Shown in pieces: positions 1 through 64,000 of a stretch of 64,000 nt of DNA. The notes beneath the pieces were generated by a model, which made no database searches, was not told the origin of the DNA, and worked only from the letters and a program-made list of their open reading frames with translations. The position numbers and the translations under genes were made by a program. How positions within the stretch are numbered: position 1 is the first letter of the stretch; the number at the start of each line of letters is the position of its first letter. Source of the DNA: Escherichia phage 348Ecol098PP. Where the stretch lies: sequence record OR062947.1; one strand, given 5' to 3'.

Positions 1-70
1 TAAAAAGGTTCCTGCGCCATGGTGGCACAAAGACTCTGAATACTATCAAAATCTTAAAAAGGAAAATGCA

Positions 71-382
71 TTGTTTGAAGGCAATATTACAGCAACACCA
101 GTCGGTAATGCAGAGGTTCTAGGCGCATATTCTCCAGCACAATCTGGTATGTTTAAAGGTTTGCCAAATGTGTGCAAACTGTCGGCAGTAAAACTAAATG
201 TTTCTAATGACCTTCTTCCGGCCGAAGATTATCATTACAACCAAATCAAGGCTACTGTAGACCAACTGTCCGTTGAACTTGACAAAGCACAAGCTAAGCT
301 TCGTGATGCTCAACAGGTGGTGACCAATCTCCAGTTGCAGTACTCTAAACTTTTTAACGCAATGAATGCATTAAAATCATAA
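71..382 (+). CDS. hypothetical protein; frame is open back to the window edge, so this may be the 3' part of a longer gene (TTG at 71 only a possible start)
   Basis: ORF track; no in-frame stop between nt 2 and 71; AAGGA 5 nt upstream of TTG; coiled-coil-like C-terminus. Confidence 0.4.
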   Translation: MFEGNITATPVGNAEVLGAYSPAQSGMFKGLPNVCKLSAVKLNVSNDLLPAEDYHYNQIKATVDQLSVELDKAQAKLRDAQQVVTNLQLQYSKLFNAMNALKS

Positions 383-386
383 AATA

Positions 387-416
387 GTTTACAACCAAGG
401 ATGGTTGGAGTATAAT
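387..416 (+). promoter_or_regulatory. early-type promoter, exact copy of 42228-42257
   Basis: GTTTAC-N18-TATAAT; 29 nt upstream of ORF 445. Confidence 0.55.
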
Positions 417-444
417 GAATCTATCTTAACGAGAGGAAAATATT

Positions 445-1392
445 ATGACACGTTCACATTACATTGAATACTTTGCAGGTCTTATCGCTAACGCTCACGC
501 TCAACGTGCTACTGGTGCTTGGACTGATGTTCCACATAAAGGTGTGGTTTATAGTATTCTTCGTGATTTTCTTACATACACAGGCCAAGAAAATCATATC
601 TGTAAAGATACTCAAAATGCATATTCTCATTCATTAGGGACACTGCTTCAATGGTTCAAACGTTCTCGTTTATTATCTTCTACTGTAGCTCGCGATAACA
701 TTAAAAACTTTATGAAGCCGAGCTTTATTAAATCTGTGACATCTAAAACCGATTTGGTTGAATTCACTATTGTTAATGATGTTAAAAAGACTCATTTGGC
801 TGATTGGTTATCTACCATTCCTGAAACTAAATTTGCTGATAAATTTGCTTGTGAATTCAATAACCAAGTGAATATGCTTTTTAAACATTCTCGTAAATTA
901 TTCACAGGCGGCGATGATCGTACAAATACAGTTCATGCTAAAGATTGGGTTACTGCAGTGTTCAAACCAACCGGTAATGGTACCGCATCATTATCAATTG
1001 ATATTCAGGTTCCTTATTATTACTCACGTAATCTCGGCACCATGAAAGCTGAAGAAATTAAGAAGCACAATAAAACCATTCGTTCGTTGTCTTATAAACT
1101 TCGCATGATGTTAAGAATCATGGACGTGGTAGAAATGTATGATGAAACCGAAGATAACGGTTCAATGTTATACAGTTCTCGCATTCAAATTAAGTTGAAG
1201 AACCCTAACGAGTATAAGCCTAAGCCTATTAAAGAGCCTAAAGCAGAAAAAGTTGATAACTTAAGAGAAGAACGCGAATATCTCAAATCTCGTCTGAAAG
1301 AAGTCGAAGCCCAGATTGCAGAACAAACTAAATCGTTAAAAGCTCTGAATGCGAAAGCGGATGGTTTACGAAATGCCATTGAGGTGTTATAA
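445..1392 (+). CDS. hypothetical protein, 315 aa, K/E-rich coiled-coil C-terminus
   Basis: ORF track; RBS GAGAGGAAAA upstream; early promoter 387-416 upstream. Confidence 0.7.
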   Translation: MTRSHYIEYFAGLIANAHAQRATGAWTDVPHKGVVYSILRDFLTYTGQENHICKDTQNAYSHSLGTLLQWFKRSRLLSSTVARDNIKNFMKPSFIKSVTSKTDLVEFTIVNDVKKTHLADWLSTIPETKFADKFACEFNNQVNMLFKHSRKLFTGGDDRTNTVHAKDWVTAVFKPTGNGTASLSIDIQVPYYYSRNLGTMKAEEIKKHNKTIRSLSYKLRMMLRIMDVVEMYDETEDNGSMLYSSRIQIKLKNPNEYKPKPIKEPKAEKVDNLREEREYLKSRLKEVEAQIAEQTKSLKALNAKADGLRNAIEVL

Positions 1393-1697
1393 TGAAACTA
1401 CGTCTTTTAGAGGATATTGATATGAACACTAATCACCGCTTGGTTAAGTTTATTGACGATAGTTCAAAGATTGAATTTGTTCAGCGAGATAAAATCCACG
1501 GTGAAGAAGAGTTCGTTCCTCCGGCATGGAACGAAATCATGAAAATGGTTGAACGACGTGAAAATGCTGCCAAATCGGCAGCAAAACATCCATGCCCGGA
1601 ATGTGGAACTATCCAAGTCCAACTGGTTAACTGGACCACTGATAACTTGAAATTGAAATGCCGTAAATGCTTCCACAAATTTGAGAGAACATTATAA
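1392..1697 (+). CDS. small zinc-ribbon protein (CPECG...CRKC)
   Basis: ORF track; ATGA overlap with upstream stop; four-Cys motif. Confidence 0.65.
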   Translation: MKLRLLEDIDMNTNHRLVKFIDDSSKIEFVQRDKIHGEEEFVPPAWNEIMKMVERRENAAKSAAKHPCPECGTIQVQLVNWTTDNLKLKCRKCFHKFERTL

Positions 1698-2110
1698 TGA
1701 GATATAGCCTTCGTTGTTTTATTGCAGCTTTAGTTTTTGCCATCATTCCATTCATTTGGAACAGCCAGAATACTTACATGGAAACTAAAGTAATTCCTGT
1801 GGAGGTAGTGGAATTAATCTCAGGCCAATCTACAGGAAAATATTCTAAATTAGAATTTATTGCAGTCTATAAAGATGAGCAAGGACGAGTTTTTGACAGG
1901 CGTGTATCACCGTCGTTTTATACGCTTCTGAATAAAGGTGATACGATAGCTATAGAAATTCGTGAGATGGATATCAAACAAACTACTAAAGATAACCTGA
2001 TTTGGTTCTTTGGTACGGTGTTGTTGGTTTCTATCTGTATCACAGGTTTTATTACATGTATTGTATTTGGCGTTGCATATTTAATCGATGAAAGGAAAAA
2101 TAATGTTTAA
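1697..2110 (+). CDS. membrane protein (two hydrophobic segments)
   Basis: ORF track; hydrophobic N- and C-terminal helices; translational coupling. Confidence 0.65.
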   Translation: MRYSLRCFIAALVFAIIPFIWNSQNTYMETKVIPVEVVELISGQSTGKYSKLEFIAVYKDEQGRVFDRRVSPSFYTLLNKGDTIAIEIREMDIKQTTKDNLIWFFGTVLLVSICITGFITCIVFGVAYLIDERKNNV

Positions 2111-2366
2111 AGTGTACGGGTATGACTCTACTATTCATAAATGCATTTATTGTGATAATGCGAAACGATTGCTGACTGTTAAGAAACAGCCATTCGAATT
2201 CATTAATGTTATGCCAGAAAAAGGTGTGTTCGACGATGAGAAAATTACTGAGCTTCTTGTTAAGCTTGGACGCGAATCACAAGTTGGATTGACTATGCCT
2301 CAAGTGTTTGCTCCTGACGGAAGTCACATTGGTGGATTTGATCAACTGCGAGAATATTTTAAATGA
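2103..2366 (+). CDS. nrdC: glutaredoxin/thioredoxin NrdC
   Basis: MFKVYGYDS...CIYC active site; near-identical in length and sequence pattern to T4 NrdC; ATG at 2103 chosen over ORF-track start 2088. Confidence 0.9.
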   Translation: MFKVYGYDSTIHKCIYCDNAKRLLTVKKQPFEFINVMPEKGVFDDEKITELLVKLGRESQVGLTMPQVFAPDGSHIGGFDQLREYFK

Positions 2367-2578
2367 TGCTTGAAGGAACTGATTATATCCATGACTACCG
2401 TGGAAACGCGGTATATGTAGGTGATGAAGTTGCAGTTTACTATGGGTATGGAACTTTGATGACAGCCAAGGTTATTCAAATTAAAAATAATCGTGCTAAA
2501 CTCGAAGTTTATTATTCTAATGGCGAAAAGTCTATTTCTAAATGGAAATACGGCGATTGCATTGTTAAACTGGGGTAA
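2363..2578 (+). CDS. hypothetical protein
   Basis: ORF track; ATGA overlap with nrdC stop. Confidence 0.55.
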   Translation: MMLEGTDYIHDYRGNAVYVGDEVAVYYGYGTLMTAKVIQIKNNRAKLEVYYSNGEKSISKWKYGDCIVKLG

Positions 2579-2580
2579 AT

Positions 2581-2751
2581 ATGATTTACGATATTAGTGC
2601 AGCAAGAGCTCCATCAATGGTTACTATTCCTGTTGAAGAATTAGATCGTCTTCAGAAAATTGAAGAGCTTCTTTGGGAAATTGAATCTGATTTGCCATCT
2701 GGGCTAGAATCCTGGGTTGATTATGAAGAGCTCAATAAGCTCCGCGGTTAA
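2581..2751 (+). CDS. hypothetical small acidic protein (56 aa)
   Basis: ATG at 2581 to TAA at 2749-2751, manually translated; below ORF-track size cutoff. Confidence 0.4.
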   Translation: MIYDISAARAPSMVTIPVEELDRLQKIEELLWEIESDLPSGLESWVDYEELNKLRG

Positions 2752-2879
2752 ACCATGGTATTCGGCTCGATGGGAGACGGTCGAGCCAGACGTCGAAACA
2801 GTTTACAACGACGAAGAAACGTGTTATGATGAACCTTCAATAAATGAATTAATTGATATGGAAATGGGAAGAGATTATT

Positions 2880-3050
2880 ATGCAAGTTAAATTATTATAC
2901 CGTTTATTAAAAAATGGCAAGCATGATTGGTATTTGCTTATTAAAACCGATCCGAATTTTTTCTCTGGACAACCATTTACAGTTCGTCCTACTAAACGTC
3001 AGCTTCGCAAAGCTAAACGTTCTCATCGAGACTTTTATAACGTTTACTAA
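2880..3050 (+). CDS. hypothetical small basic protein
   Basis: ATG 2880 with GGGAAGAG RBS; in frame with ORF-track ORF 2853..3050. Confidence 0.45.
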   Translation: MQVKLLYRLLKNGKHDWYLLIKTDPNFFSGQPFTVRPTKRQLRKAKRSHRDFYNVY

Positions 3051-3052
3051 AT

Positions 3053-3060
3053 TATAAATA
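3053..3060 (+). promoter_or_regulatory. late promoter core TATAAATA upstream of gene 49
   Basis: exact TATAAATA 30 nt upstream of the gene 49 ATG. Confidence 0.6.
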
Positions 3061-3083
3061 CCCTTATCTATTTAAGGTAAGGG
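3061..3083 (+). promoter_or_regulatory. RNA hairpin (CCCTTA / TAAGGG) overlapping the gene 49 Shine-Dalgarno
   Basis: 6-bp inverted repeat 3061-3066 / 3078-3083, right arm contains the AAGG RBS; late promoter would start transcription inside the left arm. Confidence 0.5.
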
Positions 3084-3089
3084 TTTATC

Positions 3090-3563
3090 ATGTTATTATC
3101 AGGCGCAAAATATAAAGAAGAAAAACAAAAATTTTATGATGCACAGAATGGTAAGTGTCCTATTTGCCACCGTGAATTAGACCCTGATGTTCAAGGTAAC
3201 CATCTTGACCACGACCATGAATTAAACGGGCCAAAAGCAGGTAGAGTTCGTGGGTTACTCTGTAATCTGTGCAATGCAGCAGAAGGTCAAATGAAGCATA
3301 AGTTCAACCGTTCCGGTCTTAAAAGACGTGATGTCGACTACCTCGAATGGCTTGAAGCTCTTCTTGCTTATTTGAAACAAGATTATTCTGATAATAATAT
3401 CCATCCTAATTTTGTTCCAGACAAAACTAAAGAGTTCTCAAGACTAGGTAAAGAGGAAATGATGTCCGAGATGCTTCAAAGAGGATTTGAATATAATGAA
3501 TCTGATACCAAAACACAATTAATAGCTTCATTCAAAAAGCAGCTTAGAAAGAGTTTAAAATGA
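3090..3563 (+). CDS. 49: endonuclease VII (Holliday junction resolvase)
   Basis: 157 aa; MLL.G..YKEEKQKFYDAQNGKC.IC.REL... HLDHDHELNGPKAG.VRGLLCNLCNAAEG matches T4 gp49 recalled from memory. Confidence 0.92.
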   Translation: MLLSGAKYKEEKQKFYDAQNGKCPICHRELDPDVQGNHLDHDHELNGPKAGRVRGLLCNLCNAAEGQMKHKFNRSGLKRRDVDYLEWLEALLAYLKQDYSDNNIHPNFVPDKTKEFSRLGKEEMMSEMLQRGFEYNESDTKTQLIASFKKQLRKSLK

Positions 3564-4381
3564 ATGTAGTATATAAACTATCATTTATTAATAGAATTAA
3601 TGCTAAAACCCCACCATATTATTACATTGGAAGTAAAACCAATTGCACTTTTGATGGAACGAATATTATTGATAAAAATGGTAAATTTTATTATTCGTCT
3701 TCGTCATCTTCCGAATTTCAAAAAGCCTTATTGAAAGAAACGCCGAAAGTTGAAATATTATATTTTCAATTAGTCGGAGATGAACAAATAACTAGCATTG
3801 AAGCTGAATTTCAAAAGAATATAGAAAAAGATGTATGGAATAAAGAGTATTTTAATTTAGCATATGCTGATGGCAAATTTACGACATATGGTATTTCTCC
3901 TTCTAAAGAAACTAGAGAAAAACAATCAATAACCATGATTAAAAGAAATCGTAATAAAGGCAAAAATCATGGATTTTATGGAAAGCATCATACTAATTTA
4001 GCCAGAAAGAAAATATCAGAAGCTTCTAAAAAATACTGGAAAGAAAATCCGCATCGTGGATTTTCGCATACAAAGGAAGCTAAAATTAAAATTGGAATTT
4101 CATCTTCTATCAGGCATAAAGGAAGTGGAAATCCGATGTATGGTGTAAAACCTTGGAAAACTCCGAACGCAATTAAATCTGGTACTTGTATATTATGGTT
4201 AAAATACGCAGAAATTTTATATGATTATTTAGGTCCAGATTTTAAAAGTAAATCATCTATTTTTGCGGATTTAAACTTACCGAAATTTAGAATTGATAAT
4301 TTCATCAAAAGGTTTAAAATGGGTTGGAACCCATATTTAGACGAAGAATTTCAAAAGGATAAATTAGAATTATGTCTTTAG
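3560..4381 (+). CDS. freestanding homing endonuclease-like protein (GIY-YIG-like N-terminus, NUMOD-like repeats)
   Basis: VYKLSF...YYIGSKTN near N-terminus; repeated GKNHGFYGKHHT / GSGNPMYGVKPW modules; sits between 49 and nrdD. Confidence 0.6.
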   Translation: MNVVYKLSFINRINAKTPPYYYIGSKTNCTFDGTNIIDKNGKFYYSSSSSSEFQKALLKETPKVEILYFQLVGDEQITSIEAEFQKNIEKDVWNKEYFNLAYADGKFTTYGISPSKETREKQSITMIKRNRNKGKNHGFYGKHHTNLARKKISEASKKYWKENPHRGFSHTKEAKIKIGISSSIRHKGSGNPMYGVKPWKTPNAIKSGTCILWLKYAEILYDYLGPDFKSKSSIFADLNLPKFRIDNFIKRFKMGWNPYLDEEFQKDKLELCL

Positions 4382-6189
4382 AGAAAGATGTTTTAAATTT
4401 TATTTCAAATAAAGATAAAGAATTAAATACCGAAAACGCCAACAAAGATTCTCGTGTCTTTCCAACAAAAAGAGATTTAATGGCCGGTATTGTTTCTAAA
4501 CATATCGCTTGTCGTATTCTTCCAAGTCATATTGTAAATGCCCATAATGTTGGATTAATTCATTTTCATGATTTAGATTACAGTATATCATTGCCTTTTA
4601 CTAATTGCTGTTTAGTAGATTTAAAAGGAATGCTTGAGAATGGATTTAAATTAGGCAATGCTCAAATTGAAACGCCTAAATCGATTGGTGTTGCTACTGC
4701 AATTATGGCACAAATTACTGCACAAGTTGCTTCTCACCAGTATGGCGGAACTACATTTGCGAATGTAGATAAAGTACTTTCTCCTTATGTTAAACGCACA
4801 TATGCAAAACATATTGAGGATGCAGAAAAATGGCAAATCGCTGATGCGTTGAATTATGCTCAATCTAAAACAGAAAAAGATGTCTATGACGCATTTCAAG
4901 CTTATGAGTATGAAGTAAATACTCTCTTTAGTTCAAACGGACAAACGCCTTTTGTAACAATTACATTTGGTACGGGAACTGACTGGACTGAACGAATGAT
5001 TCAGAAAGCAATTTTGAAAAATCGTATTAAAGGTCTTGGTCGTGATGGGATAACTCCTATTTTCCCTAAGCTTGTTATGTTCGTTGAAGAAGGTGTTAAT
5101 CTTTATAAAGATGATCCGAACTATGATATTAAACAGCTTGCTCTAGAGTGCGCAAGCAAAAGAATGTATCCTGACATTATTTCGGTTAAGAATAATAAAG
5201 CTATTATCGGTTCTTCAGTTCCTGTTTCTCCAATGGGCTGCCGTAGTTTCTTGAGTGTATGGAAAGATTCGACTGGCAATGAAATTCTTGATGGACGTAA
5301 TAATCTTGGTGTTGTAACACTGAATCTTCCTCGTATCGCATTAGATTCTTATATTGGAACCCAGTTCAATGAACAGAAATTTGTTGAATTATTCAATGAA
5401 CGAATGGATTTATGTTTTGAAGCATTGATGTGCAGAATTAGTTCCTTAAAAGGAGTTAAAGCGACTGTTGCTCCTATTCTTTACCAAGAAGGTGCATTCG
5501 GGGTTCGTCTTAAACCTGATGACGATATAATTGAGTTATTTAAAAACGGTAGAAGTTCAGTGTCTTTGGGATACATTGGTATTCACGAATTGAATATTCT
5601 TGTCGGTCGTGATATTGGACAAGAAATTTTAACTAAAATGAATGCTCATCTTAAACAGTGGACTGAAAGAACCGGATTTGCTTTTAGTTTATATTCTACT
5701 CCTGCTGAAAACCTTTGTTATCGCTTCTGTAAACTTGATACAGAAAAATATGGAAGCGTAAAAGATGTTACCGATAAAGGTTGGTACACTAACAGTTTCC
5801 ACGTTTCAGTAGAAGAAAATATTACTCCGTTTGAAAAGATTTCTCGTGAAGCGCCGTATCATTTCATTGCGACAGGCGGTCACATTTCTTATGTTGAACT
5901 TCCAGATATGAAAAACAATTTAAAGGGACTTGAGGCTGTCTGGGATTATGCTGCACAACATTTAGATTATTTTGGTGTTAATATGCCAGTAGATAAATGT
6001 TTTACATGCGGAAGTACCCATGAAATGACTCCTACTGAAAACGGATTTGTTTGTTCAGTTTGCGGAGAAACTGATCCTAAAAAGATGAACACCATAAGAA
6101 GAACATGCGGTTATTTGGGAAATCCGAACGAACGCGGATTTAATCTCGGTAAAAATAAAGAAATCATGCATAGGGTTAAACACCAATGA
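4372..6189 (+). CDS. nrdD: anaerobic ribonucleoside-triphosphate reductase NrdD (uninterrupted, no intron)
   Basis: 605 aa continuous ORF; very high similarity to T4 NrdD recalled from memory; C-terminal glycyl-radical region RRTCGYLG. Confidence 0.95.
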   Translation: MSLEKDVLNFISNKDKELNTENANKDSRVFPTKRDLMAGIVSKHIACRILPSHIVNAHNVGLIHFHDLDYSISLPFTNCCLVDLKGMLENGFKLGNAQIETPKSIGVATAIMAQITAQVASHQYGGTTFANVDKVLSPYVKRTYAKHIEDAEKWQIADALNYAQSKTEKDVYDAFQAYEYEVNTLFSSNGQTPFVTITFGTGTDWTERMIQKAILKNRIKGLGRDGITPIFPKLVMFVEEGVNLYKDDPNYDIKQLALECASKRMYPDIISVKNNKAIIGSSVPVSPMGCRSFLSVWKDSTGNEILDGRNNLGVVTLNLPRIALDSYIGTQFNEQKFVELFNERMDLCFEALMCRISSLKGVKATVAPILYQEGAFGVRLKPDDDIIELFKNGRSSVSLGYIGIHELNILVGRDIGQEILTKMNAHLKQWTERTGFAFSLYSTPAENLCYRFCKLDTEKYGSVKDVTDKGWYTNSFHVSVEENITPFEKISREAPYHFIATGGHISYVELPDMKNNLKGLEAVWDYAAQHLDYFGVNMPVDKCFTCGSTHEMTPTENGFVCSVCGETDPKKMNTIRRTCGYLGNPNERGFNLGKNKEIMHRVKHQ

Positions 6190-6656
6190 ATTATGATAGA
6201 TTTTATCCTTGCGATTTTGTGAATGGCCCTGGTTGCAGGGTCGTTCTTTTCGTTACAGGTTGTTTGCATAAATGCGAAGGGTGTTATAATAAATCAACAT
6301 GGAATGCTAGAAATGGTATTCCATTCACCGGAGAGACACTAGAACAATTAATTGAATGTTTGAATAATGATTATATAGAAGGATTGACTATAACCGGAGG
6401 TGACCCTCTCTATCCTGACAACCGAGATGTTGTTCATTGCATCGTTCAAACAGTAAAAAATCTTTATCCCAATAAAAGCATTTGGTTGTGGACAGGATAT
6501 AAGTTTGAAGATATTAAACAACTAGAAATGCTTAAATATGTTGATGTTATTATTGATGGGAAGTATGAGAAAAATCTTCCGACTAAAAAGCTGTGGCGAG
6601 GATCAGATAATCAGCGACTTTGGTCAAATACCGATGGGGTGTGGAAACATGATTAA
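6186..6656 (+). CDS. nrdG: anaerobic RNR activating protein NrdG (radical SAM)
   Basis: 156 aa; Cys cluster CLHKCEGC; ATGA coupling to nrdD. Confidence 0.9.
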   Translation: MNYDRFYPCDFVNGPGCRVVLFVTGCLHKCEGCYNKSTWNARNGIPFTGETLEQLIECLNNDYIEGLTITGGDPLYPDNRDVVHCIVQTVKNLYPNKSIWLWTGYKFEDIKQLEMLKYVDVIIDGKYEKNLPTKKLWRGSDNQRLWSNTDGVWKHD

Positions 6657-6770
6657 ATTGAATTACATTATGGATACTATAAATGATATGATTTTTCGTT
6701 TTGGCCCAGAATTTTATTCGCAGTATAGTTTGGTGTTTATCAATGTTTGGTTAATCAATTAAGGGTAAAT

Positions 6771-6986
6771 ATGTATAAATTTCGTAAAGGTTTAGCTGAT
6801 TTTCTTACAACTGTAACGTTCTTTTTGTTTATGGCAGTTGGAGCTATTTTTCTTATTCCTTTTACTGTTGTATTTTTCGTGATTAGTTTAATTTCTCCGG
6901 AAAAGGGATTATCCTCCAGCGAATTCAATGAACGTTTGGACAAAATTACTAATAAACTGAATTCTGTTCTTGATAAAAAGGCTTAA
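6771..6986 (+). CDS. small membrane protein
   Basis: ATG 6771 with AAGGG RBS; hydrophobic stretch FLTTVTFFLFMAVGAIFLIPFTVVFFVISLI. Confidence 0.55.
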   Translation: MYKFRKGLADFLTTVTFFLFMAVGAIFLIPFTVVFFVISLISPEKGLSSSEFNERLDKITNKLNSVLDKKA

Positions 6987-6988
6987 TT

Positions 6989-7306
6989 ATGATTAGTTTT
7001 GAGCGGTATGTGGTAGAGAGTTGGAAAGGTTTTGATATGTTCGGTAATGACTATTATTTCTATGAATGTAGTCTAAATCCTAGTTTTTGGGCTGGACGTG
7101 AACGAGATTTCGAAGAAATTAATGCTCGTGCCGAATTGTTAGGTGAACTGCCTACGGTTTATTTTACCTTTGATGAATCTGGATTTGTTATCCAGGTTTA
7201 TTTTCCTGAAGAAAACTCCGGTGAGGATTCTGTTAATCCTCCTTATTGGGCTTACCAAGGAATTATTTCTCGTGGAACAAAACTCGAACTTAAAGAACAA
7301 GATTGA
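6989..7306 (+). CDS. hypothetical protein
   Basis: ORF track; RBS AAAAGG upstream. Confidence 0.55.
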   Translation: MISFERYVVESWKGFDMFGNDYYFYECSLNPSFWAGRERDFEEINARAELLGELPTVYFTFDESGFVIQVYFPEENSGEDSVNPPYWAYQGIISRGTKLELKEQD

Positions 7307-7595
7307 AATTTATGGCATCCCTGAAGAAGTAGGACGTTGTCCGGGATGTTATACTGTTACAAAACTTTTAAAGGAGCTCAATGCTCCTTATACATTTTAT
7401 AAAGTCCTCACTAATAATGGTAAGATTGAATATGACCGTCCTTTAATCGTATCTCTTGCTAAACGTGCAGGATTCACTTCACTTAATATTCGTTATCCTG
7501 TCATATTTTTAAATGATAAGAAACAAAAGAATATTGCAGAGTTTAAAAAGTCCTTGATTTCATTAGGATATGACTCTGATATCATAGAAGATTGA
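7272..7595 (+). CDS. nrdH: glutaredoxin-like protein (CPGC active site); start codon uncertain, no in-frame ATG (GTG 7272 proposed)
   Basis: IEIYGIPEEVGRCPGCYTVTKLL redox motif; ORF-track N-terminal extension (7143-) overlaps the upstream ORF and looks non-coding. Confidence 0.5.
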   Translation: MEQNSNLKNKIEIYGIPEEVGRCPGCYTVTKLLKELNAPYTFYKVLTNNGKIEYDRPLIVSLAKRAGFTSLNIRYPVIFLNDKKQKNIAEFKKSLISLGYDSDIIED

Positions 7596-7615
7596 CCAGG
7601 CGGCGCCTGGTCAAT
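7591..7615 (+). terminator. strong perfect hairpin (11-bp stem) after glutaredoxin gene; no T-run
   Basis: ATTGACCAGGCG-G-CGCCTGGTCAAT palindrome. Confidence 0.4.
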
Positions 7616-7704
7616 CTTCATCTCATTTCTAATATAATCCATTGGAATCTTCACTTCACTATCTCCTTGTGCCCCTCTCAAATCGAAAATATTTTCATAA
7701 AACA

Positions 7705-7732
7705 GTTTACATCCTCAATAGATGTGTTAAGA
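7705..7732 (+). promoter_or_regulatory. T4 early-type promoter (GTTTAC -35, TAAGAT -10)
   Basis: GTTTAC at 7705-7710, 16-nt spacer, TAAGAT; 30 nt upstream of ORF 7762. Confidence 0.4.
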
Positions 7733-7761
7733 TTAAACCATCTACTATAGAGGAAAATAAA

Positions 7762-8010
7762 ATGATTAGTTTAGATTCAAAGAAAGTTGTTCTAACTCTT
7801 AATGTAAATAACGAACGTCTGATATTCATTACCATTTCCGATTTGAACGTTGAAATTGCTAATGGCGTCCGTACTTATCAAACGTCTAAAACACATTGGG
7901 ACTATATCCCAATGTTGACGCTTACTCAGCGTTTAGAATCAATCGGTCTTAAAGACCTTTCAGTAAGTGAAGTGAATTTTATCAAACGCATTGTATCAAT
8001 CAACCTCTGA
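7762..8010 (+). CDS. hypothetical protein
   Basis: ATG 7762 with AGAGGAAAA RBS; in frame with ORF-track 7642..8010. Confidence 0.55.
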   Translation: MISLDSKKVVLTLNVNNERLIFITISDLNVEIANGVRTYQTSKTHWDYIPMLTLTQRLESIGLKDLSVSEVNFIKRIVSINL

Positions 8011-8017
8011 GGTACTT

Positions 8018-8311
8018 ATGGGTAAAACGTATCGTCGTAAAGATTTGAAAGTTCGTGATTACGACTATTTTGGTAAACGTAAAGCTCCTGACGGTGTTAG
8101 CCACAGAGACATGGTTGAAAACATTTTCCGCTCAGATAAATGGAAACGTATGAAAGGCGTTGATTCCGAAGTCAAGAATGAAATGAATCGACAACTTCGA
8201 AAAGAAGTTCGTAAGTTGAAAAAAGATGTTTACAGTAAAGAAGATTATGATTATAATACTTCTCATACTGAAGCCAAACGTAAAGCTAACGAATGTTATC
8301 GTTACAGTTGA
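8018..8311 (+). CDS. highly basic K/R-rich protein
   Basis: ATG 8018 with GAGG RBS; composition. Confidence 0.55.
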   Translation: MGKTYRRKDLKVRDYDYFGKRKAPDGVSHRDMVENIFRSDKWKRMKGVDSEVKNEMNRQLRKEVRKLKKDVYSKEDYDYNTSHTEAKRKANECYRYS

Positions 8312-8318
8312 GGAAATT

Positions 8319-8453
8319 ATGAATATCAAACGAATGCTTTTTAAGCAGGGATTATATACTTTAAATGCTAATCTAAAGGGTGATACAACTAAATGGTCTG
8401 TAAATGACTGGATTAAGTTCATCGACGAAAACGCGGCGTGGAACACAAAATGA
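8319..8453 (+). CDS. hypothetical small protein
   Basis: ATG 8319 with GAGGAAA RBS. Confidence 0.4.
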   Translation: MNIKRMLFKQGLYTLNANLKGDTTKWSVNDWIKFIDENAAWNTK

Positions 8454-8650
8454 ATCCTGAAAATATTGTGTCATGGCAACTTCGTGAAGAACGTGCCGAA
8501 TTCTTTGCCAATATGAAACTCAACGGTGTTGATGATGAAGACTTTTTACGTTGGTTCTGGATTTACAAATACAAAGAATGCCAGCACGCTGTACTACTGA
8601 CTTGCGCAGTTATGTACGAAGGCTGGAAAGGCGCTAAAAAGTTCGGTTAA
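8450..8650 (+). CDS. hypothetical protein
   Basis: ATGA overlap with upstream stop; ORF track frame. Confidence 0.5.
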   Translation: MNPENIVSWQLREERAEFFANMKLNGVDDEDFLRWFWIYKYKECQHAVLLTCAVMYEGWKGAKKFG

Positions 8651-8659
8651 TAATGTACA

Positions 8660-8693
8660 ACGATAGGAAGACATGTTATTATCTTCCTATCGT
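8660..8693 (+). terminator. 12-bp stem hairpin after ORF 8450..8650
   Basis: ACGATAGGAAGA ... TCTTCCTATCGT inverted repeat. Confidence 0.4.
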
Positions 8694-8713
8694 CTTAAAA
8701 TGAGGAAAATATC

Positions 8714-8953
8714 ATGGAACAAGAATTAGACATTACTACATCGAAAAAACGTCTTGAAGTCGTAGTGAATGGTTCAACTATTAAGTTTGTATATGACACT
8801 TTAACTGATGCTATTACCGTTAGTTGTGGTGGAAAGGCTTTTAGTCTAGATTCTACTGAAAACAAATACCCGTTCTATAAAGGTATCTTTGATATGGGTG
8901 TTGATATCAGTGTTCGTCAAGCAAACTATTTACATTATCTTATCACGAAATAA
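8714..8953 (+). CDS. hypothetical protein
   Basis: ORF track; RBS GAGGAAAA. Confidence 0.6.
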   Translation: MEQELDITTSKKRLEVVVNGSTIKFVYDTLTDAITVSCGGKAFSLDSTENKYPFYKGIFDMGVDISVRQANYLHYLITK

Positions 8954-8982
8954 TGCACAAACTCTTGAGAGCAGAGTATAAT
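8954..8982 (+). promoter_or_regulatory. early-type promoter with hairpin-forming spacer (copy 1 of a 34-bp element)
   Basis: TGCACA-N18-TATAAT; spacer contains TGAGAGCA/TGCTCTCA inverted repeat; identical element at 53806-53839. Confidence 0.4.
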
Positions 8983-9019
8983 GCTCTCATTGGATAATAA
9001 AACAACCGAGGAAAATAAT

Positions 9020-9352
9020 ATGTCTACTAAAATCAAAAACGTAGTTAATTCTTTCGCTTTCGATAAAGTTGTTGCTCTTCTGGAATCCGGCAATATTGTT
9101 ACTCCTCAAGTTCTTGACGCGTGGGAATTCCGTCTTTATGAAATCATGCAAAAACACGACCAGAAAATTGGACGTAATTCTATTCGCGAAATTCTAGTAC
9201 AATATATTCTTTCTGAATTTGACGTTGCTGCATTTGGTGTTGAATCTAAAGCTTATCAGAAACATGAAATCTCTGAAAAAACTATCCGTCGTATGAAAAA
9301 TCAACGTAAGAAAAAATTCGTTGACCTGAAAATTGTTAAGGCGGTAAAATGA
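9020..9352 (+). CDS. hypothetical protein
   Basis: ATG 9020 with GAGGAAAATAAT RBS. Confidence 0.6.
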   Translation: MSTKIKNVVNSFAFDKVVALLESGNIVTPQVLDAWEFRLYEIMQKHDQKIGRNSIREILVQYILSEFDVAAFGVESKAYQKHEISEKTIRRMKNQRKKKFVDLKIVKAVK

Positions 9353-9576
9353 GCGTATTAACAGAAACTTTGATTAATGACCTGCGTCTAGCTGGTTACG
9401 AAGTTGGTACAAATAGCCTAGGTCTTCCTCAGATTGAAGGGCCTGGATTTATTCTAGAATACGAATTCAAACAATGGTGGTTATATGCTACGGTTGACGA
9501 TGCGTTGAATATTGATTTCGTTGACCAATTTGATTCGTTGGATGCTGCCTTATTTGCAGCAAAGGAAATAGAATGA
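9349..9576 (+). CDS. hypothetical acidic protein
   Basis: ORF track; ATGA coupling. Confidence 0.55.
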   Translation: MSVLTETLINDLRLAGYEVGTNSLGLPQIEGPGFILEYEFKQWWLYATVDDALNIDFVDQFDSLDAALFAAKEIE

Positions 9577-9731
9577 AACTATCTTGAATCGCTATAACCG
9601 AAGAAAAGTTTGGTGAATTTTAAGTCGACAACTTTATGAAAGTTACGTATCTTTGATAGTATCTCGTGCTTTAAGATAGGTCTCTAAATATTATGATATA
9701 ATAGACCTATGAATTGAGCCAAGAGGTACTT

Positions 9732-10289
9732 ATGACTGAACAAAAACCTAAAAATAACTATGTGAATAATAAAGAGCTTCTCGCCGCTATAATCGAGTGG
9801 AAAAAGGAGCTCTTAAATAATAAAGACCCAAACAAAATTATTCGTCAGAATGATACCATCGGTTTAGCAATTATGCTTATCGCCGAAGGCCTGTCCAAAC
9901 GTTTCAACTTTTCAGGATATACCCAGTCTTGGAAGCAGGAGATGATTGCAGATGGGATTGAAGCCTCTATTAAGGGACTTCATAATTTCGACGAAACTAA
10001 GTACAATAACCCACATGCATACATAACTCGAGCTTGTTTTAATGCCTTTGTCCAACGTATCAAAAAAGAACGTAAGGAAGTTGCAAAGAAATATAGTTAC
10101 TTCGTTCATAATGTCTACGACAGTCATGACGATGATATGGTAGCGTTGGTAGATGAAACGTTTATTCAAGACATCTACGATAAAATGACGCATTATGAAG
10201 AATCCGCTTATAAAGCTCCTGGGGCTGAAAAGAAGGAAGTTGTTAGCGATTCGCCTAGTTTGGATTTTTTATATGAGGATGACAATTGA
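9732..10289 (+). CDS. 55: late-transcription sigma factor gp55
   Basis: NYVNNKELL...[48 protein letters not shown] matches T4 gp55; ATG 9732 after AAGAGG RBS. Confidence 0.92.
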
Positions 10290-10488
10290 CATCTCTAACT
10301 ACTTAGAAGAACCTTTTGACGAAGCAATCCCTTATTTGGTAAAACTGTTGGGTCGTGAATTTAAAATTAATTTTGACATCGACCCTTTGAACCCACATGA
10401 CGTGTCATTTTCGATAAATGGGACTCCGGTTGAGTATGAGTTCTGTATTGAAGAGGATGGACGTTTTTATTTTAATTTAATGAGATAA
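10273..10488 (+). CDS. hypothetical protein
   Basis: ATG 10273/10279 overlapping gp55 stop; ORF-track frame. Confidence 0.45.
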
Positions 10489-10489
10489 T

Positions 10490-10813
10490 ATGACTACCGA
10501 GATTATTGAAAATAAAGAAGCAGAAGATGCAGTAGCTAAAATGCTACAAGAAATCCAAAAGAAAAATGAAGCTGAAGCACGTAAAAAATCCGAAAAGATT
10601 CTTAAAAAGAATCGTTTTGAACTAAACCGTCTTTATGCTCATGCTCAAGAAGCAGCAATTCAAAACAACTTCGAAGCTTACGAATATGCTATTAAGAAAT
10701 CTCGGGATATTCTACGACAACCATATAACGACAAGCTAATTAAAATCCAGTGGGTTACTACTCGTCAGGCTATTGAGGACATCATTAATGGCGCTAGTTC
10801 AAACAAAGTTTAA
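10490..10813 (+). CDS. hypothetical protein (helical, K/E-rich)
   Basis: ORF track. Confidence 0.6.
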   Translation: MTTEIIENKEAEDAVAKMLQEIQKKNEAEARKKSEKILKKNRFELNRLYAHAQEAAIQNNFEAYEYAIKKSRDILRQPYNDKLIKIQWVTTRQAIEDIINGASSNKV

Positions 10814-10994
10814 ACGTCTGAAGCTGAACGCAGGGTTCACCCTTAAATTGGGAGGTCCTCTTTGTGTTAAAATCTCTGAAAAGGAATATCACGACTGTTC
10901 TATTACAGAAATTTGTCCGCCTATTGTAAAGGCAGACCCAAAACAACTCGTGTGGGTTGATTCATTTCAAGTTAAGAAATGGTGGAAACGATGA
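10788..10994 (+). CDS. hypothetical protein
   Basis: ATG 10788 in ORF-track frame. Confidence 0.45.
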   Translation: MALVQTKFKRLKLNAGFTLKLGGPLCVKISEKEYHDCSITEICPPIVKADPKQLVWVDSFQVKKWWKR

Positions 10995-11033
10995 GAGAAA
11001 TCGATTTAGGTATTTTCTGAGAGGTGCTTATGC

Positions 11034-11207
11034 ATGACGAACATCCCGACTTCTGAAAATTTCGATAAAATCCGTAAAGGCAAAGCAGAAAGAATGAGAC
11101 GTTTTAAAGAGTCTTATGATAAAGCTAAAGCCGAAGGAACTATTACATACAAGCCCATTCGATTTAAAAGTTCAAATGAGCCTCTGTACGGTGTACTATG
11201 TGGATAG
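11034..11207 (+). CDS. hypothetical small protein (57 aa)
   Basis: manual translation; GAGAGG RBS 9 nt upstream; followed directly by terminator. Confidence 0.4.
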   Translation: MTNIPTSENFDKIRKGKAERMRRFKESYDKAKAEGTITYKPIRFKSSNEPLYGVLCG

Positions 11208-11230
11208 GAACTCTTCGGAGTTCCTTTTTT
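11207..11230 (+). terminator. rho-independent terminator (UUCG tetraloop hairpin + T6)
   Basis: GGAACTC-TTCG-GAGTTCC-TTTTTT. Confidence 0.65.
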
Positions 11231-11253
11231 GCTTTATAAACGGATGATAGAAT
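11230..11253 (+). promoter_or_regulatory. middle (MotA-dependent) promoter candidate upstream of gene 47
   Basis: MotA box TGCTTTA, 11-nt spacer, TAGAAT -10. Confidence 0.5.
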
Positions 11254-11276
11254 GAATTAACTAATGAGGAAATAAT

Positions 11277-12296
11277 ATGAAAATTTTGCACTTAGGCGAC
11301 TTCCATATCGGAGTCAAACAAGATGACCCATGGGTTCAAGATATTCAACGTGACGGTATTCGTCAAGCAATTGAATACTCTAAGAAACACGGGATTAAAA
11401 CTTGGATTCAGTACGGTGATTGGTTTGACGTCCGTAAAGCAATAACACATCGTACAATGGAATTCAATCGTGAAATCGTTGATATGATTTCTAAAGCAGG
11501 CATTCACGTTCATGTCACGATAGGAAACCATGACATGGCGTTTAAGAATACAATAACACCTAACACTGTTTCTGAATTGTTAACTCAATTTGAAAACTTT
11601 ACTATTTACGAGCATCCAACTACTGTAGATTTTGACGGATGTCTGATTGATATCGTTCCATGGATGTGTGAAGAAAATACAGGTGAAATCTTAGAGCACA
11701 TCAAGACTTCTTCTGCAGCGTATTGTGTTGGGCACTGGGAACTGAACGGCTTTTATTTCTATAAAGGAATGAAGTCTCATGGGCTTGAACCTGATTTCTT
11801 AAAGACCTATAAACAAGTCTGGTCCGGCCACTTCCACACAATCTCTGAAGCTGCTAACGTCAAATATATTGGGACACCATGGACCCTTACTGCAGGTGAT
11901 GAGAACGACCCGCGCGGATTCTGGGTATTTGACACTGATGTTGAACGTATGGAATTTATTCCTAATGAAACAACATGGCATCGACGAATCACTTATCCGT
12001 TTAAAGGCAAAATCAATTATTCTGATTATACTAATCTAGCAGTACGTGTTATAGTATCAGAAATTGATTCAGAGTTGACTAAGTTTGAATCTGAACTTGA
12101 AAAAGTAGTTCACTCTCTTCGTATGGTTTCTAAAGTTGATAACAGTGTTGAATCTGATGATGACCAGGAAATCGAGATTAAATCACTTCAAGATATCATT
12201 AAAGAATATATTGACGCGATTCCAGATATCTCAGACGAAGATAGAGAAGCGCTGGTCAAATATTCCAACGAACTTTATATTGAGGCAACACAATGA
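11277..12296 (+). CDS. 47: recombination endonuclease subunit gp47 (Mre11/SbcD-like)
   Basis: 339 aa; N-terminal HLGDFH phosphoesterase motif, GNHD; synteny with 46. Confidence 0.92.
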   Translation: MKILHLGDFHIGVKQDDPWVQDIQRDGIRQAIEYSKKHGIKTWIQYGDWFDVRKAITHRTMEFNREIVDMISKAGIHVHVTIGNHDMAFKNTITPNTVSELLTQFENFTIYEHPTTVDFDGCLIDIVPWMCEENTGEILEHIKTSSAAYCVGHWELNGFYFYKGMKSHGLEPDFLKTYKQVWSGHFHTISEAANVKYIGTPWTLTAGDENDPRGFWVFDTDVERMEFIPNETTWHRRITYPFKGKINYSDYTNLAVRVIVSEIDSELTKFESELEKVVHSLRMVSKVDNSVESDDDQEIEIKSLQDIIKEYIDAIPDISDEDREALVKYSNELYIEATQ

Positions 12297-12550
12297 CTTT
12301 AGATGAATTTAACAATGCTGGTCTCAGGCTTGAAGTCGAAATGGACGTTAAAGATGATGATGGATTCGAGAACACTATCAAGTATTGGATTGAGCCATTA
12401 CGCGTTGAAGGCAATGAAGTTAAAGCAGTTCATGTCTGCACCGACTGGGCTATTGAATTTAGCTTTAATATAATGGACAACGATACTCCTGGCTCTATTC
12501 TTAAAATGGCTGAAGCGTGTATTGAGGACGCGTATAATGACGAAGACTGA
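12293..12550 (+). CDS. hypothetical acidic protein
   Basis: ORF track; ATGA coupling to 47. Confidence 0.55.
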   Translation: MTLDEFNNAGLRLEVEMDVKDDDGFENTIKYWIEPLRVEGNEVKAVHVCTDWAIEFSFNIMDNDTPGSILKMAEACIEDAYNDED

Positions 12551-12776
12551 TTACGAAATCCATCGTCATGAATTTAGTATTGGTGACGGTTATATTGGTG
12601 TCGTTGAATGGGCTGAGAATTACGAGGAATCAACTCCTCGTTTCTTTGGAACAATGTATGTTACCTGTGAGTACGCGCCAGGTGTTGTTATATATGCAGA
12701 ACTAGATGAATATTTTGCTGATAGAGATGACATGTTAAAATATGTAGAGGACTTCATTCGAAGAGAATACATATGA
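12537..12776 (+). CDS. hypothetical protein
   Basis: ATG 12537 in ORF-track frame. Confidence 0.5.
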   Translation: MTKTDYEIHRHEFSIGDGYIGVVEWAENYEESTPRFFGTMYVTCEYAPGVVIYAELDEYFADRDDMLKYVEDFIRREYI

Positions 12777-14461
12777 AATCATTTAAATTAAATCGTGTTC
12801 GTTATCAAAACATCATGTCGGTAGGTGGGAATCCTATTGACATCCAATTAGATAAAGTCCAAAAGACATTAATCACTGGTAAAAATGGTGGTGGTAAATC
12901 TACGATGTTAGAAGCCATTACTTTCGGACTTTTCGGTAAACCATTTCGTGATGTTAAGAAAGGGCAAATCATTAATAGCACGAACAAGAAAGAGCTCTTA
13001 GTTGAGCTTTGGATGGAATTCGATGGTAAAAAATACTTCATTAAACGTGGCCAAAAGCCCAATATTTTCGAAATCTCCGTTGACGGTGTTCGTCTCGATG
13101 AATCTGCCAGCAGTCGTGACTTCCAAGAAGAATTTGAACGTAGCATCGGAATGTCATACGCGTCTTTTAAACAAATCGTTGTGCTTGGGACGGCAGGGTA
13201 TACCCCTTTCATGGCTCTTAGCACCCCTGCTCGTAGAAAACTTGTCGAAGACCTTTTAGAAGTCGGCACACTCGCTGAAATGGATAAAATCAATAAGTCT
13301 CAAGTTCGAGAACTTAATTCCCAGGGACAAGTTCTCGATGCCAAGAAAGATGGTGTTATCCAACAAATTAAGATTTATAACGAGAATATCGAACGTCAAA
13401 AGAAATTATCTGGTGATAATGTAGCGCGTCTACAGAATATGTATGATGACCTAGCCAAAGAAGCTCGTTCATTAAAAGCAGAAATCGAAGAAGCTAATGA
13501 GCGACTACTTAATATCGTTCTTGATGAAGACCCTACTGAGGCATTCAACAAGATCGGACAAGAAGCATTCTTGATTAAATCTAAAATCGACTCATATAAC
13601 AAAGTTATTAAGATGTATCATGACGGTGGCACATGTCCTACTTGTGCGTCACAGTTGCACCAGGGTGACCCTATTGTCTCTAAGATTACCGATAAGCTTC
13701 ATGAATGTAATCACTCATTCGAGCAACTTACATGTCACAGAGATAATCTGAGTGTCCTAGTGGACGAATATAGAGCTAATGTTAAGACTAAACAGGACCT
13801 TGCATCTGATATTCGTACCAAGAAACAAGCAATGATTGCCACTATTGATAAAGCTAAGAAAGTTAAAGCTGCAATAGAACAAGCCTCGGCGGAATTTATC
13901 GACCATGCCGATGAGATAGCTTTGCTTCAAAAAGAACTTGATAAAATCATTAAAACAAAATCAGATATCGTTCTTGAAAAATACCATCGTGGTATTATCA
14001 CAGATATGTTAAAAGATTCTGGTATTAAAGGTGCTATCATTAAAAAATACGTGCCTCTGTTCAACAAGCAGATTAACCATTATCTTAAAATCATGGAAGC
14101 TGATTACGTGTTTTCTATTGACGAAGAATTCAATGAATCTATAAAATCACGTGGCCGCGAAGAGTTCAGTTATGCTTCATTTAGTCAAGGTGAAAAAGCA
14201 CGTATCGATATCGCGTTATTGTTTACATGGCGAGATATTGCTGAAAAGGTCTCTGGTGTTAGAATCAATACATTAATTATGGACGAAGTCATGGATTCCG
14301 CGACTGATTCTGAAGGTATTAAAGCTATTTCAACAATTCTTAACTCTCTAACCGATGCAAACGTGTTTATAATTAGTCACAGAGACCATGACCCACAAGC
14401 TTATGGACAGCATTTGCAAATGAGCAAAGTTGGACGATTTACTGTAATGAAAGCCTCTTAA
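12773..14461 (+). CDS. 46: recombination endonuclease subunit gp46 (Rad50/SbcC-like ATPase)
   Basis: 562 aa; Walker A GKNGGGKST, zinc hook CPTC, signature/Walker B near C-terminus. Confidence 0.92.
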   Translation: MKSFKLNRVRYQNIMSVGGNPIDIQLDKVQKTLITGKNGGGKSTMLEAITFGLFGKPFRDVKKGQIINSTNKKELLVELWMEFDGKKYFIKRGQKPNIFEISVDGVRLDESASSRDFQEEFERSIGMSYASFKQIVVLGTAGYTPFMALSTPARRKLVEDLLEVGTLAEMDKINKSQVRELNSQGQVLDAKKDGVIQQIKIYNENIERQKKLSGDNVARLQNMYDDLAKEARSLKAEIEEANERLLNIVLDEDPTEAFNKIGQEAFLIKSKIDSYNKVIKMYHDGGTCPTCASQLHQGDPIVSKITDKLHECNHSFEQLTCHRDNLSVLVDEYRANVKTKQDLASDIRTKKQAMIATIDKAKKVKAAIEQASAEFIDHADEIALLQKELDKIIKTKSDIVLEKYHRGIITDMLKDSGIKGAIIKKYVPLFNKQINHYLKIMEADYVFSIDEEFNESIKSRGREEFSYASFSQGEKARIDIALLFTWRDIAEKVSGVRINTLIMDEVMDSATDSEGIKAISTILNSLTDANVFIISHRDHDPQAYGQHLQMSKVGRFTVMKAS

Positions 14462-15174
14462 TGAGGCTTATGTTTACAGTTATCAAAATGCCAACGACGC
14501 ATATTAGCAGGGATCCCTATTTTATCGCAATGAGGACATTTAATTTTCTTGTCCTCTTTTTTCTTTCTGTTAGGATTTGATTTACAGAATTTTATATGCG
14601 GCTTTAACGCCGATAACTTAGTAGTTAAGCCACAAAACGGACAAGAATCTTCTTTCCAAATTTTCGTGGCCATGGTTTTAATTATTTTATCTTTTGTTTC
14701 TTGATCAAGTTTTACTATTTTAGGCGTAGGGCCTTGTTTACAGTTATCAAAATGCCAACGTCTCATGTTTCCTTCAGTGCCGGTTAAACCGCAGTGTGGA
14801 CATGTAATCTTTGGTTTATTTTTTGCCGACTCAGACATTTTCTTACGAGTTTCAGCAGTGAATTCTTTGTTCTTTTGAACTTCTTGATTCTTACGTCGAA
14901 GCCATCCAAATAATTTGTTTTTGCTTCTATCTGCTTTAGGAGATGAGATAGTCATCATACGAGCAGCATATATTAAAGAGGCATTATCTGGATGGATTTT
15001 TACCAACAGTTGATGTGCCAAATAATGTTCTTCCGGTGTTAAGTCTACTAAGTTTAAAGCATCATCACTTCCACCTAAACATTGTGGTATAATGTGATGA
15101 CGTTCTGTATAACCATCTAAACTTCTTGATTTAGCATTGGTGATAAGCTTTTCGTATATTGAGTTATAATTCAT
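14458..15174 (-). CDS. HNH homing endonuclease-like protein with duplicated zinc-finger modules
   Basis: HHIIPQCLGGSDDALNLVDLTPEEHYLAH HNH motif; three CPxCG modules, two ending RRWHFDNCK; convergent with gene 46. Confidence 0.75.
   Translation of the reverse strand: MNYNSIYEKLITNAKSRSLDGYTERHHIIPQCLGGSDDALNLVDLTPEEHYLAHQLLVKIHPDNASLIYAARMMTISSPKADRSKNKLFGWLRRKNQEVQKNKEFTAETRKKMSESAKNKPKITCPHCGLTGTEGNMRRWHFDNCKQGPTPKIVKLDQETKDKIIKTMATKIWKEDSCPFCGLTTKLSALKPHIKFCKSNPNRKKKEDKKIKCPHCDKIGIPANMRRWHFDNCKHKPH
14471..14496. repeat. 26-bp perfect direct repeat, copy 1 (copy 2 at 14736-14761) inside HNH gene
   Basis: TGTTTACAGTTATCAAAATGCCAACG found twice 265 bp apart. Confidence 0.85.
14736..14761. 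repeat. 26-bp perfect direct repeat, copy 2
   Basis: identical to 14471-14496. Confidence 0.85.
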
Positions 15175-15228
15175 TTACTAAATCCTTATTTGATACAGCA
15201 ACAGATAAATTGATAAACCTATTTATAT

Positions 15229-15253
15229 TGCTTTAATCTCGGAGATTTATAAT
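15229..15253 (+). promoter_or_regulatory. middle promoter candidate (MotA box + TATAAT)
   Basis: TGCTTTA, 12-nt spacer, TATAAT; the -10 overlaps the ATG of ORF 15252. Confidence 0.4.
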
Positions 15254-15443
15254 GGCGGAGTATTCAACTGGCCAACATCTTCTCGTTGTCCCTGAAATTA
15301 AAAAATATGTTTTGACCAATACGTTTTCAGGTGAAGAACATATTGTTACTGAACAAATGCTCAAATCTGCTTTTAAAGATGAGTATAATAAAATAATGTC
15401 TAATCGCAATTCCGCATGGACAGTTACCGACTTCTACGAATAA
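15252..15443 (+). CDS. hypothetical protein
   Basis: ORF track; GGAGA RBS. Confidence 0.5.
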   Translation: MAEYSTGQHLLVVPEIKKYVLTNTFSGEEHIVTEQMLKSAFKDEYNKIMSNRNSAWTVTDFYE

Positions 15444-15455
15444 GAGAGAAATAAT

Positions 15456-15872
15456 ATGTTTACTACTGCTAAAGGTTTCACTGCTGCTGATCTGAAAGTT
15501 ACTTCTATCCGTACTGACGCTAACCCACATAACCATAATCGTGTTCGTAAAGCATGGGTCCTGCATTGTGATGACGCAAGTGCTAAAAAACTCCAATCTT
15601 TGCCACAAGAAACTCGTTTTATGATTTATGGTTTTATTGATAACGATGTATCTGATATGTGGATTCATCTGATGCGTAAGCACTATAAAGATTCTATTGA
15701 AGCCGGCGGAAAAATCGTTCTTGATAAAGATGGTTCTGAGCGTCTGGAAGATTTCTACTGTGTTGATGCCGACGAACAACTAATTGCAGCTGGCGAAATT
15801 GTTGCTTCTAAAATTCCAGAATATATTGAATCACTGCCTGAAGCTATTAAAAAGCAGATGGTTGCTGCATAA
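15456..15872 (+). CDS. rpbA: RNA polymerase-binding protein RpbA
   Basis: position immediately upstream of gene 45 and strong similarity to T4 RpbA as recalled. Confidence 0.75.
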   Translation: MFTTAKGFTAADLKVTSIRTDANPHNHNRVRKAWVLHCDDASAKKLQSLPQETRFMIYGFIDNDVSDMWIHLMRKHYKDSIEAGGKIVLDKDGSERLEDFYCVDADEQLIAAGEIVASKIPEYIESLPEAIKKQMVAA

Positions 15873-15914
15873 TAAATTTGTTATAAACTTTGAATTGTCT
15901 TGAAAGGAAATAAA

Positions 15915-16601
15915 ATGAAACTGTCTAAAGATACTATCGCTATTCTGAAAAACTTTGCCTCTATTAACTCTGGCATTCTGCTGAGTCAAGGTAAATTTAT
16001 TATGACTCGTGCAGTTAATGGCACCACTTATGCGGAAGCAAATATCTCTGATGAAATTGATTTTGACGTAGCACTTTATGATTTGAATAGCTTCTTAAGC
16101 ATTTTGAGTCTAGTGTCTGATGATGCCGAAATTTCAATGCACACCGATGGCAATATTAAAATTGCAGATACACGTTCCACAGTTTATTGGCCTGCCGCTG
16201 ACAAGAGCACCATTGTTTTTCCTAATAAGCCAATTCAATTCCCAGTGGCTTCTGTGATTACTGAAATTAAAGCCGAAGACCTTCAACAATTGCTTCGAGT
16301 TTCACGTGGTCTTCAGATTGATACAATTGCTATTACAAATAAAGATGGTAAAATTGTTATCAATGGCTATAATAAAGTTGAAGATTCTGGACTAACTCGT
16401 CCTAAGTATTCTTTGACTCTTACCGATTATGATGGTTCTAACAATTTTAACTTCGTAATCAATATGGCTAATATGAAAATCCAGCCAGGTAACTATAAAG
16501 TAATGTTGTGGGGAGCTGGTGATAAAGTTGCAGCCAAGTTTGAAAGCCCTCAAGTAAGTTATGTTATTGCGATGGAAGCCGATTCTACTCACGACTTCTA
16601 A
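15915..16601 (+). CDS. 45: sliding clamp gp45
   Basis: MKLSKDTIAILKNFASINSGI... closely matches T4 gp45 (228 aa); ATG 15915. Confidence 0.95.
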   Translation: MKLSKDTIAILKNFASINSGILLSQGKFIMTRAVNGTTYAEANISDEIDFDVALYDLNSFLSILSLVSDDAEISMHTDGNIKIADTRSTVYWPAADKSTIVFPNKPIQFPVASVITEIKAEDLQQLLRVSRGLQIDTIAITNKDGKIVINGYNKVEDSGLTRPKYSLTLTDYDGSNNFNFVINMANMKIQPGNYKVMLWGAGDKVAAKFESPQVSYVIAMEADSTHDF

Positions 16602-16634
16602 GTCAAAGCTTTACGTTTATTGTGATACGATTAT

Positions 16635-16650
16635 GGAGGAGAAATCCTCC
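16635..16650 (+). promoter_or_regulatory. GNRA-tetraloop hairpin in 45-44 intergenic region
   Basis: GGAGGA-GAAA-TCCTCC. Confidence 0.35.
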
Positions 16651-16676
16651 AGTTTAATGATAATGAGGAAAATTAC

Positions 16677-17639
16677 ATGATTACTATCAATTCCAAAGAA
16701 CACATTCTAGAACAGAAATATCGTCCTTCTTCCATTGACGAATGTATTCTGCCTGCGTATGACCATGAAACATTCAAGTCTTTAGTATCTAAAGGAAAAC
16801 TTCCTCATATTATTTTGCACTCTCCTTCTCCTGGTACAGGTAAAACAACCGTAGCAAAAGCATTATGTAACGATATCAACGCTGAAATGATGTTCGTCAA
16901 CGGTTCTGATTGTAAAATTGATTTTGTACGTGGACCGTTAACTGCATTTGCTCGTTCAGTCTCAATGGAAGGCAAGCCGAAAGTTATTGTTATCGATGAA
17001 TTTGACCGTAGTGGCCTCGCCGAATCACAACGTCACCTTCGTACATTCATGGAAGAATTCTCTAGTAACTGTTCTATTATTATTACTGCTAACAACATCG
17101 ATGGAATTATTGAACCATTACGTAGTCGTTGTCGAGTTATCGAATTCGGACGTCCAACCGAAGAAGATAAAATCTCGATGATGAAGAAAATGATTCATCG
17201 TATGGTTGAAATCTGTAAGAACGAAAATATCGAAATCGCTGATATGAAAGTTGTTGCAGCTCTGGTTAAAAAGAACTTCCCGGACTTTCGTCGTACAATT
17301 GGCCAATTAGACCAGTACTCGTCTAAAGGTGTTCTTGATGCGGGTATTTTGTCTATCGTAACTAATGACCGTGGCACAGTCTCTGATGTTATCGAAGCAA
17401 TGAAGAACAAAGATATCAAACAGCTTCGTGCATTAGCTCCAAAATATGCCGCAGATTATTCATGGTTCATCGATAAATTAGTTTCAGAATGTTATGACCA
17501 AGTTGCACCCGGTAAAAGTATTATTTCGCTTTATGAAATTGCAGGCGAAAATAATAAGTTTCATGGACTAGCTAGTAATATTGAATTACATGTTATGTAT
17601 ATGCTTCTTCAACTGACCTGCGAACTGACTTGGAAATAA
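16677..17639 (+). CDS. 44: clamp loader large subunit gp44 (AAA+)
   Basis: 320 aa; Walker [11 protein letters not shown]; near-identical organisation to T4 gp44. Confidence 0.95.
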
Positions 17640-17640
17640 T

Positions 17641-18204
17641 ATGAACTTATTCGATGATGACGTCCGGCTTAACGAGCACCAAATTGCATGGAAGTCTAAT
17701 GACGCTGATGCGATTCAAAAATGTGCTGATATGTTTAAAGAAAAACCTGAGAATGGATTCTTTAAAATCATTAATGCTATTAATGAAAAGAAATCTATGT
17801 CAATTGCTCAGGTCGACTATTCAAAATTTATGGTTGAGAACTCATTATCCCAGTTCCCAGAATGTATGCCAGCTGTTTACATGATGAACTTAGTCGGTTC
17901 TGAATTAAGTGATGAAGCGCACTTCAACTATATGATGGCGGCAATTCCGCGTGGTCGTCGATTCTCTAAATGGGCTAAACTAGTCGAAGACACTTCAGAG
18001 TTACTAGTTATCAAACTGTTGATGAAACATTACACAATCAACATGAATGATGCTACTGAGTATAAGCGGCTCCTTGAAAAAAATAACAAGTTGCCAATAG
18101 TCCTTAAAGAACTGAAGGCCATGGTCACTGATGAGTTTCTCAAAGAAGTTACAAAAAATGTGAAAGAACAAAAACAATTTAAAAAATTAGCATTGGAATG
18201 GTAA
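17641..18204 (+). CDS. 62: clamp loader small subunit gp62
   Basis: 187 aa; synteny 44-62-regA. Confidence 0.9.
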
Positions 18205-18206
18205 AA

Positions 18207-18575
18207 ATGATTGAAATTAAATTGAAGAACCCTGAAGATTTTCTGAAAGTCAAAGAGACTCTGACCCGTATGGGCATCGCTAATAACAAGGATAAAGTCC
18301 TTTACCAGTCTTGTCATATCCTCCAAAAGCAAGGTAAATACTATATCGTCCACTTTAAAGAAATGCTGCGTATGGACGGACGTCAGGTTGATATTGACGG
18401 TGAAGACTATCAGCGACGTGATTCGATTGCTCAGTTGCTTGAAGACTGGGGATTGATTGTTATTGAAGATTCTGCTCGTGAAGATCTATTTAGCCTGACT
18501 AATAACTTCCGAGTTATCTCTTTTAAACAGAAAGATGACTGGACTTTGAAAGCAAAATATACAATTGGTAATTAA
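18207..18575 (+). CDS. regA: translational repressor RegA
   Basis: MIEIKLKNPEDFLKVKETLTRMGIANNK...; 122 aa; ATG 18207. Confidence 0.92.
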   Translation: MIEIKLKNPEDFLKVKETLTRMGIANNKDKVLYQSCHILQKQGKYYIVHFKEMLRMDGRQVDIDGEDYQRRDSIAQLLEDWGLIVIEDSAREDLFSLTNNFRVISFKQKDDWTLKAKYTIGN

Positions 18576-18580
18576 AGCAA

Positions 18581-18599
18581 TGGGACTTCGGTCCCATTT
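18581..18599 (+). terminator. UUCG tetraloop hairpin after regA
   Basis: TGGGAC-TTCG-GTCCCA-TTT. Confidence 0.45.
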
Positions 18600-18656
18600 G
18601 GAGTATAATAAGTTCATCAACAAACAAAAGACAATAACTCGTCTAAAGGAAATTAA

Positions 18657-21368
18657 ATGAAAGAATTTTACTTAACGGTTGAACAGATTGGTGATTCAAT
18701 TTTTGAACGTTACATCGATTCTAACGGCCGTGAACGTACTCGTGAAGTAGAATATAAACCATCACTGTTTGCTCATTGTCCAGAAAGTCAGGCTACGAAA
18801 TATTTCGATATCTACGGTAAGCCGTGTACTCGTAAGTTGTTCGCTAATATGCGTGATGCCTCCCAATGGATTAAACGCATGGAAGATATCGGTCTTGAAG
18901 CACTTGGCATGGACGATTTCAAATTGGCGTATTTGTCTGACACTTATAACTATGAAATCAAATACGACCATACAAAAATTCGTGTGGCTAACTTCGACAT
19001 CGAAGTAACATCTCCCGATGGGTTCCCTGAGCCATCACAAGCAAAACATCCGATTGATGCTATCACCCATTATGACTCAATTGACGACAGGTTCTACGTA
19101 TTTGATCTATTGAATTCTCCATATGGTAATGTAGAAGAATGGTCTATTGAAATCGCTGCTAAGCTTCAAGAACAAGGCGGTGATGAAGTTCCATCCGAAA
19201 TTATCGATAAAATCATTTATATGCCGTTCGATAACGAAAAAGAATTGTTGATGGAATATCTCAACTTCTGGCAACAGAAAACTCCTGTCATTTTGACTGG
19301 ATGGAACGTTGAGTCATTTGATATTCCATATGTGTATAACCGAATCAAGAATATTTTTGGCGAATCTACTGCGAAACGTTTATCACCACATCGTAAAACT
19401 CGTGTTAAAGTTATCGAAAACATGTATGGTTCTCGTGAAATCATTACATTGTTCGGTATCTCTGTTCTTGATTACATTGACCTTTACAAAAAATTCTCTT
19501 TTACCAATCAACCATCGTATTCTCTGGATTACATTTCAGAATTTGAATTGAACGTTGGTAAACTGAAATATGACGGCCCTATTTCTAAGCTTCGTGAAAG
19601 CAATCACCAACGATATATTTCTTATAACATTATCGACGTGTATCGTGTATTGCAAATTGATGCTAAGCGTCAGTTCATCAACTTGAGTTTGGACATGGGT
19701 TATTATGCTAAAATTCAGATTCAATCTGTGTTTAGCCCAATTAAAACATGGGATGCTATTATTTTTAATAGCCTTAAAGAGCAGAACAAGGTGATTCCAC
19801 AAGGTCGTTCTCACCCGGTTCAACCTTATCCTGGCGCTTTTGTTAAGGAACCTATTCCAAATCGATACAAATATGTAATGAGTTTCGACCTTACATCTCT
19901 GTATCCAAGTATTATTCGCCAAGTGAATATTAGCCCGGAAACAATAGCAGGAACGTTTAAAGTAGCTCCATTGCATGATTATATTAACGCAATCGCTGAA
20001 CGTCCTTCAGATGTGTACAGTTGTTCTCCTAACGGCATGATGTATTATAAAGACCGTGATGGTGTAGTTCCAACTGAAATCACTAAAGTCTTTAATCAAC
20101 GTAAAGAACATAAAGGTTATATGCTTGCGGCTCAACGTAATGGCGAAATAATTAAAGAGGCATTGCATAATCCTAATCTTTCTGTTGATGAACCATTAGA
20201 TGTTGATTATCGTTTCGACTTCAGTGATGAGATTAAAGAAAAGATTAAAAAGTTGTCTGCTAAATCTCTTAATGAAATGTTGTTTAGAGCTCAACGTACT
20301 GAAGTTGCAGGTATGACTGCCCAAATTAACCGTAAATTGCTTATCAACTCACTTTATGGTGCACTTGGAAACGTTTGGTTCCGTTATTATGATTTGCGTA
20401 ATGCTACTGCAATCACAACATTTGGTCAAATGGCTTTACAGTGGATTGAACGTAAAGTTAATGAATATCTGAATGAAGTTTGTGGTACAGAAGGTGAAGC
20501 TTTCGTTCTTTATGGTGATACAGACTCTATTTACGTATCTGCTGATAAAATTATCGATAAGGTTGGTGAATCTAAATTCCGTGATACCAACCATTGGGTA
20601 GACTTCTTAGATAAGTTTGCACGTGAACGTATGGAACCAGCTATTGATAGAGGTTTCCGTGAAATGTGTGAATACATGAACAATAAACAACACTTAATGT
20701 TCATGGACCGAGAAGCTATCGCTGGTCCTCCACTTGGTTCTAAAGGTATTGGTGGATTCTGGACTGGTAAGAAACGTTATGCATTAAACGTGTGGGATAT
20801 GGAAGGTACTCGTTACGCTGAGCCTAAACTCAAAATCATGGGTCTAGAGACTCAGAAATCTTCGACTCCTAAAGCAGTACAGAAAGCTCTTAAAGAATGT
20901 ATTCGTCGTATGCTTCAAGAAGGTGAAGAATCATTACAAGAATATTTTAAAGAGTTTGAAAAAGAATTCCGTCAATTGAATTATATTAGCATCGCGTCTG
21001 TATCTTCTGCGAATAACATTGCTAAATATGATGTTGGTGGATTCCCTGGCCCCAAATGCCCATTCCATATTCGTGGAATTCTGACGTATAACCGGGCTAT
21101 CAAAGGTAATATCGATGCACCGCAAGTTGTAGAAGGTGAAAAAGTATATGTTCTGCCTTTACGTGAAGGAAACCCATTCGGTGATAAATGTATCGCATGG
21201 CCTTCTGGTACTGAAATCACAGATTTAATTAAAGACGACGTACTTCATTGGATGGACTACACTGTTCTCCTTGAGAAGACATTTATTAAACCACTTGAAG
21301 GATTCACATCAGCAGCGAAACTCGATTACGAGAAGAAAGCATCTCTGTTCGATATGTTCGATTTTTGA
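18657..21368 (+). CDS. 43: DNA polymerase gp43 (family B), RB69-type 903 aa
   Basis: MKEFYLTVEQIGDSIFERYIDSNGRERTREVEYKPSLFAHCPESQ... exo and pol motifs (FDIEV, YGDTDS). Confidence 0.97.
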   Translation: MKEFYLTVEQIGDSIFERYIDSNGRERTREVEYKPSLFAHCPESQATKYFDIYGKPCTRKLFANMRDASQWIKRMEDIGLEALGMDDFKLAYLSDTYNYEIKYDHTKIRVANFDIEVTSPDGFPEPSQAKHPIDAITHYDSIDDRFYVFDLLNSPYGNVEEWSIEIAAKLQEQGGDEVPSEIIDKIIYMPFDNEKELLMEYLNFWQQKTPVILTGWNVESFDIPYVYNRIKNIFGESTAKRLSPHRKTRVKVIENMYGSREIITLFGISVLDYIDLYKKFSFTNQPSYSLDYISEFELNVGKLKYDGPISKLRESNHQRYISYNIIDVYRVLQIDAKRQFINLSLDMGYYAKIQIQSVFSPIKTWDAIIFNSLKEQNKVIPQGRSHPVQPYPGAFVKEPIPNRYKYVMSFDLTSLYPSIIRQVNISPETIAGTFKVAPLHDYINAIAERPSDVYSCSPNGMMYYKDRDGVVPTEITKVFNQRKEHKGYMLAAQRNGEIIKEALHNPNLSVDEPLDVDYRFDFSDEIKEKIKKLSAKSLNEMLFRAQRTEVAGMTAQINRKLLINSLYGALGNVWFRYYDLRNATAITTFGQMALQWIERKVNEYLNEVCGTEGEAFVLYGDTDSIYVSADKIIDKVGESKFRDTNHWVDFLDKFARERMEPAIDRGFREMCEYMNNKQHLMFMDREAIAGPPLGSKGIGGFWTGKKRYALNVWDMEGTRYAEPKLKIMGLETQKSSTPKAVQKALKECIRRMLQEGEESLQEYFKEFEKEFRQLNYISIASVSSANNIAKYDVGGFPGPKCPFHIRGILTYNRAIKGNIDAPQVVEGEKVYVLPLREGNPFGDKCIAWPSGTEITDLIKDDVLHWMDYTVLLEKTFIKPLEGFTSAAKLDYEKKASLFDMFDF

Positions 21369-21408
21369 TATAATGACATGGACGGTAAACTAATTAAACG
21401 AGAGAAAT

Positions 21409-22044
21409 ATGAAAACTACTCCTATTACTATCGCTATTGACGCAATCATAAAACAATCTTCTTCTTTGGCCGCTATGGCCAAAGTAATTAGTCAAAACCC
21501 TGCTCGTTATAATGCTATTCTAGAAACTCTTCGACGTCCGGGACTTAGTAATTATGAAAGTCGTGTAATTATTACAGGTGTTGGTAAGAATGCTAATATT
21601 GCAACTAAAGCTTCTGAGACATTTGCTTCACTCGGTATCCCGAGTATGTACTTGAACACTGGGCATTATTCTCACGGCGATGCAGGATTCATTGCGCCTA
21701 ATGATGTGTTGATTCATATTAGTCGTTCTGGTAAAACTGAAGAAATGATAGGCGTGGCTAAGCATCTTAAAATGATTCGACCGAACGTCAAACAGATTCT
21801 GTTGCATTGTAACCCAGACATTCCACAAGAAAATGAAGCCCTTTTTGATTACTCTTTCTGTACAGGCATCGCAGTAGAGGTTGATGAGAATTCTCTGGCT
21901 CCGACTATGTCCACTACATTGTTGTTAGCGCTTATCGATACGTTTGCTATCAACCTTTCGTCTGAACGTGGATTTACCTCTAATGATTTCCTTAAGTTCC
22001 ATCCAGGCGGTGCACTAGGTGCCATGTTACGAGGCGAGCAATGA
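21409..22044 (+). CDS. SIS-domain sugar-phosphate isomerase, KdsD/KpsF/GutQ-type arabinose-5-phosphate isomerase-like (no CBS domains)
   Basis: GVGKNANIATKASETFASLGIPSMYLNTGHYSHGD, ISRSGKTEE, LAPTMSTTLLLAL, RGFTSNDFLKFHPGGALG match the API SIS-domain pattern from memory. Confidence 0.75.
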   Translation: MKTTPITIAIDAIIKQSSSLAAMAKVISQNPARYNAILETLRRPGLSNYESRVIITGVGKNANIATKASETFASLGIPSMYLNTGHYSHGDAGFIAPNDVLIHISRSGKTEEMIGVAKHLKMIRPNVKQILLHCNPDIPQENEALFDYSFCTGIAVEVDENSLAPTMSTTLLLALIDTFAINLSSERGFTSNDFLKFHPGGALGAMLRGEQ

Positions 22045-22184
22045 AAGCAATAACAATAGGACTTTTACTATTGATGCTTGTCATGACTATCTACTGGAGC
22101 TTAACGGCTCCAGTAATGATTCCAACACTTGTAATTGGATGGATTATGATTGGACTACAAGCAAAGTATGAATGCTTTAACTAG
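22041..22184 (+). CDS. small hydrophobic protein (47 aa, single/double TM)
   Basis: manual translation; ATGA overlap with isomerase stop. Confidence 0.4.
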   Translation: MKAITIGLLLLMLVMTIYWSLTAPVMIPTLVIGWIMIGLQAKYECFN

Positions 22185-22225
22185 AATAGTGTACAATACT
22201 CCTACTTACCAATGAGGACCACAAC

Positions 22226-23911
22226 ATGAAAAAAGCTGTTATTCTTGGTGCTGGACTAGCAACTCGTTTGTATCCAATAACGCATCATATTCCTAAGGTG
22301 CTTGTTAACTATAAACAAGACACTATTCTGAGCAATTTGTATACAATTTATTCTGACCTTGGCGCAGATGAAATTATTGTAGTAGTTCATTCAAAATTTG
22401 CTGGAACTGTTCGAGCTTATTGTGAGCAAGAAGGGTTCAATGTGACTATTCGTACAGTTGATGAAGCGTATGGTTCTGCTTATGCTCTTGCTAAATTGCA
22501 CAAAGATTTAGACGGCCATAATGTAATTGTTAACTGGTGTGATATTATTCCTGATTTTGGTTCATGGTCTTGGAATGTTAACGCAATCTATGTTAAGGGT
22601 GACGAATGTCGATATAATTTCGACGGTGAAAATATCACTAACGTAGGTTCAACAGGTGGTAATGTTGTAGGAATTTACCAGTTCAAAGACTGGGAATTCT
22701 ATATGGGTTCTACCGATGAGGAAATTCATGAATACTGCAAAGGACGTGATTTCGTAGAATTCCTTTACGGCAGTGCATTCAATAAATCAGAGCTTATGAA
22801 TCTAATTGATTTAGGTGATATGCCTAAACTTGAAAAGGCTCATGAAGTTCGTGAACTTAATCGTAGTTTTAATGCAGTTGAAATTGGTGAAGAAACTGTA
22901 ACTAAATTCGCATTAACCGAACAAGGCCGAGCTCTTCAGAAAGATGAGATTTCATGGTATCTTAAAGTGAAATCAGATTCAGTTCCTCAGTTAGTTTCTG
23001 TTAATGAAAATAACTTTGAAATGGAACGCATTAAAGGTAAGCCGGCATTTGAATATATTAAATCCAAATCGAGTCTCGCTCGTCCACAAATTGTTGATGC
23101 AATTTTAGATGCACTGAAATTCAGCACAGACACTTATTTTGTAAGTCCTGAAACTGTTCGTCGTGATTTCACTAAAGAATTCTATACGAAAGTTATTGAT
23201 CGTTGTGAAAGTATTCAACCATTGATTGATTCATTTGGTAAAATAACACATGTGAACTACACTAAGATTGGGCGTCTGAAGCCAATGTTGAAACAAGCTT
23301 TAGAACACCTTATTCGTTATCATAACCGTTCTCAGGGACAGTACTCTGTTATTCATGGTGACCCGAACTTCAGTAATACTATGATTACTGATAATGGCGA
23401 AGTCAAGTTTATCGACCCTCGTGGATATTTTGGTGAAACCAAGATTTACGGGCCAAAATTGTATGATGAAGCTAAAGTGCTTTACGCTGTTTCAGGATAT
23501 GATGAATTCAACGCTAATCCGACCTGGGGGCAGTTTACTATTGATGAAACAACTTGTAATGTGACTATTAACATCAATCCATTAGTTTACAAATATGGAA
23601 AGATGAGTTCGTTTAACGAGTATCATCATTTGGCGGTGGCAATTATCTGGATTGCATTAGGTGGTTATTTCAAGAATAATCCACTTAAAGCGGTAGCCGC
23701 ATATTATAAAGGTATGGAACTTCTGACTAAGCAATTACGTAACATGGGCCGTGTACTTCAGGACGGCACCATTAGTTATGACGTAGCAGAACCTGTAACG
23801 GCTACTCTGATTACAAAAAATCCTGGTAAATGGGTACTAACTGATAAAGAAACTGGTGTTTCCTATCGTCCAATCGGTGGCGATATCACTCATCAATGGG
23901 AACGAATCTAA
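22226..23911 (+). CDS. bifunctional sugar-1-phosphate nucleotidyltransferase / sugar anomeric kinase (APH/choline-kinase fold) fusion
   Basis: N-terminal AVILGAGLATRLYPIT..PK nucleotidyltransferase signature; C-terminal IHGDPNFSN and FIDPRG kinase motifs. Confidence 0.75.
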   Translation: MKKAVILGAGLATRLYPITHHIPKVLVNYKQDTILSNLYTIYSDLGADEIIVVVHSKFAGTVRAYCEQEGFNVTIRTVDEAYGSAYALAKLHKDLDGHNVIVNWCDIIPDFGSWSWNVNAIYVKGDECRYNFDGENITNVGSTGGNVVGIYQFKDWEFYMGSTDEEIHEYCKGRDFVEFLYGSAFNKSELMNLIDLGDMPKLEKAHEVRELNRSFNAVEIGEETVTKFALTEQGRALQKDEISWYLKVKSDSVPQLVSVNENNFEMERIKGKPAFEYIKSKSSLARPQIVDAILDALKFSTDTYFVSPETVRRDFTKEFYTKVIDRCESIQPLIDSFGKITHVNYTKIGRLKPMLKQALEHLIRYHNRSQGQYSVIHGDPNFSNTMITDNGEVKFIDPRGYFGETKIYGPKLYDEAKVLYAVSGYDEFNANPTWGQFTIDETTCNVTININPLVYKYGKMSSFNEYHHLAVAIIWIALGGYFKNNPLKAVAAYYKGMELLTKQLRNMGRVLQDGTISYDVAEPVTATLITKNPGKWVLTDKETGVSYRPIGGDITHQWERI

Positions 23912-24297
23912 TGCACCGTGTAGAAAACATGCTTAATCTTTGTTTTGATGTCGATGATTGTATAACAGAGTGGAATAACAATCGTGATTACGTGAACTTC
24001 AAACCAGACGTCGAAATGGTGTCTGCCATTAATGCCCTATATGATGCAGGGCATACCATAACGCTTTACACTGCTCGCGGTATGAAGTCAGTAGGTCCTG
24101 GTCGTATAGCAATTGACATTCTCCCAAGTCTGATTCAGAACTTGGCAAACATTGGCTTGAAGTACCATAATTTGCTAACACATAAACCAGTATATGATTG
24201 GATTATCGACGACAAAGCTATGCGTCCTGACGAATTCAAAGCTCTTATGAATAAAGGCGAATTCGAAACATTTAAATCATATAAACCGAATCTATAA
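23911..24297 (+). CDS. HAD-superfamily phosphatase
   Basis: motif I FDVDDCIT near N-terminus; TAATG overlap with upstream stop; ORF-track frame. Confidence 0.65.
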   Translation: MHRVENMLNLCFDVDDCITEWNNNRDYVNFKPDVEMVSAINALYDAGHTITLYTARGMKSVGPGRIAIDILPSLIQNLANIGLKYHNLLTHKPVYDWIIDDKAMRPDEFKALMNKGEFETFKSYKPNL

Positions 24298-24351
24298 TAA
24301 TTTAAGTAAGACCTGCAAAAACCATCGCAACAATTAACGCGAGATGCAAAA

Positions 24352-25512
24352 ATGAATACCTTTAAAATCGGAACGAATTTTGATTTAGCTCTTCTTGATA
24401 AAATCGTAGAGCTCAATAAAACTTATCCTAATAGCTTGATAAACGAAGTATACGGCTCTACAAGAGAAATGGCTTTTGTAGCAGCCAGACCTGATTTTAG
24501 GCTTCCTGACGTTGACAAAAAGATGTTAGAAGATTACGTTAAACGTTGTAACGAATTAGGTATTTGCTTTAACTATACACTCAACACGATAAATCCTGGT
24601 TCAAAAAGAGAACTAGTTGAGTGGAAGAAGAAAGCTATTCAGGATTATGTTCAGTATCTTTGGTCAATAGGCGTATGGCGTATTACTATCGCTAACCCTG
24701 TTGTTATGGAAATTGTTCGTGAAGTCAATAAAGACATTGAGATTGAAGTTTCAACAATTCTACATGTCGATGCTGTAACTCAAATCAAATACTTGCATGA
24801 CCAATATAATATCAAAAAGGTCTGCTGTGGAATTCATAAGAACCGTTCAGTTTCTTTCCTGAAGCGTGCAGCAGAGTTTTGCAATAAGAACAATATAATA
24901 TTTGAAGTTCTCGTAAATGAATTCTGCTCTAATGCTGGTAAAGGGTATACAACACATTGTAGTTATCGTGACTCTTGCTATATTTTCCATAGCACCGATG
25001 TTACAGTAGATGATGCCAAATCCTTAAATGGATATCCTATGCAGCACTGTATTAAAGCTCGTGATACAGACCCATTTAACTGGTTGAGAACTCGTTTTGT
25101 TCGTCCTCAAGATTTGAAACTTTATAATGATATTGGTATCACTCAATTCAAAGTTTCAGGACGTACAGGTAGCACCGACTACATTTTGAAAGTTCTTGAA
25201 GCTTATGCTTCTGAAAAGTTTGAAGGTAATTTGTTGGAATTGTGGAAGCCTTTAGAGACTATTTTCACTCTTGAAAATGAGACCGAGTTTTCACATACGG
25301 TAAATATTGAAACCTCTTTGTTAGATGGCTTTTTAGAAAAAAGGTGGTTCAAACATCCAGATTTCGATTGTGCTAATGAAATCTGCGGGACGACGTGTAC
25401 ATATTGTGAAAGATATTATAAACGTCAGTTATCTAAAAATGGGTTAGCAGAAAACTCTATATCTATTATTGATATAACTAACTCTGATGACGCTTTGAGG
25501 TACCCGGAATGA
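24352..25512 (+). CDS. peptidase-U32-family (TIM barrel, Cys-rich) protein
   Basis: NEVYGSTREMAFVAARPDF, ICFNYTLNTINPG, EFCSNAGKGYTTHCSYRDSC resemble U32 proteins as recalled from memory. Confidence 0.5.
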   Translation: MNTFKIGTNFDLALLDKIVELNKTYPNSLINEVYGSTREMAFVAARPDFRLPDVDKKMLEDYVKRCNELGICFNYTLNTINPGSKRELVEWKKKAIQDYVQYLWSIGVWRITIANPVVMEIVREVNKDIEIEVSTILHVDAVTQIKYLHDQYNIKKVCCGIHKNRSVSFLKRAAEFCNKNNIIFEVLVNEFCSNAGKGYTTHCSYRDSCYIFHSTDVTVDDAKSLNGYPMQHCIKARDTDPFNWLRTRFVRPQDLKLYNDIGITQFKVSGRTGSTDYILKVLEAYASEKFEGNLLELWKPLETIFTLENETEFSHTVNIETSLLDGFLEKRWFKHPDFDCANEICGTTCTYCERYYKRQLSKNGLAENSISIIDITNSDDALRYPE

Positions 25513-25790
25513 TTTCTAGAAAAACTTTTAACCACCAACTTAATGAAGAGATTTTGACTATGAAAATTAACAGCAACGAACAAATTCTTAAAAAGGCCCT
25601 TATGGGCCTGTTTGAAACTAAAGCGGCTAAAGTGATTAAAGAAACCTGTTCAACTAGAATACTACGCTGATGCATTTCTTCATAGTGTTCTTGGAAGTAT
25701 CGATGCTGAAGCTTTACGTTATATCAACATCGCTAAGAAATTCAAATAAGCTTTATGAATTGAGTATATAATAACTGTATTGAGGTAAAC

Positions 25791-26507
25791 ATGGGAAAAC
25801 ATAACACAATGAAATATATTAAAGCCGCAGATTTTCAATCCGCATTTAAAGCTGTCAATCGTGAAATTTTAGAAAATCCACAGTTCGTTACTGACTCTCG
25901 TATTGGACGTTGTAATGAAATTGGGTCTATGACAGTAGTTGTTGATACCCCTTCATCATTCAAAATGACCGACCCACGTATTAATCGCATCTCTTATGAA
26001 TATGCTGAAGATTTCTGGAAATTTATGATTTCTGGTGGTACTGATGCAGAAGAAGCATTTAAGGCATATCCTAACGTTGCTAAATTTATTTCTAAACCTA
26101 AATCAGATGCTTTGCCTGCAAACTTCAACACTTTCTACGGTCCACGAATTGCGGCCCAGTTACCAGCTCTTCTCAAAGAACTTAAAGAGAAACCTAATTC
26201 ACGAAGAGTTGTGTTTCAAATTCTTGAAAGTTCAGATCAGGCTTTGCTTGATTCGGATGAAACACTTGAATATCCATGTACTGACTCAGTGACTTATTAT
26301 ATTCGTGATGGTAAGCTTTATACCCACTGTCATATGCGTTCTCAGAACTGTGCTGTTGTTATGCAGTTGGATTTTTATCTCCAAGGAAAATTACTTCATT
26401 ATATCGCTAACGAATGTGGTGTAGAAGTTGGTGATTATACTCATACCATGGTAAGTGCCCATGTGTTTGAACGTGATTTTGATTATGTTAAAGGATTCCT
26501 TGACTAA
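25791..26507 (+). CDS. 42: dCMP hydroxymethylase (thymidylate-synthase fold)
   Basis: PNSRRVVFQI and YPCTDSVTYYIRDGKLYTHCHMRSQN align with the SRR and catalytic Cys regions of T4 gp42. Confidence 0.8.
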   Translation: MGKHNTMKYIKAADFQSAFKAVNREILENPQFVTDSRIGRCNEIGSMTVVVDTPSSFKMTDPRINRISYEYAEDFWKFMISGGTDAEEAFKAYPNVAKFISKPKSDALPANFNTFYGPRIAAQLPALLKELKEKPNSRRVVFQILESSDQALLDSDETLEYPCTDSVTYYIRDGKLYTHCHMRSQNCAVVMQLDFYLQGKLLHYIANECGVEVGDYTHTMVSAHVFERDFDYVKGFLD

Positions 26508-27406
26508 TGGCTATTTTCCGCGTACCTATCTTGAGTATGCGGTCTTATGAAACTGGACAGTATGCTATCCTTAAGGATGGCAACTTCCAACTTCATTTGC
26601 ACCGTGCTAATCCGGGTGATGTGATTACATATCCACGTAATGCATCTGATATTAAAGAATGTGAACGTCTTTTCCCAGAATTTAAGTTTGTTCCATTATG
26701 GTATAAAGATAACGCATATAACACTCGTAAATATTTCTGGTCTGAAAATGAATTTGTGGTTGATTCATTAATTGATTATTATGATTGTGATTTTCTAATC
26801 ACAGATATCACTGGATATGACGGTACTTTTGACGTAGAATTCAATTTCAATATCACTGCAGACCCTAATAAACCACGTTTTTATATTGACGAATTCTTAA
26901 AAACCGATATGTTGTCGGTTAATCGTTCACTTCAAACTACTGTGTTGAATAAACGTCAAAAGGAAGTGCTGGTTAACGCTGGTGCCGATGGTAATAAGAT
27001 TATCGTAACCCAGAAAGTTATACGTCCTTCCATCATGCAGCGTCTTGTAGGTGATTTGGCTCCTATTCATCTAGATGGTATTTTTCATCCATTTCGAATT
27101 AGTGATCCGTGCTATCGTTTTGAACAAGTGGTTGAATGCGCGATTCAATTAGGTCAACCGCTTTATATAACCGATCCAAATAATAGCTTCGACAGAAATA
27201 AGTATCCTGAAGAAGCGTTGATTCGAATTTTTAAACCAACTAAAACTGAGTACTATCAAATTCTTAAAGGACGACCGAAGATTCAATATTTCGAAAATCC
27301 TGAAGAAGTATTTCATCCAGGTCTTGGTGAGTTCATCTACTTTAACGCTTTAATTTCTTCGCCGTATAATATACCTAAATATGAAGATGTCGTAATCGAG
27401 GAATAA
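26507..27406 (+). CDS. hypothetical protein (299 aa) in the syntenic slot of T4 beta-glucosyltransferase; function unknown
   Basis: ORF track; TAATG coupling to gene 42; no recognisable beta-gt similarity. Confidence 0.8.
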   Translation: MAIFRVPILSMRSYETGQYAILKDGNFQLHLHRANPGDVITYPRNASDIKECERLFPEFKFVPLWYKDNAYNTRKYFWSENEFVVDSLIDYYDCDFLITDITGYDGTFDVEFNFNITADPNKPRFYIDEFLKTDMLSVNRSLQTTVLNKRQKEVLVNAGADGNKIIVTQKVIRPSIMQRLVGDLAPIHLDGIFHPFRISDPCYRFEQVVECAIQLGQPLYITDPNNSFDRNKYPEEALIRIFKPTKTEYYQILKGRPKIQYFENPEEVFHPGLGEFIYFNALISSPYNIPKYEDVVIEE

Positions 27407-27407
27407 A

Positions 27408-27956
27408 ATGGCTAAAATTATTTTAGTAGATGGCCCAGATAATGCTGGTAAAACAACTTTCATTAATGACATAATGGAAATTAGTGAAAGATATGTAAAG
27501 ATTGATTTCCCTAAACGAACAGTTGATGGACGTTTCGATGTTAAGTCTCGAAATGAAGTTGGCTGTTTCGAAACGATGTTGAATTATTTAGACCCTACTA
27601 AGATTTATCTGTTAGACCGTGGATATATTAGTAACTGGGTTTATGGACGTATTCGACAAGACGCGGACTCGGTTCTTGACGTTTATGAACAGGATTATGT
27701 TCGTCTTTGCCAAAACCATGATGTGTTCACAATTATTTTAACACGTAACGAAATGACTGAAAGTTTTGAAGACGACCTTATTACTTTGTCTTCATTCGGT
27801 TTTAATACAGTCATTTCACATTTTGAAGAGTTTGCAATTCATAACAAAATCCAAACGTATCAATTACTTAATCATGATGGTGCTAACAAAGTTATAGGAT
27901 TTAATGCAAGCGAACGTAATGATTTGATTACAGAAATCATCAAATGGGCTCGTTAA
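27408..27956 (+). CDS. P-loop kinase (thymidylate/nucleoside-monophosphate kinase-like)
   Basis: Walker A ILVDGPDNAGKTTF; size 182 aa; GAGGAA RBS. Confidence 0.7.
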   Translation: MAKIILVDGPDNAGKTTFINDIMEISERYVKIDFPKRTVDGRFDVKSRNEVGCFETMLNYLDPTKIYLLDRGYISNWVYGRIRQDADSVLDVYEQDYVRLCQNHDVFTIILTRNEMTESFEDDLITLSSFGFNTVISHFEEFAIHNKIQTYQLLNHDGANKVIGFNASERNDLITEIIKWAR

Positions 27957-28054
27957 GAGCCATTTAAAGTTTTAAATGCTGTATAACCCTTAGTATATAA
28001 TCATCTTATCTTTTAAACATGAGTAAAATATAATGATGCCTATGGAAAAATACA

Positions 28055-29227
28055 ATGTCTGATTTAAAATCTCGTCTGATTAAAGCTTCTACTTCTAAAA
28101 TGACTGCAGACTTGACTAAGTCTAAGCTGTTTAATAATCGTGATGAAGTCCCTACTCGTATTCCGATGTTGAATATTGCACTAGGTGGTGCTCTGAATGC
28201 AGGATTGCAATCAGGCTTGACTATTTTTGCTGCACCTTCTAAACATTTTAAAACATTGTTTGGACTGACCATGGTTGCAGCATATATGAAGAAATATAAA
28301 GATGCAATTTGTTTGTTCTATGATTCAGAATTTGGTGCTTCAGAATCTTATTTTCGTTCAATGGGTGTTGATTTAGACCGTGTAGTTCATACTCCGATTC
28401 AATCTGTCGAACAACTTAAAGTTGATATGACTAATCAGCTTGACGCGATTGAACGTGGTGATAAAGTTATTATCTTTATCGATTCAATCGGTAATACTGC
28501 ATCTAAGAAAGAAACCGAAGATGCGTTGAACGAGAAAGTTGTAGGTGATATGTCTCGTGCTAAGGCACTTAAATCTCTGTTCCGCATTGTGACTCCTTAT
28601 CTGACTATTAAAGATATTCCATGTGTTGCAATCAACCATACAGCAATGGAAATCGGCGGACTATATCCTAAAGAGATTATGGGCGGCGGTACAGGTATTC
28701 TTTACTCTGCTAACACTGTATTCTTTATCTCTAAACGTCAGGTTAAAGAAGGTACAGAATTGACCGGTTATGACTTCACGTTGAAAGCAGAAAAATCTCG
28801 CACAGTTAAAGAGAAATCTACTTTCCCGATCACGGTTAATTTTGATGGCGGTATTGACCCATTCAGTGGCTTGTTAGAAATGGCAACTGAAATTGGTTTT
28901 GTAGTTAAGCCTAAAGCCGGGTGGTATGCTCGTGAATTCCTTGACGAAGAAACAGGCGAAATGATTCGTGAAGAAAAATCATGGCGTGCTAAAGCTACTG
29001 ATTGTGTAGAATTTTGGGGGCCGTTGTTTAAACATAAGCCTTTCCGAGATGCAATTGAAACTAAATATAAACTAGGTGCTATCTCTTCTATTAAAGAAGT
29101 TGATGACGCTGTTAACGACCTTATTAATTGCAAAGCAACAACTAAAGTTCCGGTTAAAACTTCTGATGCTCCGTCTGCAGCAGATATAGAAAACGACCTT
29201 GACGAAATGGAAGATTTCGATGAATAA
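28055..29227 (+). CDS. uvsX: recombinase UvsX (RecA-like)
   Basis: 390 aa; N-terminal MSDLKSRLIKASTSK...; RecA fold motifs. Confidence 0.95.
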   Translation: MSDLKSRLIKASTSKMTADLTKSKLFNNRDEVPTRIPMLNIALGGALNAGLQSGLTIFAAPSKHFKTLFGLTMVAAYMKKYKDAICLFYDSEFGASESYFRSMGVDLDRVVHTPIQSVEQLKVDMTNQLDAIERGDKVIIFIDSIGNTASKKETEDALNEKVVGDMSRAKALKSLFRIVTPYLTIKDIPCVAINHTAMEIGGLYPKEIMGGGTGILYSANTVFFISKRQVKEGTELTGYDFTLKAEKSRTVKEKSTFPITVNFDGGIDPFSGLLEMATEIGFVVKPKAGWYAREFLDEETGEMIREEKSWRAKATDCVEFWGPLFKHKPFRDAIETKYKLGAISSIKEVDDAVNDLINCKATTKVPVKTSDAPSAADIENDLDEMEDFDE

Positions 29228-29561
29228 TCTCGATGATTTAAATCTAGAAATCGTTGATGAATCCCCTTCTTCGGAAGGGGAAGACATTCGCAAAGAACGA
29301 GTGTTTAATGAATCTCTTAAAATTGTCCGTTCAGCAATGGAAAATGTCATTCAAGAGATTCTGATTACACTTGAAGACGGTTCCCATCATATAGTCTATA
29401 TTACAAAACTAGACTGGGTTGATGGTAAAATCGTAATGGACTTTGCAGTTCTTGACCAGGACAGAAAAGCAGAACTTGCACCACATGTTGAAAAATGTGT
29501 TACAATGCAAGTACAACAAGCTTTTAATGAACGAACCAAGAAAAAATTTAAATTCTTTTAA
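29220..29561 (+). CDS. 40: gp40-like head assembly protein
   Basis: synteny uvsX-40-41; ATG 29220 in ORF-track frame. Confidence 0.7.
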   Translation: MNNLDDLNLEIVDESPSSEGEDIRKERVFNESLKIVRSAMENVIQEILITLEDGSHHIVYITKLDWVDGKIVMDFAVLDQDRKAELAPHVEKCVTMQVQQAFNERTKKKFKFF

Positions 29562-29570
29562 GGAGTTATC

Positions 29571-31013
29571 GTGGTAGAAATTATTTTGTCTCATCTAGTA
29601 TACGACCAGGCTTATTTTTCTAAGGTCTGGCCTTATATGGATTCTGAGTATTTTGAGCGTGGACCGGCAAAAAATGTCTTTAAAATTATAAAGAGCCACG
29701 TTAACGAATATAATGCAATGCCATCTATCAATGCGTTAAAGGTGGCTTTAGATAACAGTTCTTTAACTGAAGCCGAATATAAAGGAACTTCAGACCTAAT
29801 TGAAAAATTGGCTGATACTCCTGAAGACCACGAATGGTTGGTTAAAGAAACTGAGAAATATGTCCAGCAAAAAGCGATGTATAACGCTACATCCAAAATC
29901 ATTGAGATTCAGTCTAATGCTGAACTACCTCCAGAACAACGTAACAAGAAAATGCCTGACGTAGGAGCTATTCCTGATATTATGCGTCAAGCACTTTCAA
30001 TTTCGTTTGATAGTTATGTTGGGCATGACTGGATGGAAGACTACGAAGCACGCTGGCTTTCTTATCTGAACAAAGCACGTAAGGTCCCGTTCAAATTAAA
30101 CATTTTGAATAAAATCACTAAAGGTGGTGCTGAAACCGGTACACTAAACGTTTTAATGGCTGGTGTTAACGTCGGTAAATCTTTAGGCCTTTGTTCACTT
30201 GCTGCAGATTATCTTCAAACAGGTCATAATGTTCTTTATATTTCCATGGAAATGGCTGAAGAAGTTTGTGCTAAGCGTATAGATGCAAACATGCTTGACG
30301 TATCACTTGATGATATTGATGATGGTAACGTATCTTATGCTGAATATAAAGCCAAGATGGAAAAATGGCGTTCAAAAACAACATTAGGACGTTTAGTAGT
30401 TAAACAGTATCCTACTGGTGGAGCTAATGCTAATACATTCCGTGCATTGCTTAATGAATTGAAACTCAAGAAGAACTTTGTGCCATCTGTAATCATGGTT
30501 GATTACTTAGGTATTTGTGGGTCTTGTCGTATCAGAGTTTACACTGAAAATAGCTACACATTAGTTAAAGCTATCGCAGAAGAACTTCGTGCATTAGCAG
30601 TAGAATCTGAAACAGTTCTATGGACTGCAGCTCAAGTAGGACGTGCAGCATGGGATGCTTCAGACATGAACATGAGTGATATTGCAGAATCAGCAGGTTT
30701 ACCAGCAACGGCAGATTTCATGTTGGCCGTAATTGAAACCGAAGAACTTGCACAAGCTGAACAACAACTTATCAAACAAATCAAATCACGATACGGTGAT
30801 AAGAATAAGTGGAATAAATTCCTGATGGGTGTACGTAAAGGCAACCAGAAATGGATTGAGATTGAGCAAGAAGGCATGAACACACCTAACACAGTAAATG
30901 AAAACGCAGGTGCTCAGATGCGTCAGGCAGAGATGAATCGTACGGAACGCGTAGGTAAAGCCAAAGCAACACGTGCTGACCTAGATAGCTTAGCCAATGA
31001 GTTAAAATTTTAA
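29571..31013 (+). CDS. 41: replicative DNA helicase gp41 (DnaB-like), GTG start
   Basis: MVEIILSHLVYDQAYFSKVWPYMDSEYFE...; Walker A GVNVGKS; AAGGAG 5 nt upstream of GTG. Confidence 0.93.
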   Translation: MVEIILSHLVYDQAYFSKVWPYMDSEYFERGPAKNVFKIIKSHVNEYNAMPSINALKVALDNSSLTEAEYKGTSDLIEKLADTPEDHEWLVKETEKYVQQKAMYNATSKIIEIQSNAELPPEQRNKKMPDVGAIPDIMRQALSISFDSYVGHDWMEDYEARWLSYLNKARKVPFKLNILNKITKGGAETGTLNVLMAGVNVGKSLGLCSLAADYLQTGHNVLYISMEMAEEVCAKRIDANMLDVSLDDIDDGNVSYAEYKAKMEKWRSKTTLGRLVVKQYPTGGANANTFRALLNELKLKKNFVPSVIMVDYLGICGSCRIRVYTENSYTLVKAIAEELRALAVESETVLWTAAQVGRAAWDASDMNMSDIAESAGLPATADFMLAVIETEELAQAEQQLIKQIKSRYGDKNKWNKFLMGVRKGNQKWIEIEQEGMNTPNTVNENAGAQMRQAEMNRTERVGKAKATRADLDSLANELKF

Positions 31014-31019
31014 TAAAAA

Positions 31020-31038
31020 GGAGACTTCGGTCTCCTTT
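31020..31038 (+). terminator. UUCG tetraloop hairpin after gene 41
   Basis: GGAGAC-TTCG-GTCTCC-TTT. Confidence 0.45.
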
Positions 31039-31042
31039 CGGG

Positions 31043-31072
31043 GTTTACATCTTCCTCTAGGCATGATATGAT
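31043..31072 (+). promoter_or_regulatory. early-type promoter
   Basis: GTTTAC-N17-(A)TATGAT. Confidence 0.45.
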
Positions 31073-31101
31073 GTACTTACACCAACCAAGAGGAGAACAA
31101 A

Positions 31102-31419
31102 ATGAAAACCATCGATTGTAAAGCAGAATTTAAGATTTTTTATCACGGTTCAAGTAGTTCAGCTAACATCGAAAACATGCTTTGTCCTCCTGAGGAAACA
31201 GGAGTTCTGTCTGAAACCGGACGTAAGAAAAACTTGGATCGTGTATTCTTTACTGAAGATATCGGTTTAGCAAAGATTTATGCAGGACGAGCAGCACGCT
31301 CTTATGGAGGTGAACCACGTCTCTATCGAGTAATTTCTCCGGTAGACGTAGTTCAAATGAATAATACTAAAGGTGCTACAGTTTATCACGCTGAATGGGC
31401 ATTTTGTGAGGAAATATGA
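31102..31419 (+). CDS. hypothetical protein
   Basis: ORF track; GAGGAGAA RBS. Confidence 0.65.
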   Translation: MKTIDCKAEFKIFYHGSSSSANIENMLCPPEETGVLSETGRKKNLDRVFFTEDIGLAKIYAGRAARSYGGEPRLYRVISPVDVVQMNNTKGATVYHAEWAFCEEI

Positions 31420-31604
31420 ACAAATTAACTAAAGTTACTTTTATCGGTTGGTTTAAAAGCGGTGAGATGTTCACTAAAGATATCATGTTATCAGGTGATC
31501 GCGAAGAAATCGAGTGGGTTACGGTACAACTTGCTGAAGTGAACAACGCATTAGTTAAAGCATTTGTTAATGACGAGAAAGTTTTCGAAGCAGATTTTCA
31601 ATAA
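31416..31604 (+). CDS. hypothetical small acidic protein
   Basis: ORF track; ATGA coupling. Confidence 0.6.
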   Translation: MNKLTKVTFIGWFKSGEMFTKDIMLSGDREEIEWVTVQLAEVNNALVKAFVNDEKVFEADFQ

Positions 31605-31616
31605 TTTTAAATAACT

Positions 31617-31647
31617 GTTTACAAGCACCACATACTGTGTTACTATC
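31617..31647 (+). promoter_or_regulatory. early-type promoter
   Basis: GTTTAC-N17/18-TACTAT. Confidence 0.4.
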
Positions 31648-31674
31648 TTTCTATCAACTACAGAGGAAATTGAA

Positions 31675-32043
31675 ATGAAAAAATTAATCGCTTTAGCAAT
31701 GGTATTTGGATTAACCGGATGTGGTGCCCACGGCTTTATCCCTAATAACGTTGGCCAACTGATTTACAATCCGAATGTTAAACAGTATGACCAACCTAAA
31801 GTTGAAGTGGAAGACCCGGTTACTGTAGGTAATCGAATGATTCAAGCTGATACCCATGCTCAACGTTATCGTGACTCTGATACTGTAGCATTGTCAAAAG
31901 AACAACGCGTTAAAGAACATTGTCTACAGGCTACTGAAATCGCATTCATTCGCTATGTTGAAACAACTGGTAAAGAGCCTACCCAGAAACAAATCGTGAA
32001 TAACTACGTCCAGTGTATTGAACGTTTAAACAAATTTAATTAA
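31675..32043 (+). CDS. lipoprotein (lipobox LTGC)
   Basis: signal peptide MKKLIALAMVFGLTGC. Confidence 0.7.
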   Translation: MKKLIALAMVFGLTGCGAHGFIPNNVGQLIYNPNVKQYDQPKVEVEDPVTVGNRMIQADTHAQRYRDSDTVALSKEQRVKEHCLQATEIAFIRYVETTGKEPTQKQIVNNYVQCIERLNKFN

Positions 32044-32046
32044 TTG

Positions 32047-32077
32047 GTTTACACCAAAGTTAAAACAAGATACTATA
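32047..32077 (+). promoter_or_regulatory. early-type promoter
   Basis: GTTTAC-N17-ATACTAT. Confidence 0.4.
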
Positions 32078-32104
32078 AACATAACAAATCAAGAGGAAAT
32101 TAAC

Positions 32105-32353
32105 ATGGAATTATTCGTAGCTAGTTCAGTAGCAGTTTTAATCGCAGGTATTGGTTCAATCATCATTTACATGTTGCCTTGGGTAATCGCACTTATTCGT
32201 GGCACAAAAAGCACAACAGCAATCTTCTTTGTATCTTTACTCTTTAACTGGACGATGGTTGGTTGGATTGGAACTTTAATTTGGTCTATCGTTGCCGAAA
32301 AGAAATCTGCTCAGCAGCCTCAACAAGTAATTATTATTCGCGAAAAAGAATAA
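32105..32353 (+). CDS. inner-membrane protein (two TM helices)
   Basis: hydrophobic segments; GAGGAAA RBS. Confidence 0.7.
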   Translation: MELFVASSVAVLIAGIGSIIIYMLPWVIALIRGTKSTTAIFFVSLLFNWTMVGWIGTLIWSIVAEKKSAQQPQQVIIIREKE

Positions 32354-32357
32354 ACTT

Positions 32358-32387
32358 GTTTACATTATAGATGGACTATAGTATAGT
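32358..32387 (+). promoter_or_regulatory. early-type promoter
   Basis: GTTTAC-N17/18-TATAGT. Confidence 0.45.
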
Positions 32388-32416
32388 AGTCCTATCAAAT
32401 CAACTAAGGAGTTAAA

Positions 32417-32710
32417 ATGAAAAAGTTATCATTGGCAGCAATCTTACTTGCAGTATCATGTGCACCGGCTCCAGTTACGGCAGGTTATGATAAAGACCTC
32501 TGTGAGTGGTCAATGACTGCAAATCAAGAAGATGTTGAACAACAAATCTTCTCTGATATCATGAACATCACTAAACGAGACCGTCCTAATATGGTTAATA
32601 AAGTTGTTGAACAACTTAAGTCTGGCGGTATCATGCAGTACAACTATGTTTTGTATTGTGACCCTAATTTCGATAACAAAGATATCGTAACCGAAATCAC
32701 AGGTGAATAA
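32417..32710 (+). CDS. secreted/periplasmic protein with signal peptide; Sp (spackle)-like by size and neighbourhood
   Basis: MKKLSLAAILLAVSCAPAPVTAG signal peptide; 97 aa. Confidence 0.6.
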   Translation: MKKLSLAAILLAVSCAPAPVTAGYDKDLCEWSMTANQEDVEQQIFSDIMNITKRDRPNMVNKVVEQLKSGGIMQYNYVLYCDPNFDNKDIVTEITGE

Positions 32711-32711
32711 T

Positions 32712-33362
32712 ATGATTTATTATATGCACAAAAATGCGCCATTTAAATATGGTAAATTTCCTAATGCACAATGTTATAATATAACGCCGAATGAAAATAA
32801 TAACGGATACCATCTCGGTGTAATTTTTGTAATTGTTAAAGATAACGAAATCGTTGCCTGGGCAGATTTTAAAGGTACAACATACGATGTTAATCCTGTG
32901 CCTTTCACATATTACAATATAATGGATTTGGCATATGATTATAATTGGTTTAATCATGACACGTTGGCTCATATTGAAGGTGTAGGATTTGACATCTCTT
33001 ATTCTAGCTATTCATTATGTCCTATGAGCCGAGCTCACGGTAAAGATGTATCATATCTTTCAATTCGGAAACGTGTAAACTTCAAACGTAGTACAGAGTA
33101 TGTTGGTGGACTCTTTGTTAAAGATAATAAAATAACCCGTATTAGTTATCCTTTAAGTGTGGGCCAAAAAGATGTTGATGTTGATTTGGACTTAACTGAA
33201 AATAACATTAATCGTATTGCTTCTGTATATTTTGATATCGATGAAAAAATTGTAGTGTGTGGATACGAATTACCACCTGAAGAAAAGGCTGAAGCAATTG
33301 AAGTCGAATTAGAAATTTCTGTTGATGACCAAATATTTAATGCATTTATGAATCGAGGTTAA
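32712..33362 (+). CDS. hypothetical protein
   Basis: ATG 32712 in ORF-track frame. Confidence 0.65.
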   Translation: MIYYMHKNAPFKYGKFPNAQCYNITPNENNNGYHLGVIFVIVKDNEIVAWADFKGTTYDVNPVPFTYYNIMDLAYDYNWFNHDTLAHIEGVGFDISYSSYSLCPMSRAHGKDVSYLSIRKRVNFKRSTEYVGGLFVKDNKITRISYPLSVGQKDVDVDLDLTENNINRIASVYFDIDEKIVVCGYELPPEEKAEAIEVELEISVDDQIFNAFMNRG

Positions 33363-33363
33363 A

Positions 33364-33561
33364 ATGACTACTGCAATTTGCACTGGTTCTAAAATTAGTG
33401 TTTTTACAAGTTTTGAAGATTATGAAGTTGTTTCAAAACACCAATGTCATATTAGCGTAAAAGCTAATGATGGTGTAATTTGGAATATTCCACAGTATGA
33501 AGGCACCACATATGAAGTCACAAATATAAATGGTGACAAAGCAATCTTTGTAATTGATTAA
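33364..33561 (+). CDS. hypothetical protein
   Basis: ORF track. Confidence 0.55.
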   Translation: MTTAICTGSKISVFTSFEDYEVVSKHQCHISVKANDGVIWNIPQYEGTTYEVTNINGDKAIFVID

Positions 33562-33580
33562 ATATACTCAGGAGGTACCT

Positions 33581-34048
33581 ATGGGTATTATTAACACTGC
33601 AATAGATTCTGTTTACGCATATAAGTTTATTCGACTAATGCAAAAACCTTTTACCGAATGGAAAGCATACGAAGCCAAAATCATCGATGAACGTGGAAGT
33701 GTTCTTAAACGTCCTTCTACTCCCGAAGAAAAAGCGGCGTATACACCTTTTCATGCTTCAGTTCGTTCAATGAAGCGAATGATGAGCACTGTTCCAGGTC
33801 TTAATGGAATGGCCTCAATGATGTCTGCCTGGAGTGCTGTAGCTTCACGCTATAACATTACTGAAGAACAACAGAAAGAAATATTTAAAGAACTCCCTTT
33901 ATTTGAGGATATGGTTGCTGGTGATTCAGGCGGCAGTCCTCAAGCTATTGCATCAGGAACAACTACAGGTGCAGTCGTAAATAAAGGTCCAGAACAAATT
34001 CCTTCCAAGAAAAGAAAGCGAATTAAAGTAAATATTAATAAGTTGTGA
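33581..34048 (+). CDS. hypothetical protein with basic C-terminal tail
   Basis: ATG 33581 after AGGAGG RBS. Confidence 0.65.
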   Translation: MGIINTAIDSVYAYKFIRLMQKPFTEWKAYEAKIIDERGSVLKRPSTPEEKAAYTPFHASVRSMKRMMSTVPGLNGMASMMSAWSAVASRYNITEEQQKEIFKELPLFEDMVAGDSGGSPQAIASGTTTGAVVNKGPEQIPSKKRKRIKVNINKL

Positions 34049-34087
34049 TATGATGGCCTTAAATTAATAAGGCCTCTGGAGAATACT

Positions 34088-35110
34088 ATGGCTGAATGGA
34101 TAGATAATGAATTTGCTTATCGTGCGTTTTCTCACCTCCCTCGTTTTAGACAAATCAATAATTCAAGCACATTTAAATTAACATTTCGATGTCCAGTTTG
34201 TGGCGACTCTCAGACAGATGCAATGAAAGCTCGCGGATGGTATTACGGTGGTACTCCTGGTAATGTACATTGCTATAACTGTCAATACCACAATACAATT
34301 TCCGGATACTTAAAAGAGTATGATGAAGAGCTTTATCGCGAATATCTAATGGAAGTTCGTAAAGAAAAAGCTAGAATGGAACCAAAGATTGAAAAGGTTC
34401 CTGAAGCTAAGCCTGAGCCAGAGAAAAAGACTATAAATTCTTTGCCGTCTTGTTCTCGTCTGGACAAGTTGCCTGAAGAGCATCCTATTGTGAAATATGT
34501 TAAGTCTCGGTGTATTCCTAAAGAATCATGGAACAGATTATGGTTCACATTAGAATGGCCCAAATTGGTCAACAAGATTCAACCTGGTACGTATAAGAAA
34601 GAGATTCCCGAACCACGGTTAGTGATTCCTATTTTTAATAAAGATGGGAAGGCCGAGTCATTCCAAGGACGTGCACTTCGTAAAGATGCTCCTCAGAAAT
34701 ATATCACTATTAAAGCGTTTGAGTCTGCAACAAAAATTTATGGTGTTGAACGTGTTAAGGAAGGAGACGTCTGGGTAATGGAAGGCCCTATTGATAGTTT
34801 ATTCATACCCAATGCAATCGCTATTACAGGCGGCTCAATAGATTTAGACGTGGTACCATTTAAAGAACGTCGGGTATGGGTAATGGATAATGAACCTAGG
34901 CATCCGGATACTATAGCTCGCATGAAGCGATTAGTTGATGCAGGCGAACGTGTCATGTTCTGGGACCGAGCTCCATGGAGATCAAAGGATGTGAATGATA
35001 TGGTAATGAAAGAAAATGCAACACCACAAGAAATTTTAGAATATATGAAACAGAATATTTCAAGTGGGTTGCATGCTAAAATGAGATTATCTCGTTATTC
35101 GAAGATTTAA
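34088..35110 (+). CDS. 61: DNA primase gp61
   Basis: IDNEFAYRAF.HLP.F.Q.NNSSTFKL.FRCPVCGDS zinc ribbon and TOPRIM region match T4 gp61. Confidence 0.93.
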   Translation: MAEWIDNEFAYRAFSHLPRFRQINNSSTFKLTFRCPVCGDSQTDAMKARGWYYGGTPGNVHCYNCQYHNTISGYLKEYDEELYREYLMEVRKEKARMEPKIEKVPEAKPEPEKKTINSLPSCSRLDKLPEEHPIVKYVKSRCIPKESWNRLWFTLEWPKLVNKIQPGTYKKEIPEPRLVIPIFNKDGKAESFQGRALRKDAPQKYITIKAFESATKIYGVERVKEGDVWVMEGPIDSLFIPNAIAITGGSIDLDVVPFKERRVWVMDNEPRHPDTIARMKRLVDAGERVMFWDRAPWRSKDVNDMVMKENATPQEILEYMKQNISSGLHAKMRLSRYSKI

Positions 35111-35304
35111 ACAAGCCCTATAATAGCAAAGGCCAAATCAACTACAGTATCCAATGGAACAGAAGGAACCATAACACCATGGGCAACTAACAATGGTGCA
35201 ATCCCGAAGTTCCATGAAATAATGCCACCTACAACTATTGCAGCGATAGCAGTTTTCTTTTTATTGCCTTTAATAGCGTTGATTAACGATGGAAGTTTAA
35301 ACAT
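35107..35304 (-). CDS. small membrane protein (65 aa) encoded antisense to the early gene block
   Basis: strong AAGGAG RBS 7 nt upstream on minus strand; two hydrophobic helices; fills the 61-56 intergenic region. Confidence 0.5.
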   Translation of the reverse strand: MFKLPSLINAIKGNKKKTAIAAIVVGGIISWNFGIAPLLVAHGVMVPSVPLDTVVDLAFAIIGLV

Positions 35305-35393
35305 AATATCTCCTTAGTTACCTATTATTTATTACGCTTTATAAAATTAATGTTAGAATTAACTTCTCTTATACTGAATTGAAAGGAAAAATA

Positions 35394-35915
35394 ATGGCAC
35401 ACTTTAACGAATGTTCACAACTTATTTCTGGTGTTGATAAAGCAGAAGAAGCTTATTTTAATGCTCTGATTCACGAAGATAAAGACCCACTGCAGGTAAT
35501 GCTTGATATGCAGAAATCTTTACAGGTTCGTCTGGCAAATGACAAGCCTGAACATAACAAACATCCTGATGAATTGGCCACTGCTGGCGATGTTGTTGAT
35601 TGGCTGCGTAATCAGAAAGATTATATTGATGATGAATTCCGTGAACTGCTGACTTCACTTGGTGGTATGAGCAATGGTGAAAAAGCCGCCAGCAGTGTAT
35701 GGAAGCCGTGGAAGGCACAACATGCTGAATATCGAAATCGTCGTATCGATGAACTGTCTCCTGAAGACCAGCTTGAAATTAAATTCGAGATGATTGATAT
35801 CCTCCACTTTGTTCTGAATATGTTCCAAGGTCTGGGTCTTTCCGCTGAAGAAATCTTTAAACTTTACTACTTGAAAAACCAACACAACTTTGAACGTCAG
35901 GATAATGGTTACTGA
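35394..35915 (+). CDS. 56: dCTP pyrophosphatase gp56
   Basis: MAHFNEC...DKDPLQVMLDMQ...LEIKFE..DI.HFVLNMF.GLG..AEEIFKLYYLKN matches T4 gp56. Confidence 0.92.
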   Translation: MAHFNECSQLISGVDKAEEAYFNALIHEDKDPLQVMLDMQKSLQVRLANDKPEHNKHPDELATAGDVVDWLRNQKDYIDDEFRELLTSLGGMSNGEKAASSVWKPWKAQHAEYRNRRIDELSPEDQLEIKFEMIDILHFVLNMFQGLGLSAEEIFKLYYLKNQHNFERQDNGY

Positions 35916-35921
35916 TTAAGT

Positions 35922-35929
35922 TATAAATA
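35922..35929 (+). promoter_or_regulatory. late promoter TATAAATA upstream of soc
   Basis: exact TATAAATA 32 nt upstream of soc ATG. Confidence 0.6.
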
Positions 35930-35960
35930 CACCTGTAATTAAACAACAAAGGAGTTAATT

Positions 35961-36197
35961 ATGGGTGGTTACGTTAATATCAAAACCTTTACACGTCCGG
36001 CTGGTGAAGGTAAAGAAGTTAAAGGTATGGAAGTTTCTGTGCCGTTTGAGATTTATTCAAACGAACATCGGATTGCAGATTCTCATTACCAAATCTTTCC
36101 ATCAGAAAAGGCAGCTTATTCTACTGTAGTTTCTGATGCAGCTGACTGGAAAACTAAGAACGCTGCAATGTTTACCCCTACACCAGTAAGTGGTTAA
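35961..36197 (+). CDS. soc: small outer capsid protein Soc
   Basis: GYVNIKTF...YQ.FPSEKAAYSTV pattern as in T4 Soc; late promoter upstream; terminator downstream. Confidence 0.8.
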   Translation: MGGYVNIKTFTRPAGEGKEVKGMEVSVPFEIYSNEHRIADSHYQIFPSEKAAYSTVVSDAADWKTKNAAMFTPTPVSG

Positions 36198-36206
36198 ATA
36201 ATTTAA

Positions 36207-36230
36207 GGAATCCTTCGGGATTCCTTTTTT
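36207..36230 (+). terminator. rho-independent terminator (UUCG hairpin + T6)
   Basis: GGAATCC-TTCG-GGATTCC-TTTTTT. Confidence 0.65.
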
Positions 36231-36239
36231 GTTTCTACA

Positions 36240-36270
36240 GTTTACAACCGCTAAAAACTGTGTTAAGATA
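36240..36270 (+). promoter_or_regulatory. early-type promoter
   Basis: GTTTAC-N17-TTAAGAT. Confidence 0.4.
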
Positions 36271-36297
36271 TTTTTACTTACTCAAGAGGAGAACAAT

Positions 36298-36525
36298 ATG
36301 TTAAATCGTTGGATTAAACCTAATAACACATTAGGTGCTTTGATTGCTCAAGAAGTTTCGTTGAAATACGGTCTTGGATATTACGATGATGTAGTCGTAC
36401 ACTCATTCATGATGGATGGTGAAGACGTCAAATTTAATGCCGAAATCCGTTGGGATGATGGTGGTGTTCGTTTTGTTCGAGGAACAATTAATGCTTACGA
36501 TGCTGAAGAAGTTGTTTGCTGTTAA
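36298..36525 (+). CDS. hypothetical protein
   Basis: ATG 36298 with AGAGGAGAA RBS. Confidence 0.6.
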   Translation: MLNRWIKPNNTLGALIAQEVSLKYGLGYYDDVVVHSFMMDGEDVKFNAEIRWDDGGVRFVRGTINAYDAEEVVCC

Positions 36526-36538
36526 ACCAGGCGAAGGT

Positions 36539-36727
36539 ATGATGCCTATTCCTGATACACACGAAAAAAGTTGGGAATACATTGGTGACGGCATGATGGA
36601 AGAAGTTATTCGTCCTAAGTCTGCTTCAAGCTCTTCCGATTATAATCATTCATACGTATCGTCTTGGCCTGGTGATTCTGGGTCAAGTTATTCTGATTGT
36701 GGTTCAAGCTCAGGGAGCTGCGAATGA
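36539..36727 (+). CDS. hypothetical protein with Ser/Gly/Asp-rich low-complexity C-terminus; start uncertain
   Basis: ORF-track frame 36416..36727; first plausible ATG 36539. Confidence 0.35.
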   Translation: MMPIPDTHEKSWEYIGDGMMEEVIRPKSASSSSDYNHSYVSSWPGDSGSSYSDCGSSSGSCE

Positions 36728-36903
36728 ACAGATTGGTAAGATGGTTTAAAAGCTGGGACGATGGTGTCGGTCCAGAAGATTGGCTGGATGTTCTTGAAGA
36801 GAATATGGCTAAAGAATTCCAGAAACATGAAGAAAAGCTCGTCGAAGATGAAGGCGAACGTATTGTAAAACTTTATATGGGTGAACCATCGAGGAAATTA
36901 TAA
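36724..36903 (+). CDS. hypothetical protein
   Basis: ATGA overlap; ORF-track frame. Confidence 0.45.
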   Translation: MNRLVRWFKSWDDGVGPEDWLDVLEENMAKEFQKHEEKLVEDEGERIVKLYMGEPSRKL

Positions 36904-37367
36904 TGGATGCTATGTTATTTAAAATGTATTTGCTTGAAGCCAAGTCGTTTAAACATATACCAGTAGAAGATAAGACTCCACTAGAAATAGCTATTCTCAT
37001 TAACAAAAGTCTAAATAATCCGCAATATATCGTAGAAGAATTCTGCAAATTGCAGATTCCTAAAGGTTACAAAATTCGTGTAGAGCGAGTTGGAGCTATT
37101 ACTCGTTCTAAAAATTCTCCGTTTAGTCTTGAAGAAGGCATAAAGGACTTAGGTTATGAATCTACGGAAAATGCAGTTTATGTGAATCCTGAAAAGCGTT
37201 TAGACTTGTTTGAAAAGCGAGACCATAAGTATTTTGCCAAAAAATACTTTATTACGTCATTAGCAGATTTAATCCATTTGCAACGAGCTATTTGGAAATT
37301 TTTTAAGACAAAAGGTGTAGCGCTAGAAACATTCTCCGAGCAGCCTAGTTTTTATTTAGGTGAATAA
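36903..37367 (+). CDS. hypothetical protein
   Basis: ORF track; GAGGAAA RBS. Confidence 0.65.
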   Translation: MDAMLFKMYLLEAKSFKHIPVEDKTPLEIAILINKSLNNPQYIVEEFCKLQIPKGYKIRVERVGAITRSKNSPFSLEEGIKDLGYESTENAVYVNPEKRLDLFEKRDHKYFAKKYFITSLADLIHLQRAIWKFFKTKGVALETFSEQPSFYLGE

Positions 37368-37368
37368 T

Positions 37369-37548
37369 ATGGACATTATGAGTATGTTTGACGAGCCTGA
37401 AGTTGAGGCTCCTAAAGTGCATCGTAGTGAACTTGTTGATGAACTAGATAGTATTATACAACGGCATGGCTTTAGTTTACCTGTTGAAGCCCTGAAAGAC
37501 CTTGCCTCTTATTATGACGACCCTCCACCATGGAGTCCTTGGAAATGA
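37369..37548 (+). CDS. hypothetical acidic protein
   Basis: ATG 37369 in ORF-track frame. Confidence 0.5.
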   Translation: MDIMSMFDEPEVEAPKVHRSELVDELDSIIQRHGFSLPVEALKDLASYYDDPPPWSPWK

Positions 37549-37709
37549 AAGAGAAATTTAAAGAGAAATTCTTACTAGAAATCAAGGAAAAAGACTTTGA
37601 GACATGGTATCGAATGGTGAAAGGGTTGACATTGCTTTTTAAAGCATCGTTATTCATGTTAGAACAACCTGGCCCTGATGGACCTTTAGTAGGAAAGCTT
37701 AAAAAGTAG
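37545..37709 (+). CDS. hypothetical small protein (54 aa)
   Basis: manual translation; ATGA coupling. Confidence 0.4.
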   Translation: MKEKFKEKFLLEIKEKDFETWYRMVKGLTLLFKASLFMLEQPGPDGPLVGKLKK

Positions 37710-37737
37710 TTTACATTCCCTCCTCTCGTGTTATGAT
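37709..37737 (+). promoter_or_regulatory. early-type promoter
   Basis: GTTTAC-N17-TATGAT. Confidence 0.45.
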
Positions 37738-37764
37738 AGGCTTATCTTTAAATGGAGGTCTATC

Positions 37765-38346
37765 ATGACATGTCAATCTGAACTTCAAGAACGTGAATAC
37801 CTAACAAATCTGATTGATAGCAAATTCACCCGCCAAGAACAAAACATTCTCTGGGCTTGCACCGATTCTAAGGAAGACCCGGATTTCCACTATGAATTAG
37901 ACCATCTTGTTCGTAAGCATATGACTTCTACAGTACCAGTAGAACTCTACCGTGGTGTAACTCCAGAAGAAGTAGAACGTCTTTCCCTTCTTTCTGTTGG
38001 ATGTCATTGGTCTCCTGGACGAGTAACATCGTTCACAACTGATTTCAGTACAGCTCGTCAATTCTCTGGGAGATGGGAATATCAGACGTACACTATTCTT
38101 AGTCTCAGGAATGCTCCATTCATTTTTGATTACTACCAAAACATGGTTAACATTGTACTTGCCGGGAAGAACCCTAAGCATGTTATGGAAGAAAAGCGTG
38201 TTGACGTCCTAGATATGATTGAATCTGAACAAGAGTACATGGTCTCAGGTATCTCTAGATTTGAGATTGTGGAAATTGAAGACTTAGAATATGACCCTTT
38301 ATCTCGATTATACAAAATCATTCATTTGAAAATGTTGAATTTTTAG
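37765..38346 (+). CDS. ADP-ribosyltransferase, ModA/ModB family (paralog 1)
   Basis: R-S-E type motifs (ELYRG, TSFTTDF) and paralogy with adjacent ORF; synteny with T4 modA/modB next to dda. Confidence 0.6.
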   Translation: MTCQSELQEREYLTNLIDSKFTRQEQNILWACTDSKEDPDFHYELDHLVRKHMTSTVPVELYRGVTPEEVERLSLLSVGCHWSPGRVTSFTTDFSTARQFSGRWEYQTYTILSLRNAPFIFDYYQNMVNIVLAGKNPKHVMEEKRVDVLDMIESEQEYMVSGISRFEIVEIEDLEYDPLSRLYKIIHLKMLNF

Positions 38347-38374
38347 TGTACAAACTCTTCCGATGATGATACTA
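38345..38374 (+). promoter_or_regulatory. early-type promoter
   Basis: GTGTAC-N18-TACTAT. Confidence 0.4.
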
Positions 38375-38403
38375 TACCTTTATCAACCACAGGAGAAACC
38401 TAA

Positions 38404-39012
38404 ATGTTTATGCCGTATAACGAGTGTGAAATTGAAGAAATGGTTCGTCGTGCCCAAAACCCTGAATATCAAGATGTATTGCAGTACGAAATTGATAGTC
38501 AATTCAGCGACATTGAACAAAGCATCCTTTGGCAGTGTATGGAAAACAAGCCAGACTGTATTCAACAGGAGTTAAGTTCAATCGTTCGTAGAAATTGGAC
38601 GTCTTCTGTTCCTGAGACAATGTATCGTGGAATCTCTAAGAAAACTATGGCCACACTCGATGATAAAGGTATTGGTAGTATTATTAAATTTGACAGAGTA
38701 ATGAGCTTCAGCCCAGTGTTCGGTGTAGCACGTAACTTTGCTTCGTATAATTTTTACGGAACATTTAATATGTTCTGCATCAAAGATGCACCATTTGCTT
38801 TCAACTTCCGTGAACATATGCTTAATATGATTCTGGCTGCACCATCTTGTGAGTTCAATGGAGCTTTCCCTGAAGCGACAAGACGGTCTAATGCTAGACT
38901 TATATCTGACGAATGTGAATTTATGCTCCCTATAGGGACTACACTGCGTGTAGATTCTATTATTCAAGATGGACGTTATACAATCTGGAATCTGTCTATT
39001 GTCAGTTACTGA
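38404..39012 (+). CDS. ADP-ribosyltransferase, ModA/ModB family (paralog 2)
   Basis: ETMYRG, MSFSPVF motifs; paralog of 37765..38346. Confidence 0.6.
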   Translation: MFMPYNECEIEEMVRRAQNPEYQDVLQYEIDSQFSDIEQSILWQCMENKPDCIQQELSSIVRRNWTSSVPETMYRGISKKTMATLDDKGIGSIIKFDRVMSFSPVFGVARNFASYNFYGTFNMFCIKDAPFAFNFREHMLNMILAAPSCEFNGAFPEATRRSNARLISDECEFMLPIGTTLRVDSIIQDGRYTIWNLSIVSY

Positions 39013-39086
39013 CTGAATTGGAATAACCGGATGGAACTCAGAACCATTATAACACATAAAAAATTAAAGCATTTTATGAAAAAAGA

Positions 39087-39115
39087 GTGTACACTACCTG
39101 AGGGCATGATATTAT
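39087..39115 (+). promoter_or_regulatory. early-type promoter
   Basis: GTGTAC-N17-TATTAT. Confidence 0.4.
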
Positions 39116-39164
39116 AAGCTTATCAGCTAAATGACCTAACGTCCGTAAGACAGAGGAAAATATT

Positions 39165-39911
39165 ATGTTGTCAAATAATAAAATTAACAAAATCAATCGT
39201 CGTCTTGACCACACCAGAGCTTCTGCGAAGAGACGCTCTAAGGATTTTAACTTAGACTTTAATTACCTTAAAAACATTCTTGATCAAAAGGTCTGCGCTT
39301 ACTCAGGTGAATCTTTTAATAACTCTGTTGAAGGTGAGAAATTATCCTTAGAACGTTTTAATAATGATATCGGCTACATTAAAGGTAATGTTATCCCAGT
39401 TAAGAAAAAATATAACACGGCTCGTTCTGATTTAACATTAGAAGAACTTATTGAAAAACGTGATGCCATTGCAAGACGTATCGCTAATCCTTCTGCCCGT
39501 AAAGTAGAGAAACTTAATCTCGACGAGAAGAAATGGGCCCAAATTAAAAAGGTTTATGGTACTATTTTAAAAATCCGAGCAAAACGTGAAAATCGTGTTA
39601 AGCATATGGCGAACATGATGAAAAATCAACCTTTATCTAACGAATCTAAACTTAGAATTGTTGCTTTGAAAGCACGCATTAATGGCTCACATCAAGCAGA
39701 AGGCCATGAACTTACTAAACTCAACGTTCTTCTTAAAGGCTCTGACTGGAAAACTAAAACTAAATTAACTGACGCTGAATCGCTTTTCGATACATATGAT
39801 AAAGTTATCCAAGGTCTGCAACGTTTTGAAAAGATTGGTTTCATTGGTAAATTAAAATTGAAACGTGGCTTACCACTTAGCGCATCATTATTCCAACTGA
39901 TTAAAGGTTAA
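39165..39911 (+). CDS. hypothetical protein with HNH_3-like motif (LSLERFNNDIGYIKGNV); occupies T4 srd position
   Basis: ORF track; motif; synteny. Confidence 0.45.
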   Translation: MLSNNKINKINRRLDHTRASAKRRSKDFNLDFNYLKNILDQKVCAYSGESFNNSVEGEKLSLERFNNDIGYIKGNVIPVKKKYNTARSDLTLEELIEKRDAIARRIANPSARKVEKLNLDEKKWAQIKKVYGTILKIRAKRENRVKHMANMMKNQPLSNESKLRIVALKARINGSHQAEGHELTKLNVLLKGSDWKTKTKLTDAESLFDTYDKVIQGLQRFEKIGFIGKLKLKRGLPLSASLFQLIKG

Positions 39912-39913
39912 TT

Positions 39914-40225
39914 ATGGTTTATGTATATGCAATAGTTTATCGAGATATGGAAGGATTTACTGTCCCGGTTCCACTTGATGAGCATCGTCCTGCAGTATTT
40001 TTTAGAAAGGATATTGCAGATAAAGTTTTCGATACTTTGAAAACACAGTATAAAACAGATTTAAAAATGGGAGTTCTAAGAATGGTCGAAACTCCGCGTA
40101 AGTTCTGGTTTAATAAGCTTGAAATGAAACACGTTAAACTAGATGCGGAGACGCAAAGATTGTATCAACGAATCCTGGACACAGGCCGTATTGTTAGTAT
40201 TCCAATTGCAGGGACTTTACGATGA
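39914..40225 (+). CDS. hypothetical protein (dda.1 position)
   Basis: ORF track; ATGA coupling to dda. Confidence 0.6.
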   Translation: MVYVYAIVYRDMEGFTVPVPLDEHRPAVFFRKDIADKVFDTLKTQYKTDLKMGVLRMVETPRKFWFNKLEMKHVKLDAETQRLYQRILDTGRIVSIPIAGTLR

Positions 40226-41535
40226 CATTTGATGATTTGACTGAAGGCCAGAAAAACGCCTTCAACGTTGTTATGAACGCTATTAAAGAAAAGAAACATC
40301 ACGTAACTATTAATGGGCCTGCTGGTACAGGTAAAACAACCCTTACTAGATTCATCGTTGAAGCCCTTATTTCTTCTGGAGAATCAGGTATTATTTTAGC
40401 AGCCCCTACACACGCCGCTAAAAAGGTTCTAAGCAAACTTGCGGGTCAAGAAGCATCGACTATTCATAGCATTCTTAAAATCAACCCAACTACATACGAA
40501 GAAAACGTATTGTTTGAACAGAAAAAGGTTCCCGACTTAGCCTTGTGCCGTGTACTGTTATTTGACGAAGCGTCAATGTGCGACCGTTCTCTGTTTAAAA
40601 TAATGTTAGCTAGTATCCCTAAATGGTGTACAGTAATTGGAATCGGCGACCGATGCCAGATTCGTCCGGTAGACCCAGGCGAATCAACTGCGTATCTAAG
40701 TCCTTTCTTCACTCACAAAGACTTCGTGCAATGCAATCTTACAGAAGTTAAACGTAGCAATGCACCAATTATTGATGTTGCGACTGATATTCGTAATGGC
40801 AAATGGATTTACGATAAAGTAGTTGATGGACACGGTGTTCACGGATATACAGACCTTAAATCGTATATGATGAACTATTTTAACGTCGTTAAAACTCCTG
40901 AAGACCTTTTCGAAAATCGAATGATGGCATTCACAAATAAGTCGGTGGACAAGTTAAATTCAATTATTCGCCGAAAACTTCTTGAAACAGAAAAACCATT
41001 TATTAAAGACGAAGTCATTGTTCTACAAGAGCCGTTTACTAAGACATATAAGCTAGATGGTAAAAATATGACCGAAATGCTTTTCAATAACGGCCAATTC
41101 GTTCGTATTCGAGATGCTGTAGAAACGTCTACATTCGTTAAAGCACGTGGTGTTTCAGGCGAATATATGATACGATACTGGAATCTTACAGTAGAAACAT
41201 ATGGGGATGATGAAGAATACATCCGCGAAGATATAAAGGTTATTTCTTCTGAAGAAGAGCTTTATAAATTCAATTTGTTTTTGGCTAAGACCGCAGAAAC
41301 ATACAAATTTTGGAATAAAGGTGGTAAAGCTCCATGGAGCGAATTCTGGGATGCTAAACGTATGTTCACTAAGGTGAAGGCGCTACCAGTATCAACCTTC
41401 CATAAGGCCCAGGGTATGTCTGTTGACACTGCCTTTGTTTATACACCGTGTATCCATTATGCCGATTCAGAATTAGCTAAACAGTTATTGTATGTCGGCA
41501 CAACTCGCGGTCGGTTTGACGTCCATTTTATTTGA
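40222..41535 (+). CDS. dda: DNA helicase Dda (SF1)
   Basis: 437 aa; Walker A GPAGTGKTT; synteny dda-dexA. Confidence 0.92.
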   Translation: MTFDDLTEGQKNAFNVVMNAIKEKKHHVTINGPAGTGKTTLTRFIVEALISSGESGIILAAPTHAAKKVLSKLAGQEASTIHSILKINPTTYEENVLFEQKKVPDLALCRVLLFDEASMCDRSLFKIMLASIPKWCTVIGIGDRCQIRPVDPGESTAYLSPFFTHKDFVQCNLTEVKRSNAPIIDVATDIRNGKWIYDKVVDGHGVHGYTDLKSYMMNYFNVVKTPEDLFENRMMAFTNKSVDKLNSIIRRKLLETEKPFIKDEVIVLQEPFTKTYKLDGKNMTEMLFNNGQFVRIRDAVETSTFVKARGVSGEYMIRYWNLTVETYGDDEEYIREDIKVISSEEELYKFNLFLAKTAETYKFWNKGGKAPWSEFWDAKRMFTKVKALPVSTFHKAQGMSVDTAFVYTPCIHYADSELAKQLLYVGTTRGRFDVHFI

Positions 41536-41544
41536 GAGAAAATT

Positions 41545-42222
41545 ATGAGCACTGATGTTATTATAGATTTTGAAACATTCGGCAATACATCAAAAGCGGC
41601 TGTTATTGACCTTGCGGTTATTGCATATAATTCCGACCCTGAAGTTGTTGAATCATTTGAAGAACTTGTTCAACGAGGTAAGCGAATTAAATTTAATTTA
41701 GCTTCTCAGAAAGGGAAGCGAGTTTTCGCTAAATCCACTATGAAATGGTGGAAAGAACAATCGGCTGACGCACGTAAAAACTTGACTCCGTCTGAAGACG
41801 ATGTCACTACGCTTGAAGGCATTAAAATCTTTTTAGACTATTGCCGAGCTAATAAAGTTGACCAATGGAAATCACAGATGTGGTGCCGTGGTATGAGCTT
41901 TGACTTCCCGATCTTAGTCGATTTGATTCGTGACCTTTATCGTGATGAAGGTGTTCTTGAACCAGATATTGATACTGATAAATTAGAACCGGTTAAATTC
42001 TGGGCTCAACGAGATATTCGTACTGCAATCGAAGCTTACTCGTTGACACGAGGATTAAGTATGTGTCCATTACCGATGGGTACGCTAAAAGGATTCGTTG
42101 CCCATGATAGTATTCATGATTGTGCTAAAGATATTTTGATGTTAAAATATGCTCAGCGTTATGCGCTTGGCCTTGAAGATGTCCCTGAGAATCCTGACCC
42201 GTTAAGTGTAAAACAGCGATAA
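41545..42222 (+). CDS. dexA: exonuclease A DexA (DEDD 3'-5' exonuclease)
   Basis: 225 aa; N-terminal IIDFETFG exo motif. Confidence 0.85.
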   Translation: MSTDVIIDFETFGNTSKAAVIDLAVIAYNSDPEVVESFEELVQRGKRIKFNLASQKGKRVFAKSTMKWWKEQSADARKNLTPSEDDVTTLEGIKIFLDYCRANKVDQWKSQMWCRGMSFDFPILVDLIRDLYRDEGVLEPDIDTDKLEPVKFWAQRDIRTAIEAYSLTRGLSMCPLPMGTLKGFVAHDSIHDCAKDILMLKYAQRYALGLEDVPENPDPLSVKQR

Positions 42223-42227
42223 AACCA

Positions 42228-42257
42228 GTTTACAACCAAGGATGGTTGGAGTATAAT
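42228..42257 (+). promoter_or_regulatory. early promoter, exact copy of the element at 387-416
   Basis: GTTTACAACCAAGGATGGTTGGAGTATAAT identical at both sites. Confidence 0.55.
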
Positions 42258-42288
42258 CTTTCTATCTTAACCAAACAGGAAAAACATT

Positions 42289-42783
42289 ATGAATATCAAT
42301 ACTATGGCTACTTACATCCTGAAAGACGAAAAACAAATCAACTGGTACGGTGCTTCAGTGCGAGCTTATGAAAAGTTTTGTGAAATTTTAGGTGCCACTC
42401 AAGGTAATAGTTTCACTATTGTTAACTTCATCAAACAAGTTGAAGGCCCTTGGTTATTCTTAGAAATTAAAAATTCATACGGTACAATTTCTACTACTGC
42501 CATTCCAAGCACCGACTTTGAACTGTTGATTGAAGAAGCACCTGTTAAAGATGGTCTCCACTTTGATATGGATATCGTTTGTATGTACGGTACTCTGATT
42601 AAGCCTATTGAGCCTACTGATTTGTTGTGTAAATATGTTTCAATTCGACGCCCATTCGATGGTCCGGTAAATGGATGGGTAACTGACCAGTGGATTGAAG
42701 ATGGGGTTGAACTTCTGAACGTTGTTCATGCCGGTGATTTTAGTGTGGTTCCACGTAGTGCAGTAGTTAATATTCTAAATTAA
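42289..42783 (+). CDS. hypothetical protein, member 1 of a three-gene tandem paralog family
   Basis: shared C-terminal motif GW/F-x-x-DQW-I/V-EDG-x-x-L-x-N-V/I-V. Confidence 0.7.
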   Translation: MNINTMATYILKDEKQINWYGASVRAYEKFCEILGATQGNSFTIVNFIKQVEGPWLFLEIKNSYGTISTTAIPSTDFELLIEEAPVKDGLHFDMDIVCMYGTLIKPIEPTDLLCKYVSIRRPFDGPVNGWVTDQWIEDGVELLNVVHAGDFSVVPRSAVVNILN

Positions 42784-42784
42784 T

Positions 42785-42815
42785 GTTGTACATCCAAGGA
42801 TGGATGGAGTATAAT
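42785..42815 (+). promoter_or_regulatory. early-type promoter, diverged copy of 42228-42257
   Basis: GTTGTACATCCAAGGATGGATGGAGTATAAT. Confidence 0.45.
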
Positions 42816-42845
42816 GAATTCAACTTAAACAAAGAGAGAAAAAAT

Positions 42846-43376
42846 ATGATTACTATTGGTGAAATCCTTCGTGTATCTCCTGCTTCTCGTTCTAAAGCTG
42901 CAGGTCGTCTGGTTGAAGTAGCAGGGCTTCGTACTAACGGCATGGGACGTGTTAAAGAAGTTAAAGTTCGAATCATCCCCAGTTTTGGCGGACAAGATGC
43001 CCAGTATGCTTACGTAAGTCCTAAATTCCTGGAAAAACATATACGAGTCCAATTTGCTTCAAGCGAAGAAGTTGCACCTGCACACTTTGCTTCTGTTGAA
43101 GAAGTTGAATCACGTGATGGATACGTATGTGAATCCACTGAGCCTAATGTACAGTTCAAATGGGCCCTTTGCAAAGGCGTTGAATTTATAACCGATAAAG
43201 AATTTGATTACATCGACGAATACGGTTATCCAAGCAAAACTGATACTATGTGCGGCTTCATCAGCGACCAATGGGTTGAAGATGGTAAAAAGCTATACAA
43301 TATTGTATTCTTAGGTGACTTCCGAGTTGTTGAAGAATCTGAAATCACTCGCTATGTGTCTCCACGTAAAGCTTAA
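42846..43376 (+). CDS. hypothetical protein, paralog family member 2
   Basis: ATG 42846 with AGAGAGAAAAAA RBS; C-terminal GFISDQWVEDGKKLYNIVF motif. Confidence 0.7.
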   Translation: MITIGEILRVSPASRSKAAGRLVEVAGLRTNGMGRVKEVKVRIIPSFGGQDAQYAYVSPKFLEKHIRVQFASSEEVAPAHFASVEEVESRDGYVCESTEPNVQFKWALCKGVEFITDKEFDYIDEYGYPSKTDTMCGFISDQWVEDGKKLYNIVFLGDFRVVEESEITRYVSPRKA

Positions 43377-43385
43377 GGAATTATT

Positions 43386-43805
43386 ATGAATATTGCAAAT
43401 CTCTCTATTGGTGATTATGTACACGTATCGGATGCTTCTCGCTCTAAAGTTGCTGGTAAGTTGGTCGAAGTTCTTTCTGTGAGTGATCCGGTTTTTGGAC
43501 GTAACGAAGTTAAAGTTAGTGACGCCGATGGTAACATTGGTTACGTTAAAAGCCAGTTCATCGAGCCAGAAGAACGCGCGTTCAAATGGAAACTGGGCAG
43601 ATCAGTTTTAGTTGTAAAAGACTACGAGTTCACCATTGCCGCTGCGACAGATGGAACACCGTGGACAACGAATCAAGTTGCTGGTTTTATTTCGGACCAA
43701 TGGGTAGAAGATGGTGTTAAGCTTTATAACATCGTTTTCGCTGGACAGTTCATGGTAGTTCCTGAGTTCCAAATCAAAAAATATTGTCCAGCATCTTTTG
43801 CATAA
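43386..43805 (+). CDS. hypothetical protein, paralog family member 3
   Basis: N-terminal SDASRSKVAGKLVEV and C-terminal GFISDQWVEDGVKLYNIVF shared with member 2. Confidence 0.7.
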   Translation: MNIANLSIGDYVHVSDASRSKVAGKLVEVLSVSDPVFGRNEVKVSDADGNIGYVKSQFIEPEERAFKWKLGRSVLVVKDYEFTIAAATDGTPWTTNQVAGFISDQWVEDGVKLYNIVFAGQFMVVPEFQIKKYCPASFA

Positions 43806-43809
43806 AGTT

Positions 43810-43838
43810 GTTTACTTCTCCTCTGGATTTGGTATTAT
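43810..43838 (+). promoter_or_regulatory. early-type promoter
   Basis: GTTTAC-N17-TATTAT. Confidence 0.45.
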
Positions 43839-43864
43839 ATCCATATCAACCAGAGGAGAATAAT

Positions 43865-44389
43865 ATGTTAGTTTACCGCGTAGAACGTAGTTTTTGTACT
43901 CAACGTGAATCATTACCAGGAATTGCTATCAAAGACGGTAAAGCCGTCAGAATTTGGGAAACCTCTTGGAATAAAGAACCTCGTTCGCCATACGGTTGGT
44001 CGGGCACCGACAACTCTGAAGAAACATGGGAGTTCCTTGATAAGCATGGAATACTCTCAGGTAACTTCTACCATCATGGCGACAACTATAATGTCCCTAA
44101 TCGTCCTACAGTAAATGAAGACAAACTCCTTGAACAAAATATCTTAAGATACTATAGAATTGATCACTCATTTGAATTGAGTGAAGATTGGGCCCAAGGG
44201 TTCTATTTTGGATTTGAAAGTGTTGACGCGGTTTATGCATGGTTTGATGACCAGGTGGATGTTGAACTCTTGAAAGCTAAAGGATACTACATCGCGGTCT
44301 ATGAAGCGCCTGATTTCATCCTCGGAAGTTGTCAATTAATGTTCAGACGTTCATTGGCAGAACAAGTTGATTTTATTTTGCTAAAATGA
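43865..44389 (+). CDS. hypothetical protein
   Basis: ATG 43865 with AGAGGAGAA RBS. Confidence 0.65.
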   Translation: MLVYRVERSFCTQRESLPGIAIKDGKAVRIWETSWNKEPRSPYGWSGTDNSEETWEFLDKHGILSGNFYHHGDNYNVPNRPTVNEDKLLEQNILRYYRIDHSFELSEDWAQGFYFGFESVDAVYAWFDDQVDVELLKAKGYYIAVYEAPDFILGSCQLMFRRSLAEQVDFILLK

Positions 44390-44446
44390 TGTACAACAAC
44401 TATGGTCTATGATACTATAGACCTATCAAAACAAGAGGAGAATATT

Positions 44447-44674
44447 ATGAAACGTCAAATCATTAAAAACGTAACTACTGATTCAAACATCGATGAGTTT
44501 GAAGATGTTCTGTTTAATCCTGATTTAGTTGTTGTACAGAAAAACTGGACTGAATTTTTATGCTACACTGAAGTGGTTTACGTTTACGAAAAACTAGGCG
44601 ATGAAATGCCTATCTATGGTATCTTCCGTGAAATCACTGAAAATGGTACAACTTATTGGAAGGAAACTTACTAA
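44447..44674 (+). CDS. hypothetical protein
   Basis: ATG 44447 with AGAGGAGAA RBS. Confidence 0.6.
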
Positions 44675-45087
44675 TGGCTAATAAATTCCGCGTTAACTCA
44701 TGGTACCAATTTATAGATAAACGTGCCCAAGAAGAGTTTATTAAAGACCACACTGATAATGGGATTTATGCACGACGTCTTGGCATGGAACCATTTAAAG
44801 TATTAGATGTTGACCATCTCGGACGTCCTACTAAAATTTTAACATCTACTGGCACGGTTGGATACGCAACAGGCGGTGATATCCTTGATGAAAACTTTAT
44901 CTGGCTCTCCACGAATGAAGCAGAGTTCTTTGACGAAGTTGAAAATCCATATCAAGCGTCCGAAGAGCAAGATTCTAGTGAACTTGACGAATTGTCTGAA
45001 TTTCCGGTGATGACGATTACTATCGAAAATAACGACCAGGCATGGTCTTTGTATCAAATGTTGAAAGCCCACTTTAAGGAACAATAA
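44674..45087 (+). CDS. hypothetical acidic protein
   Basis: TAATG coupling; ORF-track frame. Confidence 0.6.
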
Positions 45088-45266
45088 TGCCGTTATACGA
45101 CTATAAATGTCAATCTGAAGATTGTGGTCATGAATATGAAAAAATTAAAAGGATTTCTGAACGAGAAAACGATGTTTGCCCTGAATGTCATCGTCTGTCT
45201 ACTCGTCGGGTTTCTGCTCCTAAACATGTGAACGGTGGTTTTTACGACTTACTTAAGAAGGGTTAA
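45087..45266 (+). CDS. zinc-ribbon protein, FmdB-like (59 aa)
   Basis: [18 protein letters not shown]...CPECH pattern; manual translation. Confidence 0.55.
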   Translation: MPLYDYKCQSEDCGHEYEKIKRISERENDVCPECHRLSTRRVSAPKHVNGGFYDLLKKG

Positions 45267-45268
45267 TT

Positions 45269-45694
45269 ATGGCTTTTAAAGGTTTTGAAGTTGGTAAGAA
45301 ATATCGTATTATCAAAGGACAGGAAGATAATTTCTTGAGAATTCTTAATACGACTGGTAAGCGTCTTAATACTAATCTGCATACTACTTTATTGTCCAAA
45401 GATTTTATTGTGGAAGAGATGATTGGTTACGGCGTTTCGGTTATTGCTGTAGAAGCCGTAGGCGATTATGGCCGAACTATTCATAGTATGCAAGGTGATA
45501 TTCTGCTTTATGGTGCAGAATTTAAATTCTTTGAAGAAGTTCCGGAACCAGATACAGCTGTCGATTTCAAAAAAGGCTCTATAGAATTTGTTGATGGTTC
45601 GGTGATCGTATCAGGCGATGTGGTCATTACAGTTAAAAGTGAACAAGGGCGTTTAGCTGCAATTGATGCACTTCAGAAAATTAAATTTAAATAA
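45269..45694 (+). CDS. hypothetical protein
   Basis: ORF track; terminator immediately downstream. Confidence 0.65.
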   Translation: MAFKGFEVGKKYRIIKGQEDNFLRILNTTGKRLNTNLHTTLLSKDFIVEEMIGYGVSVIAVEAVGDYGRTIHSMQGDILLYGAEFKFFEEVPEPDTAVDFKKGSIEFVDGSVIVSGDVVITVKSEQGRLAAIDALQKIKFK

Positions 45695-45711
45695 GGGCTT
45701 CGGCCCTTTTT
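45695..45711 (+). terminator. rho-independent terminator (UUCG hairpin + T5)
   Basis: GGGC-TTCG-GCCC-TTTTT. Confidence 0.6.
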
Positions 45712-45735
45712 GCTTTAGATTTCGGATGATAGAAT
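45711..45735 (+). promoter_or_regulatory. middle (MotA-dependent) promoter candidate upstream of gene 39
   Basis: TGCTTTA, 12-nt spacer, TAGAAT; same architecture as 11230-11253. Confidence 0.5.
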
Positions 45736-45757
45736 ACCTTCATAACGAGGAGACAAC

Positions 45758-47575
45758 ATGATTAAAAATGAAATTAAGGTATTGTCAGATGTAGAACATA
45801 TTAAGAAACGTAGTGGTATGTATATTGGTTCTTCTGCTAAAGAAGCACATGAGCGTTTTTTGTTTGGTAAATATCAACAAGTTGAATATGTTCCTGGTCT
45901 GGTTAAATTAATCGATGAGATTATTGACAACTCGGTTGATGAAGCTATTCGTACATCATTTAAGTTTGCAAATAAAATTGATGTGCAAATTAAAAATAAT
46001 CAAGTTTCGGTGGAAGATAACGGACGTGGTATTCCTCAAGGTTTAGTTACCGACCAAACAGGTGAACAAATTCCTGGGCCTGTAGCAGCCTGGACTATTC
46101 CAAAGGCCGGTGGTAACTTTGGTGATGACTCTGAACGCAAGACTGGTGGTATGAACGGCGTCGGGAGTAGTTTAACTAATATCTTCTCTACGTTGTTTAC
46201 AGGCATCACGTCAGATGGCGAAAATGAAATCACTGTTAACTGTTCAAACGGAATGGAAAACAAATCATGGTCTTCTAAGAAATCTAAAGGTAAAGGCACT
46301 AAAGTAATCTTCACTCCTGATTTCACTTCATTTGAAGAGCATAATTTATCTCAAATTTATTTAGATATTACTTTAGACCGACTTCAAACATTGGCAGTCG
46401 TTTATCCTGATATCAAGTTCACATTTAATGGTAAAAAGGTTGATGGTAATTTTAAACGATTTGCTAAACAATTTGGTGAAGATAACATCATTCAAGAAAA
46501 TGATAAAGTCTCTATAGCATTCACAACATCACCAGATGGCTTCCGTCATTTAACTTATGTGAATAACATCCATACTAAAAATGGTGGCCATCATGTTGAA
46601 TGTGTAATGGATGATATCTGCGAACATCTTTTGCCCGGTATTAAAAAGAAATATAAGGGTATTGAAGTCACTAAAGCTCGTGTTAAAGAATGCCTCACAA
46701 TGTTGATGTTTATTAGAGACATGAGCAACATGCGTTTTGATTCTCAGACTAAAGAACGTTTAACGTCAACGTATGGTGATATTCGTAATCATATCCAATT
46801 AGATGCTAAGAAAATTGCTCAGGCACTTCTTAAAAACGAAGCCTTGATTATGCCTATTGTTGAAGCCGCATTAGCTCGTAAATTGGCGGCAGAAAAGGCT
46901 GCAGAAACTAAAGCAGCTAAAAAGGCAACTAAAGCTAAGGTTCATAAACATATTAAAGCTAACCAATGTGGTAAAGATGCAGATACGACATTGTTCTTAA
47001 CAGAAGGTGATTCTGCAATTGGTTATCTCATTGATGTTCGTGACCGTGAACTACACGGCGGATTCCCATTACGTGGTAAGGTGATGAATAGCTGGGGTAT
47101 GTCATATGCTGATATGATGAAGAACAAAGAGCTCTTTGATATCTGTGCTATCACGGGTCTTATTCTTGGTGAAAAGGCAGAGAATACGAACTATCGTAAT
47201 ATTGCAATTATGACCGATGCCGATCATGACGGTCTTGGAAGTATCTATCCGGCTTTGCTTGCTTTCTTTAGTAATTGGCCTGAATTGTTTGAACAAGGAC
47301 GTATTCGCTTTGTTAAAACACCTGTAATTATTGCACAAATTGGCAAAGCTCAAAAATGGTTTTATACTGTAGCTGAGTATGAAGAAGTTAAAGATACACT
47401 GCCTAAGCATAGTATTCGATACATCAAGGGATTAGGCTCCCTTGAAAAGTCAGAATATCGTGAAATGATTCAGAACCCTGTGTACGACGTAGTTAAACTT
47501 CCTGAAAATTGGAAAGAACTCTTTGAAATGTTGATGGGTGATGATTCAGAACTTCGTAAAGAATGGATGTCCTAA
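45758..47575 (+). CDS. 39: DNA topoisomerase II large subunit (GyrB-like), single 605-aa ORF corresponding to fused T4 39+60
   Basis: GHKL ATPase N-terminus; TOPRIM region in the same ORF; no interruption. Confidence 0.92.
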   Translation: MIKNEIKVLSDVEHIKKRSGMYIGSSAKEAHERFLFGKYQQVEYVPGLVKLIDEIIDNSVDEAIRTSFKFANKIDVQIKNNQVSVEDNGRGIPQGLVTDQTGEQIPGPVAAWTIPKAGGNFGDDSERKTGGMNGVGSSLTNIFSTLFTGITSDGENEITVNCSNGMENKSWSSKKSKGKGTKVIFTPDFTSFEEHNLSQIYLDITLDRLQTLAVVYPDIKFTFNGKKVDGNFKRFAKQFGEDNIIQENDKVSIAFTTSPDGFRHLTYVNNIHTKNGGHHVECVMDDICEHLLPGIKKKYKGIEVTKARVKECLTMLMFIRDMSNMRFDSQTKERLTSTYGDIRNHIQLDAKKIAQALLKNEALIMPIVEAALARKLAAEKAAETKAAKKATKAKVHKHIKANQCGKDADTTLFLTEGDSAIGYLIDVRDRELHGGFPLRGKVMNSWGMSYADMMKNKELFDICAITGLILGEKAENTNYRNIAIMTDADHDGLGSIYPALLAFFSNWPELFEQGRIRFVKTPVIIAQIGKAQKWFYTVAEYEEVKDTLPKHSIRYIKGLGSLEKSEYREMIQNPVYDVVKLPENWKELFEMLMGDDSELRKEWMS

Positions 47576-47590
47576 GCTCCTTCGGGAGCT
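47575..47590 (+). terminator. UUCG tetraloop hairpin after gene 39
   Basis: AGCTCC-TTCG-GGAGCT. Confidence 0.4.
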
Positions 47591-47617
47591 TCATTTTAAT
47601 TTTAATAAGGCTTAATT

Positions 47618-48718
47618 ATGAAAGTTATGTTTATCCCATCTCGTGCAGTCCCATTTAACCCAGAACGTGTACAAGGTGGTCTTGAAGCAGTACATTTAAA
47701 TGTGTTGAAATATCTTGTGTCCATCGGTGCTGATATTGATTATATCGGCTTTGATAATGACACATTTGGTGATTGGAAGGTTAATCATCATCCTGTTGGT
47801 CATCTGACTAAATTCAGTCTAGGTATGAGTTATACTATGGCTCGTAAGATTGTTGAACTGGCCGGCATCCATGAATACGATTTTGTTGTTACTATGGAAC
47901 CGACTAAACTAACCGTTCAGGCAATTAAAGACGCAGGTCTCTCTAAAGTTCATAAGAATTTTATGGCAACACCATTTGAACCTGTATCTCGTGGCATTGT
48001 TCAAATTTGGGACCAGACTATTCAAATTCATAAGAATGGCGGTAAGAGTTATGCTCCTACTAAAGCCTTCCGTGAATTTGAACGCAAATATTGTTATATG
48101 ACTTCAGGTCTGACTGACAAAATCGATTATGATTATTGGCGAGCAAATCCGTTGTTTGAAGCCGAAGATTATCCGGTTATTTGTTTGAATGAGAAACCTG
48201 AAGTTCTTCCGGCGACGGATCTGATTATTAGTGCACAACGTTATGACACTAAAATGCGTCGTACTGATGTTGCTCTTGAAGCGATTAAAGCACTAGGCGA
48301 AAATGGTGCAGGATACTGTCCAAGCAAATGGGCGCCACCAGCTAAATATCCTGTTATTATCGATGCTCCACACAGTGAAATCATGGAACGTCTTAAAACA
48401 GCTAAAGCACTTATTAATACGTGTCCTGACACAGGTACGGTAGAGAATAGTTCTATTGAAGCCATCTCTAAAGGTGTCCCTGTAATCCAGTTAGTTTTTA
48501 AGGATTATCCTCATGCGACATTCGAATACGACCCAGATACTGTGCGTGTAGAAATTGATTCCTCTACTCCTAAGAAAGAAGTAGTTGCGCTTTACACAAA
48601 AGCTGTATTAGAATTCACTGACACATACGAAGCTCGAGTTAAACGTGCTGAAGCAGTATGGAAGAAGTATAACCGAGATGCAGTTGTTGCGATGTGGGAT
48701 AAAATCTTCACAGCGTAA
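47618..48718 (+). CDS. GT-B-fold glycosyltransferase (GT4-like); candidate DNA hmC sugar transferase
   Basis: N-terminal MKVMFIPSRAVPFNPERVQGGLEAVHLNVLKYL and C-terminal TGTVENSSIEAISKGVPVI resemble GT4 signatures. Confidence 0.6.
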   Translation: MKVMFIPSRAVPFNPERVQGGLEAVHLNVLKYLVSIGADIDYIGFDNDTFGDWKVNHHPVGHLTKFSLGMSYTMARKIVELAGIHEYDFVVTMEPTKLTVQAIKDAGLSKVHKNFMATPFEPVSRGIVQIWDQTIQIHKNGGKSYAPTKAFREFERKYCYMTSGLTDKIDYDYWRANPLFEAEDYPVICLNEKPEVLPATDLIISAQRYDTKMRRTDVALEAIKALGENGAGYCPSKWAPPAKYPVIIDAPHSEIMERLKTAKALINTCPDTGTVENSSIEAISKGVPVIQLVFKDYPHATFEYDPDTVRVEIDSSTPKKEVVALYTKAVLEFTDTYEARVKRAEAVWKKYNRDAVVAMWDKIFTA

Positions 48719-48810
48719 ATCCTGAATAGCCTGAGGCACTATTACACATAAGATGATAGATTATATGGTCTTTAGTAATAGTGCCCTAGGAATCTACTGA
48801 AGAGAATATT

Positions 48811-49011
48811 ATGAGAACATATAACGTGGACTTGGAACTTTTTGATAAAGCGGTGCTCCGGGAATTCCGGCTTATCCAAAGATTTTTTGATATCGAATCA
48901 GCAGAGTCCTTTAAAGAACGCTTTAAAGAAATTCGATATAAAATACAAACCGATACAGCTACTAAAGAAGAACTTCTCGAAGTAGCAGAAATTTTTAAAC
49001 GTAACTTGTGA
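48811..49011 (+). CDS. hypothetical protein (rIIA.1 position)
   Basis: ORF track; GAAGAGAATATT RBS. Confidence 0.55.
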   Translation: MRTYNVDLELFDKAVLREFRLIQRFFDIESAESFKERFKEIRYKIQTDTATKEELLEVAEIFKRNL

Positions 49012-49023
49012 TGAGAGAAAAAT

Positions 49024-51237
49024 ATGATTATTGAAACGGCTAAAGAAACGATTATTGGTTCAGGCGGTAAGAGCACAGCATTCACTATTCAAGGCAATAG
49101 CAAAGTTTATAAGATTTTGTCTAATGACCTTTATACAAACAAAGAATTGGCTTGTGTACGTGAATTAATCACAAACTGTATCGATGGACAAATTCTTAAC
49201 GGTTGCACTGATAAGTTTATTGTTCAGGCTCCAGGTCGTTTAGACCCACGTTTTGTAGTTCGAGACTTTGGTCCTGGTATGAGTGATTTCACCATTCGAG
49301 GTAATGACGAAGAGCCAGGAATCTATAACTCATATTTTGCTTCAACTAAAACATCGAGTAATGATTTCATTGGTGGATTCGGACTCGGCTCTAAAGCTCC
49401 ACTAGCATATACCGATACGTTTAACCTTACGTCTTATCACAACGGTGAAGTTCGTGGTTACGTAATCTACCAAGATGACACAGGTCCACAAATTAAGCCA
49501 ACCTTTGTAGATAAGATGGGTCCTGATGACCGTACGGGTGTAGAAGTAGTTGTACCGGTTAACCCAGAAGATTTTGAAAAGTTCGCATCTGAAATTGCAT
49601 ATGTTATGCGTCCTCTAGGTGATATTGCAGAAGTTCGCGGTGTTAAAGATATTAAATACTTTCCTGAATTTGACGATGTATATTTGGCCAAGGAAGCTCC
49701 ATGGGGTGAACGTGGTAATATCATGGCCGTTTATGGTGGTATTGTATATCCAATCGGAAGTGTTATTAAAGAACAAACATGGATGATGACACGATGCACT
49801 ACAGCTTATATTAAATTCCCAATGGGTGAACTAGATGTTGCTCCGTCTCGCGAAGCATTGTCATTTGATAAACGTACAGTAGCAAATATCCATAAACGCG
49901 TTGCAGAAATCGATGCTAAATTGTTCGCTGAAGATTCTAAGAAATGGATTGATTGTAAATACCCACGACATGTGTTCCGCGAAATTGATTCTCTTGGCTA
50001 TACCGCTCGTAAATACATGGAAAAGGCCGGGTCTAATATTGAATCACTGAAATACTCTAAAGAACAACTAACTTATTCTGAGTTGTACAAACGTTTTAAA
50101 ATGGGACCTGAGTGGTGTAATCTTGGTGTCGTATACGATATCGTTGAATCCCCTCGTCTTCGTCGTATTCGTGAAAGTGGTAGCTCATCATCAACCATTT
50201 CAATTAACAGCCTGATTGGCATTAACATTAAAAACGTTGAAATTGTTATTGACGATGTTAAGGGACGCGTTCCATTAATGCGAGCTCTTAATTCAATTGA
50301 AATGTCTAAAGACGAGGTTAAATTATCCGGTAAAGTTCCACGCGGTTTTGGTAAAAGCGTACTATTCGTTGACCCTACAGACGAAGATGCAATGAAACTT
50401 CTGGAACGCCTTAAAGTTATCTTTGATGGCGACAACATTAACATATACAAGACTTCAGAGCTTTTACAAATCGTTAAGCCATGGATTGAAGTCAGGAAAC
50501 GGACTAATGAGCCTCGTCCTAAATCCCCGAGTGCTCATCGATTCTTTAAGAATGAAAACGATGTTTGGGTATCAGAAGACCTCTTTATTCCGGCAAGTGA
50601 AGCAGATGAAATCCAAGGTTATGCTATAGTTCGTAATCGTTCTAATGCTGAATGTCTTGACGCAGATAAAGGTTGGTTGAACTATGACTCCAATTTCTTG
50701 ACCCGTATTGCTGATTTGTCAGGTATTAAAGAGTTCACTGTAGTTCGTCCACAGATTGCTAAGAAAGTTCGTAAACTTGGTGAAGTAGAATGCTTGTTCG
50801 AAAAATCAATTAATGACTATATTACGCTAATTGATAAAGTGGATTATGATGAGTATGTATCACCAAGTCGTAGAGCACAGCCTTATTTGAATCATATTAC
50901 TCGTAACGAAGAGCTTAACTTCCTTAGTAAGTATTTTAGCTCTAAGAACAAAGAAATCAGTAAAGACTTTGCAAAACTCTCAACAGTAAATAATCGTTGG
51001 GGATGGAATCGATTCGCAGGTGCTACTAATACAGACCTGAATAAGAAGTTAGAATTGTGTGCTAAAATTTTCGATAAGCTTAAAGATAATGCTTACGATA
51101 ATGATGATAAAATGGTTATTGAATTCGAAACCAATTATCATATTGTGTCAGAATACATGGGACGACGTGGTACTCTTTCCAAAGAACAGGTCGCTCAAAT
51201 CGTTAAATTCGTGAAGGCCGTGGAAGCGGCCAAATAA
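49024..51237 (+). CDS. rIIA: rIIA (membrane-associated GHKL ATPase-like protector from prophage-induced early lysis)
   Basis: 737 aa; N-terminal GHKL motifs (ELITNCIDG, GGFGLGSKAP); synteny with rIIB. Confidence 0.92.
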   Translation: MIIETAKETIIGSGGKSTAFTIQGNSKVYKILSNDLYTNKELACVRELITNCIDGQILNGCTDKFIVQAPGRLDPRFVVRDFGPGMSDFTIRGNDEEPGIYNSYFASTKTSSNDFIGGFGLGSKAPLAYTDTFNLTSYHNGEVRGYVIYQDDTGPQIKPTFVDKMGPDDRTGVEVVVPVNPEDFEKFASEIAYVMRPLGDIAEVRGVKDIKYFPEFDDVYLAKEAPWGERGNIMAVYGGIVYPIGSVIKEQTWMMTRCTTAYIKFPMGELDVAPSREALSFDKRTVANIHKRVAEIDAKLFAEDSKKWIDCKYPRHVFREIDSLGYTARKYMEKAGSNIESLKYSKEQLTYSELYKRFKMGPEWCNLGVVYDIVESPRLRRIRESGSSSSTISINSLIGINIKNVEIVIDDVKGRVPLMRALNSIEMSKDEVKLSGKVPRGFGKSVLFVDPTDEDAMKLLERLKVIFDGDNINIYKTSELLQIVKPWIEVRKRTNEPRPKSPSAHRFFKNENDVWVSEDLFIPASEADEIQGYAIVRNRSNAECLDADKGWLNYDSNFLTRIADLSGIKEFTVVRPQIAKKVRKLGEVECLFEKSINDYITLIDKVDYDEYVSPSRRAQPYLNHITRNEELNFLSKYFSSKNKEISKDFAKLSTVNNRWGWNRFAGATNTDLNKKLELCAKIFDKLKDNAYDNDDKMVIEFETNYHIVSEYMGRRGTLSKEQVAQIVKFVKAVEAAK

Positions 51238-51246
51238 GGAAACATT

Positions 51247-52194
51247 ATGTACAATATTAAATGCTTGTCCCAAGAAGAACAGTTAGAAGCTTATGGCCTG
51301 GTTGAATCAGGCAAATGGACTCGTAAAGAAATTGCCGATTACTTCGACATTTCAACAGATACTCTTCGTAAGATTGTTAAGAATTTTAAAGCAGAAGGCG
51401 TTGTCCCTGAAGCAAACGATGCCTCTTATGTAATCGAAGAAGTTCCAGAAAATGATGAACCTATTATCGGCGGACATCGTCCTGAAATCGTATGGAACGC
51501 GTCATCTAAATTTATTTCAATTATTGAAGGACGCGTAGCATACAATGCGACTCCATCAAGTCATGCAAATTTTGAAGAAATTAAAGCTAATCTGGTCGCA
51601 GGAAACCTTAATAAAGCTGTCGAACTTATTAACATCAAGAAAGCTATTAGTAAGTTTGTTGACGGTAATGTTGTTATTGAAGGTGGTAGTTTATTTTATC
51701 AAGGTATAGAGATTCGTTCTGGTCTGGTTAATCGTATTATTGATTCTATGGAAAAAGGCGAAGACTTTAAATTCTATCTACCGTTCCTTGAAAACCTGTT
51801 AGAAAACCCAAGCGAAAAAGCTGTACAACGTTTATTCGACTTCTTGGTTGCAAATGATATTGAAATCACTGAAGATGGGCATTTCTACGCGTGGAAAGTA
51901 GTTCGTAAAGATTATTTAGATTGCTATAGCGGTACATTTGATAACTCACCAGGTAAAGTTGTTTCAATGCCTCGTACTCGTGTTAACGATGATGATACAC
52001 AAACCTGCTCCCGTGGTCTACATGTTTGCGCTAAATCTTATATTCGCCACTTTGGTTCAAGCTCAGATAAAGTTGTGAAAGTTAAAGTTCATCCACGTGA
52101 TGTTGTATCCATCCCGGTTGACTATGGTGATGCTAAGATGCGCACATGTCGTTATGAAGTAATTTCAGACGTTACTGAATTGTTTGCAGAATAA
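51247..52194 (+). CDS. rIIB: rIIB
   Basis: 315 aa; immediately downstream of rIIA; followed by terminator. Confidence 0.9.
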   Translation: MYNIKCLSQEEQLEAYGLVESGKWTRKEIADYFDISTDTLRKIVKNFKAEGVVPEANDASYVIEEVPENDEPIIGGHRPEIVWNASSKFISIIEGRVAYNATPSSHANFEEIKANLVAGNLNKAVELINIKKAISKFVDGNVVIEGGSLFYQGIEIRSGLVNRIIDSMEKGEDFKFYLPFLENLLENPSEKAVQRLFDFLVANDIEITEDGHFYAWKVVRKDYLDCYSGTFDNSPGKVVSMPRTRVNDDDTQTCSRGLHVCAKSYIRHFGSSSDKVVKVKVHPRDVVSIPVDYGDAKMRTCRYEVISDVTELFAE

Positions 52195-52199
52195 TAATT

Positions 52200-52221
52200 G
52201 GGGACTTCGGTCCCCTTTTTT
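52200..52221 (+). terminator. rho-independent terminator (UUCG hairpin + T6)
   Basis: GGGGAC-TTCG-GTCCCC-TTTTTT. Confidence 0.65.
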
Positions 52222-52235
52222 CTTTAGGGGTAATT

Positions 52236-52523
52236 ATGATTCATCCATTTGACGTATCAGAATCCAAAATTGCTAATCTTCGTGGTCATCATAAGTGTAA
52301 ATCAGTTTATTGTGCTAAATTGGTAAAACATCCTGGCGATGCACACTACGGCTGGTTAGAATGCGACGAAGTTGTTATTGAAATTCCGCCTGTAGATGCA
52401 GAATATCTTGAAGAAGGTGACCGCATTTATTTTGGCGAACTACACATCAGAGGTATCTATGGTAAAGACGAACTTGGGGCTGTTGAGGCTGAAGAATCTT
52501 CCGACATTTATCCTGTCGAATGA
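52236..52523 (+). CDS. hypothetical protein
   Basis: ORF track; AGGGGT RBS. Confidence 0.6.
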   Translation: MIHPFDVSESKIANLRGHHKCKSVYCAKLVKHPGDAHYGWLECDEVVIEIPPVDAEYLEEGDRIYFGELHIRGIYGKDELGAVEAEESSDIYPVE

Positions 52524-52539
52524 GTTTTTGACTAGTGAA

Positions 52540-53016
52540 ATGAAGGTGAAGATTGCTGACACTGCTCGGTATTCCCTGAGCCAAAATCCTGGCCAAAACA
52601 AAGAAGATGTAGTTCGACGTTGTAAGGTTGCGGTCTTTGCAGAGTATGTAGTAGCAAATTGGCTAGACGGATATGTTAATAAAGGTATTGAAGATGTAGA
52701 AGACCCGTACACGTATGCATGGGACGTGTTAGCTCATCCTAAATACTGCGGGTTGCGTGTAGAAGTCAAGACACACCAGATAGATTCTAAATGGATTTCG
52801 GTTACCACAGGATACAGCGGTGATTATCCAGGTGGTAATGGAATCAATATAGGGCCCTTCTTGAACCATCGAGTCGCAGATTGCATTATTATATTAGATG
52901 TCAAAGAAACCTCACCTGACGTCTTCTCTTATTCTATAAAGTTCGTGGGAGACCATGAAGACCTAAAGAAAATCGTCCGCAAGAGCAACTACAACGGGTG
53001 GTATCTTCAACTTTAA
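52540..53016 (+). CDS. hypothetical protein (start uncertain; T4 denB region by synteny, not verified)
   Basis: first ATG after upstream stop, in ORF-track frame 52396..53016. Confidence 0.5.
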   Translation: MKVKIADTARYSLSQNPGQNKEDVVRRCKVAVFAEYVVANWLDGYVNKGIEDVEDPYTYAWDVLAHPKYCGLRVEVKTHQIDSKWISVTTGYSGDYPGGNGINIGPFLNHRVADCIIILDVKETSPDVFSYSIKFVGDHEDLKKIVRKSNYNGWYLQL

Positions 53017-53028
53017 TTTCATAAAAGT

Positions 53029-53059
53029 GTTTACAACTAAGTAGGACTATGATATAGTA
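53029..53059 (+). promoter_or_regulatory. early-type promoter
   Basis: GTTTAC-N17-ATATAGT. Confidence 0.45.
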
Positions 53060-53084
53060 GTCCTATCTAAAAGAGGATAACATC

Positions 53085-53348
53085 ATGAAATTTAAATTTT
53101 TCTACGCAAAACATAAAGTAACAGGCGAATTTGTTTCAATGTACAACACTGCAGATGACGAAGGGATGATTTATACCCATTTGGGTCTATCTCATTGGGA
53201 CTCAGACGTGCCTTATATGTCATCTGAAGCCGAAATAACTCGTCTGGTTAATGGACATATGAACGACCATTTTAGTGTTATTCTTTCTAAAGACCTTAAA
53301 GAGGTTATCAACAAAGGATATATGGAACTCGCGGAAGTTGAGATATGA
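53085..53348 (+). CDS. hypothetical protein
   Basis: ORF track; AAGAGGATAA RBS. Confidence 0.65.
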   Translation: MKFKFFYAKHKVTGEFVSMYNTADDEGMIYTHLGLSHWDSDVPYMSSEAEITRLVNGHMNDHFSVILSKDLKEVINKGYMELAEVEI

Positions 53349-53431
53349 GCTCTAAAATGTGGATCGGAATATGGTTGCTTAGTATCCCTATGATTTGTAT
53401 AGTATTTTCAATTGTATTGAGGTACTTATGA
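53345..53431 (+). CDS. small hydrophobic peptide (28 aa)
   Basis: manual translation MSSKMWIGIWLLSIPMICIVFSIVLRYL; ATGA coupling. Confidence 0.4.
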   Translation: MSSKMWIGIWLLSIPMICIVFSIVLRYL

Positions 53432-53538
53432 AAAATGCACTTATTATTGTACTAAGAACAATTTGTGATACGGGTTTTTACATCGCATGTTCGTTCACTG
53501 GATCATGGTTGGCTTTAACATATTTTAATGTAATTTAA
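53428..53538 (+). CDS. small hydrophobic peptide (36 aa)
   Basis: manual translation MKNALIIVLRTICDTGFYIACSFTGSWLALTYFNVI; ATGA coupling. Confidence 0.4.
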   Translation: MKNALIIVLRTICDTGFYIACSFTGSWLALTYFNVI

Positions 53539-53540
53539 TT

Positions 53541-53570
53541 GTTTACAACAAGGTAGGATTATGGTATAGT
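53541..53570 (+). promoter_or_regulatory. early-type promoter
   Basis: GTTTAC-N18-TATAGT. Confidence 0.45.
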
Positions 53571-53598
53571 AGTCCTACTGAAACATGAGGAACACAAA

Positions 53599-53799
53599 AT
53601 GGCTAAGCTTTTTAAAGATGTTGAAATTGGTGAAAAATTTGTCCTGAATAATGGTCAGCAGCTTATTCGTGTAGCTTCTATCGCCGGACAAACTCATAAC
53701 TGTATCGCCCCAACGTGTTGGACTCGATTCTTTATTGAAGATGACACTGAATGTTTAACTGTTGAAGAGCTTTTTGAACGTTCTGATATAGCCGAATAA
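53599..53799 (+). CDS. hypothetical protein
   Basis: ORF track; GAGGAACA RBS. Confidence 0.6.
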   Translation: MAKLFKDVEIGEKFVLNNGQQLIRVASIAGQTHNCIAPTCWTRFFIEDDTECLTVEELFERSDIAE

Positions 53800-53801
53800 A
53801 A

Positions 53802-53831
53802 TTGTACAAACTCTTGAGAGCAGAGTATAAT
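53802..53831 (+). promoter_or_regulatory. early-type promoter with hairpin-forming spacer (copy 2 of 34-bp element at 8957-8990)
   Basis: TTGTAC-N18-TATAAT; identical ACAAACTCTTGAGAGCAGAGTATAATGCTCTCAT. Confidence 0.45.
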
Positions 53832-53875
53832 GCTCTCATGGATTACAAAAACATTAATCAATTGAGGAAATTAGC

Positions 53876-54322
53876 ATGTCCAAATATTTAACTCGTAAAG
53901 ACCTTCTGGCAGTTGGCGGTGAAGTTGTTGCAGTAGTTCGTAATGGCGAATACGGTTCTGAAGTTTCTAAAGAGTTTCGTTCTCGTGAAGGTTTTTACTT
54001 CTTTGTTAAAGGTTCATCTGACTGGCGTCAAGTTGCAGCACGATTCTTTGTAGGACGTCAACGTTCTAAACAAGGGTTGGATGCAATTCTTTCTCACATT
54101 CGTCAAGGCCGTTCGCAACTAGCCCGTACTATGGGCACTAACAATATTGAATATGATGTAATCTTTGTTGCAGCTAAGAACATGAAACCCCTGACTACTG
54201 GTTATGGTAAAGGACAATTGGCTCTGGCATTCACTCGCAATCATACATCAGAATATCAAACACTCACTGAAATGAACCGTCTTCTGGCAGATAATTTCAA
54301 ATTCGTTCTGCAGAGTTACTAA
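53876..54322 (+). CDS. ndd: nucleoid disruption protein Ndd
   Basis: FYVGNQRSKQG..A.LSHIRQ.RSQLART...[41 protein letters not shown] matches T4 Ndd. Confidence 0.88.
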
Positions 54323-54329
54323 TTTATAC

Positions 54330-54352
54330 GGGCCTATTAAGTTAGGCCTTTA
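54330..54352 (+). terminator. hairpin + T-rich tract after ndd
   Basis: GGGCCTA-TTAAGT-TAGGCC-TTTAATTTATTTTT. Confidence 0.45.
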
Positions 54353-54374
54353 ATTTATTTTTGAGGTAATTAAA

Positions 54375-54524
54375 ATGGTAGCATGGATTATTGCATTGCT
54401 GTGTTGGTCGTTTTTATTCGTTAACACTTTAGTTACAGGCGAAACAACAGTATTTCAACAGGCTGTGTCACAAGGTACCTTAGCGGTCTTAGCTCTTCTT
54501 AACGTATTAAAAGGCGAGCAATGA
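54375..54524 (+). CDS. small membrane protein (49 aa)
   Basis: manual translation MVAWIIALLCWSFLFVNTLV...; GAGG RBS. Confidence 0.45.
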   Translation: MVAWIIALLCWSFLFVNTLVTGETTVFQQAVSQGTLAVLALLNVLKGEQ

Positions 54525-54661
54525 TTAAGAAAATCTTAGCAGGAGCCTTCGGGCTCTTGTTTTTGCTTACGGTTCTGTACTACGGTGTGATGTTTGGGCT
54601 AATCCAAGTAGTGCTTTTCATTTCAGATGTTATAATGGTTATTCGTTCATTAATATGGTGA
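54521..54661 (+). CDS. small membrane protein (46 aa)
   Basis: manual translation MIKKILAGAFGLLFLLTVLYYGVMFGLIQVVLF...; ATGA coupling. Confidence 0.45.
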   Translation: MIKKILAGAFGLLFLLTVLYYGVMFGLIQVVLFISDVIMVIRSLIW

Positions 54662-54665
54662 AAAT

Positions 54666-55991
54666 ATGCAATTGAATTCTCGTAATCTAAAAAGTATTAT
54701 TGATAACGAAGCCTTAGCATATGCGATGTACACCGTTGAAAACCGTGCAATCCCAAACATGATTGATGGATTTAAGCCGGTTCAACGTTTTGTGGTTCAT
54801 CGTGCGTTAGATTTGGCTCGTGGTAATAAAGAAAAATTTCATAAACTTGCGTCAATTGCAGGAGGTGTTGCAGATTTAGGTTATCATCATGGCGAATCTT
54901 CTGCACAAGATGCAGGTGCATTGATGGCTAACACATGGAACAACAACTATCCGTTGTTAGATGGCCAAGGCAACTTTGGTTCTAGAACAGTCCAAAAAGC
55001 TGCAGCATCTCGTTATATTTTTGCTCGTGTAAGTAAAAATTTCTATAACGTATATAAAGATACTGAATATGCTCCAGCTCATGAAGATAAAGAACACATT
55101 CCACCAAAATTCTATCTTCCTATTATTCCGACAGTTCTTTTGAATGGTGTCTCTGGTATTGCAACCGGTTACGCAACAAATATTCTGCCTCATAGTTTTA
55201 AATCAGTCAAAAAGGCTGTATTACAAGCTCTTCAAGGTAAAAATGTCACTAAGCCAAAAGTTGAATTCCCGGAATTCCGTGGTGAAGTACATGAAGTTGA
55301 TGGGCGTTATGAGATTCACGGAACATATAAGTTCACATCTCGCACTCAAATGCAGATAACTGAAATCCCATATAAATTCGACCGTGAAACGTATGTGAGT
55401 AAGGTTCTTGACCCGTTGGAAGACAAAGGTCTAATCTCATGGGAAGATGATTGTGGTGAACACGGCTTTGGGTTTAAGGTGAAGTTCCGTAAAGAGTACT
55501 CGCTTCCTGATGATGAAGAGCTACGTCATGAAAAAATCATGAAAGATTTTAGTCTCATCGAACGTCGTTCACAAAACATCACAGTGATTAATGAAAAGGG
55601 TAAATTAGCAGTCTATGATAACGTAGTGGACTTAATCAAAGATTTTGTTGAAGTCCGTAAGACTTACGTTCAGAAACGTATTGACAACAAAATCCTTGAA
55701 TCTGAAAAAGCATTTAAACTGGCTTTTGCTAAGGCACACTTCATCAAAAAAGTTATTACAGGTGAAATTGTGATTCAGGGCAAGACCCGTAAAGCTTTGA
55801 CTGAAGAGCTAACACAAATCGAAATGTATAAAGAACATGTCGATAAACTGGTAGGTCTTAACATCTTCCATATCACTTCCGACGAAGCACGTAAACTAGC
55901 AGAAGAAGCTAAAGCTAAGAAAGAAGAAAATGAGTATTGGAAGTCTACTGATGTGGTAACTGAGTATGTTAAAGATTTGGAGGCTCTATGA
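54666..55991 (+). CDS. 52: DNA topoisomerase II medium subunit gp52 (GyrA-like)
   Basis: 441 aa; N-terminal NEALAYAMYTVENRAIPNMIDGFKPVQR. Confidence 0.92.
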   Translation: MQLNSRNLKSIIDNEALAYAMYTVENRAIPNMIDGFKPVQRFVVHRALDLARGNKEKFHKLASIAGGVADLGYHHGESSAQDAGALMANTWNNNYPLLDGQGNFGSRTVQKAAASRYIFARVSKNFYNVYKDTEYAPAHEDKEHIPPKFYLPIIPTVLLNGVSGIATGYATNILPHSFKSVKKAVLQALQGKNVTKPKVEFPEFRGEVHEVDGRYEIHGTYKFTSRTQMQITEIPYKFDRETYVSKVLDPLEDKGLISWEDDCGEHGFGFKVKFRKEYSLPDDEELRHEKIMKDFSLIERRSQNITVINEKGKLAVYDNVVDLIKDFVEVRKTYVQKRIDNKILESEKAFKLAFAKAHFIKKVITGEIVIQGKTRKALTEELTQIEMYKEHVDKLVGLNIFHITSDEARKLAEEAKAKKEENEYWKSTDVVTEYVKDLEAL

Positions 55992-56092
55992 GCCTTGGAG
56001 TCGAGTTCTTGTTACTATGTATCTTTGCTGTTATTCTAGGCCTGGCGACAGGCTTAGCTATAGGTTTAATAGCAGCCCACTTTAAAAAGTAA
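55988..56092 (+). CDS. small membrane peptide (34 aa)
   Basis: manual translation MSLGVEFLLLCIFAVILGLATGLAIGLIAAHFKK; ATGA coupling to 52. Confidence 0.4.
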   Translation: MSLGVEFLLLCIFAVILGLATGLAIGLIAAHFKK

Positions 56093-56113
56093 GGAACCTT
56101 CGGGTTCCTTTTT
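56093..56113 (+). terminator. rho-independent terminator (UUCG hairpin + T5)
   Basis: GGAACC-TTCG-GGTTCC-TTTTT. Confidence 0.65.
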
Positions 56114-56134
56114 GTGCATTTTTCTCACAAAACA

Positions 56135-56164
56135 GTTTACATGTGCTTCAAACATGATATTATA
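56135..56164 (+). promoter_or_regulatory. early-type promoter upstream of motA
   Basis: GTTTAC-N17-TATTAT. Confidence 0.5.
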
Positions 56165-56202
56165 GACCTATCAAAACAAAACAACCGAATTGGAGAAATA
56201 AA

Positions 56203-56835
56203 ATGTCTAAAGTTGCTTACATCATCAAAGCTTCCGAAAACGCTCTTAATGAAAAAACTGCTGCAATAATGGTTTACATCATTAAGAACAACTTCACCAC
56301 TGCTGCCAATGTCCGTGAAGCTCTGGAAGCGGAATACAATGCATCGGTTGTTAACTCTAACATTGGTGTATTGATTAAGAAAGGTTTAGTCGAAAAATCT
56401 GGTGATGGACTTATAGCAACAGGCGAAGCAATGGATATTATCCAAAAAGCTGCAGACCTCTTTGCCCAAGAAAATGCTCCAGAACTTCTTCAGAAACGTA
56501 ACACTAGAAAAGCACGTGGAGTTACTCCTGAAATGCATGAATTAGCAAACTTTGTTTTTGAAAATATTAAAGATAAAGTTGAAGTTAAAGAAATCGGTGA
56601 AAACCGTAGTAACTTGGAAGTTCGATTTGCAAAACGAGTTCTAGGTATTCGTCAGATCGAAATTCGTCGAGATGGTTCTCTTAGAATCTTTGCATACAAC
56701 ATGTCAGAAACTGAATCAAAGCTGTTTACTTCTCTTGAAAATGATGTTAAGATTAAGATCGGTGGTAAATATACTTACATTGACTTCCCTAATGTGTCCA
56801 AAGAAATCATTACCCTTGTAACTAACGTACTGTGA
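56203..56835 (+). CDS. motA: middle transcription activator MotA
   Basis: MSKV.YIIKAS...VNSNIGVLIKKGLVEKSGDGLI.TGEA.DII..AA.L.AQENAPELL.KR.TRKAR matches T4 MotA. Confidence 0.9.
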   Translation: MSKVAYIIKASENALNEKTAAIMVYIIKNNFTTAANVREALEAEYNASVVNSNIGVLIKKGLVEKSGDGLIATGEAMDIIQKAADLFAQENAPELLQKRNTRKARGVTPEMHELANFVFENIKDKVEVKEIGENRSNLEVRFAKRVLGIRQIEIRRDGSLRIFAYNMSETESKLFTSLENDVKIKIGGKYTYIDFPNVSKEIITLVTNVL

Positions 56836-56845
56836 GGAATACATA

Positions 56846-57175
56846 ATGAATAAGCTGAATATTATTAACGAACTTCGTAAATGTGCAGAACCTACTCAGG
56901 AAGGATGGGATATTTGGTACCACGGGGCTTATTTAGGGACAATTGTAAAGATTAAAGCAGGCCAATATATGGTTATTCGTGAAAATAATGACGCACCATT
57001 TGGCCTTCGTAAAAACTACATGGCAGCGATCAGTTCATTTGTTGATGCCGCTTACGAAATCTATAAAGAAGATTATAAAGAATATCAGCAGTCACAACCG
57101 GTTATTCGTTCGATCGGTGTAAATAAACAAGCACAAAAATCTATTTGGCAACGTATTAAGGAATGGTTTAAATGA
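56846..57175 (+). CDS. hypothetical protein
   Basis: ORF track; GAGGAATA RBS. Confidence 0.65.
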
Positions 57176-57633
57176 AATCATTTAAAGAACGTTTAGAGCT
57201 ATTAGATTTGGCCTTGTCTCGTGAGACTCCTGAAAGTCTAGCAGAAAAATTCCAGTCCTACGGTTATAATTATTCTGCTGATGATGTAATGAATGAAGTT
57301 CCTGAAATCTGTTGGCAAACGTGCTATTGGAATAATGACCAAAAAGTTCAACGTGTTATAGTATGTGCAGCTAATAGGTTTAAATTGAAGAGTGGTGGAA
57401 CTCTGGTTATTCCTGGAGTTCGTCATTACTCTAAAGATATGGCTGAAGTACTTGATATAGTTGGTCCTCAATTAGTCTCGCAACAAGTTTGTGGCGACGA
57501 CCAAGGCTTTATTGACCAATACTCTAATTACTGGACTCGTGAAGAAGCAATGATTATTGCAACGTATGCTGGACAGGTACGTATTGAACGTGGCGGAAGC
57601 GAGAAAGAACTTTATTCAGAGGACCTTTATTAA
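57172..57633 (+). CDS. hypothetical protein
   Basis: ORF track; ATGA coupling. Confidence 0.65.
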
Positions 57634-57914
57634 TGAATATTAAACAACTCCAGAAAGATGCTATTGAATCACGTATCCAAGATATCAAACGTCTTAATCA
57701 TATGATGGAAGAAAACTATGGTATGTATGCTAATCAGCCTGGTTGGGACGCTTTAGACCATCCTTATTTGGTTAATTTATGTAAAGGTGATACGTTAGCA
57801 ATTATTCGTGATGGGTTAAAACCTTTCTTGCGTGACATGTATATTAAAATGAACGAAGAAATTATTAGCTCGTTGCAATATCAATTAAGGAAATTAGATG
57901 ATGAGAATAATTGA
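57633..57914 (+). CDS. hypothetical protein
   Basis: ORF track; TAATG coupling. Confidence 0.6.
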   Translation: MNIKQLQKDAIESRIQDIKRLNHMMEENYGMYANQPGWDALDHPYLVNLCKGDTLAIIRDGLKPFLRDMYIKMNEEIISSLQYQLRKLDDENN

Positions 57915-58116
57915 TTCTAAAGTAGATTATTTTAATTCTGTTAATGATAAGAATAAAGCTTTAATTCGCCACTTTATTACTGAGATGGGATATACAGACT
58001 CTAAAGATTTGAAAGAGCACATTATCGAATGTTCTGTGGCTAAAAAGTTTTCTTTTACCGATAAATGTTTAAATGAGGTTATAAATCATTATGAACAATC
58101 TTGTAGCAAAACATGA
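57898..58116 (+). CDS. hypothetical protein
   Basis: ORF track. Confidence 0.5.
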   Translation: MMRIIDSKVDYFNSVNDKNKALIRHFITEMGYTDSKDLKEHIIECSVAKKFSFTDKCLNEVINHYEQSCSKT

Positions 58117-58199
58117 TTTCAATAAGGCTTCTGTTCATAAGGACAAGAAGAAATCAGAACTTCAATCTAAACGTAAACAAAAACATAAGGGTAAAGACT

Positions 58200-58499
58200 A
58201 TGCTTACTAAAATCAAAGAAAATCCTGCAACTGAACTTGTTATTCGATGCGAAGAACTTGCAGAGCTTTATCAGGTTAACCGAGAAGTATATCGTAGTGT
58301 TGTTGCAGATATGGCAGACGAAGTATGTTCTCGTATTCCTTTTAGTGTTGATTTCAATCAAATGAAGCCTGGTGAAATCACTATCGTCTTTGGTTCTGAC
58401 TATACTGAAGAACGGGCTCTTAATGTCCTAGAATATGAAATGTCATTCTTTGACATACAGGATTACATTGATAGTTATAAGGAACGATATGAGTCATAA
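58200..58499 (+). CDS. hypothetical acidic protein (100 aa)
   Basis: ATG 58200 with AAGGG RBS; in ORF-track frame 58113..58499. Confidence 0.55.
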   Translation: MLTKIKENPATELVIRCEELAELYQVNREVYRSVVADMADEVCSRIPFSVDFNQMKPGEITIVFGSDYTEERALNVLEYEMSFFDIQDYIDSYKERYES

Positions 58500-58650
58500 T
58501 CTTCAGAACGTAGTAGAGGCCGAACGTGAGCGTGAGGCTTTAGTCTATAATGAACTATTAGTTCCGTTCTTGGCCTTACACTCGTACGAACAGGAAGACT
58601 ATACCAATTACGTTAAAAGCGTAGAAAAAGCCGTTTACAATCAACACTGA
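58489..58650 (+). CDS. hypothetical small protein
   Basis: ATG 58489 with AAGGA RBS; ORF-track frame. Confidence 0.45.
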   Translation: MSHNLQNVVEAEREREALVYNELLVPFLALHSYEQEDYTNYVKSVEKAVYNQH

Positions 58651-58696
58651 TAATGGTACTATACTCATATCAATTAAGTGGAATGAATAAAACGTT

Positions 58697-58969
58697 ATGA
58701 ATAAAGACATTGAAATCGTACGTGAAATTATTACTATTGCTTCTATTTTGATTAAATTCTCTAGGGAAGATATTGTTGAAGACCGAGCAAGTTTCATCGG
58801 ATTCTTGAATGAGATTGGAATTAAAAAAGATGGTCGGCAGCTAAATCAGAATTCTTTTAGAAAACTAATTACAAATTTAACTGCCGAAGAAAAGAAAACA
58901 CTGATTAGTGAATTCAATGAAGGTTTTGAAAATATTTATCGTCATTTAGCGATGTATTCTAACAACTAA
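58697..58969 (+). CDS. asiA: anti-sigma-70 factor AsiA
   Basis: MNK.I..VREIIT.ASILIKFSREDIVE.RA.FI.FLNEIG...GR.LNQNSFRK...L...K.TLI.EFNEGFE..YR.L.MY matches T4 AsiA (90 aa). Confidence 0.9.
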   Translation: MNKDIEIVREIITIASILIKFSREDIVEDRASFIGFLNEIGIKKDGRQLNQNSFRKLITNLTAEEKKTLISEFNEGFENIYRHLAMYSNN

Positions 58970-59629
58970 TTATTTAGCCCTTCCTAGTATTCGGACCGCT
59001 TGGTTGCATATAGCCGCTAAGCGATCTTCCTCAAGTATATTATTCCCCTTATACCAATACATCGTCACAGTTCCAGCATAGATGTTATCCAAATTAAAGT
59101 ATGGACAACTATACATATAAGAAAGTTCGGCAGTTTTAGATTTTGTAGGCAAAAATGCAAATTCTGATTTAGACGAGAAATGACGGCCACTTAAATGAAT
59201 TATATATTCATTGGCCGTTTTATCCACCGGGAACCCCCCAAGGGACTTTTCAGAAATTGTGCTAGGCAGTTTGCCTTCATAAGCTATAAGGTCGACGAAA
59301 TAATTTAAGTTTTTAGGTCTGAAAGAATACACAGCACTAAAATCTGCACCAGATGAGATATGAACTATTTGCAGTTGTTCTAGAGCCGCAGATTCAAAAC
59401 GTAAAGCTCGTTCTTTTTGGATTATTTCAGTATAAGTATCATACTTAGATCTTACATAATAATCCAGCAAAATACTTCCTTTGTACCATATTAGTGCCAT
59501 TAGGAACAAAAGAATAATTACCGCTACTCGGGACATTAAAACCTTTCCAGTAGCGTTATCTTTGAAAATACGATCTAGCAACCCAAATAGAATATCACTA
59601 GGCGAAAATGACACTTTTGGTGTTGCCAT
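58970..59629 (-). CDS. t: holin T
   Basis: 219 aa; SFSPSDILFG.LDR.FKDNATGKVL.SRVAV..LLF.MA..WY... matches T4 holin. Confidence 0.92.
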   Translation of the reverse strand: MATPKVSFSPSDILFGLLDRIFKDNATGKVLMSRVAVIILLFLMALIWYKGSILLDYYVRSKYDTYTEIIQKERALRFESAALEQLQIVHISSGADFSAVYSFRPKNLNYFVDLIAYEGKLPSTISEKSLGGFPVDKTANEYIIHLSGRHFSSKSEFAFLPTKSKTAELSYMYSCPYFNLDNIYAGTVTMYWYKGNNILEEDRLAAICNQAVRILGRAK

Positions 59630-59638
59630 AATACCTCC

Positions 59639-60190
59639 TTACTTAAAGATATTTATAATTCGTTTAACAAGTGATTTGCTTTCAAGGTCAGGGAATTTAG
59701 GGAATTCGCCGCCAAGATGTTCATGTTTTTCTAAAAGGGCAAAGAATTTTTTGAGCTCTTTAAATTTTCGTTTTTCTTCTCTATTAGCAACCTCTGCATC
59801 AATAAGAGAACTTAAAACGCTGAATAATTTATAGAGTTCATGAATTTTCTTATCACGTTGAACTACGCGTTTATATGCTTCATCTTCCTTCCACCCGTCG
59901 TCGGTCCAAATGTCAAATTCGCCAGGTTCTTCTGTAGTAACATTTTGAAGAGCACCTGGAGTGTCAATAACAATTTTTTGCTTATCATAAGTCCATACTG
60001 TTTTTCCACGATGGTCTTCAACGTATACCCATTCTTGTTCGCGTTCATCAAATACAACAGCATAGCCTTCTTTAGGGTCTAAAGGTTTTTTTGGTGTCGA
60101 ATGAGCCGGAAATCCTACGCCTTTTAATGGTTTATAATTTTCTTCTTTGTAAAATTCTTTTGTATCGAAATAAAAGTGATAAATTTTCAT
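59639..60190 (-). CDS. 38: tail-fibre assembly/adhesin protein gp38 (T4 type, 183 aa)
   Basis: MKIYH.YFDTKEFYKEENYKP.KG.G.PAHST.KKPL.PKEGYAVVFDER...FALLEKHEHLGGEFP matches T4 gp38. Confidence 0.85.
   Translation of the reverse strand: MKIYHFYFDTKEFYKEENYKPLKGVGFPAHSTPKKPLDPKEGYAVVFDEREQEWVYVEDHRGKTVWTYDKQKIVIDTPGALQNVTTEEPGEFDIWTDDGWKEDEAYKRVVQRDKKIHELYKLFSVLSSLIDAEVANREEKRKFKELKKFFALLEKHEHLGGEFPKFPDLESKSLVKRIINIFK
59650..59657 (-). promoter_or_regulatory. late promoter TATAAATA (minus strand) upstream of holin t
   Basis: TATTTATA on + strand = TATAAATA on minus, 21 nt upstream of t start. Confidence 0.55.
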
Positions 60191-60198
60191 ATTCAGAA

Positions 60199-60212
60199 GG
60201 GGCCGAAGCCCC
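60199..60212 (-). terminator. UUCG tetraloop hairpin between genes 37 and 38 (minus-strand transcript)
   Basis: GGGGC-TTCG-GCCCC read on minus strand. Confidence 0.4.
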
Positions 60213-60217
60213 TCTCC

Positions 60218-63200
60218 TTATGCTAAACGAACGATATAGTTAAAAGCAATGTTTTTAACTGTGTTTTCTGTATTACCTGTACTATTTACAGTGATAGTAT
60301 GACCGTGCGAACCAATTGCTACCGAGTGGGTATGAGCACCAATACCTACAGTATGTGTATGGGCACCAATACCTACAGTATGCGCGTGGTTACCTGTGGT
60401 ATTTGTAGTTCCAGACCAAGAGTGCGTATGGTTACCTTCTGTCGATGACTTTGCAATATATTGGCCTATACCAGGCACGATTTTGTCGCTCGTGGCAAAA
60501 GAAAGAACCTGGGTTCCGCTAATTGCAGTAGCTCCATTAGGATATATTCCTGTTGGTTGATTATTAGGACCCCTTGGACCGGTCTGTGAGTGTTGGTGGT
60601 TCCCTGCTGCGCCAGTAGTACCACTAACGCTATGGTTATGGTTACCTGTTGTGTTGCTGGTTTTAGTACCATAATCGAATGATGAGGTGGTTTTAGTACC
60701 ATAATCGAATGATGAGGTGGTTTTAGTACCCAAATCTGTGCTTGATGCACTTGCACTATGGCTATGAGACTTAATACCATCAGCTTCTGTACTTAATACA
60801 GCACGCCCGGATGGTTTACCCTTGATAGTTTGACCACGCATATCAGGCAGAGCGCCGGAAGGATACACCGCAGCTAACTTAGGATACAAGTCAGTATCAA
60901 ACGTCTGGCCTTCCATGATGGCATAACCTTCAGGAGGTGTATCAGTAGGCCAAGGAATCGGAGCACCAATTGGGTAACTCGAGACAATATCCGTCTTAAG
61001 GTTATTTATTGTGGTATTCAAGTTAGCAAAATTACCAGTGCCGCCAGTGATGTTACCATCAGTACCGAATTGAGCATTACCAACTTTTAATGGTTTTGAA
61101 AAAAGAACATCGTCGGTTCTAAATGCAACCCCATGACCTAATGCATTATTATATAAGTTAAGTTCATCTGAACTACCACTCCCATTACCAACGTACCATT
61201 TAACCGTATTAGCTTTTTTACCCTGAATATAAACAGCGTTGGTCAATGAAGCCGAGTTAATAATAAGCGCGGCGTTATTAGCGTTAATTGTGATAGCTTG
61301 CCCTGATGTTGTTCCACTAGTTTCTACTTTAAATCTTCCACCACCGATATCAACATCATGATCCATGGAAACTTTACCAGTACTTAATGTAATATAGAAC
61401 GGACGTAAATTAGAAATACCACCTGATTCACCAGCATTCTGCGGGGTTGGAATAATATAAAGCTTATCTTCAGAACGACGGAAAATAGCACCGTATTCGG
61501 CATTCCAAATTCTTAATGCATCAGCAGTTCCGCCAATTTTAACTTGTCCAGTAATAGAAGAACCACCTTGGACAAACAAACCATTAGACATGGTAACATT
61601 ACCACCAAAAGAACCTGTACCAGAGGCACTTATATTTCCGAGCCCGACAATATGTCCAGTTTCTACAGTACCATTAAATTTAAAGTTAACCGGACCTACT
61701 GTTTGACCTGATGCAGGAGCAGTGCGTTGTGCATAAAAATAATATCCATGCCCGTCAGCTAATTCAAAAACTGTTTCACGAGTACGAGCGCCAGATGCGT
61801 TAAATGAATTACCCCACGCTTTAATAGATACATAACTTTTATTCTGACCTGCACGAGTACCACCAGCCCACAGTATAGTTTTAGTACCATCTACTGCTGT
61901 AGGAGCGTCAAGTTGAATACCATCGGGTCTAGCGCCAGTAAGAACTAATCCGTTATCAAATTTAATTCTTTGTATTGAAGATACTGTTCCGTCCGCTCTA
62001 ATAGCAACGCTATTGGAACCGGTTTTAATATCTAAAATTCCTGGGTCAACAATAAGCCCTTCGGCCATACTAACGGACATACGACCTGTACCACGGAAAT
62101 AGTGATACATTTTAGAATTACTGTTATAACCGATATGAGTTTGTCCATCACCGTTATTATTTCCATCAACATCAGTACGCGCAGTAAACATTGCTTGGTT
62201 GTTATTTGGGTAATCCCAAGTAGTACCAGAATTGCGGCTATAACCGACCATCAATTTCTTAGTGCTGTTAATACCGTTATTCAAAATGGTAGCGGATGAA
62301 ATACCGTTAGCCATGAAATCAATAACACCGTCGCGGACCCATTTAATACCTGTATCGTTATCACCAATGGCAATACCAATAGAAATAGCTGAATCCAAAG
62401 GATAACGTCCATTTGTACCATTATCAGGAAGACCTACTGAAATAGATTTACCTGCAGTAATACGCCCACTAGTATCAAACGCCCATTGGAAAGATTCCGG
62501 ACCTATACCAGTCCACCAAGAAATTTCTTGTGGCTTTCCTGAACGACAATCAGCTATTTCATGGAAAATACTAGAAGTATTCGAAGCCCGCATCTTACGG
62601 AGGTAGTTAAGACCATTTGTATTACGGTCAGAGCCATCTGCCGGTGGATTATAAATCCACATAGGTAAAGAAACCCAATCGTATCCAATGTTAGCATTAG
62701 CTACAAATGTTTTTGTACTAAAATTAATATTTTTAGTAACAATTTCAGGACCGGTGATAATACCATTAGCAGAGTTTATATTGCCTGAAGCAGAAATATT
62801 ACCGGTACGAACTTCAATACTACCAGAATCTACGATGAAATTACCATTTCGATTAAAAGTCCAATATTTCGAATCACCAGCTTCATTAATATAGTGAAAT
62901 TTAAAACTACCTTCGTTTACTAATGTACCAGCAGAAAAAGTACCGTCTTTATAACGCTGCTTAATCAGAGGATGGTATTCTGATACTGAGGTAGCAGAGC
63001 TCAAATCCGTAAAGATAGGAGCTTTATTTAGGTGTTGATTTGCCCACGCGCCATTTCCAGCAGTTTTTGGCAAGAATTCAATATACTTTCCTGCATAAAC
63101 AAACTGGTTTCCATTAAGATTATATGTACCGTTTTGTAAATAATCACCATTTTGAGTTACATTACCGTTAATATCCCCGCCCTTAGCAAAGCCTAGGCTA

Positions 63201-63343
63201 ATAATATTACCGAGGTCATCTTTAGTAAAAAGAGTTCGATCTTTTAAGTTTATCGCTAATTCGCCTTCGGCTAATTGTGCTGCAGTAGGATTAACTCCTG
63301 CCACTTTGCTTCTTTTAAATTGTATCTGTTTTAATGTAGCCAT
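60218..63343 (-). CDS. 37: long tail fibre distal subunit gp37 (receptor-binding), 1041 aa
   Basis: N-terminal [39 protein letters not shown]; C-terminal His-x-His repeats; synteny 36-37-38-t. Confidence 0.9.
60336..60389. repeat. 27-bp tandem repeat x2 inside gene 37, encoding HTHTVGIGA His-box repeats
   Basis: GCACCAATACCTACAGTATG repeated at 60336 and 60363. Confidence 0.8.
60661..60730. repeat. 30-bp tandem repeat x2.3 inside gene 37, encoding [10 protein letters not shown] repeats
   Basis: TTTTAGTACCATAATCGAATGATGAGGTGG at 60661 and 60691, partial third copy. Confidence 0.85.
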
Positions 63344-63351
63344 AAGTCCTC

Positions 63352-64000
63352 TTAATAATAGCCGAAATCTTGAACAGAATCCTTAATTACGATTTGGTCG
63401 AAACGAGGAACATGATTAGCCTCAGACGCCGGATTCTGTGAGAAAAAGTTTGGTGCTGTTAAAGTACCAGTCATGGTATCGCCAGAACGCAATACACGGG
63501 AATTTGCGTTATCCGTAACAATATTTATTCGTCCATCAACATAATCTTTTCTTGTGAGATCATTTGCTGCAACTGGAGCAGTCATATCGCTTCTTACTTG
63601 TCCTGAAGCAGATACAACGCCTTTTGTATTAATATCACCATTACGTGTATTGATTACTACAGTTCTACCCGCTGTTCCTTGTGATGATTTAAAACCAATA
63701 CCATACCATGAAACAATATCAATATTTGCTGTAACAAAAGTAGCTGCATCACCGTTACCAGGAAAAATACCGCTTTGGTTTGTATTGTTTATAGCATATG
63801 GTATTTGCACGCCACTGTTAAATGTTACCTTTGAAGCGTAAGTACCACCATTAGCTTTAGAAACGAAATCATTATCAGCAGCTTGCGGTTTATTATATTC
63901 TGAATAGAGTTTAAACGTTTTATACAGGACGTCATCACCTGCTGGCATTAAAGGGAAATTACCTTGATGCCATATAACAGCACCGCCAGTTGTACTACCA
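63352..64000 (-). CDS. 36: tail fibre hinge protein gp36 (5' end beyond window)
   Basis: [40 protein letters not shown] ... [17 protein letters not shown] matches T4 gp36; true N-terminus lies upstream of first in-window Met. Confidence 0.85.

Follow-up and report, generated by a model that had tools for sequence, protein, structure and literature searches.

Gene pair and putative early promoters

The window analysed here is a stretch of 64,000 nucleotides from Escherichia phage 348Ecol098PP (sequence record OR062947.1). Two adjacent genes lie on its plus strand between positions 37765 and 39012, and we refer to the upstream gene as UP and to the downstream gene as DN. The features of the locus are listed below by position.

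37709..37737, plus strand: early promoter motif of UP, GTTTAC-14-TGt-TATGAT, with an A-rich stretch before it
37754-37758, plus strand: Shine-Dalgarno sequence of UP, GGAGG
37765..38346, plus strand: UP gene, 193 aa; putative Mod-family Arg-specific ADP-ribosyltransferase in the modB position
37951-37953, 38029-38031, 38227-38229 and 38233-38235, plus strand: predicted catalytic codons of UP, for R63, S89, E155 and E157, respectively
38346..38375, plus strand: early promoter motif of DN, weaker, GTGTAC-15-TGa-TACTAT, in the 57-bp gap between the genes
38391-38395, plus strand: Shine-Dalgarno sequence of DN, AGGAG
38404..39012, plus strand: DN gene, 202 aa; putative Mod-family Arg-specific ADP-ribosyltransferase in the modA position
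38626-38628, 38704-38706, 38911-38913 and 38917-38919, plus strand: predicted catalytic codons of DN, for R75, S101, E170 and E172, respectively
39087..39115, plus strand: early promoter motif of srd, at which the two-gene unit ends
39165-39911: srd, between DN and dda (PHROG match)
39914-40225: dda.1, between DN and dda (PHROG match)
40222-41535: dda, downstream of dda.1

A sequence-only reading of the window had described this locus as two paralogous ORFs of about 200 aa that lie upstream of dda, each with its own early promoter. Both ORFs were recovered at exactly the coordinates given above, and their products are indeed paralogs, with 33% identity over 147 aa in BLASTP (E of 8e-27). The position upstream of dda also holds, though srd and dda.1 intervene. 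Mrh, ModA.2-type, Srd and Dda.1 proteins were identified as neighbours in the window by PHROG matches. Among the motifs that the two proteins had been said to share, the ILW-C element (NILWAC in UP and SILWQC in DN), the SF(S/T) element (SFT and SFS) and the downstream acidic region (SEQEYM and DECEFM) were all present in both, whereas the proposed VP-x-x-YRG spacing has to be corrected to VP-x3-YRG (VPVELYRG and VPETMYRG). A profile scan of the 397 ORF segments of at least 50 aa in the window revealed no third Mod-family gene. A 159-aa antisense ORF at 38578..39057 was set aside as a shadow ORF because it had no family match and was taken to lie wholly within DN.

Each gene is preceded by a sequence resembling a T4-type early promoter. 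The hexamer in front of UP, GTTTAC, is the T4 early -35 consensus, which occupies positions -36 to -31 (PMC1524935), and a generic sigma-70 scan called the same site as TTTACA-16-TATGAT with an extended -10 TG (37710-37737, 10/12 matches). The DN site, with 8/12 matches, was not called by this generic scan. We defined the T4-type early pattern as GT[TG]TAC-N13-15-TGn-TAnnnT, in which a G was admitted as third base of the -35 element on account of the DN and srd sites themselves; so defined, it occurred 15 times on the plus strand of the window, three of these being the sites of UP, DN and srd, and not once on the minus strand, with 0.29 occurrences expected from Markov-1 simulations. Nearly all of the 15 sites lie ~15-45 nt upstream of an ATG with a Shine-Dalgarno-like sequence. 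Independent support for the DN promoter comes from Dhakavirus KIT01, whose intergenic gap carries the canonical GTTTAC at the same place (GTTTAC-15-TGg-TACTAT). The promoter arrangement of UP is also found in front of modB in both T4 and KIT01. These motifs bear out, at the sequence level, the proposal of an early promoter for each gene, and we consider that assignment reasonable. In T4, by contrast, a promoter precedes modB, whereas the two genes overlap by ATGA and no internal promoter is present. The overlapping modB and modA of T4 are presumably co-transcribed.

Family membership, catalytic residues and predicted fold

Both proteins matched PHROG 832, annotated as 'RNA polymerase ADP-ribosylase', with E values of 5.1e-38 for UP and 1.4e-37 for DN. 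Scans against Pfam-A and NCBIfam gave no match for either protein, the Pfam copy searched being one without PF26816. The Pfam miss results from the absence of this model and is not evidence against membership of the family; PF26816 is in fact precomputed for clusters of homologs, including clusters that are 97-98% identical to UP and to DN. Compared with the T4 proteins, UP showed 37.5% identity to ModB (E of 3e-27) and 26% to ModA (E of 1.5e-9). DN showed 30.5% identity to ModB (E of 4e-33, 105 bits) and 30% to ModA over the full length (E of 4e-20, 71 bits).

An alignment of 48 homologs located the residues of the R-S-ExE active-site motif that is common to T4 ModA and ModB (PMC10468400). 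Invariant positions were the Arg-Gly pair within YRG and the leading Ser of SF(S/T), and both glutamates of the ExE element were at least 90% conserved. The conserved residues are R63, G64, S89, E155 and E157 in UP, and R75, G76, S101, E170 and E172 in DN. The Glu-x-Glu pairs, of the type that goes with arginine specificity, are E155-Q-E157 in UP and E170-C-E172 in DN; they aligned with the EQE of T4 ModA and ModB, and a profile search weakly matched the ExE strands in XopAI and Vis. R63 of UP and R75 of DN aligned with R73 of T4 ModB. An R73A,G74A double mutant of T4 ModB has lost both ADP-ribosylation and RNAylation, and its authors ascribed the loss of ADP-ribosyltransferase (ART) activity to R73A (PMC10468400). 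The assignment of catalytic residues in UP and DN thus combines the T4 ModB R73 result (PMC10468400) with the alignment.

AlphaFold2 models were obtained with pLDDT values of 89.8 for UP and 94.7 for DN. In these models the conserved arginine, the NAD phosphate contact of R-S-E enzymes, is predicted to lie in the first core strand (R63 in 60-64 of UP and R75 in 72-76 of DN), the Ser-x-Ser/Thr element in the next core strand (S89-F-T in 88-91 and S101-F-S in 100-103) with a helix after each, and the ExE element at the start of a strand. The top 50 PDB matches in Foldseek searches were all R-S-E ADP-ribosyltransferases for both models, with a probability of 1.00, E of ~1e-5, TM scores of 0.35-0.56 and sequence identities of 8-18%. 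They included iota Ia of C. perfringens, CDTa of C. difficile, C3 exoenzymes, Certhrax, HopU1, XopAI, Vis and Tre1. The moderate TM scores to these solved toxins can be attributed in part to a different N-terminal helical region. When the DN model was searched against predicted viral structures, phage ModA and ModB models gave TM scores of 0.85-0.86, and the Tequatrovirus ModA model gave 0.86. Single-protein sequence searches of the PDB returned chance matches alone (nucleophosmin and Cas9, E of 0.016 or higher), and no solved Mod-family structure was found in PDB sequence and profile searches, in agreement with a recent preprint (bioRxiv 10.1101/2025.07.11.664405).

UP and DN share with the R-S-E bacterial toxins the predicted catalytic fold and the R / S-T-S / ExE active-site triad. 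They differ from these toxins in being minimal single-domain proteins with a distinct N-terminal helical bundle and in having no secretion or translocation partner. The PHROG 832 match, the aligned R-S-ExE residues and the fold search all support the R-S-E ADP-ribosyltransferase class that had been proposed from the letters alone, and the ART fold expected under that proposal, a split beta-sandwich, was found in both predicted models.

Relatives and probable correspondence with T4 ModA and ModB

A 4.7-kb region around the pair showed 98.4-98.6% DNA identity to many Mosigvirus phages of Escherichia and Shigella (JS09, SQ17 and moskry among them), and 152 records covered at least 80% of it. For JS09, the RefSeq record annotates both CDSs as 'RNA polymerase ADP-ribosylase' and gives them the same lengths as in the window, 582 and 609 nt. 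The notes of that record (YP_009037485 and YP_009037486) name the upstream product 'ModB ADP-ribosylase' and the downstream product 'ModA RNA polymerase ADP-ribosylase', labels that were given by similarity to NP_861709 (ModB) and NP_861708 (ModA) of RB69. UP and DN therefore belong to the ModB/ModA-type genes of RB69/JS09-like (Mosigvirus) T-even phages, which were annotated from the RB69 genome onwards, in JS09 and many other records too, and are not a discovery; compared with the pair of RB69 and JS09 they are the same genes with the same CDS boundaries and neighbours, and strain-level substitutions are the only difference. Phage EP32a already has a deposited protein that is 100% identical to UP, and Shigella phage JK36 has one that is 100% identical to DN. 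UP is 96-100% conserved in ~136 records, and homologs occur in ~1,000-1,080 phage records. The 60-80% identity band of UP consists of proteins that are 62-64% conserved and keep the motifs, including that of Dhakavirus KIT01 (UP distance of 0.37).

The gene order in Mosigvirus, 56 - soc - mrh.2 ... modA.2 - [UP] - [DN] - srd - dda.1 - dda - dexA, is exactly syntenic with that of T4, ... modA.2 - modB - modA - srd - dda.1 - dda - dexA, which agrees with the earlier placement of the pair at the T4 modA/modB position. Two copies are present at the locus in Tequatrovirus, Mosigvirus and Dhakavirus, and the order and the flanking genes are identical in these three genera. A single copy occupies this locus in Karamvirus, Kanagawavirus, Gelderlandvirus, Marfavirus and Krischvirus.

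Position and some features of sequence pair UP with T4 ModB (NP_049636). Both genes follow modA.2 directly and stand behind a GTTTAC early promoter motif, and both proteins have conserved R-S-ExE residues and an N-terminal EQSxLWxC helix. UP differs from T4 ModB in that its N-terminus is 14 aa shorter and in that, ahead of the ExE helix, it has no counterpart of the acidic 'YEDTDGLD' insertion. In addition, 57 bp with a promoter motif lie between the UP stop codon and the following gene, whereas T4 modB overlaps the gene after it. DN and T4 ModA (NP_049635) both lie directly before srd and both conserve R-S-ExE. The differences between them are SFS in DN as opposed to SAS in ModA, YRG as opposed to WRG, and the promoter motif that DN has of its own.

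Phylogenetic analysis grouped UP and DN with their Dhakavirus counterparts and tied them loosely to those of T4. In NJ trees, 99.5-100% of bootstraps paired UP with its Dhakavirus counterpart. DN and Dhakavirus DN were sisters with 100% support in an 11-sequence tree, and the smallest clade containing both had 66% support in a 54-sequence tree. The bipartition that places T4 ModA with DN and T4 ModB with UP was present in the best tree and in 61.5% of 200 NJ bootstraps; counted as a clade, DN and T4 ModA grouped in 46.5%. T4 ModA and T4 ModB formed a group of their own, without any window or Dhakavirus copy, in 38% of the 200 bootstraps, and T4 ModB grouped with DN in 0.5%. UP lay closer to the genes of those other genera that carry one copy, and T4 ModA formed the longest branch in the NJ trees. 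This long branch is probably the reason why DN scores better against ModB than against ModA. The positional orthology of UP with ModB and of DN with ModA is favoured by these sequence comparisons but not established. Since one-to-one orthology is weakly resolved at 61.5%, the T4 targets cannot be transferred safely to UP and DN.

Positional orthology competes with a history in which UP and DN are likewise active ARTs but do not correspond one to one to the T4 proteins, duplication or gene conversion having taken place separately in the T4 and the Mosigvirus/Dhakavirus lineages and the division of substrates being different. Neither or both of the proteins might then target RNA polymerase alpha, or the other copy might carry out RNAylation. 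The trees in which the two T4 proteins stand apart are consistent with separate duplication, as are the better scores of both UP and DN against T4 ModB than against T4 ModA and the gene organisation, with separate promoters here and overlapping genes in T4. The five single-copy genera point in the same direction; as many T-even genera have one copy, copy number must have changed during evolution. However, a better score against ModB is also expected if T4 ModA is the fastest-evolving branch, and both the best tree and the majority of bootstraps favour positional orthology. Furthermore, one ancestral duplication is the simplest account of the identical order and flanks in three genera. We consider separate duplication unlikely on the whole, though it retains appreciable weight.

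A natural variant bears on whether one copy, most plausibly UP, might be a decaying or catalytically irrelevant paralog kept by chance. In Mosigvirus G2285, a deletion of ~440 bp joins codon 4 of UP directly to approximately codon 154, so that residues ~5-153 are lost, including R63 and S89, and a 52-aa remnant ORF is left, with DN intact. As G2285 is viable without most of UP, growth does not require this gene, in some conditions at least. The loss fits the data on T4, in which a ModB catalytic mutant is viable, though impaired (PMC10468400), and from which a phage deleted for modA was constructed and studied (PMC2988021). The burst of that ModB mutant is nevertheless 4- to 12-fold lower (PMC10468400), and UP in the window is intact, with all catalytic residues, a strong promoter, a ribosome-binding site and a confident model. 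Its high conservation among close relatives and the motifs kept in the 60-80% identity band also speak against decay, which we regard as highly improbable. We give equally little credence to the idea that UP and DN act mainly in counter-defence, modifying host immune proteins or nucleic acids instead of the transcription and translation machinery. Anti-defence phage ARTs do exist, AcrIF11 being one example (PMC12421852), and the family has been described as fast-evolving and conflict-related (PMC9503650). However, the mapped targets of T4 ModA and ModB, the closest characterised relatives, are RNA polymerase and translation factors, and the locus is set among transcription-takeover genes (mrh and srd).

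Proposed function and meaning

UP and DN are most likely small single-domain Arg-specific mono-ADP-ribosyltransferases of the R-S-E (cholera-toxin/C2-C3-like) clade, whose catalysis we infer from the conserved residues and the models. On the same grounds, they are very probably active members of the Mod family. The phage would most likely use them for NAD-dependent modification of host proteins early in infection, where again we infer both the activity and its timing.

In the mechanism that we propose, unmodified host sigma-70 RNA polymerase would transcribe each gene straight after infection from its own T4-type early promoter. The proteins would bind NAD+ through the arginine of the first strand (R63 in UP and R75 in DN) and the Ser-x-Ser/Thr strand (S89 and S101), and the Glu-x-Glu element (E155 and E157, E170 and E172) would activate the ribose C1' and the acceptor arginine. 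ADP-ribose would then be passed to arginines of host proteins, for host takeover, and NAD-capped RNA may be a further donor.

The specific targets can be suggested by analogy with T4, and we would call this transfer about an even chance. T4 ModA ADP-ribosylates Arg265 on both RNA polymerase alpha subunits (PMC2988021), and DN, which resembles ModA by position and weakly by phylogeny, may act on the same residue. T4 ModB ADP-ribosylates arginines of S1, EF-Tu and trigger factor, and it RNAylates S1 and L2 using NAD-capped RNA (PMC10468400). UP, which resembles ModB by position and likewise weakly by phylogeny, may modify S1, EF-Tu and trigger factor and carry out RNAylation. According to the authors of the T4 work, why ModB alone RNAylates is not understood (PMC10468400). 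A prediction of RNAylation from electrostatics was dropped because ModA-like and ModB-like proteins, all of them acidic, could not be separated by net charge or pI.

A literature search turned up no characterisation of a ModA or ModB of the RB69 type. The names of the RB69-type genes rest on position and 26-37% identity and not on biochemistry, so the target claims copied from T4 are tentative. The Mosigvirus/Dhakavirus pair might divide its substrates differently from T4, for example with DN not being the alpha-Arg265 enzyme, or with both copies or the 'wrong' copy RNAylating; we judge this rather unlikely. If it were true, the ModA and ModB labels carried by hundreds of genome records would mislead as to function, and the separate early promoters would permit independent dosing of both enzymes. 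Natural variants, namely the UP-deleted Mosigvirus and the single-copy genera, could help to map the determinants of substrate choice and RNAylation.

Early promoter motifs and flanking genes

A pattern search with GTTTAC/GTGTAC-N13-15-TGn-TAnnnT identified 15 T4-type early promoter motifs on the + strand of the window, at 1364-58662, compared to a chance expectation of 0.29. The pattern had no match on the - strand of the window, and an ORF started shortly downstream of nearly all 15 motifs. The entire window looks like an early region with unidirectional transcription. The features considered around the two ADP-ribosyltransferase (ART) genes were as follows.

35379-35915, gene 56
35961-36197, soc
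38578-39057, - strand, 159-aa ORF antisense to the ModA-position gene
39165-39911, + strand, Srd homolog (PHROG 1400, "Srd anti-sigma factor", E 1e-99)

Gene 56 and soc directly adjoin in the window, with no seg gene between them (35915-35961), whereas in T4 the homing endonuclease gene segF lies at this junction (7107-7781 of the T4 locus). The N-terminal 100-150 residues of the Srd homolog also matched PHROGs labelled HNH endonuclease, endonuclease and endonuclease VII (E 4e-18 to 8e-11), and an HNH-like domain may be an origin or component of Srd. The 159-aa antisense ORF is most likely a shadow ORF, because it had no PHROG match and lies entirely within the coding region.

Profile matches of the ART pair

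The local Pfam-A copy gave no match for either ART (37765-39012). This negative outcome for the Mod family is a library-version artefact, since PF26816 is assigned to every homolog of the two proteins in the protein database.

Spacing of the ART genes and a deletion in one of them

In Mosigvirus and Dhakavirus, the two ART genes are separated by a gap of ~55 bp that contains a promoter motif (38347-38403 in the window). In T4, by contrast, modB and modA overlap by ATGA (4008-4011 of the T4 locus) without an internal promoter, and are presumably co-transcribed. Given this difference, the two enzymes may be dosed independently in Mosigvirus and Dhakavirus.

In the Mosigvirus isolate Escherichia phage vB_EcoM_G2285 (MK327933.1; 2486-2644 of the G2285 locus), ~440 bp are missing within the ModB-position gene, corresponding to about 37783-38222 in the window. 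What remains of the gene is a 52-aa ORF that lacks the catalytic Arg and Ser, while the ModA-position gene is intact. G2285 is a natural knockout of the ModB-position ART, which suggests that this enzyme is dispensable.

Follow-up and report, generated by a model that had tools for sequence, protein, structure and literature searches.

The window analysed here is a stretch of 64,000 nucleotides of DNA from Escherichia phage 348Ecol098PP (OR062947.1), which is 95-96% identical to Mosigvirus genomes, and the annotations of those genomes use the term MotB-like. The genes in the region of interest are arranged in the order dda, dexA, ORF1, ORF2, ORF3, a motB.2 homologue, cef, goF, 39.2, a goF-like gene and gp39. 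The three tandem ORFs are all on the plus strand: ORF1 (42289..42783, 164 aa), ORF2 (42846..43376, 176 aa) and ORF3 (43386..43805, 139 aa), and these coordinates agree with those of a first-pass annotation of the same DNA. The start of ORF2 is placed at the ATG at 42846, because a longer ORF from 42783 would include the promoter and because T4 MotB aligns from 42846. When the gene order was compared with those of T4 and RB69, the trio between dexA and cef was found to occupy the position of motB/motB.1 in T4.

All three ORFs pass the gathering threshold (25 bits) of the Pfam family PF17613 (MotB), with 34.7 bits for ORF1, 124.2 for ORF2 (E=5.8e-36) and 88.1 for ORF3 (E=7.8e-25), the match of ORF1 being limited to its C-terminal domain (CTD, residues 88-159). 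PHROG matches of the trio are 1671 and 2333, with a value of 6.4e-81 for ORF1 against phrog_2333, a family that also matches ORF 45269-45694 (0.0013). ORF1 is 38% identical to T4 MotB.1 over 136 columns (E=8e-26), including the N-terminal domain (NTD), which is not of the KOW type, and phage SQ17 has a protein 100% identical to ORF1. Identity to T4 MotB is 42% over the full length for ORF2 and 39% for ORF3. By similarity and position, the phage being of the RB69-like (Mosigvirus) T4 type, ORF1 and ORF2 are the orthologues of MotB.1 and MotB, and ORF3 is a short additional copy of MotB. The proposal of paralogous early genes in a host-takeover setting is thus borne out, all three belonging to the MotB family and lying between dexA and cef as in T4. 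As a discovery, however, the trio matters little: the finding is correct but ordinary, since earlier publications cover the family with its two-domain layout, the paralogy of MotB and MotB.1 and the additional copy carried by RB69-type phages. The shared CTD, the differing NTDs and the two motB genes and one motB.1 gene of RB69 were reported by Patterson-West et al. 2021 (PMC7827196).

Next to the trio lies ORF4 (43865-44389, plus strand, 174 aa, phrog_1106), a homologue of T4 motB.2 with 34% identity (E=6e-16), preceded by an early-type promoter (43811-43838, plus strand) whose sequence is similar to that of the T4 motB.2 promoter. ORF4 was considered as a fourth member of the family and rejected, having no significant similarity to ORF1-3.

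Promoters and Transcription Units

ORF1 is preceded by a promoter and leader (42229..42287, plus strand) of the early σ70 type, TTTACA-17-TATAAT at 42229-42257, which matches 11/12 positions of the consensus, and ORF2 by a second copy (42787..42845, plus strand), TGTACA-17-TATAAT at 42787-42815, which matches 10/12. The two form a 57-nt promoter/leader repeat (42231-42287 and 42789-42845) of 77% identity, in which the 22-nt core CCAAGGATGGWTGGAGTATAAT is matched at 21 of 22 positions, and none of 100 shuffles reached 3 matches. A third promoter cassette (388..416, plus strand, TTTACA-17-TATAAT) with the identical spacer and an exact 22-nt match lies 42 kb from the trio, in front of an early ORF that is unrelated (445-1392, phrog_1435, function unknown). 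The repeat exceeds the common consensus, because the spacers of the other early-type promoters in the window are unrelated. Copy 1 carries a promoter annotation in phage NBG1 and is kept in NBG1, APCEc01 and RB69; copy 2 is also kept in relatives, with a weakened -10 element in some.

The spacer of copy 1 can form a 6-bp hairpin, CAACCA-AGGA-TGGTTG (-5.5 kcal/mol, z=-2.4), and that of copy 2 the hairpin CATCCA-AGGA-TGGATG (-5.3 kcal/mol, z=-2.75), the two differing by a compensatory change from A:T to T:A; the hairpin of the cassette at 388-416 has z=-3.6. A search of 41500-46000 against Rfam at E up to 1 yielded just two hits, both below threshold and attributable to chance, and therefore no hidden RNA element in that region.

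The first-pass annotation had credited the genes with promoter copies of their own. This is true of ORF1 and ORF2, whose promoters are near-identical, but not of ORF3, which has none. As ORF3 starts 9 nt after ORF2, it is probably co-transcribed with it. ORF1 would be transcribed from its own promoter, and ORF2 and ORF3 as a single unit from the second promoter copy.

Ancient Duplication and Purifying Selection

The C-terminal motif common to the three ORFs is real and far above chance, with pairwise E values from 6e-10 to 2e-27: ORF1 and ORF3 share 18/30 identical residues (E=4e-11), ORF1 and ORF2 share 16/36 (E=6e-10), and ORF2 and ORF3 are 37% identical over 170 columns (E=2e-27). An alignment with insignificant similarity had been named in advance as the result that would speak against the family, and the similarity proved significant. 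In addition, profile-profile comparison of the MotB.1 type with the MotB type gave a probability of 98.8% (E=6.7e-17, 52 columns). The CTD core G[FWY][IV][ST]DQW[IV]E[DE]Gx[KE]L[YL]N[IV]V is found in ORF1, ORF2 and ORF3, and its D, W, E, G, L, N and V do not vary anywhere in the MotB and MotB.1 alignments. The N-terminal SRSK-AG-LVEV motif noticed earlier is likewise present in ORF2 (SPASRSKAAGRLVEV) and ORF3 (SDASRSKVAGKLVEV); the corresponding motif of MotB proper, (V)S..SRSKxAGxxVEV, together with a KOW-like NTD, characterizes ORF2 and ORF3 but not ORF1, which falls into the MotB.1 category.

The description of the family as locally amplified and diversifying, on the other hand, is not supported. 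Synonymous sites between the paralogue cores are saturated (pS 0.83-0.91), so that the duplicates must be old; recent amplification, or gene conversion between the copies, was therefore rejected. The dN/dS values of orthologues are 0.07-0.31 overall (ORF1 0.16-0.20, ORF3 0.07-0.12) and therefore indicate purifying selection without positive diversification. Moreover, the three-gene layout is kept in all four further Mosigvirus genomes that were inspected one gene at a time. In a neighbour-joining tree of MotB copies the ORF3-type proteins form a clade of their own, in a tree too rough to date the duplication. The three early proteins thus appear, from these comparisons, to be anciently duplicated.

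It might be supposed that ORF1 and/or ORF3 are decaying duplicates which have no function of their own and are kept by linkage to motB, as the ORF3 copy is absent from T4, motB.1 is frameshifted in the reference genomes of both T4 (NC_000866) and RB69 (NC_004928), and MotB.1 is dispensable, T4 delta-motB.1 growing normally (PMC12152347). However, neither ORF1 nor ORF3 is disrupted here or in the Mosigvirus genomes that were examined, their dN/dS values are low, tblastn with ORF3 found 207 phage records at ≥80% identity, and the intact 143-aa MotB.1 of the T4 type is present on 256 contigs. Decay is consequently highly improbable and appears already largely refuted by purifying selection.

A second possibility is a strict anti-defence family, in which each paralogue neutralizes a different dedicated defence system and the copy number tracks the defence repertoire of the host. 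The copy number does vary by genus: among sampled records, CTD-core matches per record are usually three and sometimes two in Mosigvirus-type phages, mostly two in other T4-like phages of E. coli and Shigella, and one in Klebsiella phages. Synonymous divergence at the locus (dS 0.2-0.5) is higher than in the flanking genes (0.04-0.09), and the orthologues of ORF3, which are 82-98% identical in Mosigvirus phages, include one of 88.5% in the Tequatrovirus RB3, so that alleles have been exchanged across genera. The region is also one of accessory, dispensable early genes (PMC7827196). All this would suit an anti-defence family, but selection at the locus is purifying rather than diversifying, and the sole member studied acts on DNA and H-NS generally and on no specific defence system (PMC6070864, PMC7827196). 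Furthermore, no anti-defence phenotype of the MotB family was found in this analysis or in the literature searched, and we consider this explanation very unlikely. Of the earlier suggestion of a host-interaction or anti-defence family, the host-interaction part has literature support for ORF2 by way of T4 MotB, while strict anti-defence is left without support.

Domain Architecture and Fold

AlphaFold2 (AF2) models give two confident β domains joined by a disordered linker (mean pLDDT 79.3 for ORF1 and 76.5 for ORF2). The NTD of ORF1 (residues 1-82) is modelled as an acidic β domain with strands at 8-11, 42-49, 55-61, 67-73 and 80-82 and one helix at 26-37, which is compatible with an LSm-like fold; it is followed by a disordered linker bearing the motif DMDIVCMYGTLIKP and by a MotB-type C-terminal barrel at residues ~108-164. 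In ORF2, the NTD (residues 1-64) is KOW/SH3-like and basic (net +6, pI 10.4), like the NTD of T4 MotB and alone among the trio, the linker (65-100) is acidic (-6) and disordered (pLDDT <50) with an 11-aa tandem duplication encoded by a 33-nt tandem repeat, and the C-terminal barrel (101-176) is acidic. ORF3 has the same two domains as ORF2 without the long linker, and its NTD is not basic (net -2). The NTD of the MotB-proper type is modelled by AF2 as a 4-strand β domain with pLDDT 84-89, and the CTDs of all three ORFs are acidic.

The shared C-terminal domain of ~55-75 residues models as a Tudor/SH3-like barrel and, in the structural comparison, not as an OB-fold; the published prediction for the MotB CTD is a cold-shock-like OB-fold (PMC7827196). 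Fold matches included the KOW domains of NusG and Spt5, domain I of EF-P and eIF5A and the C-terminal Tudor domains of UvrD and PcrA. A fold search of BFVD returned mainly uncharacterised phage proteins, the best being MotB-like proteins of T4-type phages, and no PDB sequence was matched, even at E=10, when ORF2 or the alignments of MotB and of the CTD served as queries. A CTD profile search gave 28 clusters among 1.84 billion representatives, of which 26 are small proteins (43-251 aa), several of these bearing source names that identify them as T4-like phage proteins. The two long matches (2069 and 934 aa), in which several short stretches were hit, belong to repeat-rich surface proteins and were discarded as spurious. 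The MotB.1 NTD has been described as an LSm-like, five-stranded bent antiparallel sheet related to GoF and Frd.2 (PMC12152347), and when the MotB.1 alignment was compared by hhalign with the window's two goF-like proteins, the results were weak, with probabilities of 12.5% (E=0.0023) and 0.2%.

These folds raise the question of whether RNA or the transcription machinery, and not the nucleoid, is what the proteins act on. RNA and RNA polymerase partners are common ligands of KOW and LSm-like barrels, RNA polymerase is the ligand of the Tudor-like barrels in UvrD, PcrA and Mfd, and the original meaning of the name MotB is "modifier of transcription". The fold matches listed above, including the RNA polymerase-binding Tudor domains of UvrD and PcrA, point in this direction, as does the relationship of the LSm-like MotB.1 NTD to GoF, whose D25Y mutant stabilizes an mRNA (PMC12152347). 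Nevertheless, early, middle and late phage RNA was essentially unchanged in a T4 motB knockdown (PMC6070864), an mRNA reporter assay showed no clear effect of MotB.1 (PMC12152347), and the fold class of small barrels is a poor predictor of the ligand, so that action on RNA or transcription seems quite unlikely.

Proposed Function

T4 MotB is toxic in E. coli, and its binding to DNA is not sequence-specific; H-NS and StpA co-purify with it, and part of the H-NS regulon is derepressed by it (PMC6070864, PMC7827196); its function is also stated in the part of PMC13096335 that cites Son et al. 2021. Published work regards either MotB domain as a possible DNA binder. Direct contact between MotB and H-NS in the absence of DNA could not be demonstrated (PMC7827196), which weakens the notion of a CTD that binds H-NS.

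Taken as a whole, the locus is likely to be a Mosigvirus motB.1 - motB - second motB cluster of ancient duplicates, each protein consisting of two small β-barrel domains on a flexible linker. The NTD of ORF2 and ORF3 would be a KOW-like barrel and that of ORF1 a different barrel, LSm-like according to the literature. Judging from T4 MotB, ORF2 would be made early and abundantly, would coat the DNA of host and phage alike, whatever its sequence, presumably through its basic N-terminal barrel, would alter how H-NS and StpA sit on the DNA and derepress some H-NS-silenced genes, and may modestly raise the burst size. More tentatively, the acidic C-terminal barrel may be a module for protein contact or self-association and not a DNA binder, and ORF1 and ORF3, which have no basic NTD, might make the same contact with a different nucleic-acid cargo or with none.

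A bolder version, which we think unlikely, takes the CTD to be a Tudor-like docking or self-association module instead of a DNA-binding OB-fold. Through it the paralogues would meet a single shared partner, be it one another or one host protein, and each would bring its own N-terminal cargo: ORF2 a basic, DNA-coating KOW barrel, ORF3 a neutral KOW barrel and ORF1 an LSm-like one. In that case ORF3 and ORF1 would not act alone but would serve to tune or cap the filaments that MotB forms on the nucleoid, which would explain the slight phenotype of single deletions.

The points that are new here are the Tudor/SH3-like module, the basic NTD (as expected of a protein that coats DNA) in ORF2 only, the narrow distribution, the occurrence of natural chimeras and of exchange between genera, and the frameshifts in the reference motB.1 genes. 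The first two of these, together with the shortened T4 reference MotB.1, could redirect experiments on a poorly understood group of T4 early proteins, abundant ones with a bearing on H-NS silencing.

Comparison with Known Systems

The small β-barrels of the Tudor, chromo-barrel, PWWP and KOW types resemble the trio in fold only and have no sequence relationship with it. T7 gp5.5 and T4 Arn are comparable with MotB in the proposed outcome, that is, H-NS silencing is relieved or altered (PMC7827196), but they bind H-NS directly whereas MotB is seen with H-NS only when DNA is present, and they are related to MotB neither in sequence nor in fold. The promoter copies recall the PeSL (promoter-early stem-loop) cassettes (Arbiol et al. 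2010, PMC2839356; Comeau et al. 2014, PMC4122927), which are likewise repeated, near-identical early promoters with a small stem-loop in a plastic region and in which promoter-gene units shift position. A comparable shift is seen with motB.2 and its promoter, a unit that precedes motB.1 in T4 and follows the motB copies in the window. Unlike in PeSL, however, the hairpin in the window is just 6 bp, lies inside the -35/-10 spacer and is not followed by a terminator-like T run.

RB69, of the same genus, has the same order, dexA - motB.1 - motB - second motB - motB.2 - cef, and the same pair of promoter cassettes. PMC7827196, citing its Table S6, gives this cluster as two motB genes, one motB.1 gene and a 29-aa peptide. 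Two 1-nt insertions disrupt motB.1 in the RB69 reference, hence the separate 29-aa ORF, whereas the gene in the window is intact. T4 MotB (NP_049626; PF17613; PHROG 1671) shares with ORF2 and ORF3 the KOW-like NTD with SRSK-AG-LVEV, the CTD core, the dexA-cef position and an early promoter, but T4 has one motB against two here, the linker of ORF2 contains a distinct acidic, tandemly duplicated segment, and ORF3 differs in its missing long linker and non-basic NTD. T4 MotB.1 (NP_049627) resembles ORF1 in its MotB-type CTD (as in PMC7827196) and in an NTD of β-strands with one helix, but does not have the linker motif of ORF1. Furthermore, the T4 reference MotB.1 (119 aa) is cut within the DQWIEDG core by a 1-nt insertion, while ORF1 is intact, and the 143-aa form is also found in a resequenced T4. 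The reference MotB.1 used for experimental constructs ends 24 residues before the intact form.

Family identity and paralogy

The three tandem genes of this T4-type phage of the genus Mosigvirus constitute a gene family which is already described, in an arrangement which is already annotated. ORF1 (42289-42783, 164 aa), ORF2 (42846-43376, 176 aa) and ORF3 (43386-43805, 139 aa), all on the plus strand, exceed the Pfam gathering threshold of PF17613 "motB". ORF1 is the orthologue of T4 MotB.1 (38% identity over 136 columns), ORF2 is that of T4 MotB (42% identity), and ORF3, 39% identical to T4 MotB, is a further copy of that gene. ORF4 (43865-44389, plus strand), considered as a further relative, is unrelated to all three and is a motB.2 homologue. 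Patterson-West et al. (2021, PMC7827196) described that MotB and MotB.1 have a conserved C-terminal domain (CTD) in common and differ in the N-terminal domain, suggested duplication of one as the origin of the other, and reported both genes in 40 other phages and, in RB69, two motB, one motB.1 and a 29-aa peptide. In addition, public annotations of close relatives already read "MotB-like transcriptional regulator". Useful by-products of the present analysis are the fold reassignment of the CTD (modelled as a Tudor/SH3-like barrel, the published fold being an OB-fold), the uneven charge of the three copies and the motB.1 frameshifts in reference genomes.

The first-pass annotation proposed that the three genes are early, host-directed paralogues, and this part of its interpretation was right. 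The C-terminal motif attributed to all of them, with the core G[FWY][IV][ST]DQW[IV]EDGx[KE]L[YL]N[IV]V, is real: ORF1 matches ORF3 at 18/30 residues (E=4e-11) and ORF2 at 16/36 (E=6e-10). For ORF2 and ORF3 the identity is 37% along their full length (E=2e-27), and their alignment takes in the N-terminal SxASRSKxAGxLVEV stretch claimed for these two. Furthermore, the MotB.1-type and MotB-type profiles match with 98.8% probability (E=6.7e-17, 52 columns), and the match reaches upstream into the first strand of the domain (LLCKYVSIRRP versus ALCKGVEFITD), past which the MotB lineage has an insertion, 13 residues long in ORF2. All 55 aligned MotB-type sequences, including ORF2 and ORF3 (last codons 43371-43373 and 43800-43802), end with alanine (...PRKA, ...SFA, ...ALYA, ...IHFA), and MotB.1-type proteins have no C-terminal alanine; this residue could serve in degradation or recognition, or be needed for the structure.

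Gene neighbourhood

The neighbourhood corresponds to the T4 early region from dda to gene 39, and its gene order is found again in RB69. Upstream of ORF1 are dda (40222-41535) and dexA (41545-42222), and ORF4 is followed by cef, goF, a 39.2-type zinc ribbon gene, a second goF-like gene and topoisomerase gene 39, all on the plus strand. Between 42200 and 43900 the window shares 95-96% identity with Escherichia phages 308Ecol101PP, ST0, LNA2 and others. A second paralogue pair lies nearby, namely goF (44674-45087, 74% identity to T4 GoF) and a 141-aa gene (45269-45694) sitting where T4 has 39.1; both match phrog_622, and the latter also weakly matches the MotB.1 family phrog_2333. Several neighbouring early genes thus seem to consist of small beta-barrel modules of a few types.

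Domain layout and function

In the AlphaFold2 models the domains are predicted confidently and the linkers as disordered. ORF2 (mean pLDDT 76.5) has strands at residues 1-63 and 101-176 with pLDDT below 50 at 66-100, and ORF1 (mean pLDDT 79.3) has strands and one helix at 1-82, a disordered segment at 87-106 and a five-stranded domain at 112-164. The N-terminal barrel of ORF2 is strongly basic (net +6, pI 10.4), whereas the linker (-6) and the C-terminal barrel (-4) of this protein are acidic. ORF3 has both barrels, the N-terminal one being non-basic (-2), without the long linker, and ORF1 is acidic along its entire length.

T4 MotB is toxic in E. coli, binds unmodified and glucosyl-hydroxymethylcytosine DNA tightly and without sequence specificity, co-purifies with H-NS and StpA only when DNA is present, alters the H-NS footprint, raises expression of 75 host genes, about one third of which belong to the H-NS regulon, and increases burst size two-fold (PMC6070864; PMC7827196). 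Nucleoid compaction by T4 MotB is credited to Son et al. 2021, as cited in PMC13096335. By analogy, ORF2 would have the same role, and because of its charge the N-terminal barrel is the likelier DNA-binding surface. Since the N-terminal barrel of ORF3 is non-basic and its long linker is missing, and since ORF1 is acidic, neither is expected to share the DNA-coating activity of MotB. For the conserved acidic C-terminal barrel, a role in protein contact or self-association may be more likely. Under laboratory conditions T4 does not require MotB.1, which showed no clear effect when assayed with an mRNA reporter (PMC12152347).

The linkers are themselves variable. Within the acidic linker of ORF2, 33 nt are duplicated in tandem (43050-43107, residues ~69-88; FASSEEVAPAH/FASVEEVESRD). 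MotB length in close relatives ranges from 151 to 176 aa depending on which linker segments of this kind are present or absent, one of them being a VEEVESxDGYVCES module that JS98-type MotB also has. The disordered linker of ORF1 (42553-42600, residues ~89-104) carries Dx(D)[IV]xxMYxxx[IV]KP[LI], which T4 MotB.1 lacks and which, in other proteins with a MotB.1-type CTD, is N-terminal or behind a KOW-like domain; it resembles a short linear motif that can change its place.

Distribution, age and exchange

A tblastn search with the 34-residue core found 1818 places in 921 phage records. Among the records sampled, those whose core is nearly identical to the ORF3 type (Mosigvirus-type and a few others, e.g., RB3) usually have three places and sometimes two, the other T4-like phages of E. 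coli, Shigella and Yersinia mostly two, and Klebsiella T4-like phages one. A profile of the three CTDs matched only 28 of 1.84 billion cluster representatives. Small proteins of 43-251 aa make up 26 of these clusters, several being source-named T4-like phage proteins and the rest unnamed metagenomic ones; the two long matches are spurious repeat proteins. The module is thus narrowly confined, as far as named members show to enterobacterial T4-like phages.

The family had been taken for a locally amplified and diversifying one, which is wrong as regards recent amplification and diversification. Within the 28-codon conserved core, 83-91% of synonymous sites differ between paralogues, so neither duplication nor gene conversion has been recent. 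In comparison with the orthologues of NBG1, APCEc01 and RB3, dN/dS is 0.16-0.20 for ORF1, 0.19-0.31 for ORF2 and 0.07-0.12 for ORF3, that is, the genes are under purifying selection and not positive diversification. Synonymous divergence reaches 0.2-0.5 in the trio but 0.04-0.09 in the flanking dexA and ORF4. In Tequatrovirus RB3 (NC_025419.1, 2018-2920), which keeps the T4 gene order (motB.2, motB.1, motB), an ORF3 orthologue of 88.5% identity adjoins a Mosigvirus-type motB, suggesting that a two-gene unit was exchanged across genera. The raised divergence and the RB3 alleles point to exchange between phages rather than fast evolution. Moreover, the metagenomic protein P0105 (163 aa) has the N-terminal half of a T4-type MotB and the C-terminal half of an ORF3-type protein, with the junction at FKWKL, as would be expected if tandem copies had recombined unequally. 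In a second metagenomic protein, P0250 (43 aa), the initial 15 residues of MotB.2 are fused at (Y)EDG to the final 28 of MotB.1. Both are natural chimeras and resemble deletions that arose when adjacent genes of the cluster recombined.

motB.1 in reference genomes

In the T4 reference (NC_000866.4, 4219-4651, minus strand), one extra G within the conserved DQWIEDG core truncates motB.1 to 119 aa (...DQWIGRWR*), and leaves the remaining part of the domain as a separate 29-aa ORF behind it. Resequenced T4 (OL964735.1, 1498-1929) has an intact 143-aa motB.1, that base being the sole difference, and intact T4-type MotB.1 (P0123) is on 256 contigs. The published amber-mutant construct followed NC_000866.4 coordinates, with MotB.1 given as 13.8 kDa (PMC12152347). 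Compared with the window, the RB69 reference (NC_004928.1, 3877-4373, minus strand) carries two insertions of 1 nt each close to the same core motif, which result in a 132-aa product and a separately annotated 29-aa ORF, listed as "category 3" (PMC7827196). Judging from these sequences, motB.1 is broken in two classic laboratory reference genomes and intact in field isolates; sequencing error or laboratory-passage loss could be the cause.

Promoter cassettes

The near-identical promoter sequence claimed for the first two genes is real: ORF1 and ORF2 share a 57-nt direct repeat (77% identity) spanning promoter and leader. ORF3, in contrast, starts 9 nt past the ORF2 end and lacks a promoter of its own. 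The 22-nt repeat core occurs three times in the window, a count reached by no shuffle. The spacers of the remaining early-type promoters are unrelated, so the cassette is a true repeat beyond shared consensus. Both cassettes fit the T4 early-promoter type (TTTACA or TGTACA, 17 nt, TATAAT), contain a 6-bp hairpin within the spacer differing by one compensatory change (CAACCA/TGGTTG versus CATCCA/TGGATG), and are kept as a pair in NBG1, APCEc01 and RB69. A third copy, identical to the ORF1 promoter cassette (AGTTTACAACCAAGGATGGTTGGAGTATAAT), is found 42 kb off at 388-416, before a gene unrelated to the trio (445-1392, 315 aa, phrog_1435); large deletions or rearrangements could arise through such direct repeats.

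A further early-type promoter at 53790-53830 (TTGTAC...agagTATAATgctctc) is similar to the T4 motB promoter (GTTTACaaactcttgggaccagagTATAATggtccc), the stem around the -10 being preserved by two-sided changes (gagagc/gctctc versus gggacc/ggtccc). The ORF4 promoter is similar to that of T4 motB.2, which, however, is on the opposite side of the motB genes; therefore, the promoter-gene unit of motB.2 seems to have moved, and this would fit the promoter-mediated modular shuffling described in T4-type phages (PMC2839356, PMC4122927).

Follow-up and report, generated by a model that had tools for sequence, protein, structure and literature searches.

A glycosyltransferase gene near rIIA of Escherichia phage 348Ecol098PP as the probable second-step DNA arabinosyltransferase of a 5-hydroxycytosine pathway

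The closest functional analogue of the protein analysed here is the beta-1,6-glucosyl-alpha-glucose transferase of phages T2 and T6, which makes gentiobiosyl-hmC. In both cases a second phage glycosyltransferase would extend a sugar already present on a modified cytosine in DNA; the T2/T6 enzyme works with hmC, glucose and UDP-Glc, whereas the present one would work with 5-hydroxycytosine (5hoC), D-arabinofuranose (D-Araf) and UDP-Araf. The chemistry of gentiobiosyl-hmC has been described (PMC13390438) and 'T2 ba-gt' is mentioned in PMC6024577. It is established that RB69 DNA carries mono- and di-arabinosyl-5hodC, the disaccharide being beta-D-Araf-(1->3)-alpha-D-Araf-O5-dC (PMC13326640), and the DNA of the Mosigvirus NP and of Bas46/47 is likewise di-arabinosylated (PMC13390438). 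Thanatos is reported to have mono-arabinosylated DNA and a single glycosyltransferase, and in Acinetobacter phages of the DLP3 type the sugar is a trisaccharide in which two linkages are beta (PMC13326640). In RB69 and Mosigvirus DNA the arabinose is ether-linked directly to the C5 oxygen (PMC13390438, PMC13326640), and the hmC assignment for RB69 was erroneous (PMC13390438). The alpha, base-proximal arabinose has been attributed to a glycosyltransferase of the RB69 gp46:47 type, encoded in the sugar-donor island, and the beta, second arabinose to RB69 gp3 (PMC13326640, PMC13390438). A role as 'beta-arabinosyltransferase 2' was proposed for gp3 (PMC13326640; the same role in PMC13390438), and in PMC13326640 the words 'confirmed experimentally' are given only to steps other than that of gp3. 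Many restriction enzymes and CRISPR systems are kept off Mosigvirus DNA by its arabinosylated 5-hydroxycytosine, and the same modification creates new targets for type IV systems (PMC13326640, PMC13390438, PMC12923530); therefore, the number of sugars bears on host range and on the choice of therapeutic phages.

In the present study, we analysed a window of 64,000 nucleotides from Escherichia phage 348Ecol098PP (OR062947.1), which is a Mosigvirus, and within it a gene for a glycosyltransferase (GT) that lies downstream of the topoisomerase gene 39 (45758-47575). The features at this locus are the following.

47574..47591, + strand: hairpin AAGCTCC-TTCG-GGAGCTT with a 7-bp stem and a TTCG loop, separating gene 39 from the GT gene and with a T-rich tract on its 3' side
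47606..47610, + strand: putative Shine-Dalgarno-like TAAGG, 7 nt 5' of the ATG of the GT gene, proposed from sequence alone
47618..48718, + strand: GT gene; its 366-aa product is a GT-B glycosyltransferase with RB69 ORF003c/gp3 and the phage HY126 glycosyltransferase as orthologs

The open reading frame starts with ATG and is a genuine conserved phage gene, not a chance reading frame. Compared with RB69 it shows 17 synonymous and 2 non-synonymous differences (dN/dS 0.03), and it is found at 90% nucleotide identity or more in 163 phage records. The protein matches PHROG 8302 over residues 1-366 on profile positions 1-366 (E 9.4e-223) and PDB 9iqz at E 2.8e-249. Its identity is established: RB69 ORF003c/gp3 (NP_861693) is 99.5% identical over the full length with two substitutions, and the HY126 glycosyltransferase, of which an apo form (9IQZ) and a form with UDP (9IR0) were released on 2025-07-16, is 98.4% identical over the full length with six differences (E16D, N56T, Y160H, G164A, A231V and S315F). 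The gene is thus already known, described in RB69 and its relatives as that of a proposed second DNA arabinosyltransferase; gene, locus and companion island are the same as in HY126 and RB69, and nothing functionally distinct was found. A preliminary description of this DNA had pointed to an ORF near rIIA in the RB69 group with a link to arabinosylation, and this is indeed ORF003c of Thomas et al. 2018 (PMC6024577).

The two segments quoted in that description, MKVMFIPSRAVPFNPERVQGGLEAVHLNVLKYL at the N-terminus and ...TGTVENSSIEAISKGVPVI towards the C-terminus, are present in the protein exactly as given and show the strongest conservation within the family, the C-terminal loop being its conserved donor-site-like motif. 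Across relatives with 35-43% identity, G20, G21 and L22 are invariant, as are N267-T268-C269..G273-T274..E276..S279..E281-A282-I283..G286-V287-P288-V289, and none of the substitutions relative to HY126 or RB69 falls at a family-invariant position. Within this segment (TGTVE-NSSI-EAISKGVPV) the invariant E276 and E281 are separated by four and not seven residues, and the EA-I/L-x-x-G-x-P-V half resembles the E-x7-E motif. The AF2 model (pLDDT 92.4, pTM 0.88) bears out the GT fold expected earlier: it is a GT-B fold with two Rossmann-like beta/alpha/beta domains and a cleft between them, and the HY126 structure 9IR0 matches it with a TM of 0.96. Binding of UDP is established for the 98%-identical HY126 protein in crystal form, and by this proxy the GT would bind a UDP donor. 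It would act as a soluble, UDP-sugar-dependent GT-B glycosyltransferase.

The companion genes are found in the same window. A UDP-arabinose/5-hydroxy-dCMP island, complete and intact, is located at 21409-27956 with the following members.

21409..22044, + strand: SIS-domain arabinose-5-phosphate isomerase, RB69 gp55 ortholog (Pfam SIS E 1e-10; RB69 annotation; PMC13326640)
22226..23911, + strand: bifunctional sugar-1-phosphate nucleotidyltransferase and kinase of RB69 gp52:53 / HY126 AfhE type (561 aa, intact)
23896..24297, + strand: HAD-like phosphatase of RB69 gp51 / HY126 AfhF type (orthology to RB69 gp51)
24352..25512, + strand: Peptidase-U32-family protein, RB69 gp50 ortholog (Pfam PF01136 E 6e-11; weak NCBIfam match UbiU)
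25791..26507, + strand: ThyA-like 5-hydroxy-dCMP synthase, RB69 gp48 ortholog (Pfam Thymidylat_synt; 236/238 residues identical to RB69 gp48)
26507..27406, + strand: island GT of RB69 gp46:47 type, the proposed first, alpha arabinosyltransferase (299 aa, intact; role according to PMC13326640)
27408..27956, + strand: thymidylate-type nucleotide kinase, RB69 gp45 ortholog (RB69 annotation; Table 1 of PMC13326640)

The product of 22226..23911 matches Pfam NTP_transferase, with weak kinase matches and an NCBIfam match. As summarised in PMC13326640, enzymes of the AfhE type make UDP-arabinofuranose and those of the AfhF type convert Araf-1,5-bisphosphate to Araf-1-phosphate. The U32-family protein occurs in 221 phage records, none of them from Acinetobacter phages. 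The island ends 19.7 kb, and its GT lies 20.2 kb, upstream of the GT gene at 47618-48718, in keeping with the preliminary description, which had placed the sugar-donor island about 20 kb away and the DNA sugar-modification system at two separate loci. The island GT has no Pfam, PDB-sequence or NCBIfam match; that it might be a paralog of the GT at 47618-48718 was rejected (BLASTP E = 3, no detectable similarity).

The same description proposed a candidate hmC-DNA sugar transferase. A DNA sugar-modification gene it is, but the base was wrong and the acceptor probably so. The ThyA-like enzyme of the window is nearly identical to RB69 gp48, a 5hodCMP synthase, and the 5-hydroxy chemistry is established for that ortholog, which was experimentally shown to make 5-hydroxy-dCMP and not hydroxymethyl-dCMP (PMC13326640). 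In comparison with the T4 dCMP hydroxymethylase gp42 the identity is only 25%, and the RSxD motif has Asn for the Asp of gp42 (HMRSQN vs NMRSND). This exchange corresponds to the D169N signature that predicts 5hodCMP synthases (PMC13326640). The enzyme matches PDB 9iqc, 9ir2 and 9iqu, in each case with an E value of 1e-160 or lower. The island has no gp42-type dCMP hydroxymethylase; its only ThyA-like gene is of the gp48 type.

Taken with the published assignments, we consider it probable that the GT is the second-step DNA arabinosyltransferase of Mosigvirus cytosine hypermodification and adds a beta-(1->3) Araf onto arabinosylated 5hoC DNA. The ThyA-like synthase (25791-26507) would first produce 5-hydroxy-dCMP in place of dCMP, the island enzymes would supply UDP-D-arabinofuranose, and the island GT (26507-27406) would attach an alpha-D-Araf to the C5 oxygen. 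The GT would then use UDP-Araf to place a second D-Araf on O3 of the first arabinose on the DNA, so that part of the cytosines would bear beta-D-Araf-(1->3)-alpha-D-Araf-O5-dC. Such a thicker sugar coat would be expected to form a further obstacle to restriction enzymes, CRISPR nucleases and sugar-specific defences. In this scheme we infer that the GT is the enzyme behind the beta-1,3 linkage, and also that its substrate is DNA and not a nucleotide.

An argument for the second step comes from the distribution of the two enzymes. The island GT was found in 348 phage records, from phages of Escherichia, Klebsiella, Serratia, Enterobacter, Proteus, Yersinia, Shewanella and Acinetobacter, and the RB69 gp3/HY126 family in only 211, namely Mosigviruses (one copy), Acinetobacter phages (two copies) and one Tegunavirus. 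About 137 records (348 vs 211) therefore have the island with its GT but no gp3-family member. Thanatos has the island GT, and no Shewanella record is among the gp3-family matches. The numbers of gp3-family copies in Thanatos, Mosigviruses and Acinetobacter phages (0, 1 and 2) equal those of beta-linked arabinoses (0, 1 and 2), and since none of the three groups lacks the island GT, the GT most likely adds the second arabinose to DNA that is already arabinosylated, in line with the 2026 proposal. The base itself, which had been taken as the acceptor, is probably not its substrate: the 2026 literature gives the alpha-arabinose to the island GT and the phyletic pattern agrees.

An alternative is that the GT is the primary DNA arabinosyltransferase, which puts the first arabinose onto 5hoC, while the island GT does something else. 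This was also the reading of the preliminary description, with hmC in place of 5hoC. In 2018, Thomas et al. put forward ORF003c, by HHpred and Phyre2, as 'the' arabinosyltransferase (PMC6024577), the Bas46 GenBank record names the ortholog 'putative hmC-arabinosyltransferase' and the island GT just 'hypothetical protein', and the crystallised GT of HY126 is this ortholog. The Thanatos ortholog of the island GT has been reported as a UDP-xylose pyrophosphorylase in vitro, not as a transferase, so that it is not fully certain which enzyme is the first transferase, and in vitro arabinosylation of 5hoC DNA has yet to be shown for any GT, the island type included (PMC13326640). We nevertheless judge this alternative unlikely, as the records with the island GT and without the gp3 family include Thanatos, whose DNA is pentosylated, the family copy number follows the beta-linked outer sugars and not the single alpha, base-proximal one, and the Acinetobacter paralogs work on DNA that is already arabinosylated.

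These paralogs bear on a second alternative. DLP3 gp76 and gp77 (represented here by their DLP2 orthologs ADLP2_047/048) are 41-43% identical to the GT over the full length, have the same invariant motifs and use UDP-Araf on arabinosylated DNA, and beta linkages are attributed to the family. In vitro the pair transfers an arabinose from UDP-Araf onto RB69 DNA; either one alone is inactive, and both are required even on DNA that bears the disaccharide (PMC13326640), hence a scheme of one enzyme for one linkage may be too simple. It is conceivable on this ground that the GT works only when complexed to the island GT or to some other protein of the phage, as a subunit for processivity or specificity, or on nucleotides, and has no independent second-sugar activity. 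We find this quite improbable, given that Mosigviruses have a single family copy and so lack a paralog partner, that none of the donor-site-like motifs varies and UDP is bound in the 98%-identical crystal structure, by which the GT appears catalytically competent, and that the Acinetobacter paralogs put arabinose on DNA in vitro. A non-DNA target, for example a small molecule, a protein or the glycans of the host envelope, is very improbable and was rejected on the co-occurrence of the family with the 5hoC/UDP-Ara island and its physical linkage to it in Acinetobacter phages; the nearest folds after HY126 do act on small molecules, lipids or polysaccharides and the GT is not basic (pI 6.3), but the paralogs modify DNA in vitro and T4 alpha-GT, which is proven to act on DNA, has an acidic pI as well (6.1).

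In the five Acinetobacter-type loci the gp3-family genes are contiguous with the island in 5/5, in the order API, bifunctional enzyme, HAD, ThyA, GT1, kinase, GT2a, GT2b. There the two tandem paralogs (56% mutual identity) together extend the chain to a trisaccharide, whereas the Mosigvirus GT is a single gene, separated from the island by about 20 kb, and the sugar chain ends at two units. The comparison with the island covered the phage genera with the family other than one Tegunavirus and a short contig from metagenomic data; there the family was found only in island-bearing genera. A phmmer search with the GT against 1.84 billion representatives gave 16 matches, about 10 of them real; a word-indexed search of a 5.8-billion set gave 5 clusters, and IMG/VR gave 7 loci. 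The family is tiny and no cellular ancestor can be named from these searches.

With regard to the class of the enzyme, no Pfam family at E<=10 (including GT4 / Glycos_transf_1 PF00534 and Glyco_trans_4) and no NCBIfam family at E<=1 matched the GT, a profile of 13 relatives found no GT except that of HY126 among all PDB sequences, and hhalign gave a probability of 0.3% against T4 alpha-GT (GT72) and T4 beta-GT (GT63). Membership in GT4, GT72 or GT63 is therefore not claimable from sequence. The T4 alpha-glucosyltransferase of GT72 (PDB 1Y6F/1XV5) showed no sequence homology to the GT, and the T4 beta-glucosyltransferase of GT63 neither sequence similarity nor close fold similarity. The top folds after HY126 were sucrose-phosphate synthase, tetrahydrobiopterin glucosyltransferase, BshA, PimA and WaaG, and the close structural neighbours are all retaining enzymes. 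These retaining GT4/GT5 enzymes (6KIH, BGluT 5ZER/9V0L, BshA 3MBO/6N1X, PimA 2GEJ, MshA 3C4Q and WaaG) are 10-14% identical to the GT and keep the alpha configuration of the donor, whereas the linkage attributed to the GT is beta and its proposed acceptor is a sugar borne on DNA. Retaining neighbours and a beta linkage can be reconciled only with the beta-anomer of UDP-D-Araf as donor. We offer as a tentative and rather doubtful extension that the GT is GT4-like and retaining yet forms beta-D-Araf with UDP-beta-D-Araf as donor, and that the island GT is inverting, as the base-proximal alpha linkage would then require. If true, one donor would serve two folds with opposite mechanisms. On the same tentative footing, the relocation of about 20 kb from the island in the Mosigviruses may allow separate expression of the GT, the GT may also be site-selective, and either could lead to only part of the cytosines receiving the second sugar.

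In the public records the protein is named 'hypothetical protein', 'ATP-binding protein', 'DNA alpha-glucosyltransferase', 'GDP-mannose-dependent ... mannosyltransferase' or 'putative hmC-arabinosyltransferase'. The name best supported at present is 'DNA arabinofuranosyltransferase, second sugar, 5-hydroxycytosine pathway'. The practical value for this window is a correct annotation, and the published picture is unchanged.

Finally, we examined the surroundings of the gene. rIIA (49024-51237) is located downstream as previously described, but it is not adjacent, as the 66-aa rIIA.1 ORF (48811-49011) lies between; the order gene 39, GT, rIIA.1, rIIA is the same in RB69 and Bas46. Sigma-70-like sites near the gene were at chance level (6 vs 5.8 expected), regex scans found no T4 late (TATAAATA) or MotA-box motif in 46900-49030, and Rfam had no match in 47300-49100. 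No timing of expression is claimed for the GT gene from these scans. The upstream terminator of the preliminary description is present as a hairpin with a T-rich run, but terminator-like sites are no more frequent than chance (1 in 1.9 kb vs 1.2 expected); therefore, only its position and its complete conservation in RB69 argue for a function, and it is a candidate terminator, attenuator or RNA-stabilising stem-loop. The hairpin begins at the final bases of the gene 39 stop codon, and its region is identical in RB69 at 66/66 positions.

The candidate glycosyltransferase (GT) gene, its surroundings and the distant gene cluster to which it may be linked are arranged in the window as follows.

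21409-27956: island, the UDP-arabinose/5-hydroxy-dCMP gene cluster, 19.7 kb upstream of the GT gene
22226-23911, + strand: nucleotidyltransferase/kinase, 561 aa
24352-25512, + strand: peptidase-U32-family gene, RB69 gp50 ortholog, inside the island
25791-26507, + strand: ThyA-like synthase, RB69 gp48 ortholog
26507-27406, + strand: island GT, 299 aa, RB69 gp46:47 type
47574-47591: stem-loop with a 7-bp stem and TTCG loop, then a T-rich run; begins in the last bases of the gene 39 stop codon
47618-48718, + strand: GT gene, ATG-initiated ORF, 366 aa
48811-49011: rIIA.1 ORF, 66 aa, 3' of the GT gene
49024-51237: rIIA, after rIIA.1

The ORF and the N- and C-terminal strings quoted in the preliminary description are exact, and the sugar-donor island that it postulated is real. 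Since 163 phage records share at least 90% nucleotide identity with the GT gene, the protein aligns with PHROG 8302 over its full length (E 9e-223), and the comparison with RB69 gives 2 non-synonymous and 17 synonymous changes (dN/dS 0.03), we regard this ORF as a real gene. The upstream terminator is present as a stem-loop and T-rich run. One site of this type in a 1.9-kb stretch is what chance would give; however, over the 66-nt junction between gene 39 and the GT gene, RB69 is 100% identical, against 7% divergence at the synonymous sites of the gene. rIIA does lie downstream as had been stated, with rIIA.1 in between, and the 92-nt intergenic region between the GT stop and rIIA.1 contains a 16-nt inverted repeat (CCTGAGGCACTATTAC / GTAATAGTGCCCTAGG; 88% complementary, spacer of 29 nt, 48730-48790 (+)), for which Rfam gave no match. 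The GT/rIIA.1 region is identical to RB69 at 105/106 positions, and the sole difference breaks a pair in RB69. Both intergenic regions beside the gene are more conserved than its synonymous sites (dS 0.07).

The GT protein is 99.5% identical to RB69 ORF003c/gp3 and 98.4% identical (6 substitutions) to PDB 9IQZ/9IR0, released in July 2025 and named in the fold library 'phage HY126 glycosyltransferase' and '...with UDP'. GenBank already contains the exact sequence from several Mosigviruses. Because of this near-identity and these exact copies, the window can be assigned to a Mosigvirus (RB69-like) genome, in reverse orientation to the RB69 reference. Judged by sequence, the protein is a member of the described RB69 gp3 / HY126 GT family (98-99.5% identity), and no departure from the published Mosigvirus arrangement is found anywhere in the window; the gene is therefore already known. 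In public records, its orthologs are labelled hypothetical protein, ATP-binding protein, DNA alpha-glucosyltransferase, glycosyltransferase, GDP-mannose-dependent alpha-(1-2)-phosphatidylinositol mannosyltransferase or putative hmC-arabinosyltransferase. For the neighbouring 5hodCMP synthase, the names 'dCMP hydroxymethylase' and 'thymidylate synthase' are widespread and outdated.

The AlphaFold2 model of the GT protein, with an input alignment of 13 relatives, is confident (pLDDT 92.4, pTM 0.88). In the Foldseek search against the PDB, the model matched 9IR0 with TM 0.96, followed by GT4-type GT-B enzymes (tetrahydrobiopterin glucosyltransferase, BshA, LmbT, PimA, MshA and WaaG; E 1e-12 to 1e-9, 10-14% identity). 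The GT-B fold suspected earlier is thus confirmed. The general architecture is common to GT4-like GT-B enzymes, and a sequence match to them is absent: no family in Pfam at E<=10 or in NCBIfam matches the protein, a gp3-family profile found no GT among PDB sequences besides the HY126 protein, and hhalign of the family with T4 alpha-GT and beta-GT gave a probability of 0.3%. phmmer against 1.84 billion representative proteins returned about ten relatives, and IMG/VR holds the family at seven loci. By these searches, it is an orphan outside all curated families. Residues invariant in relatives of 35-43% identity include G20-G21-L22, E94, T118-P119, R125, G142, Q207-R208-x-D210 and, C-terminally, N267-T268-C269, G273-T274-x-E276, E281-A282-I283, G286-V287-P288-V289 and H299-A300-T301; both motifs singled out in the preliminary description fall within them. 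Thomas et al (PMC6024577) aligned Gly-20, Arg-207 and Glu-281 of RB69 ORF003c with phosphate-/ribose-binding residues of T4 alpha-GT, and their Arg-207 is probably the invariant R208 in the present numbering.

The modified base had been taken as hmC, and this is out of date, since the ThyA-like synthase is identical at 236/238 residues to RB69 gp48, which makes 5-hydroxy-dC in vivo (PMC13326640), and carries the D169N signature of 5-hydroxy-dCMP synthases (Lee et al, NAR 2026, PMC13326640). It has Asn (HMRSQN) at the position of Asp (NMRSND) in T4 dCMP hydroxymethylase, to which it is only 25% identical, and it matches PDB 9IQC/9IR2/9IQU with E 1e-160 or better. The synthase needs O2, and purified gp48 contains loosely bound flavin (PMC13326640); for the HY126 homolog, the oxygen source is molecular O2 (He et al, as cited in PMC13326640). 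In RB69 DNA, 5-hydroxy-dC occurs with one or two arabinoses, and the disaccharide is beta-D-Araf-(1->3)-alpha-D-Araf, attached to C5 by an ether bond (PMC13326640). Kelly et al called the hydroxymethyl assignment for RB69 erroneous and found the same mono and di arabinosyl species in Mosigvirus NP (PMC13390438). Double arabinosylation has also been described for Bas46 and Bas47.

Two GTs, unrelated to each other (BLASTP E = 3), are present in both the window and RB69. According to a 2026 hypothesis, the island GT adds the base-proximal alpha-arabinose and gp3 the second, beta-linked one, the role of gp3 being a proposal rather than a demonstrated activity (PMC13326640, PMC13390438). The island GT and the nucleotidyltransferase/kinase are each one intact ORF in the window; the RB69 reference splits them (ORF046/047 and ORF052/053), which was put down to sequencing errors (PMC13326640), and the intact ORFs agree with that view. 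By tblastn, the island GT occurs in 348 phage records, with hosts in Escherichia, Klebsiella, Serratia, Enterobacter, Proteus, Yersinia, Edwardsiella, Providencia, Shewanella and Acinetobacter. Members of the gp3 family occur in 211 records, namely Mosigviruses (one copy), Acinetobacter phages (two each) and one Tegunavirus record, with no Shewanella record among them. Shewanella phage Thanatos, mono-arabinosylated with a single GT (PMC13326640), has the island GT (tblastn match H139), and the DNA sugar of DLP3-type Acinetobacter phages is a trisaccharide, linked once in alpha and twice in beta (PMC13326640). Hence 0, 1 and 2 gp3-family copies, in Thanatos, the di-arabinosylated Mosigviruses and the DLP3 type, equal the number of beta-linked outer arabinoses, and the island GT is constant. 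The two Acinetobacter paralogs share 56% identity, and 41-43% with the Mosigvirus protein. At all Acinetobacter-type loci they directly follow the island (isomerase, bifunctional kinase/uridylyltransferase, HAD phosphatase, ThyA-like, GT1, kinase, GT2a, GT2b), so that the functional link is also physical there. In vitro, DLP3 gp76 and gp77 together used UDP-Araf as donor to add an arabinose to RB69 DNA (PMC13326640). The gp3-type GT would act as a UDP-Araf-dependent transferase with arabinosylated DNA as acceptor, and these findings and the UDP in the HY126 crystal together support such a mechanism. The preliminary interpretation stands for a GT-B enzyme in a split DNA-glycosylation system; its base was wrong, and its acceptor probably so. 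In its proposed role, the gp3-type GT resembles the second-sugar transferases known from T-even phages, the analogue being the T2/T6 enzyme for gentiobiosyl-hmC.

Several points qualify this assignment. Singly, gp76 and gp77 were inactive, and arabinosylation of bare 5-hydroxycytosine DNA has so far been demonstrated for no enzyme (PMC13326640). Thanatos TH1_063, the island-GT ortholog, acted in vitro as a UDP-xylose pyrophosphorylase, and plasmid DNA received no transfer (PMC12838424). This conflicts with the island GT as first arabinosyltransferase, and may reflect a reverse reaction, a side reaction or the missing 5-hydroxycytosine substrate. The near structural neighbours of the GT protein are all retaining enzymes, whereas a beta linkage is assigned to it. 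Deletion of the Bas46 arabinosyltransferase ('Aat') reportedly makes the phage sensitive to a plasmid-borne defence. The deleted gene may be the gp3 ortholog, because this is the sole gene annotated as arabinosyltransferase in the Bas46 record.

The peptidase-U32-family gene of the island is unusually conserved (at least 80% protein identity in 221 records of Enterobacterales and Shewanella phages) and was found in none of the Acinetobacter-phage islands examined. Its only NCBIfam match is a weak one to UbiU ('ubiquinone anaerobic biosynthesis protein'), and the protein has Cys-rich motifs (EFCSNAGKGYTTHCSYRDSC and, C-terminally, CANEICGTTCTYC). U32-family proteins (RlhA, TrhP, UbiU/V) are O2-independent hydroxylation factors; in RNA, RlhA and TrhP form 5-hydroxy-C and 5-hydroxy-U without using O2. 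Acinetobacter is strictly aerobic. Since the ThyA-like synthase is O2-dependent, the U32 protein may, by analogy, serve phages of facultative anaerobes as an anaerobic back-up for making 5-hydroxycytosine. In published annotations it is only a 'sugar or heterocycle reductase' or an enzyme of UDP-arabinose biosynthesis (PMC13326640, Bas46 record).

Among outlying relatives of the GT protein, that of the one 'Tegunavirus' record is <60% identical. Two 'Yersinia' phage records have at least 90% nucleotide identity to the gene by megablast; the tblastn summary has no count under that name. Of the clear relatives, the one furthest from it in sequence is P0010 (394 aa, about 34-35% identity), encoded at 3040-4224 of locus L004 (JGI metagenome contig Ga0489998_000752). 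Its gene is located at the end of this short T4-like contig, with DNA ligase and DsbA-like genes before it and no arabinosylation island adjoining. At locus L011 (IMGVR_UViG_650627005_000001), the island has another order, ThyA, GT1 and kinase standing ahead of isomerase, bifunctional enzyme and HAD. One of its two tandem gp3-type paralogs (8846-9951) gave two tblastn pieces meeting at 9412, a probable sign of a frameshift or pseudogene, and resembles the split homolog p082-p081 of Acj9 (Thomas et al, PMC6024577).

Follow-up and report, generated by a model that had tools for sequence, protein, structure and literature searches.

Escherichia phage 348Ecol098PP, a Mosigvirus, carries a perfect tandem repeat with a period of 30 bp in its distal tail-fibre gene. 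An initial sequence-only reading placed this repeat near the receptor-binding tip and proposed that slippage could change its length and thereby affect host range. The locus raises the question of whether the repeat is a host-range switch or a structural element of the fibre. In the following, the window refers to the whole 64-kb stretch of DNA that was analysed, and all features described lie on its minus strand.

The repeat and its gene

Tandem Repeats Finder detected a period-30 array at 60658..60730 (2.4 copies, 100% matches, score 146). No tandem repeat in the window is stronger: just three arrays score at least 50, two of them in this segment of gene 37. The unit TTTTAGTACCATAATCGAATGATGAGGTGG occurs exactly at positions 60661 and 60691, and the period-30 identity is unbroken over 43 nt, giving a perfect repeat of 73 bp and 2.43 copies; the longest period-matched runs in 20 shuffles reached 8–14 nt. 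The interval first reported, 60661–60730, falls 3 nt short at its low end. The repeat lies in frame, spanning codons 872–895 (G872 to T895) with FDYGTK at residues 879 and 889. The initial observation of a perfect 30-bp repeat encoding the same 10-residue peptide twice is confirmed. For this same peptide, with codons drawn independently from gene 37 usage, identical codons in both units would be expected by chance with a probability of ~1.3e-4.

The open reading frame (60218..63343, 1041 aa) is gene 37, encoding the distal subunit of the long tail fibre, as the earlier reading had named it. An exact-sequence look-up showed its translation to be identical to WLY86683.1 of Escherichia phage 348Ecol098PP. 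The assignment is supported by the Pfam domains Collar (PF07484, aa 793–840, 44.5 bits against a cut-off of 24) and gp37_trimer, and by homology to the T4 gp37 structure 2XGF (phmmer E=7.6e-88). In this match, residues 763–1041 align with chain positions 2–242 of the T4 gp37 785–1026 fragment, which covers the collar, stem and C-terminus. The genes for gp36, the gp38 chaperone and holin t lie on either side of it. Directly downstream, gene 38 (59639..60190, 183 aa) encodes a T4-type tail-fibre assembly chaperone, identified from its translation, the Pfam domain Caudo_TAP and the tail fibre assembly protein annotation in S143_2.

Position of the repeat in the needle stem

The borders of the needle were transferred from T4, where the outgoing arm of the stem covers residues 882–931 and the tip residues 932–959, with the receptor-contact residues mapped in the tip (PMC6957217). 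By homology to T4 811–881 and the Pfam Collar match, the first part of the collar (D10) domain comprises aa 788–858 (60770..60982). According to the 2XGF alignment and these borders, it is followed by an outgoing stem arm of 60 residues (aa 859–918, 60590..60769; 50 aa in T4) with HxH motifs at 860, 902 and 916. The tip, or receptor-binding, subdomain would correspond to aa 919–965 (60449..60589), with 47 residues against 28 in T4 and a tip family of the type HQHSQTGPR...KSSTEGN. The returning stem arm spans aa 966–1024 (60272..60448; 59 aa, 50 aa in T4) and carries HxH motifs at 972, 986, 995, 1004 and 1013, which also served to define it.

Segmentation against T4, PhiZZ23, teqskov and two database homologues (P0194 and P0178) revealed three consecutive 10-residue units in the outgoing arm (60662..60751): a degenerate unit at 865–874, followed by 875–884 and 885–894. 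The returning arm contains three 9-residue units, HAHTVGIGA, HTHTVGIGA and HTHSVAIGS, followed by HGH (60299..60388), and these units pair with the three outgoing ones. At 60311..60382, Tandem Repeats Finder picked up the returning units as a repeat of 27 bp (2.7 copies, 84% matches). The repeat units correspond by homology to T4 residues 898–907, in the outgoing arm and 25–44 residues ahead of the tip subdomain. The proposed location near the receptor-binding tip is therefore accurate in sequence terms, with the units 147–170 residues from the C-terminus; by T4 homology, however, they belong to the outgoing stem arm and not to the tip.

Relative to T4 in the 2XGF alignment, the outgoing arm is longer by exactly 10 residues and the returning arm by 9, which include an additional HxH. 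The resulting ladder of HxH motifs measures 42 residues on the way out and 14+9+9+9=41 on the way back, so that the two arms are nearly equal in length. As gp37 has eight HxH motifs here against seven in T4, the stem is predicted from these alignments to be one rung longer than that of T4, with an extra metal site. An AlphaFold2 model of aa 763–1041, built as a monomer only from a 38-sequence alignment, left the stem unstructured (mean pLDDT 52.5, pTM 0.23); such low scores are expected for an obligate intertwined trimer.

Coupling of outgoing and returning unit numbers

Across 207 unique homologous domains, taken from among the matches listed (the full homologue sets hold roughly 2,500 and 1,900), the number of outgoing 10-residue units, with the degenerate unit counted, equals the number of returning 9-residue HxH units. 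This relation (N=N) holds for N=2–6 with zero exceptions, and in no natural sequence of this set do the two arms differ in unit number. In 120 database homologues among the matches listed, the 9-residue gaps always numbered two where the first HxH gap was 32, and three where it was 42; the same pairing was observed in 80 IMG/VR loci. When pooled, the 32- and 42-gap classes comprised 100 and 95 members, respectively, with 0 discordant cases. Further pairings were present among 150 representatives of 50% identity clusters, again among the matches listed, where gaps of 52, 62 and 73 occurred with four, five and six 9-residue gaps. A second subfamily with a different collar combined a gap of 44 with three and a gap of 54 with four. 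Explicit segmentation into outgoing and returning units gave 2/2 for T4 and PhiZZ23, 3/3 for the window, 4/4 for P0194 and 5/5 for P0178.

Nine sequences flagged by the parser as exceptions (P0120, P0132, P0185, P0187, P0216, P0218, P0248, L087 and L099) all conformed on inspection, the flag being due to a gained or lost HxH or to a unit-like match in the tip. Two others, P0221 and P0206, proved to be frameshifted fragments.

A mere two-clade effect was ruled out as the source of the coupling by the repeated changes of state seen on all three trees (collar, tip and C-terminus), by the N=4, 5 and 6 classes and by the second subfamily. Shared ancestry is insufficient because trees of the collar and of the C-terminus show ~10 changes of unit state and the tip tree shows 3, and because one tip family is found on short and long stems alike. 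Part of the coupling could nevertheless stem from linkage and module-wise recombination, not structural constraint, since the two repeats are only ~300–450 bp apart. A literature search for the pairing rule found no description of it, nor any paper containing FDYGTK; the original 2XGF structure paper lay outside this search and may already state the rule.

Probable recent homogenisation of the two units

The two-unit peptide arrangement is inherited, old and common, and the new element in this phage is the identity of the units at the DNA level. Unit 1 and unit 2 share 19–26 of 30 positions in 39 two-unit loci and 22–27 in 13 T-even phages; an identity of 30/30 was observed here only. A new duplication raising the copy number was considered and rejected, as two units, together with three on the returning arm, are already present in all the nearest relatives, and those of the returning arm are old. 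The latter have not been homogenised: units 1 and 2 share 23 of 27 bases and are identical to those of JM17. The window units also diverge from their orthologues at 16 of 60 positions, against 13 of 181 in the flanks (Fisher p=3e-4). Because the copy number is unchanged here, the perfect identity is read as recent homogenisation, and the units were likely made identical by gene conversion or unequal exchange, judging from these sequence comparisons.

Each window unit differs by at least 5 bases from both orthologous units, which is more than simple in-situ conversion predicts. A short patch from an unsampled allele possibly contributed to the homogenisation. A stronger form of this idea is that the identical units were imported ready-made, as a unit pair or a stem segment, by recombination from an unsampled allele, with no event in the phage's own recent history. 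Several observations point in this direction. The window units differ by 23–27% from the orthologous units of the closest phages, against 7% in the flanks. The codons TCA TCA TTC also replace the TCT AGT TTT or TCA AGC TTT of relatives, and no phage record matches the C-terminal region of gp37 at more than 92% identity. No donor was found, however, and the closest of 146 units elsewhere differs at no fewer than 5 of 30 positions. Moreover, import would merely shift the homogenisation event to another lineage, where it would still be needed. We therefore regard a ready-made import as unlikely.

A proposed structural rung and the slippage question

Taken with a probability of about 0.7, our reading is that the repeat represents an old structural rung of the needle stem, recently homogenised and matched in copy number by the returning-arm repeat, and not a host-range switch. 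The stem would form a trimeric iron-binding shaft carrying the receptor-binding tip, and the repeat would encode two of the three consecutive units (xxSx[F/T]D[Y/L]G[T/S]K) of its outgoing arm. A rung would consist of one such 10-residue unit and one 9-residue returning unit (HxHxVxIGx), whose HxH would make one metal site. As the lengths of the arms would have to match, the two repeat numbers would always be equal, with N = 2 in T4, 3 in this phage and as many as 6 in other sequences.

The perfect 73-bp repeat is a plausible substrate for slippage, and slippage or recombination could add or remove 30 bp. If only one arm changed, the interdigitated needle would lose its register, and such a variant would presumably be selected against. 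This prediction follows from the strict coupling of the copy number to the returning-arm repeat, and it leaves the idea of slippage-driven host-range change unsupported. Single-arm slip mutants might still be viable. Tetart et al. 1996 reportedly obtained a wider host range from duplications in the C-terminal part of T4 gp37, so length changes there are not necessarily lethal.

The same reported precedent, a study cited in PMC6957217 and PMC4281060, favours a contingency locus, in which the repeat would be kept perfect since replication slippage would often alter unit number, fibre length or tip presentation, and hence host range. The perfect, in-frame direct repeat of 73 bp and the variation of N from 2 to 6 across the family would also fit such a locus. 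The comparative data argue against it. Copy number is identical in 11 of 11 other sampled T-even alleles of the same stem class, and most matches among 280 phage records align without length change. The repeats are imperfect in ~50 relatives (19–27/30), so there is no sign of selection for mutability. Unit number does vary in evolution, yet among the matches listed never without its partner repeat. Furthermore, the units reside in the stem and not in the receptor-contact tip, and an array of two full copies would be very short for such a locus. We accordingly consider this explanation very unlikely, and the comparison with related phages did not bear out the length variation and host-range effect first proposed.

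An assembly or polishing artefact collapsing two diverged units into one sequence is highly improbable: nothing specific favours it beyond the genome being a single record (the exact gp37 protein was absent from the contigs looked up, and its 90% cluster has a single member, with no sister isolate found), whereas the 73-bp repeat is shorter than a sequencing read, frame, length and peptide agree exactly with relatives, and assemblers do not homogenise adjacent 30-bp units inside a read.

For this phage, the reading of the repeat as a structural rung is mainly a clarification: the striking repeat is a conserved part of the structure and does not point to a host-range switch, and the 47-residue tip (aa 919–965) is the place to look for receptor-binding determinants. 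For those who engineer or annotate T4-type fibre tips, the N=N pairing offers a simple design rule: a longer or shorter needle calls for a 10-residue outgoing unit and a 9-residue HxH unit to be added or removed jointly. The rule also predicts the metal-site count per fibre from sequence alone, and it makes compensatory, paired evolution of indels open to test in an interdigitated trimer. As a more tentative extension, which we hold to be possible but somewhat doubtful, the needle stem may be built as a modular ladder, lengthened or shortened by whole rungs that are gained or lost only as matched pairs. The repeat could then be a fresh footprint of rung turnover by recombination and the first of two steps by which a rung is gained or lost, and such a change could tune the reach of the tip through surface glycans.

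Comparison with known systems

The closest structural counterpart is the T4 gp37 needle (PDB 2XGF), which comprises the D10 collar and, in D11, the stem and tip, with seven iron ions coordinated by HxH motifs. It shares with gp37 of the window the collar, the two HxH stem arms, the C-terminal 29 residues and the adjacent gp38 chaperone. The window differs by one additional outgoing 10-residue unit and one additional returning 9-residue HxH unit, with arms of 60/59 instead of 50/50 residues. Its tip, in addition to being longer, is unrelated to that of T4.

Three-rung gp37 proteins of Mosigvirus and Tequatrovirus (S143_2, 172859UKE1, JM17, JM10, mar005P1, ST0, phiD1, teqskov and others) have the HxH gaps 42,14,55–56,14,9,9,9 and the peptide units in common with the window, at 76–92% DNA identity. 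Their two FDYGTK units, however, are diverged at synonymous sites (22–27/30), whereas those of the window are identical. The same collar-stem-tip module, at 55–80% identity and with the same unit types and N=N rule, was observed in the tail-fibre tips of enterobacterial prophages (E. coli, Shigella and other; lambda Stf-like or Mu-like, with Collar and Phage_fiber repeats), some of which carry the tip family of the window. These prophage fibres differ from gp37 in their N-terminal shafts and phage types, and N=2 and N=3 (one-unit and two-unit FDYGTK) are about equally common among them.

The T4 adhesin duplications attributed to Tetart, Repoila, Monod and Krisch (J Mol Biol, 1996) resemble the present repeat as tandem duplications within the C-terminal adhesin region of gene 37. 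They reportedly span the adhesin segment and end in GxHxH His boxes, and Tetart 1998 reportedly dealt with 'His box' recombination. By this definition, the 30-bp unit is different: it has no HxH motif, sits entirely within the outgoing stem arm between the HxH motifs at 860 and 902, and is a conserved feature rather than a selected mutant. According to a primer note in PMC4281060, the hypervariable region of gene 37 in that work starts at the ASSTDLG codons. Finally, the C-terminal 193 residues score 26.5 bits (cut-off 20) in six stretches against Pfam PF03335, 'Phage tail fibre repeat', a 14-residue GxHxH model. This family describes a His-containing repeat, and neither the 10-residue FDYGTK unit nor its pairing with the 9-residue units.

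Tandem repeats in gene 37

Tandem Repeats Finder reported 60658..60730 as the top-scoring tandem repeat of the 64-kb window (period 30, 2.4 copies, 100% matches, score 146). The sequence-only reading had described a perfect in-frame tandem repeat at 60661-60730; the repeat itself was borne out, with exact matches of the 30-mer at 60661 and 60691, while the start given there fell 3 nt short of the true one at 60658. Period-30 identity spans 43 nt, compared with period-matched runs of 8-14 nt in shuffled sequence, and yields a 73-bp perfect repeat. This lies in frame and covers codons 872-895 of the 1041-codon ORF 60218..63343 (-), within a peptide context of 45 residues (not shown). Only three arrays in the window score at least 50. 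Two of them (60658..60730 and 60311..60382) share one gene segment, and the third, at 33490-33521, has period 15, 2.1 copies and 88% matches with indels.

The ORF is gene 37, encoding the distal long-tail-fibre subunit. Its product contains the Pfam domains Collar and gp37_trimer, and the crystallised T4 gp37 fragment 2XGF matches its final 279 residues (E=7.6e-88). Neighbouring genes encode gp36 (63352..63948) on one side, and on the other an assembly chaperone of the T4 gp38 type (59639..60190) and holin t (58970..59629). Escherichia phage 348Ecol098PP (OR062947) belongs to Mosigvirus (PMC11510089), and Mosigvirus phages including ST0, mar005P1 and G53 share about 97.6% identity with the remainder of the window. 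WLY86683.1, from the same phage, is identical in sequence to the window gp37. For the gp37 C-terminal region at the 3' end of gene 37, no phage-collection record exceeded 92.3% DNA identity, so the OR062947 genome appears to be missing from that collection. The long-fibre receptor was predicted to be OmpC, OmpF or maltoporin, and resistant mutants carried mutations in ompA and wbbD (PMC11510089); because resistance mapped to these two genes instead, receptor predictions for this tip family are taken with caution.

Position of the repeat in the needle

In T4 gp37, the collar comprises residues 811-881 and 1010-1026, the stem 882-931 and 960-1009, and the tip 932-959 (PMC6957217). These borders were carried over to the window protein through the 2XGF alignment. 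The outgoing stem arm then corresponds to residues 859-918 (60 aa, 50 in T4), the tip to 919-965 (47 aa, 28 in T4) and the returning arm to 966-1024 (59 aa, 50 in T4), and the first 10-residue FDYGTK-type unit (875-884) aligns with T4 898-907. On this map, the repeat lies in the stem, 25-44 residues ahead of the tip. It had been placed near the receptor-binding tip from the sequence alone; by homology it falls outside the T4 receptor-contact region.

The alignment contains exactly two differences in stem length. Compared with T4, the window outgoing arm is 10 aa longer by one extra FDYGTK-type unit, and the returning arm is 9 aa longer by an extra HTVGIGAHT, which brings one more HxH motif (8 in the window gp37 versus 7 in T4). 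Separately, the T4 clone T4_7t1 (L087, OL964745.1, labelled 'mutant T4 clone') reads AISHRAGG in the tip where 2XGF reads AISYRAGG, that is, Y953H. Y953 is among the mutated tip residues, and Y953A changed the phenotype (PMC6957217); Y953H is probably a host-range adaptation.

Coupling of outgoing and returning units

A second in-frame repeat of gene 37, at 60311-60382 (wider 60299-60388), proved to be the structural counterpart of the 30-bp repeat. Its period is 27 (2.7 copies, 84% matches), and the 9-residue HxH units encoded there are HAHTVGIGA, HTHTVGIGA and HTHSVAIGS. The sequence-only reading did not include it.

To measure coupling, HxH motifs were located in homologous C-terminal domains of varied provenance, and the distances between them were noted. 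In the 120 database homologues taken from the matches listed, mostly enterobacterial prophage fibres, a first HxH gap of 32 (one FDYGTK unit) was always accompanied by two terminal 9-residue gaps, and a gap of 42 (two units) by three. The same pairing was observed in 80 IMG/VR loci, and no discordant 32/42 pairing occurred in the pooled homologues and loci (100 versus 95 sequences). Scanning 1.84 billion representatives of 50% identity clusters gave 150 diverse sequences among the matches listed, which extended the series to first gaps of 52, 62 and 73, paired with four, five and six 9-residue gaps, respectively. Furthermore, when viral, genome and metagenome contigs were searched for a pattern of three FDYG units in succession, a second subfamily with another collar emerged, in which a first gap of 44 goes with three 9-residue gaps and one of 54 with four. 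No true exception was found among 207 unique, de-duplicated domains parsed from the matches listed; those flagged by the parser were, on inspection, extra or lost HxH motifs or unit-like matches within the tip. When the degenerate first unit is counted, the number of outgoing 10-residue units equals that of returning 9-residue units: 2/2 in T4 and PhiZZ23, 3/3 in the window phage, and 4/4 and 5/5 in the homologous proteins P0194 and P0178, respectively.

Besides these 10/9-residue rungs, a second feature is coupled between the arms: the 14-residue His-box spacing beside the tip occurs either on both or on neither (135 versus 60 sequences; proteins P0001-P0120 and loci L004-L083). One sequence had a spacing of 16 instead of 14. 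Metal-site motifs vary while the unit count is kept: HTY replaces one returning HxH in a Mixta mediterraneensis prophage (L099), P0216 and P0248 carry an additional HxH within the outgoing arm, and the distal outgoing HxH is missing from P0218. Rung number thus does not strictly fix how many iron sites there are.

A mere split into two clades was rejected as the source of the coupling. The unit state switches about 10 times on each of the neighbour-joining trees of collar and C-terminal segment, and 3 times on that of the tip. The window tip family (HQHSQTGPR...KSSxEGN) sits on stems of two rungs in prophages and of three rungs in Mosigvirus phages. Linkage still adds to the coupling, since the repeats are only ~300-450 bp apart. 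We infer a structural constraint, by which the arms of the interdigitated trimeric needle would be kept in register.

Some of the homologues have unusual architectures or names. In P0122, a 938-aa prophage protein, a first collar and needle stop inside the tip after ...SGTSQWV and are followed in frame by another fibre shaft and a second collar-needle module, this one complete; P0122 looks like a tail fibre formed by recombination or fusion. Many E. coli collar-needle proteins (e.g. P0049, P0054, P0058, P0061, P0064 and P0070) bear source names such as 'terminase large subunit', 'tail tape measure protein' or 'short-chain fatty acid transporter', some with matching extra Pfam domains. Fused gene calls or wrong annotation within prophage regions are the likely cause.

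Origin of the identical units

At the protein level, the window phage does not stand out. Most T-even phages with T4-type gp37 have two FDYGTK units (JM10, mar005P1, ST0, phiD1, O157 typing phage 3, teqskov, AV116, LF82-41, S143_2, 172859UKE1 and JM17), and T4 and PhiZZ23 have one. At the DNA level, units 1 and 2 agree at 19-26 of 30 positions in 39 two-unit loci and at 22-27 in T-even phages; identity at all 30, plus 13 flanking bases, is found only in the window. The nearest of 146 units elsewhere differs from the window unit at 5 positions, and the chance of identical codons for the same peptide is ~1.3e-4 under gene 37's own codon usage. The 27-bp partner units are not homogenised (23/27 bases in common) and are the same as those of JM17. 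In teqskov, the depositor annotated a repeat_region within the 3' end of gene 37 (L094 609-671; MN895437.1 27429-27491), which, judged by its distance to the stop codon, probably overlaps the 27-bp repeat; if so, at least one record already flags this repeat.

The copy number was thus inherited, and the two outgoing units became identical later. Intragenic gene conversion would produce this, as would an unequal-exchange cycle of deletion and re-duplication. The units differ from the nearest relatives' orthologous sequence at 16/60 positions versus 13/181 in the flanks (Fisher p=3e-4), and their serine codons are TCA TCA, compared with TCT AGT or TCA AGC, from a different codon family, in relatives. 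Together these suggest that the sequence that took over both units originated in a more distant, unsampled allele.

We consider the repeat, with a probability of roughly 70%, to represent structural rungs of the needle stem whose DNA has recently evolved in concert. On this reading it is a plausible slippage substrate, but selection should act against a length change confined to one arm. Import of identical units ready-made from an unsampled allele is unlikely, and merely moves the homogenisation event elsewhere. Slippage-driven length variation affecting host range, as first proposed for this repeat, is more doubtful still. Its perfection and reading frame favour such a contingency locus, and there is a precedent in the T4 host-range duplications reportedly described by Tetart in 1996. 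Against this, the comparison with related phages that the proposal had called for gave a constant unit number among close relatives, the repeat is imperfect elsewhere, its units sit in the stem, and they are strictly paired with returning-arm units. An assembly artefact is very improbable, as the 73-bp repeat keeps the family's exact length.

Comparison with known systems

Qualitatively, phage fibres are known to differ in their number of HxH motifs (PMC11705849, PMC11990801), and Pfam PF03335 models the His repeat. In the literature that could be searched, neither the FDYGTK unit nor its one-to-one match with 9-residue units was described, and a query for 'FDYGTK' returned no paper; the pairing rule may already appear in the original structure paper, and priority for it cannot be claimed. 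This rule is the part of the finding worth pursuing. Judged by its sequence, the window gp37 belongs to the needle family of T4 gp37 and has all of the sequence-testable defining features. The 30-bp repeat does not qualify as a Tetart-type His-box duplication, since its unit has no HxH and leaves out the tip.
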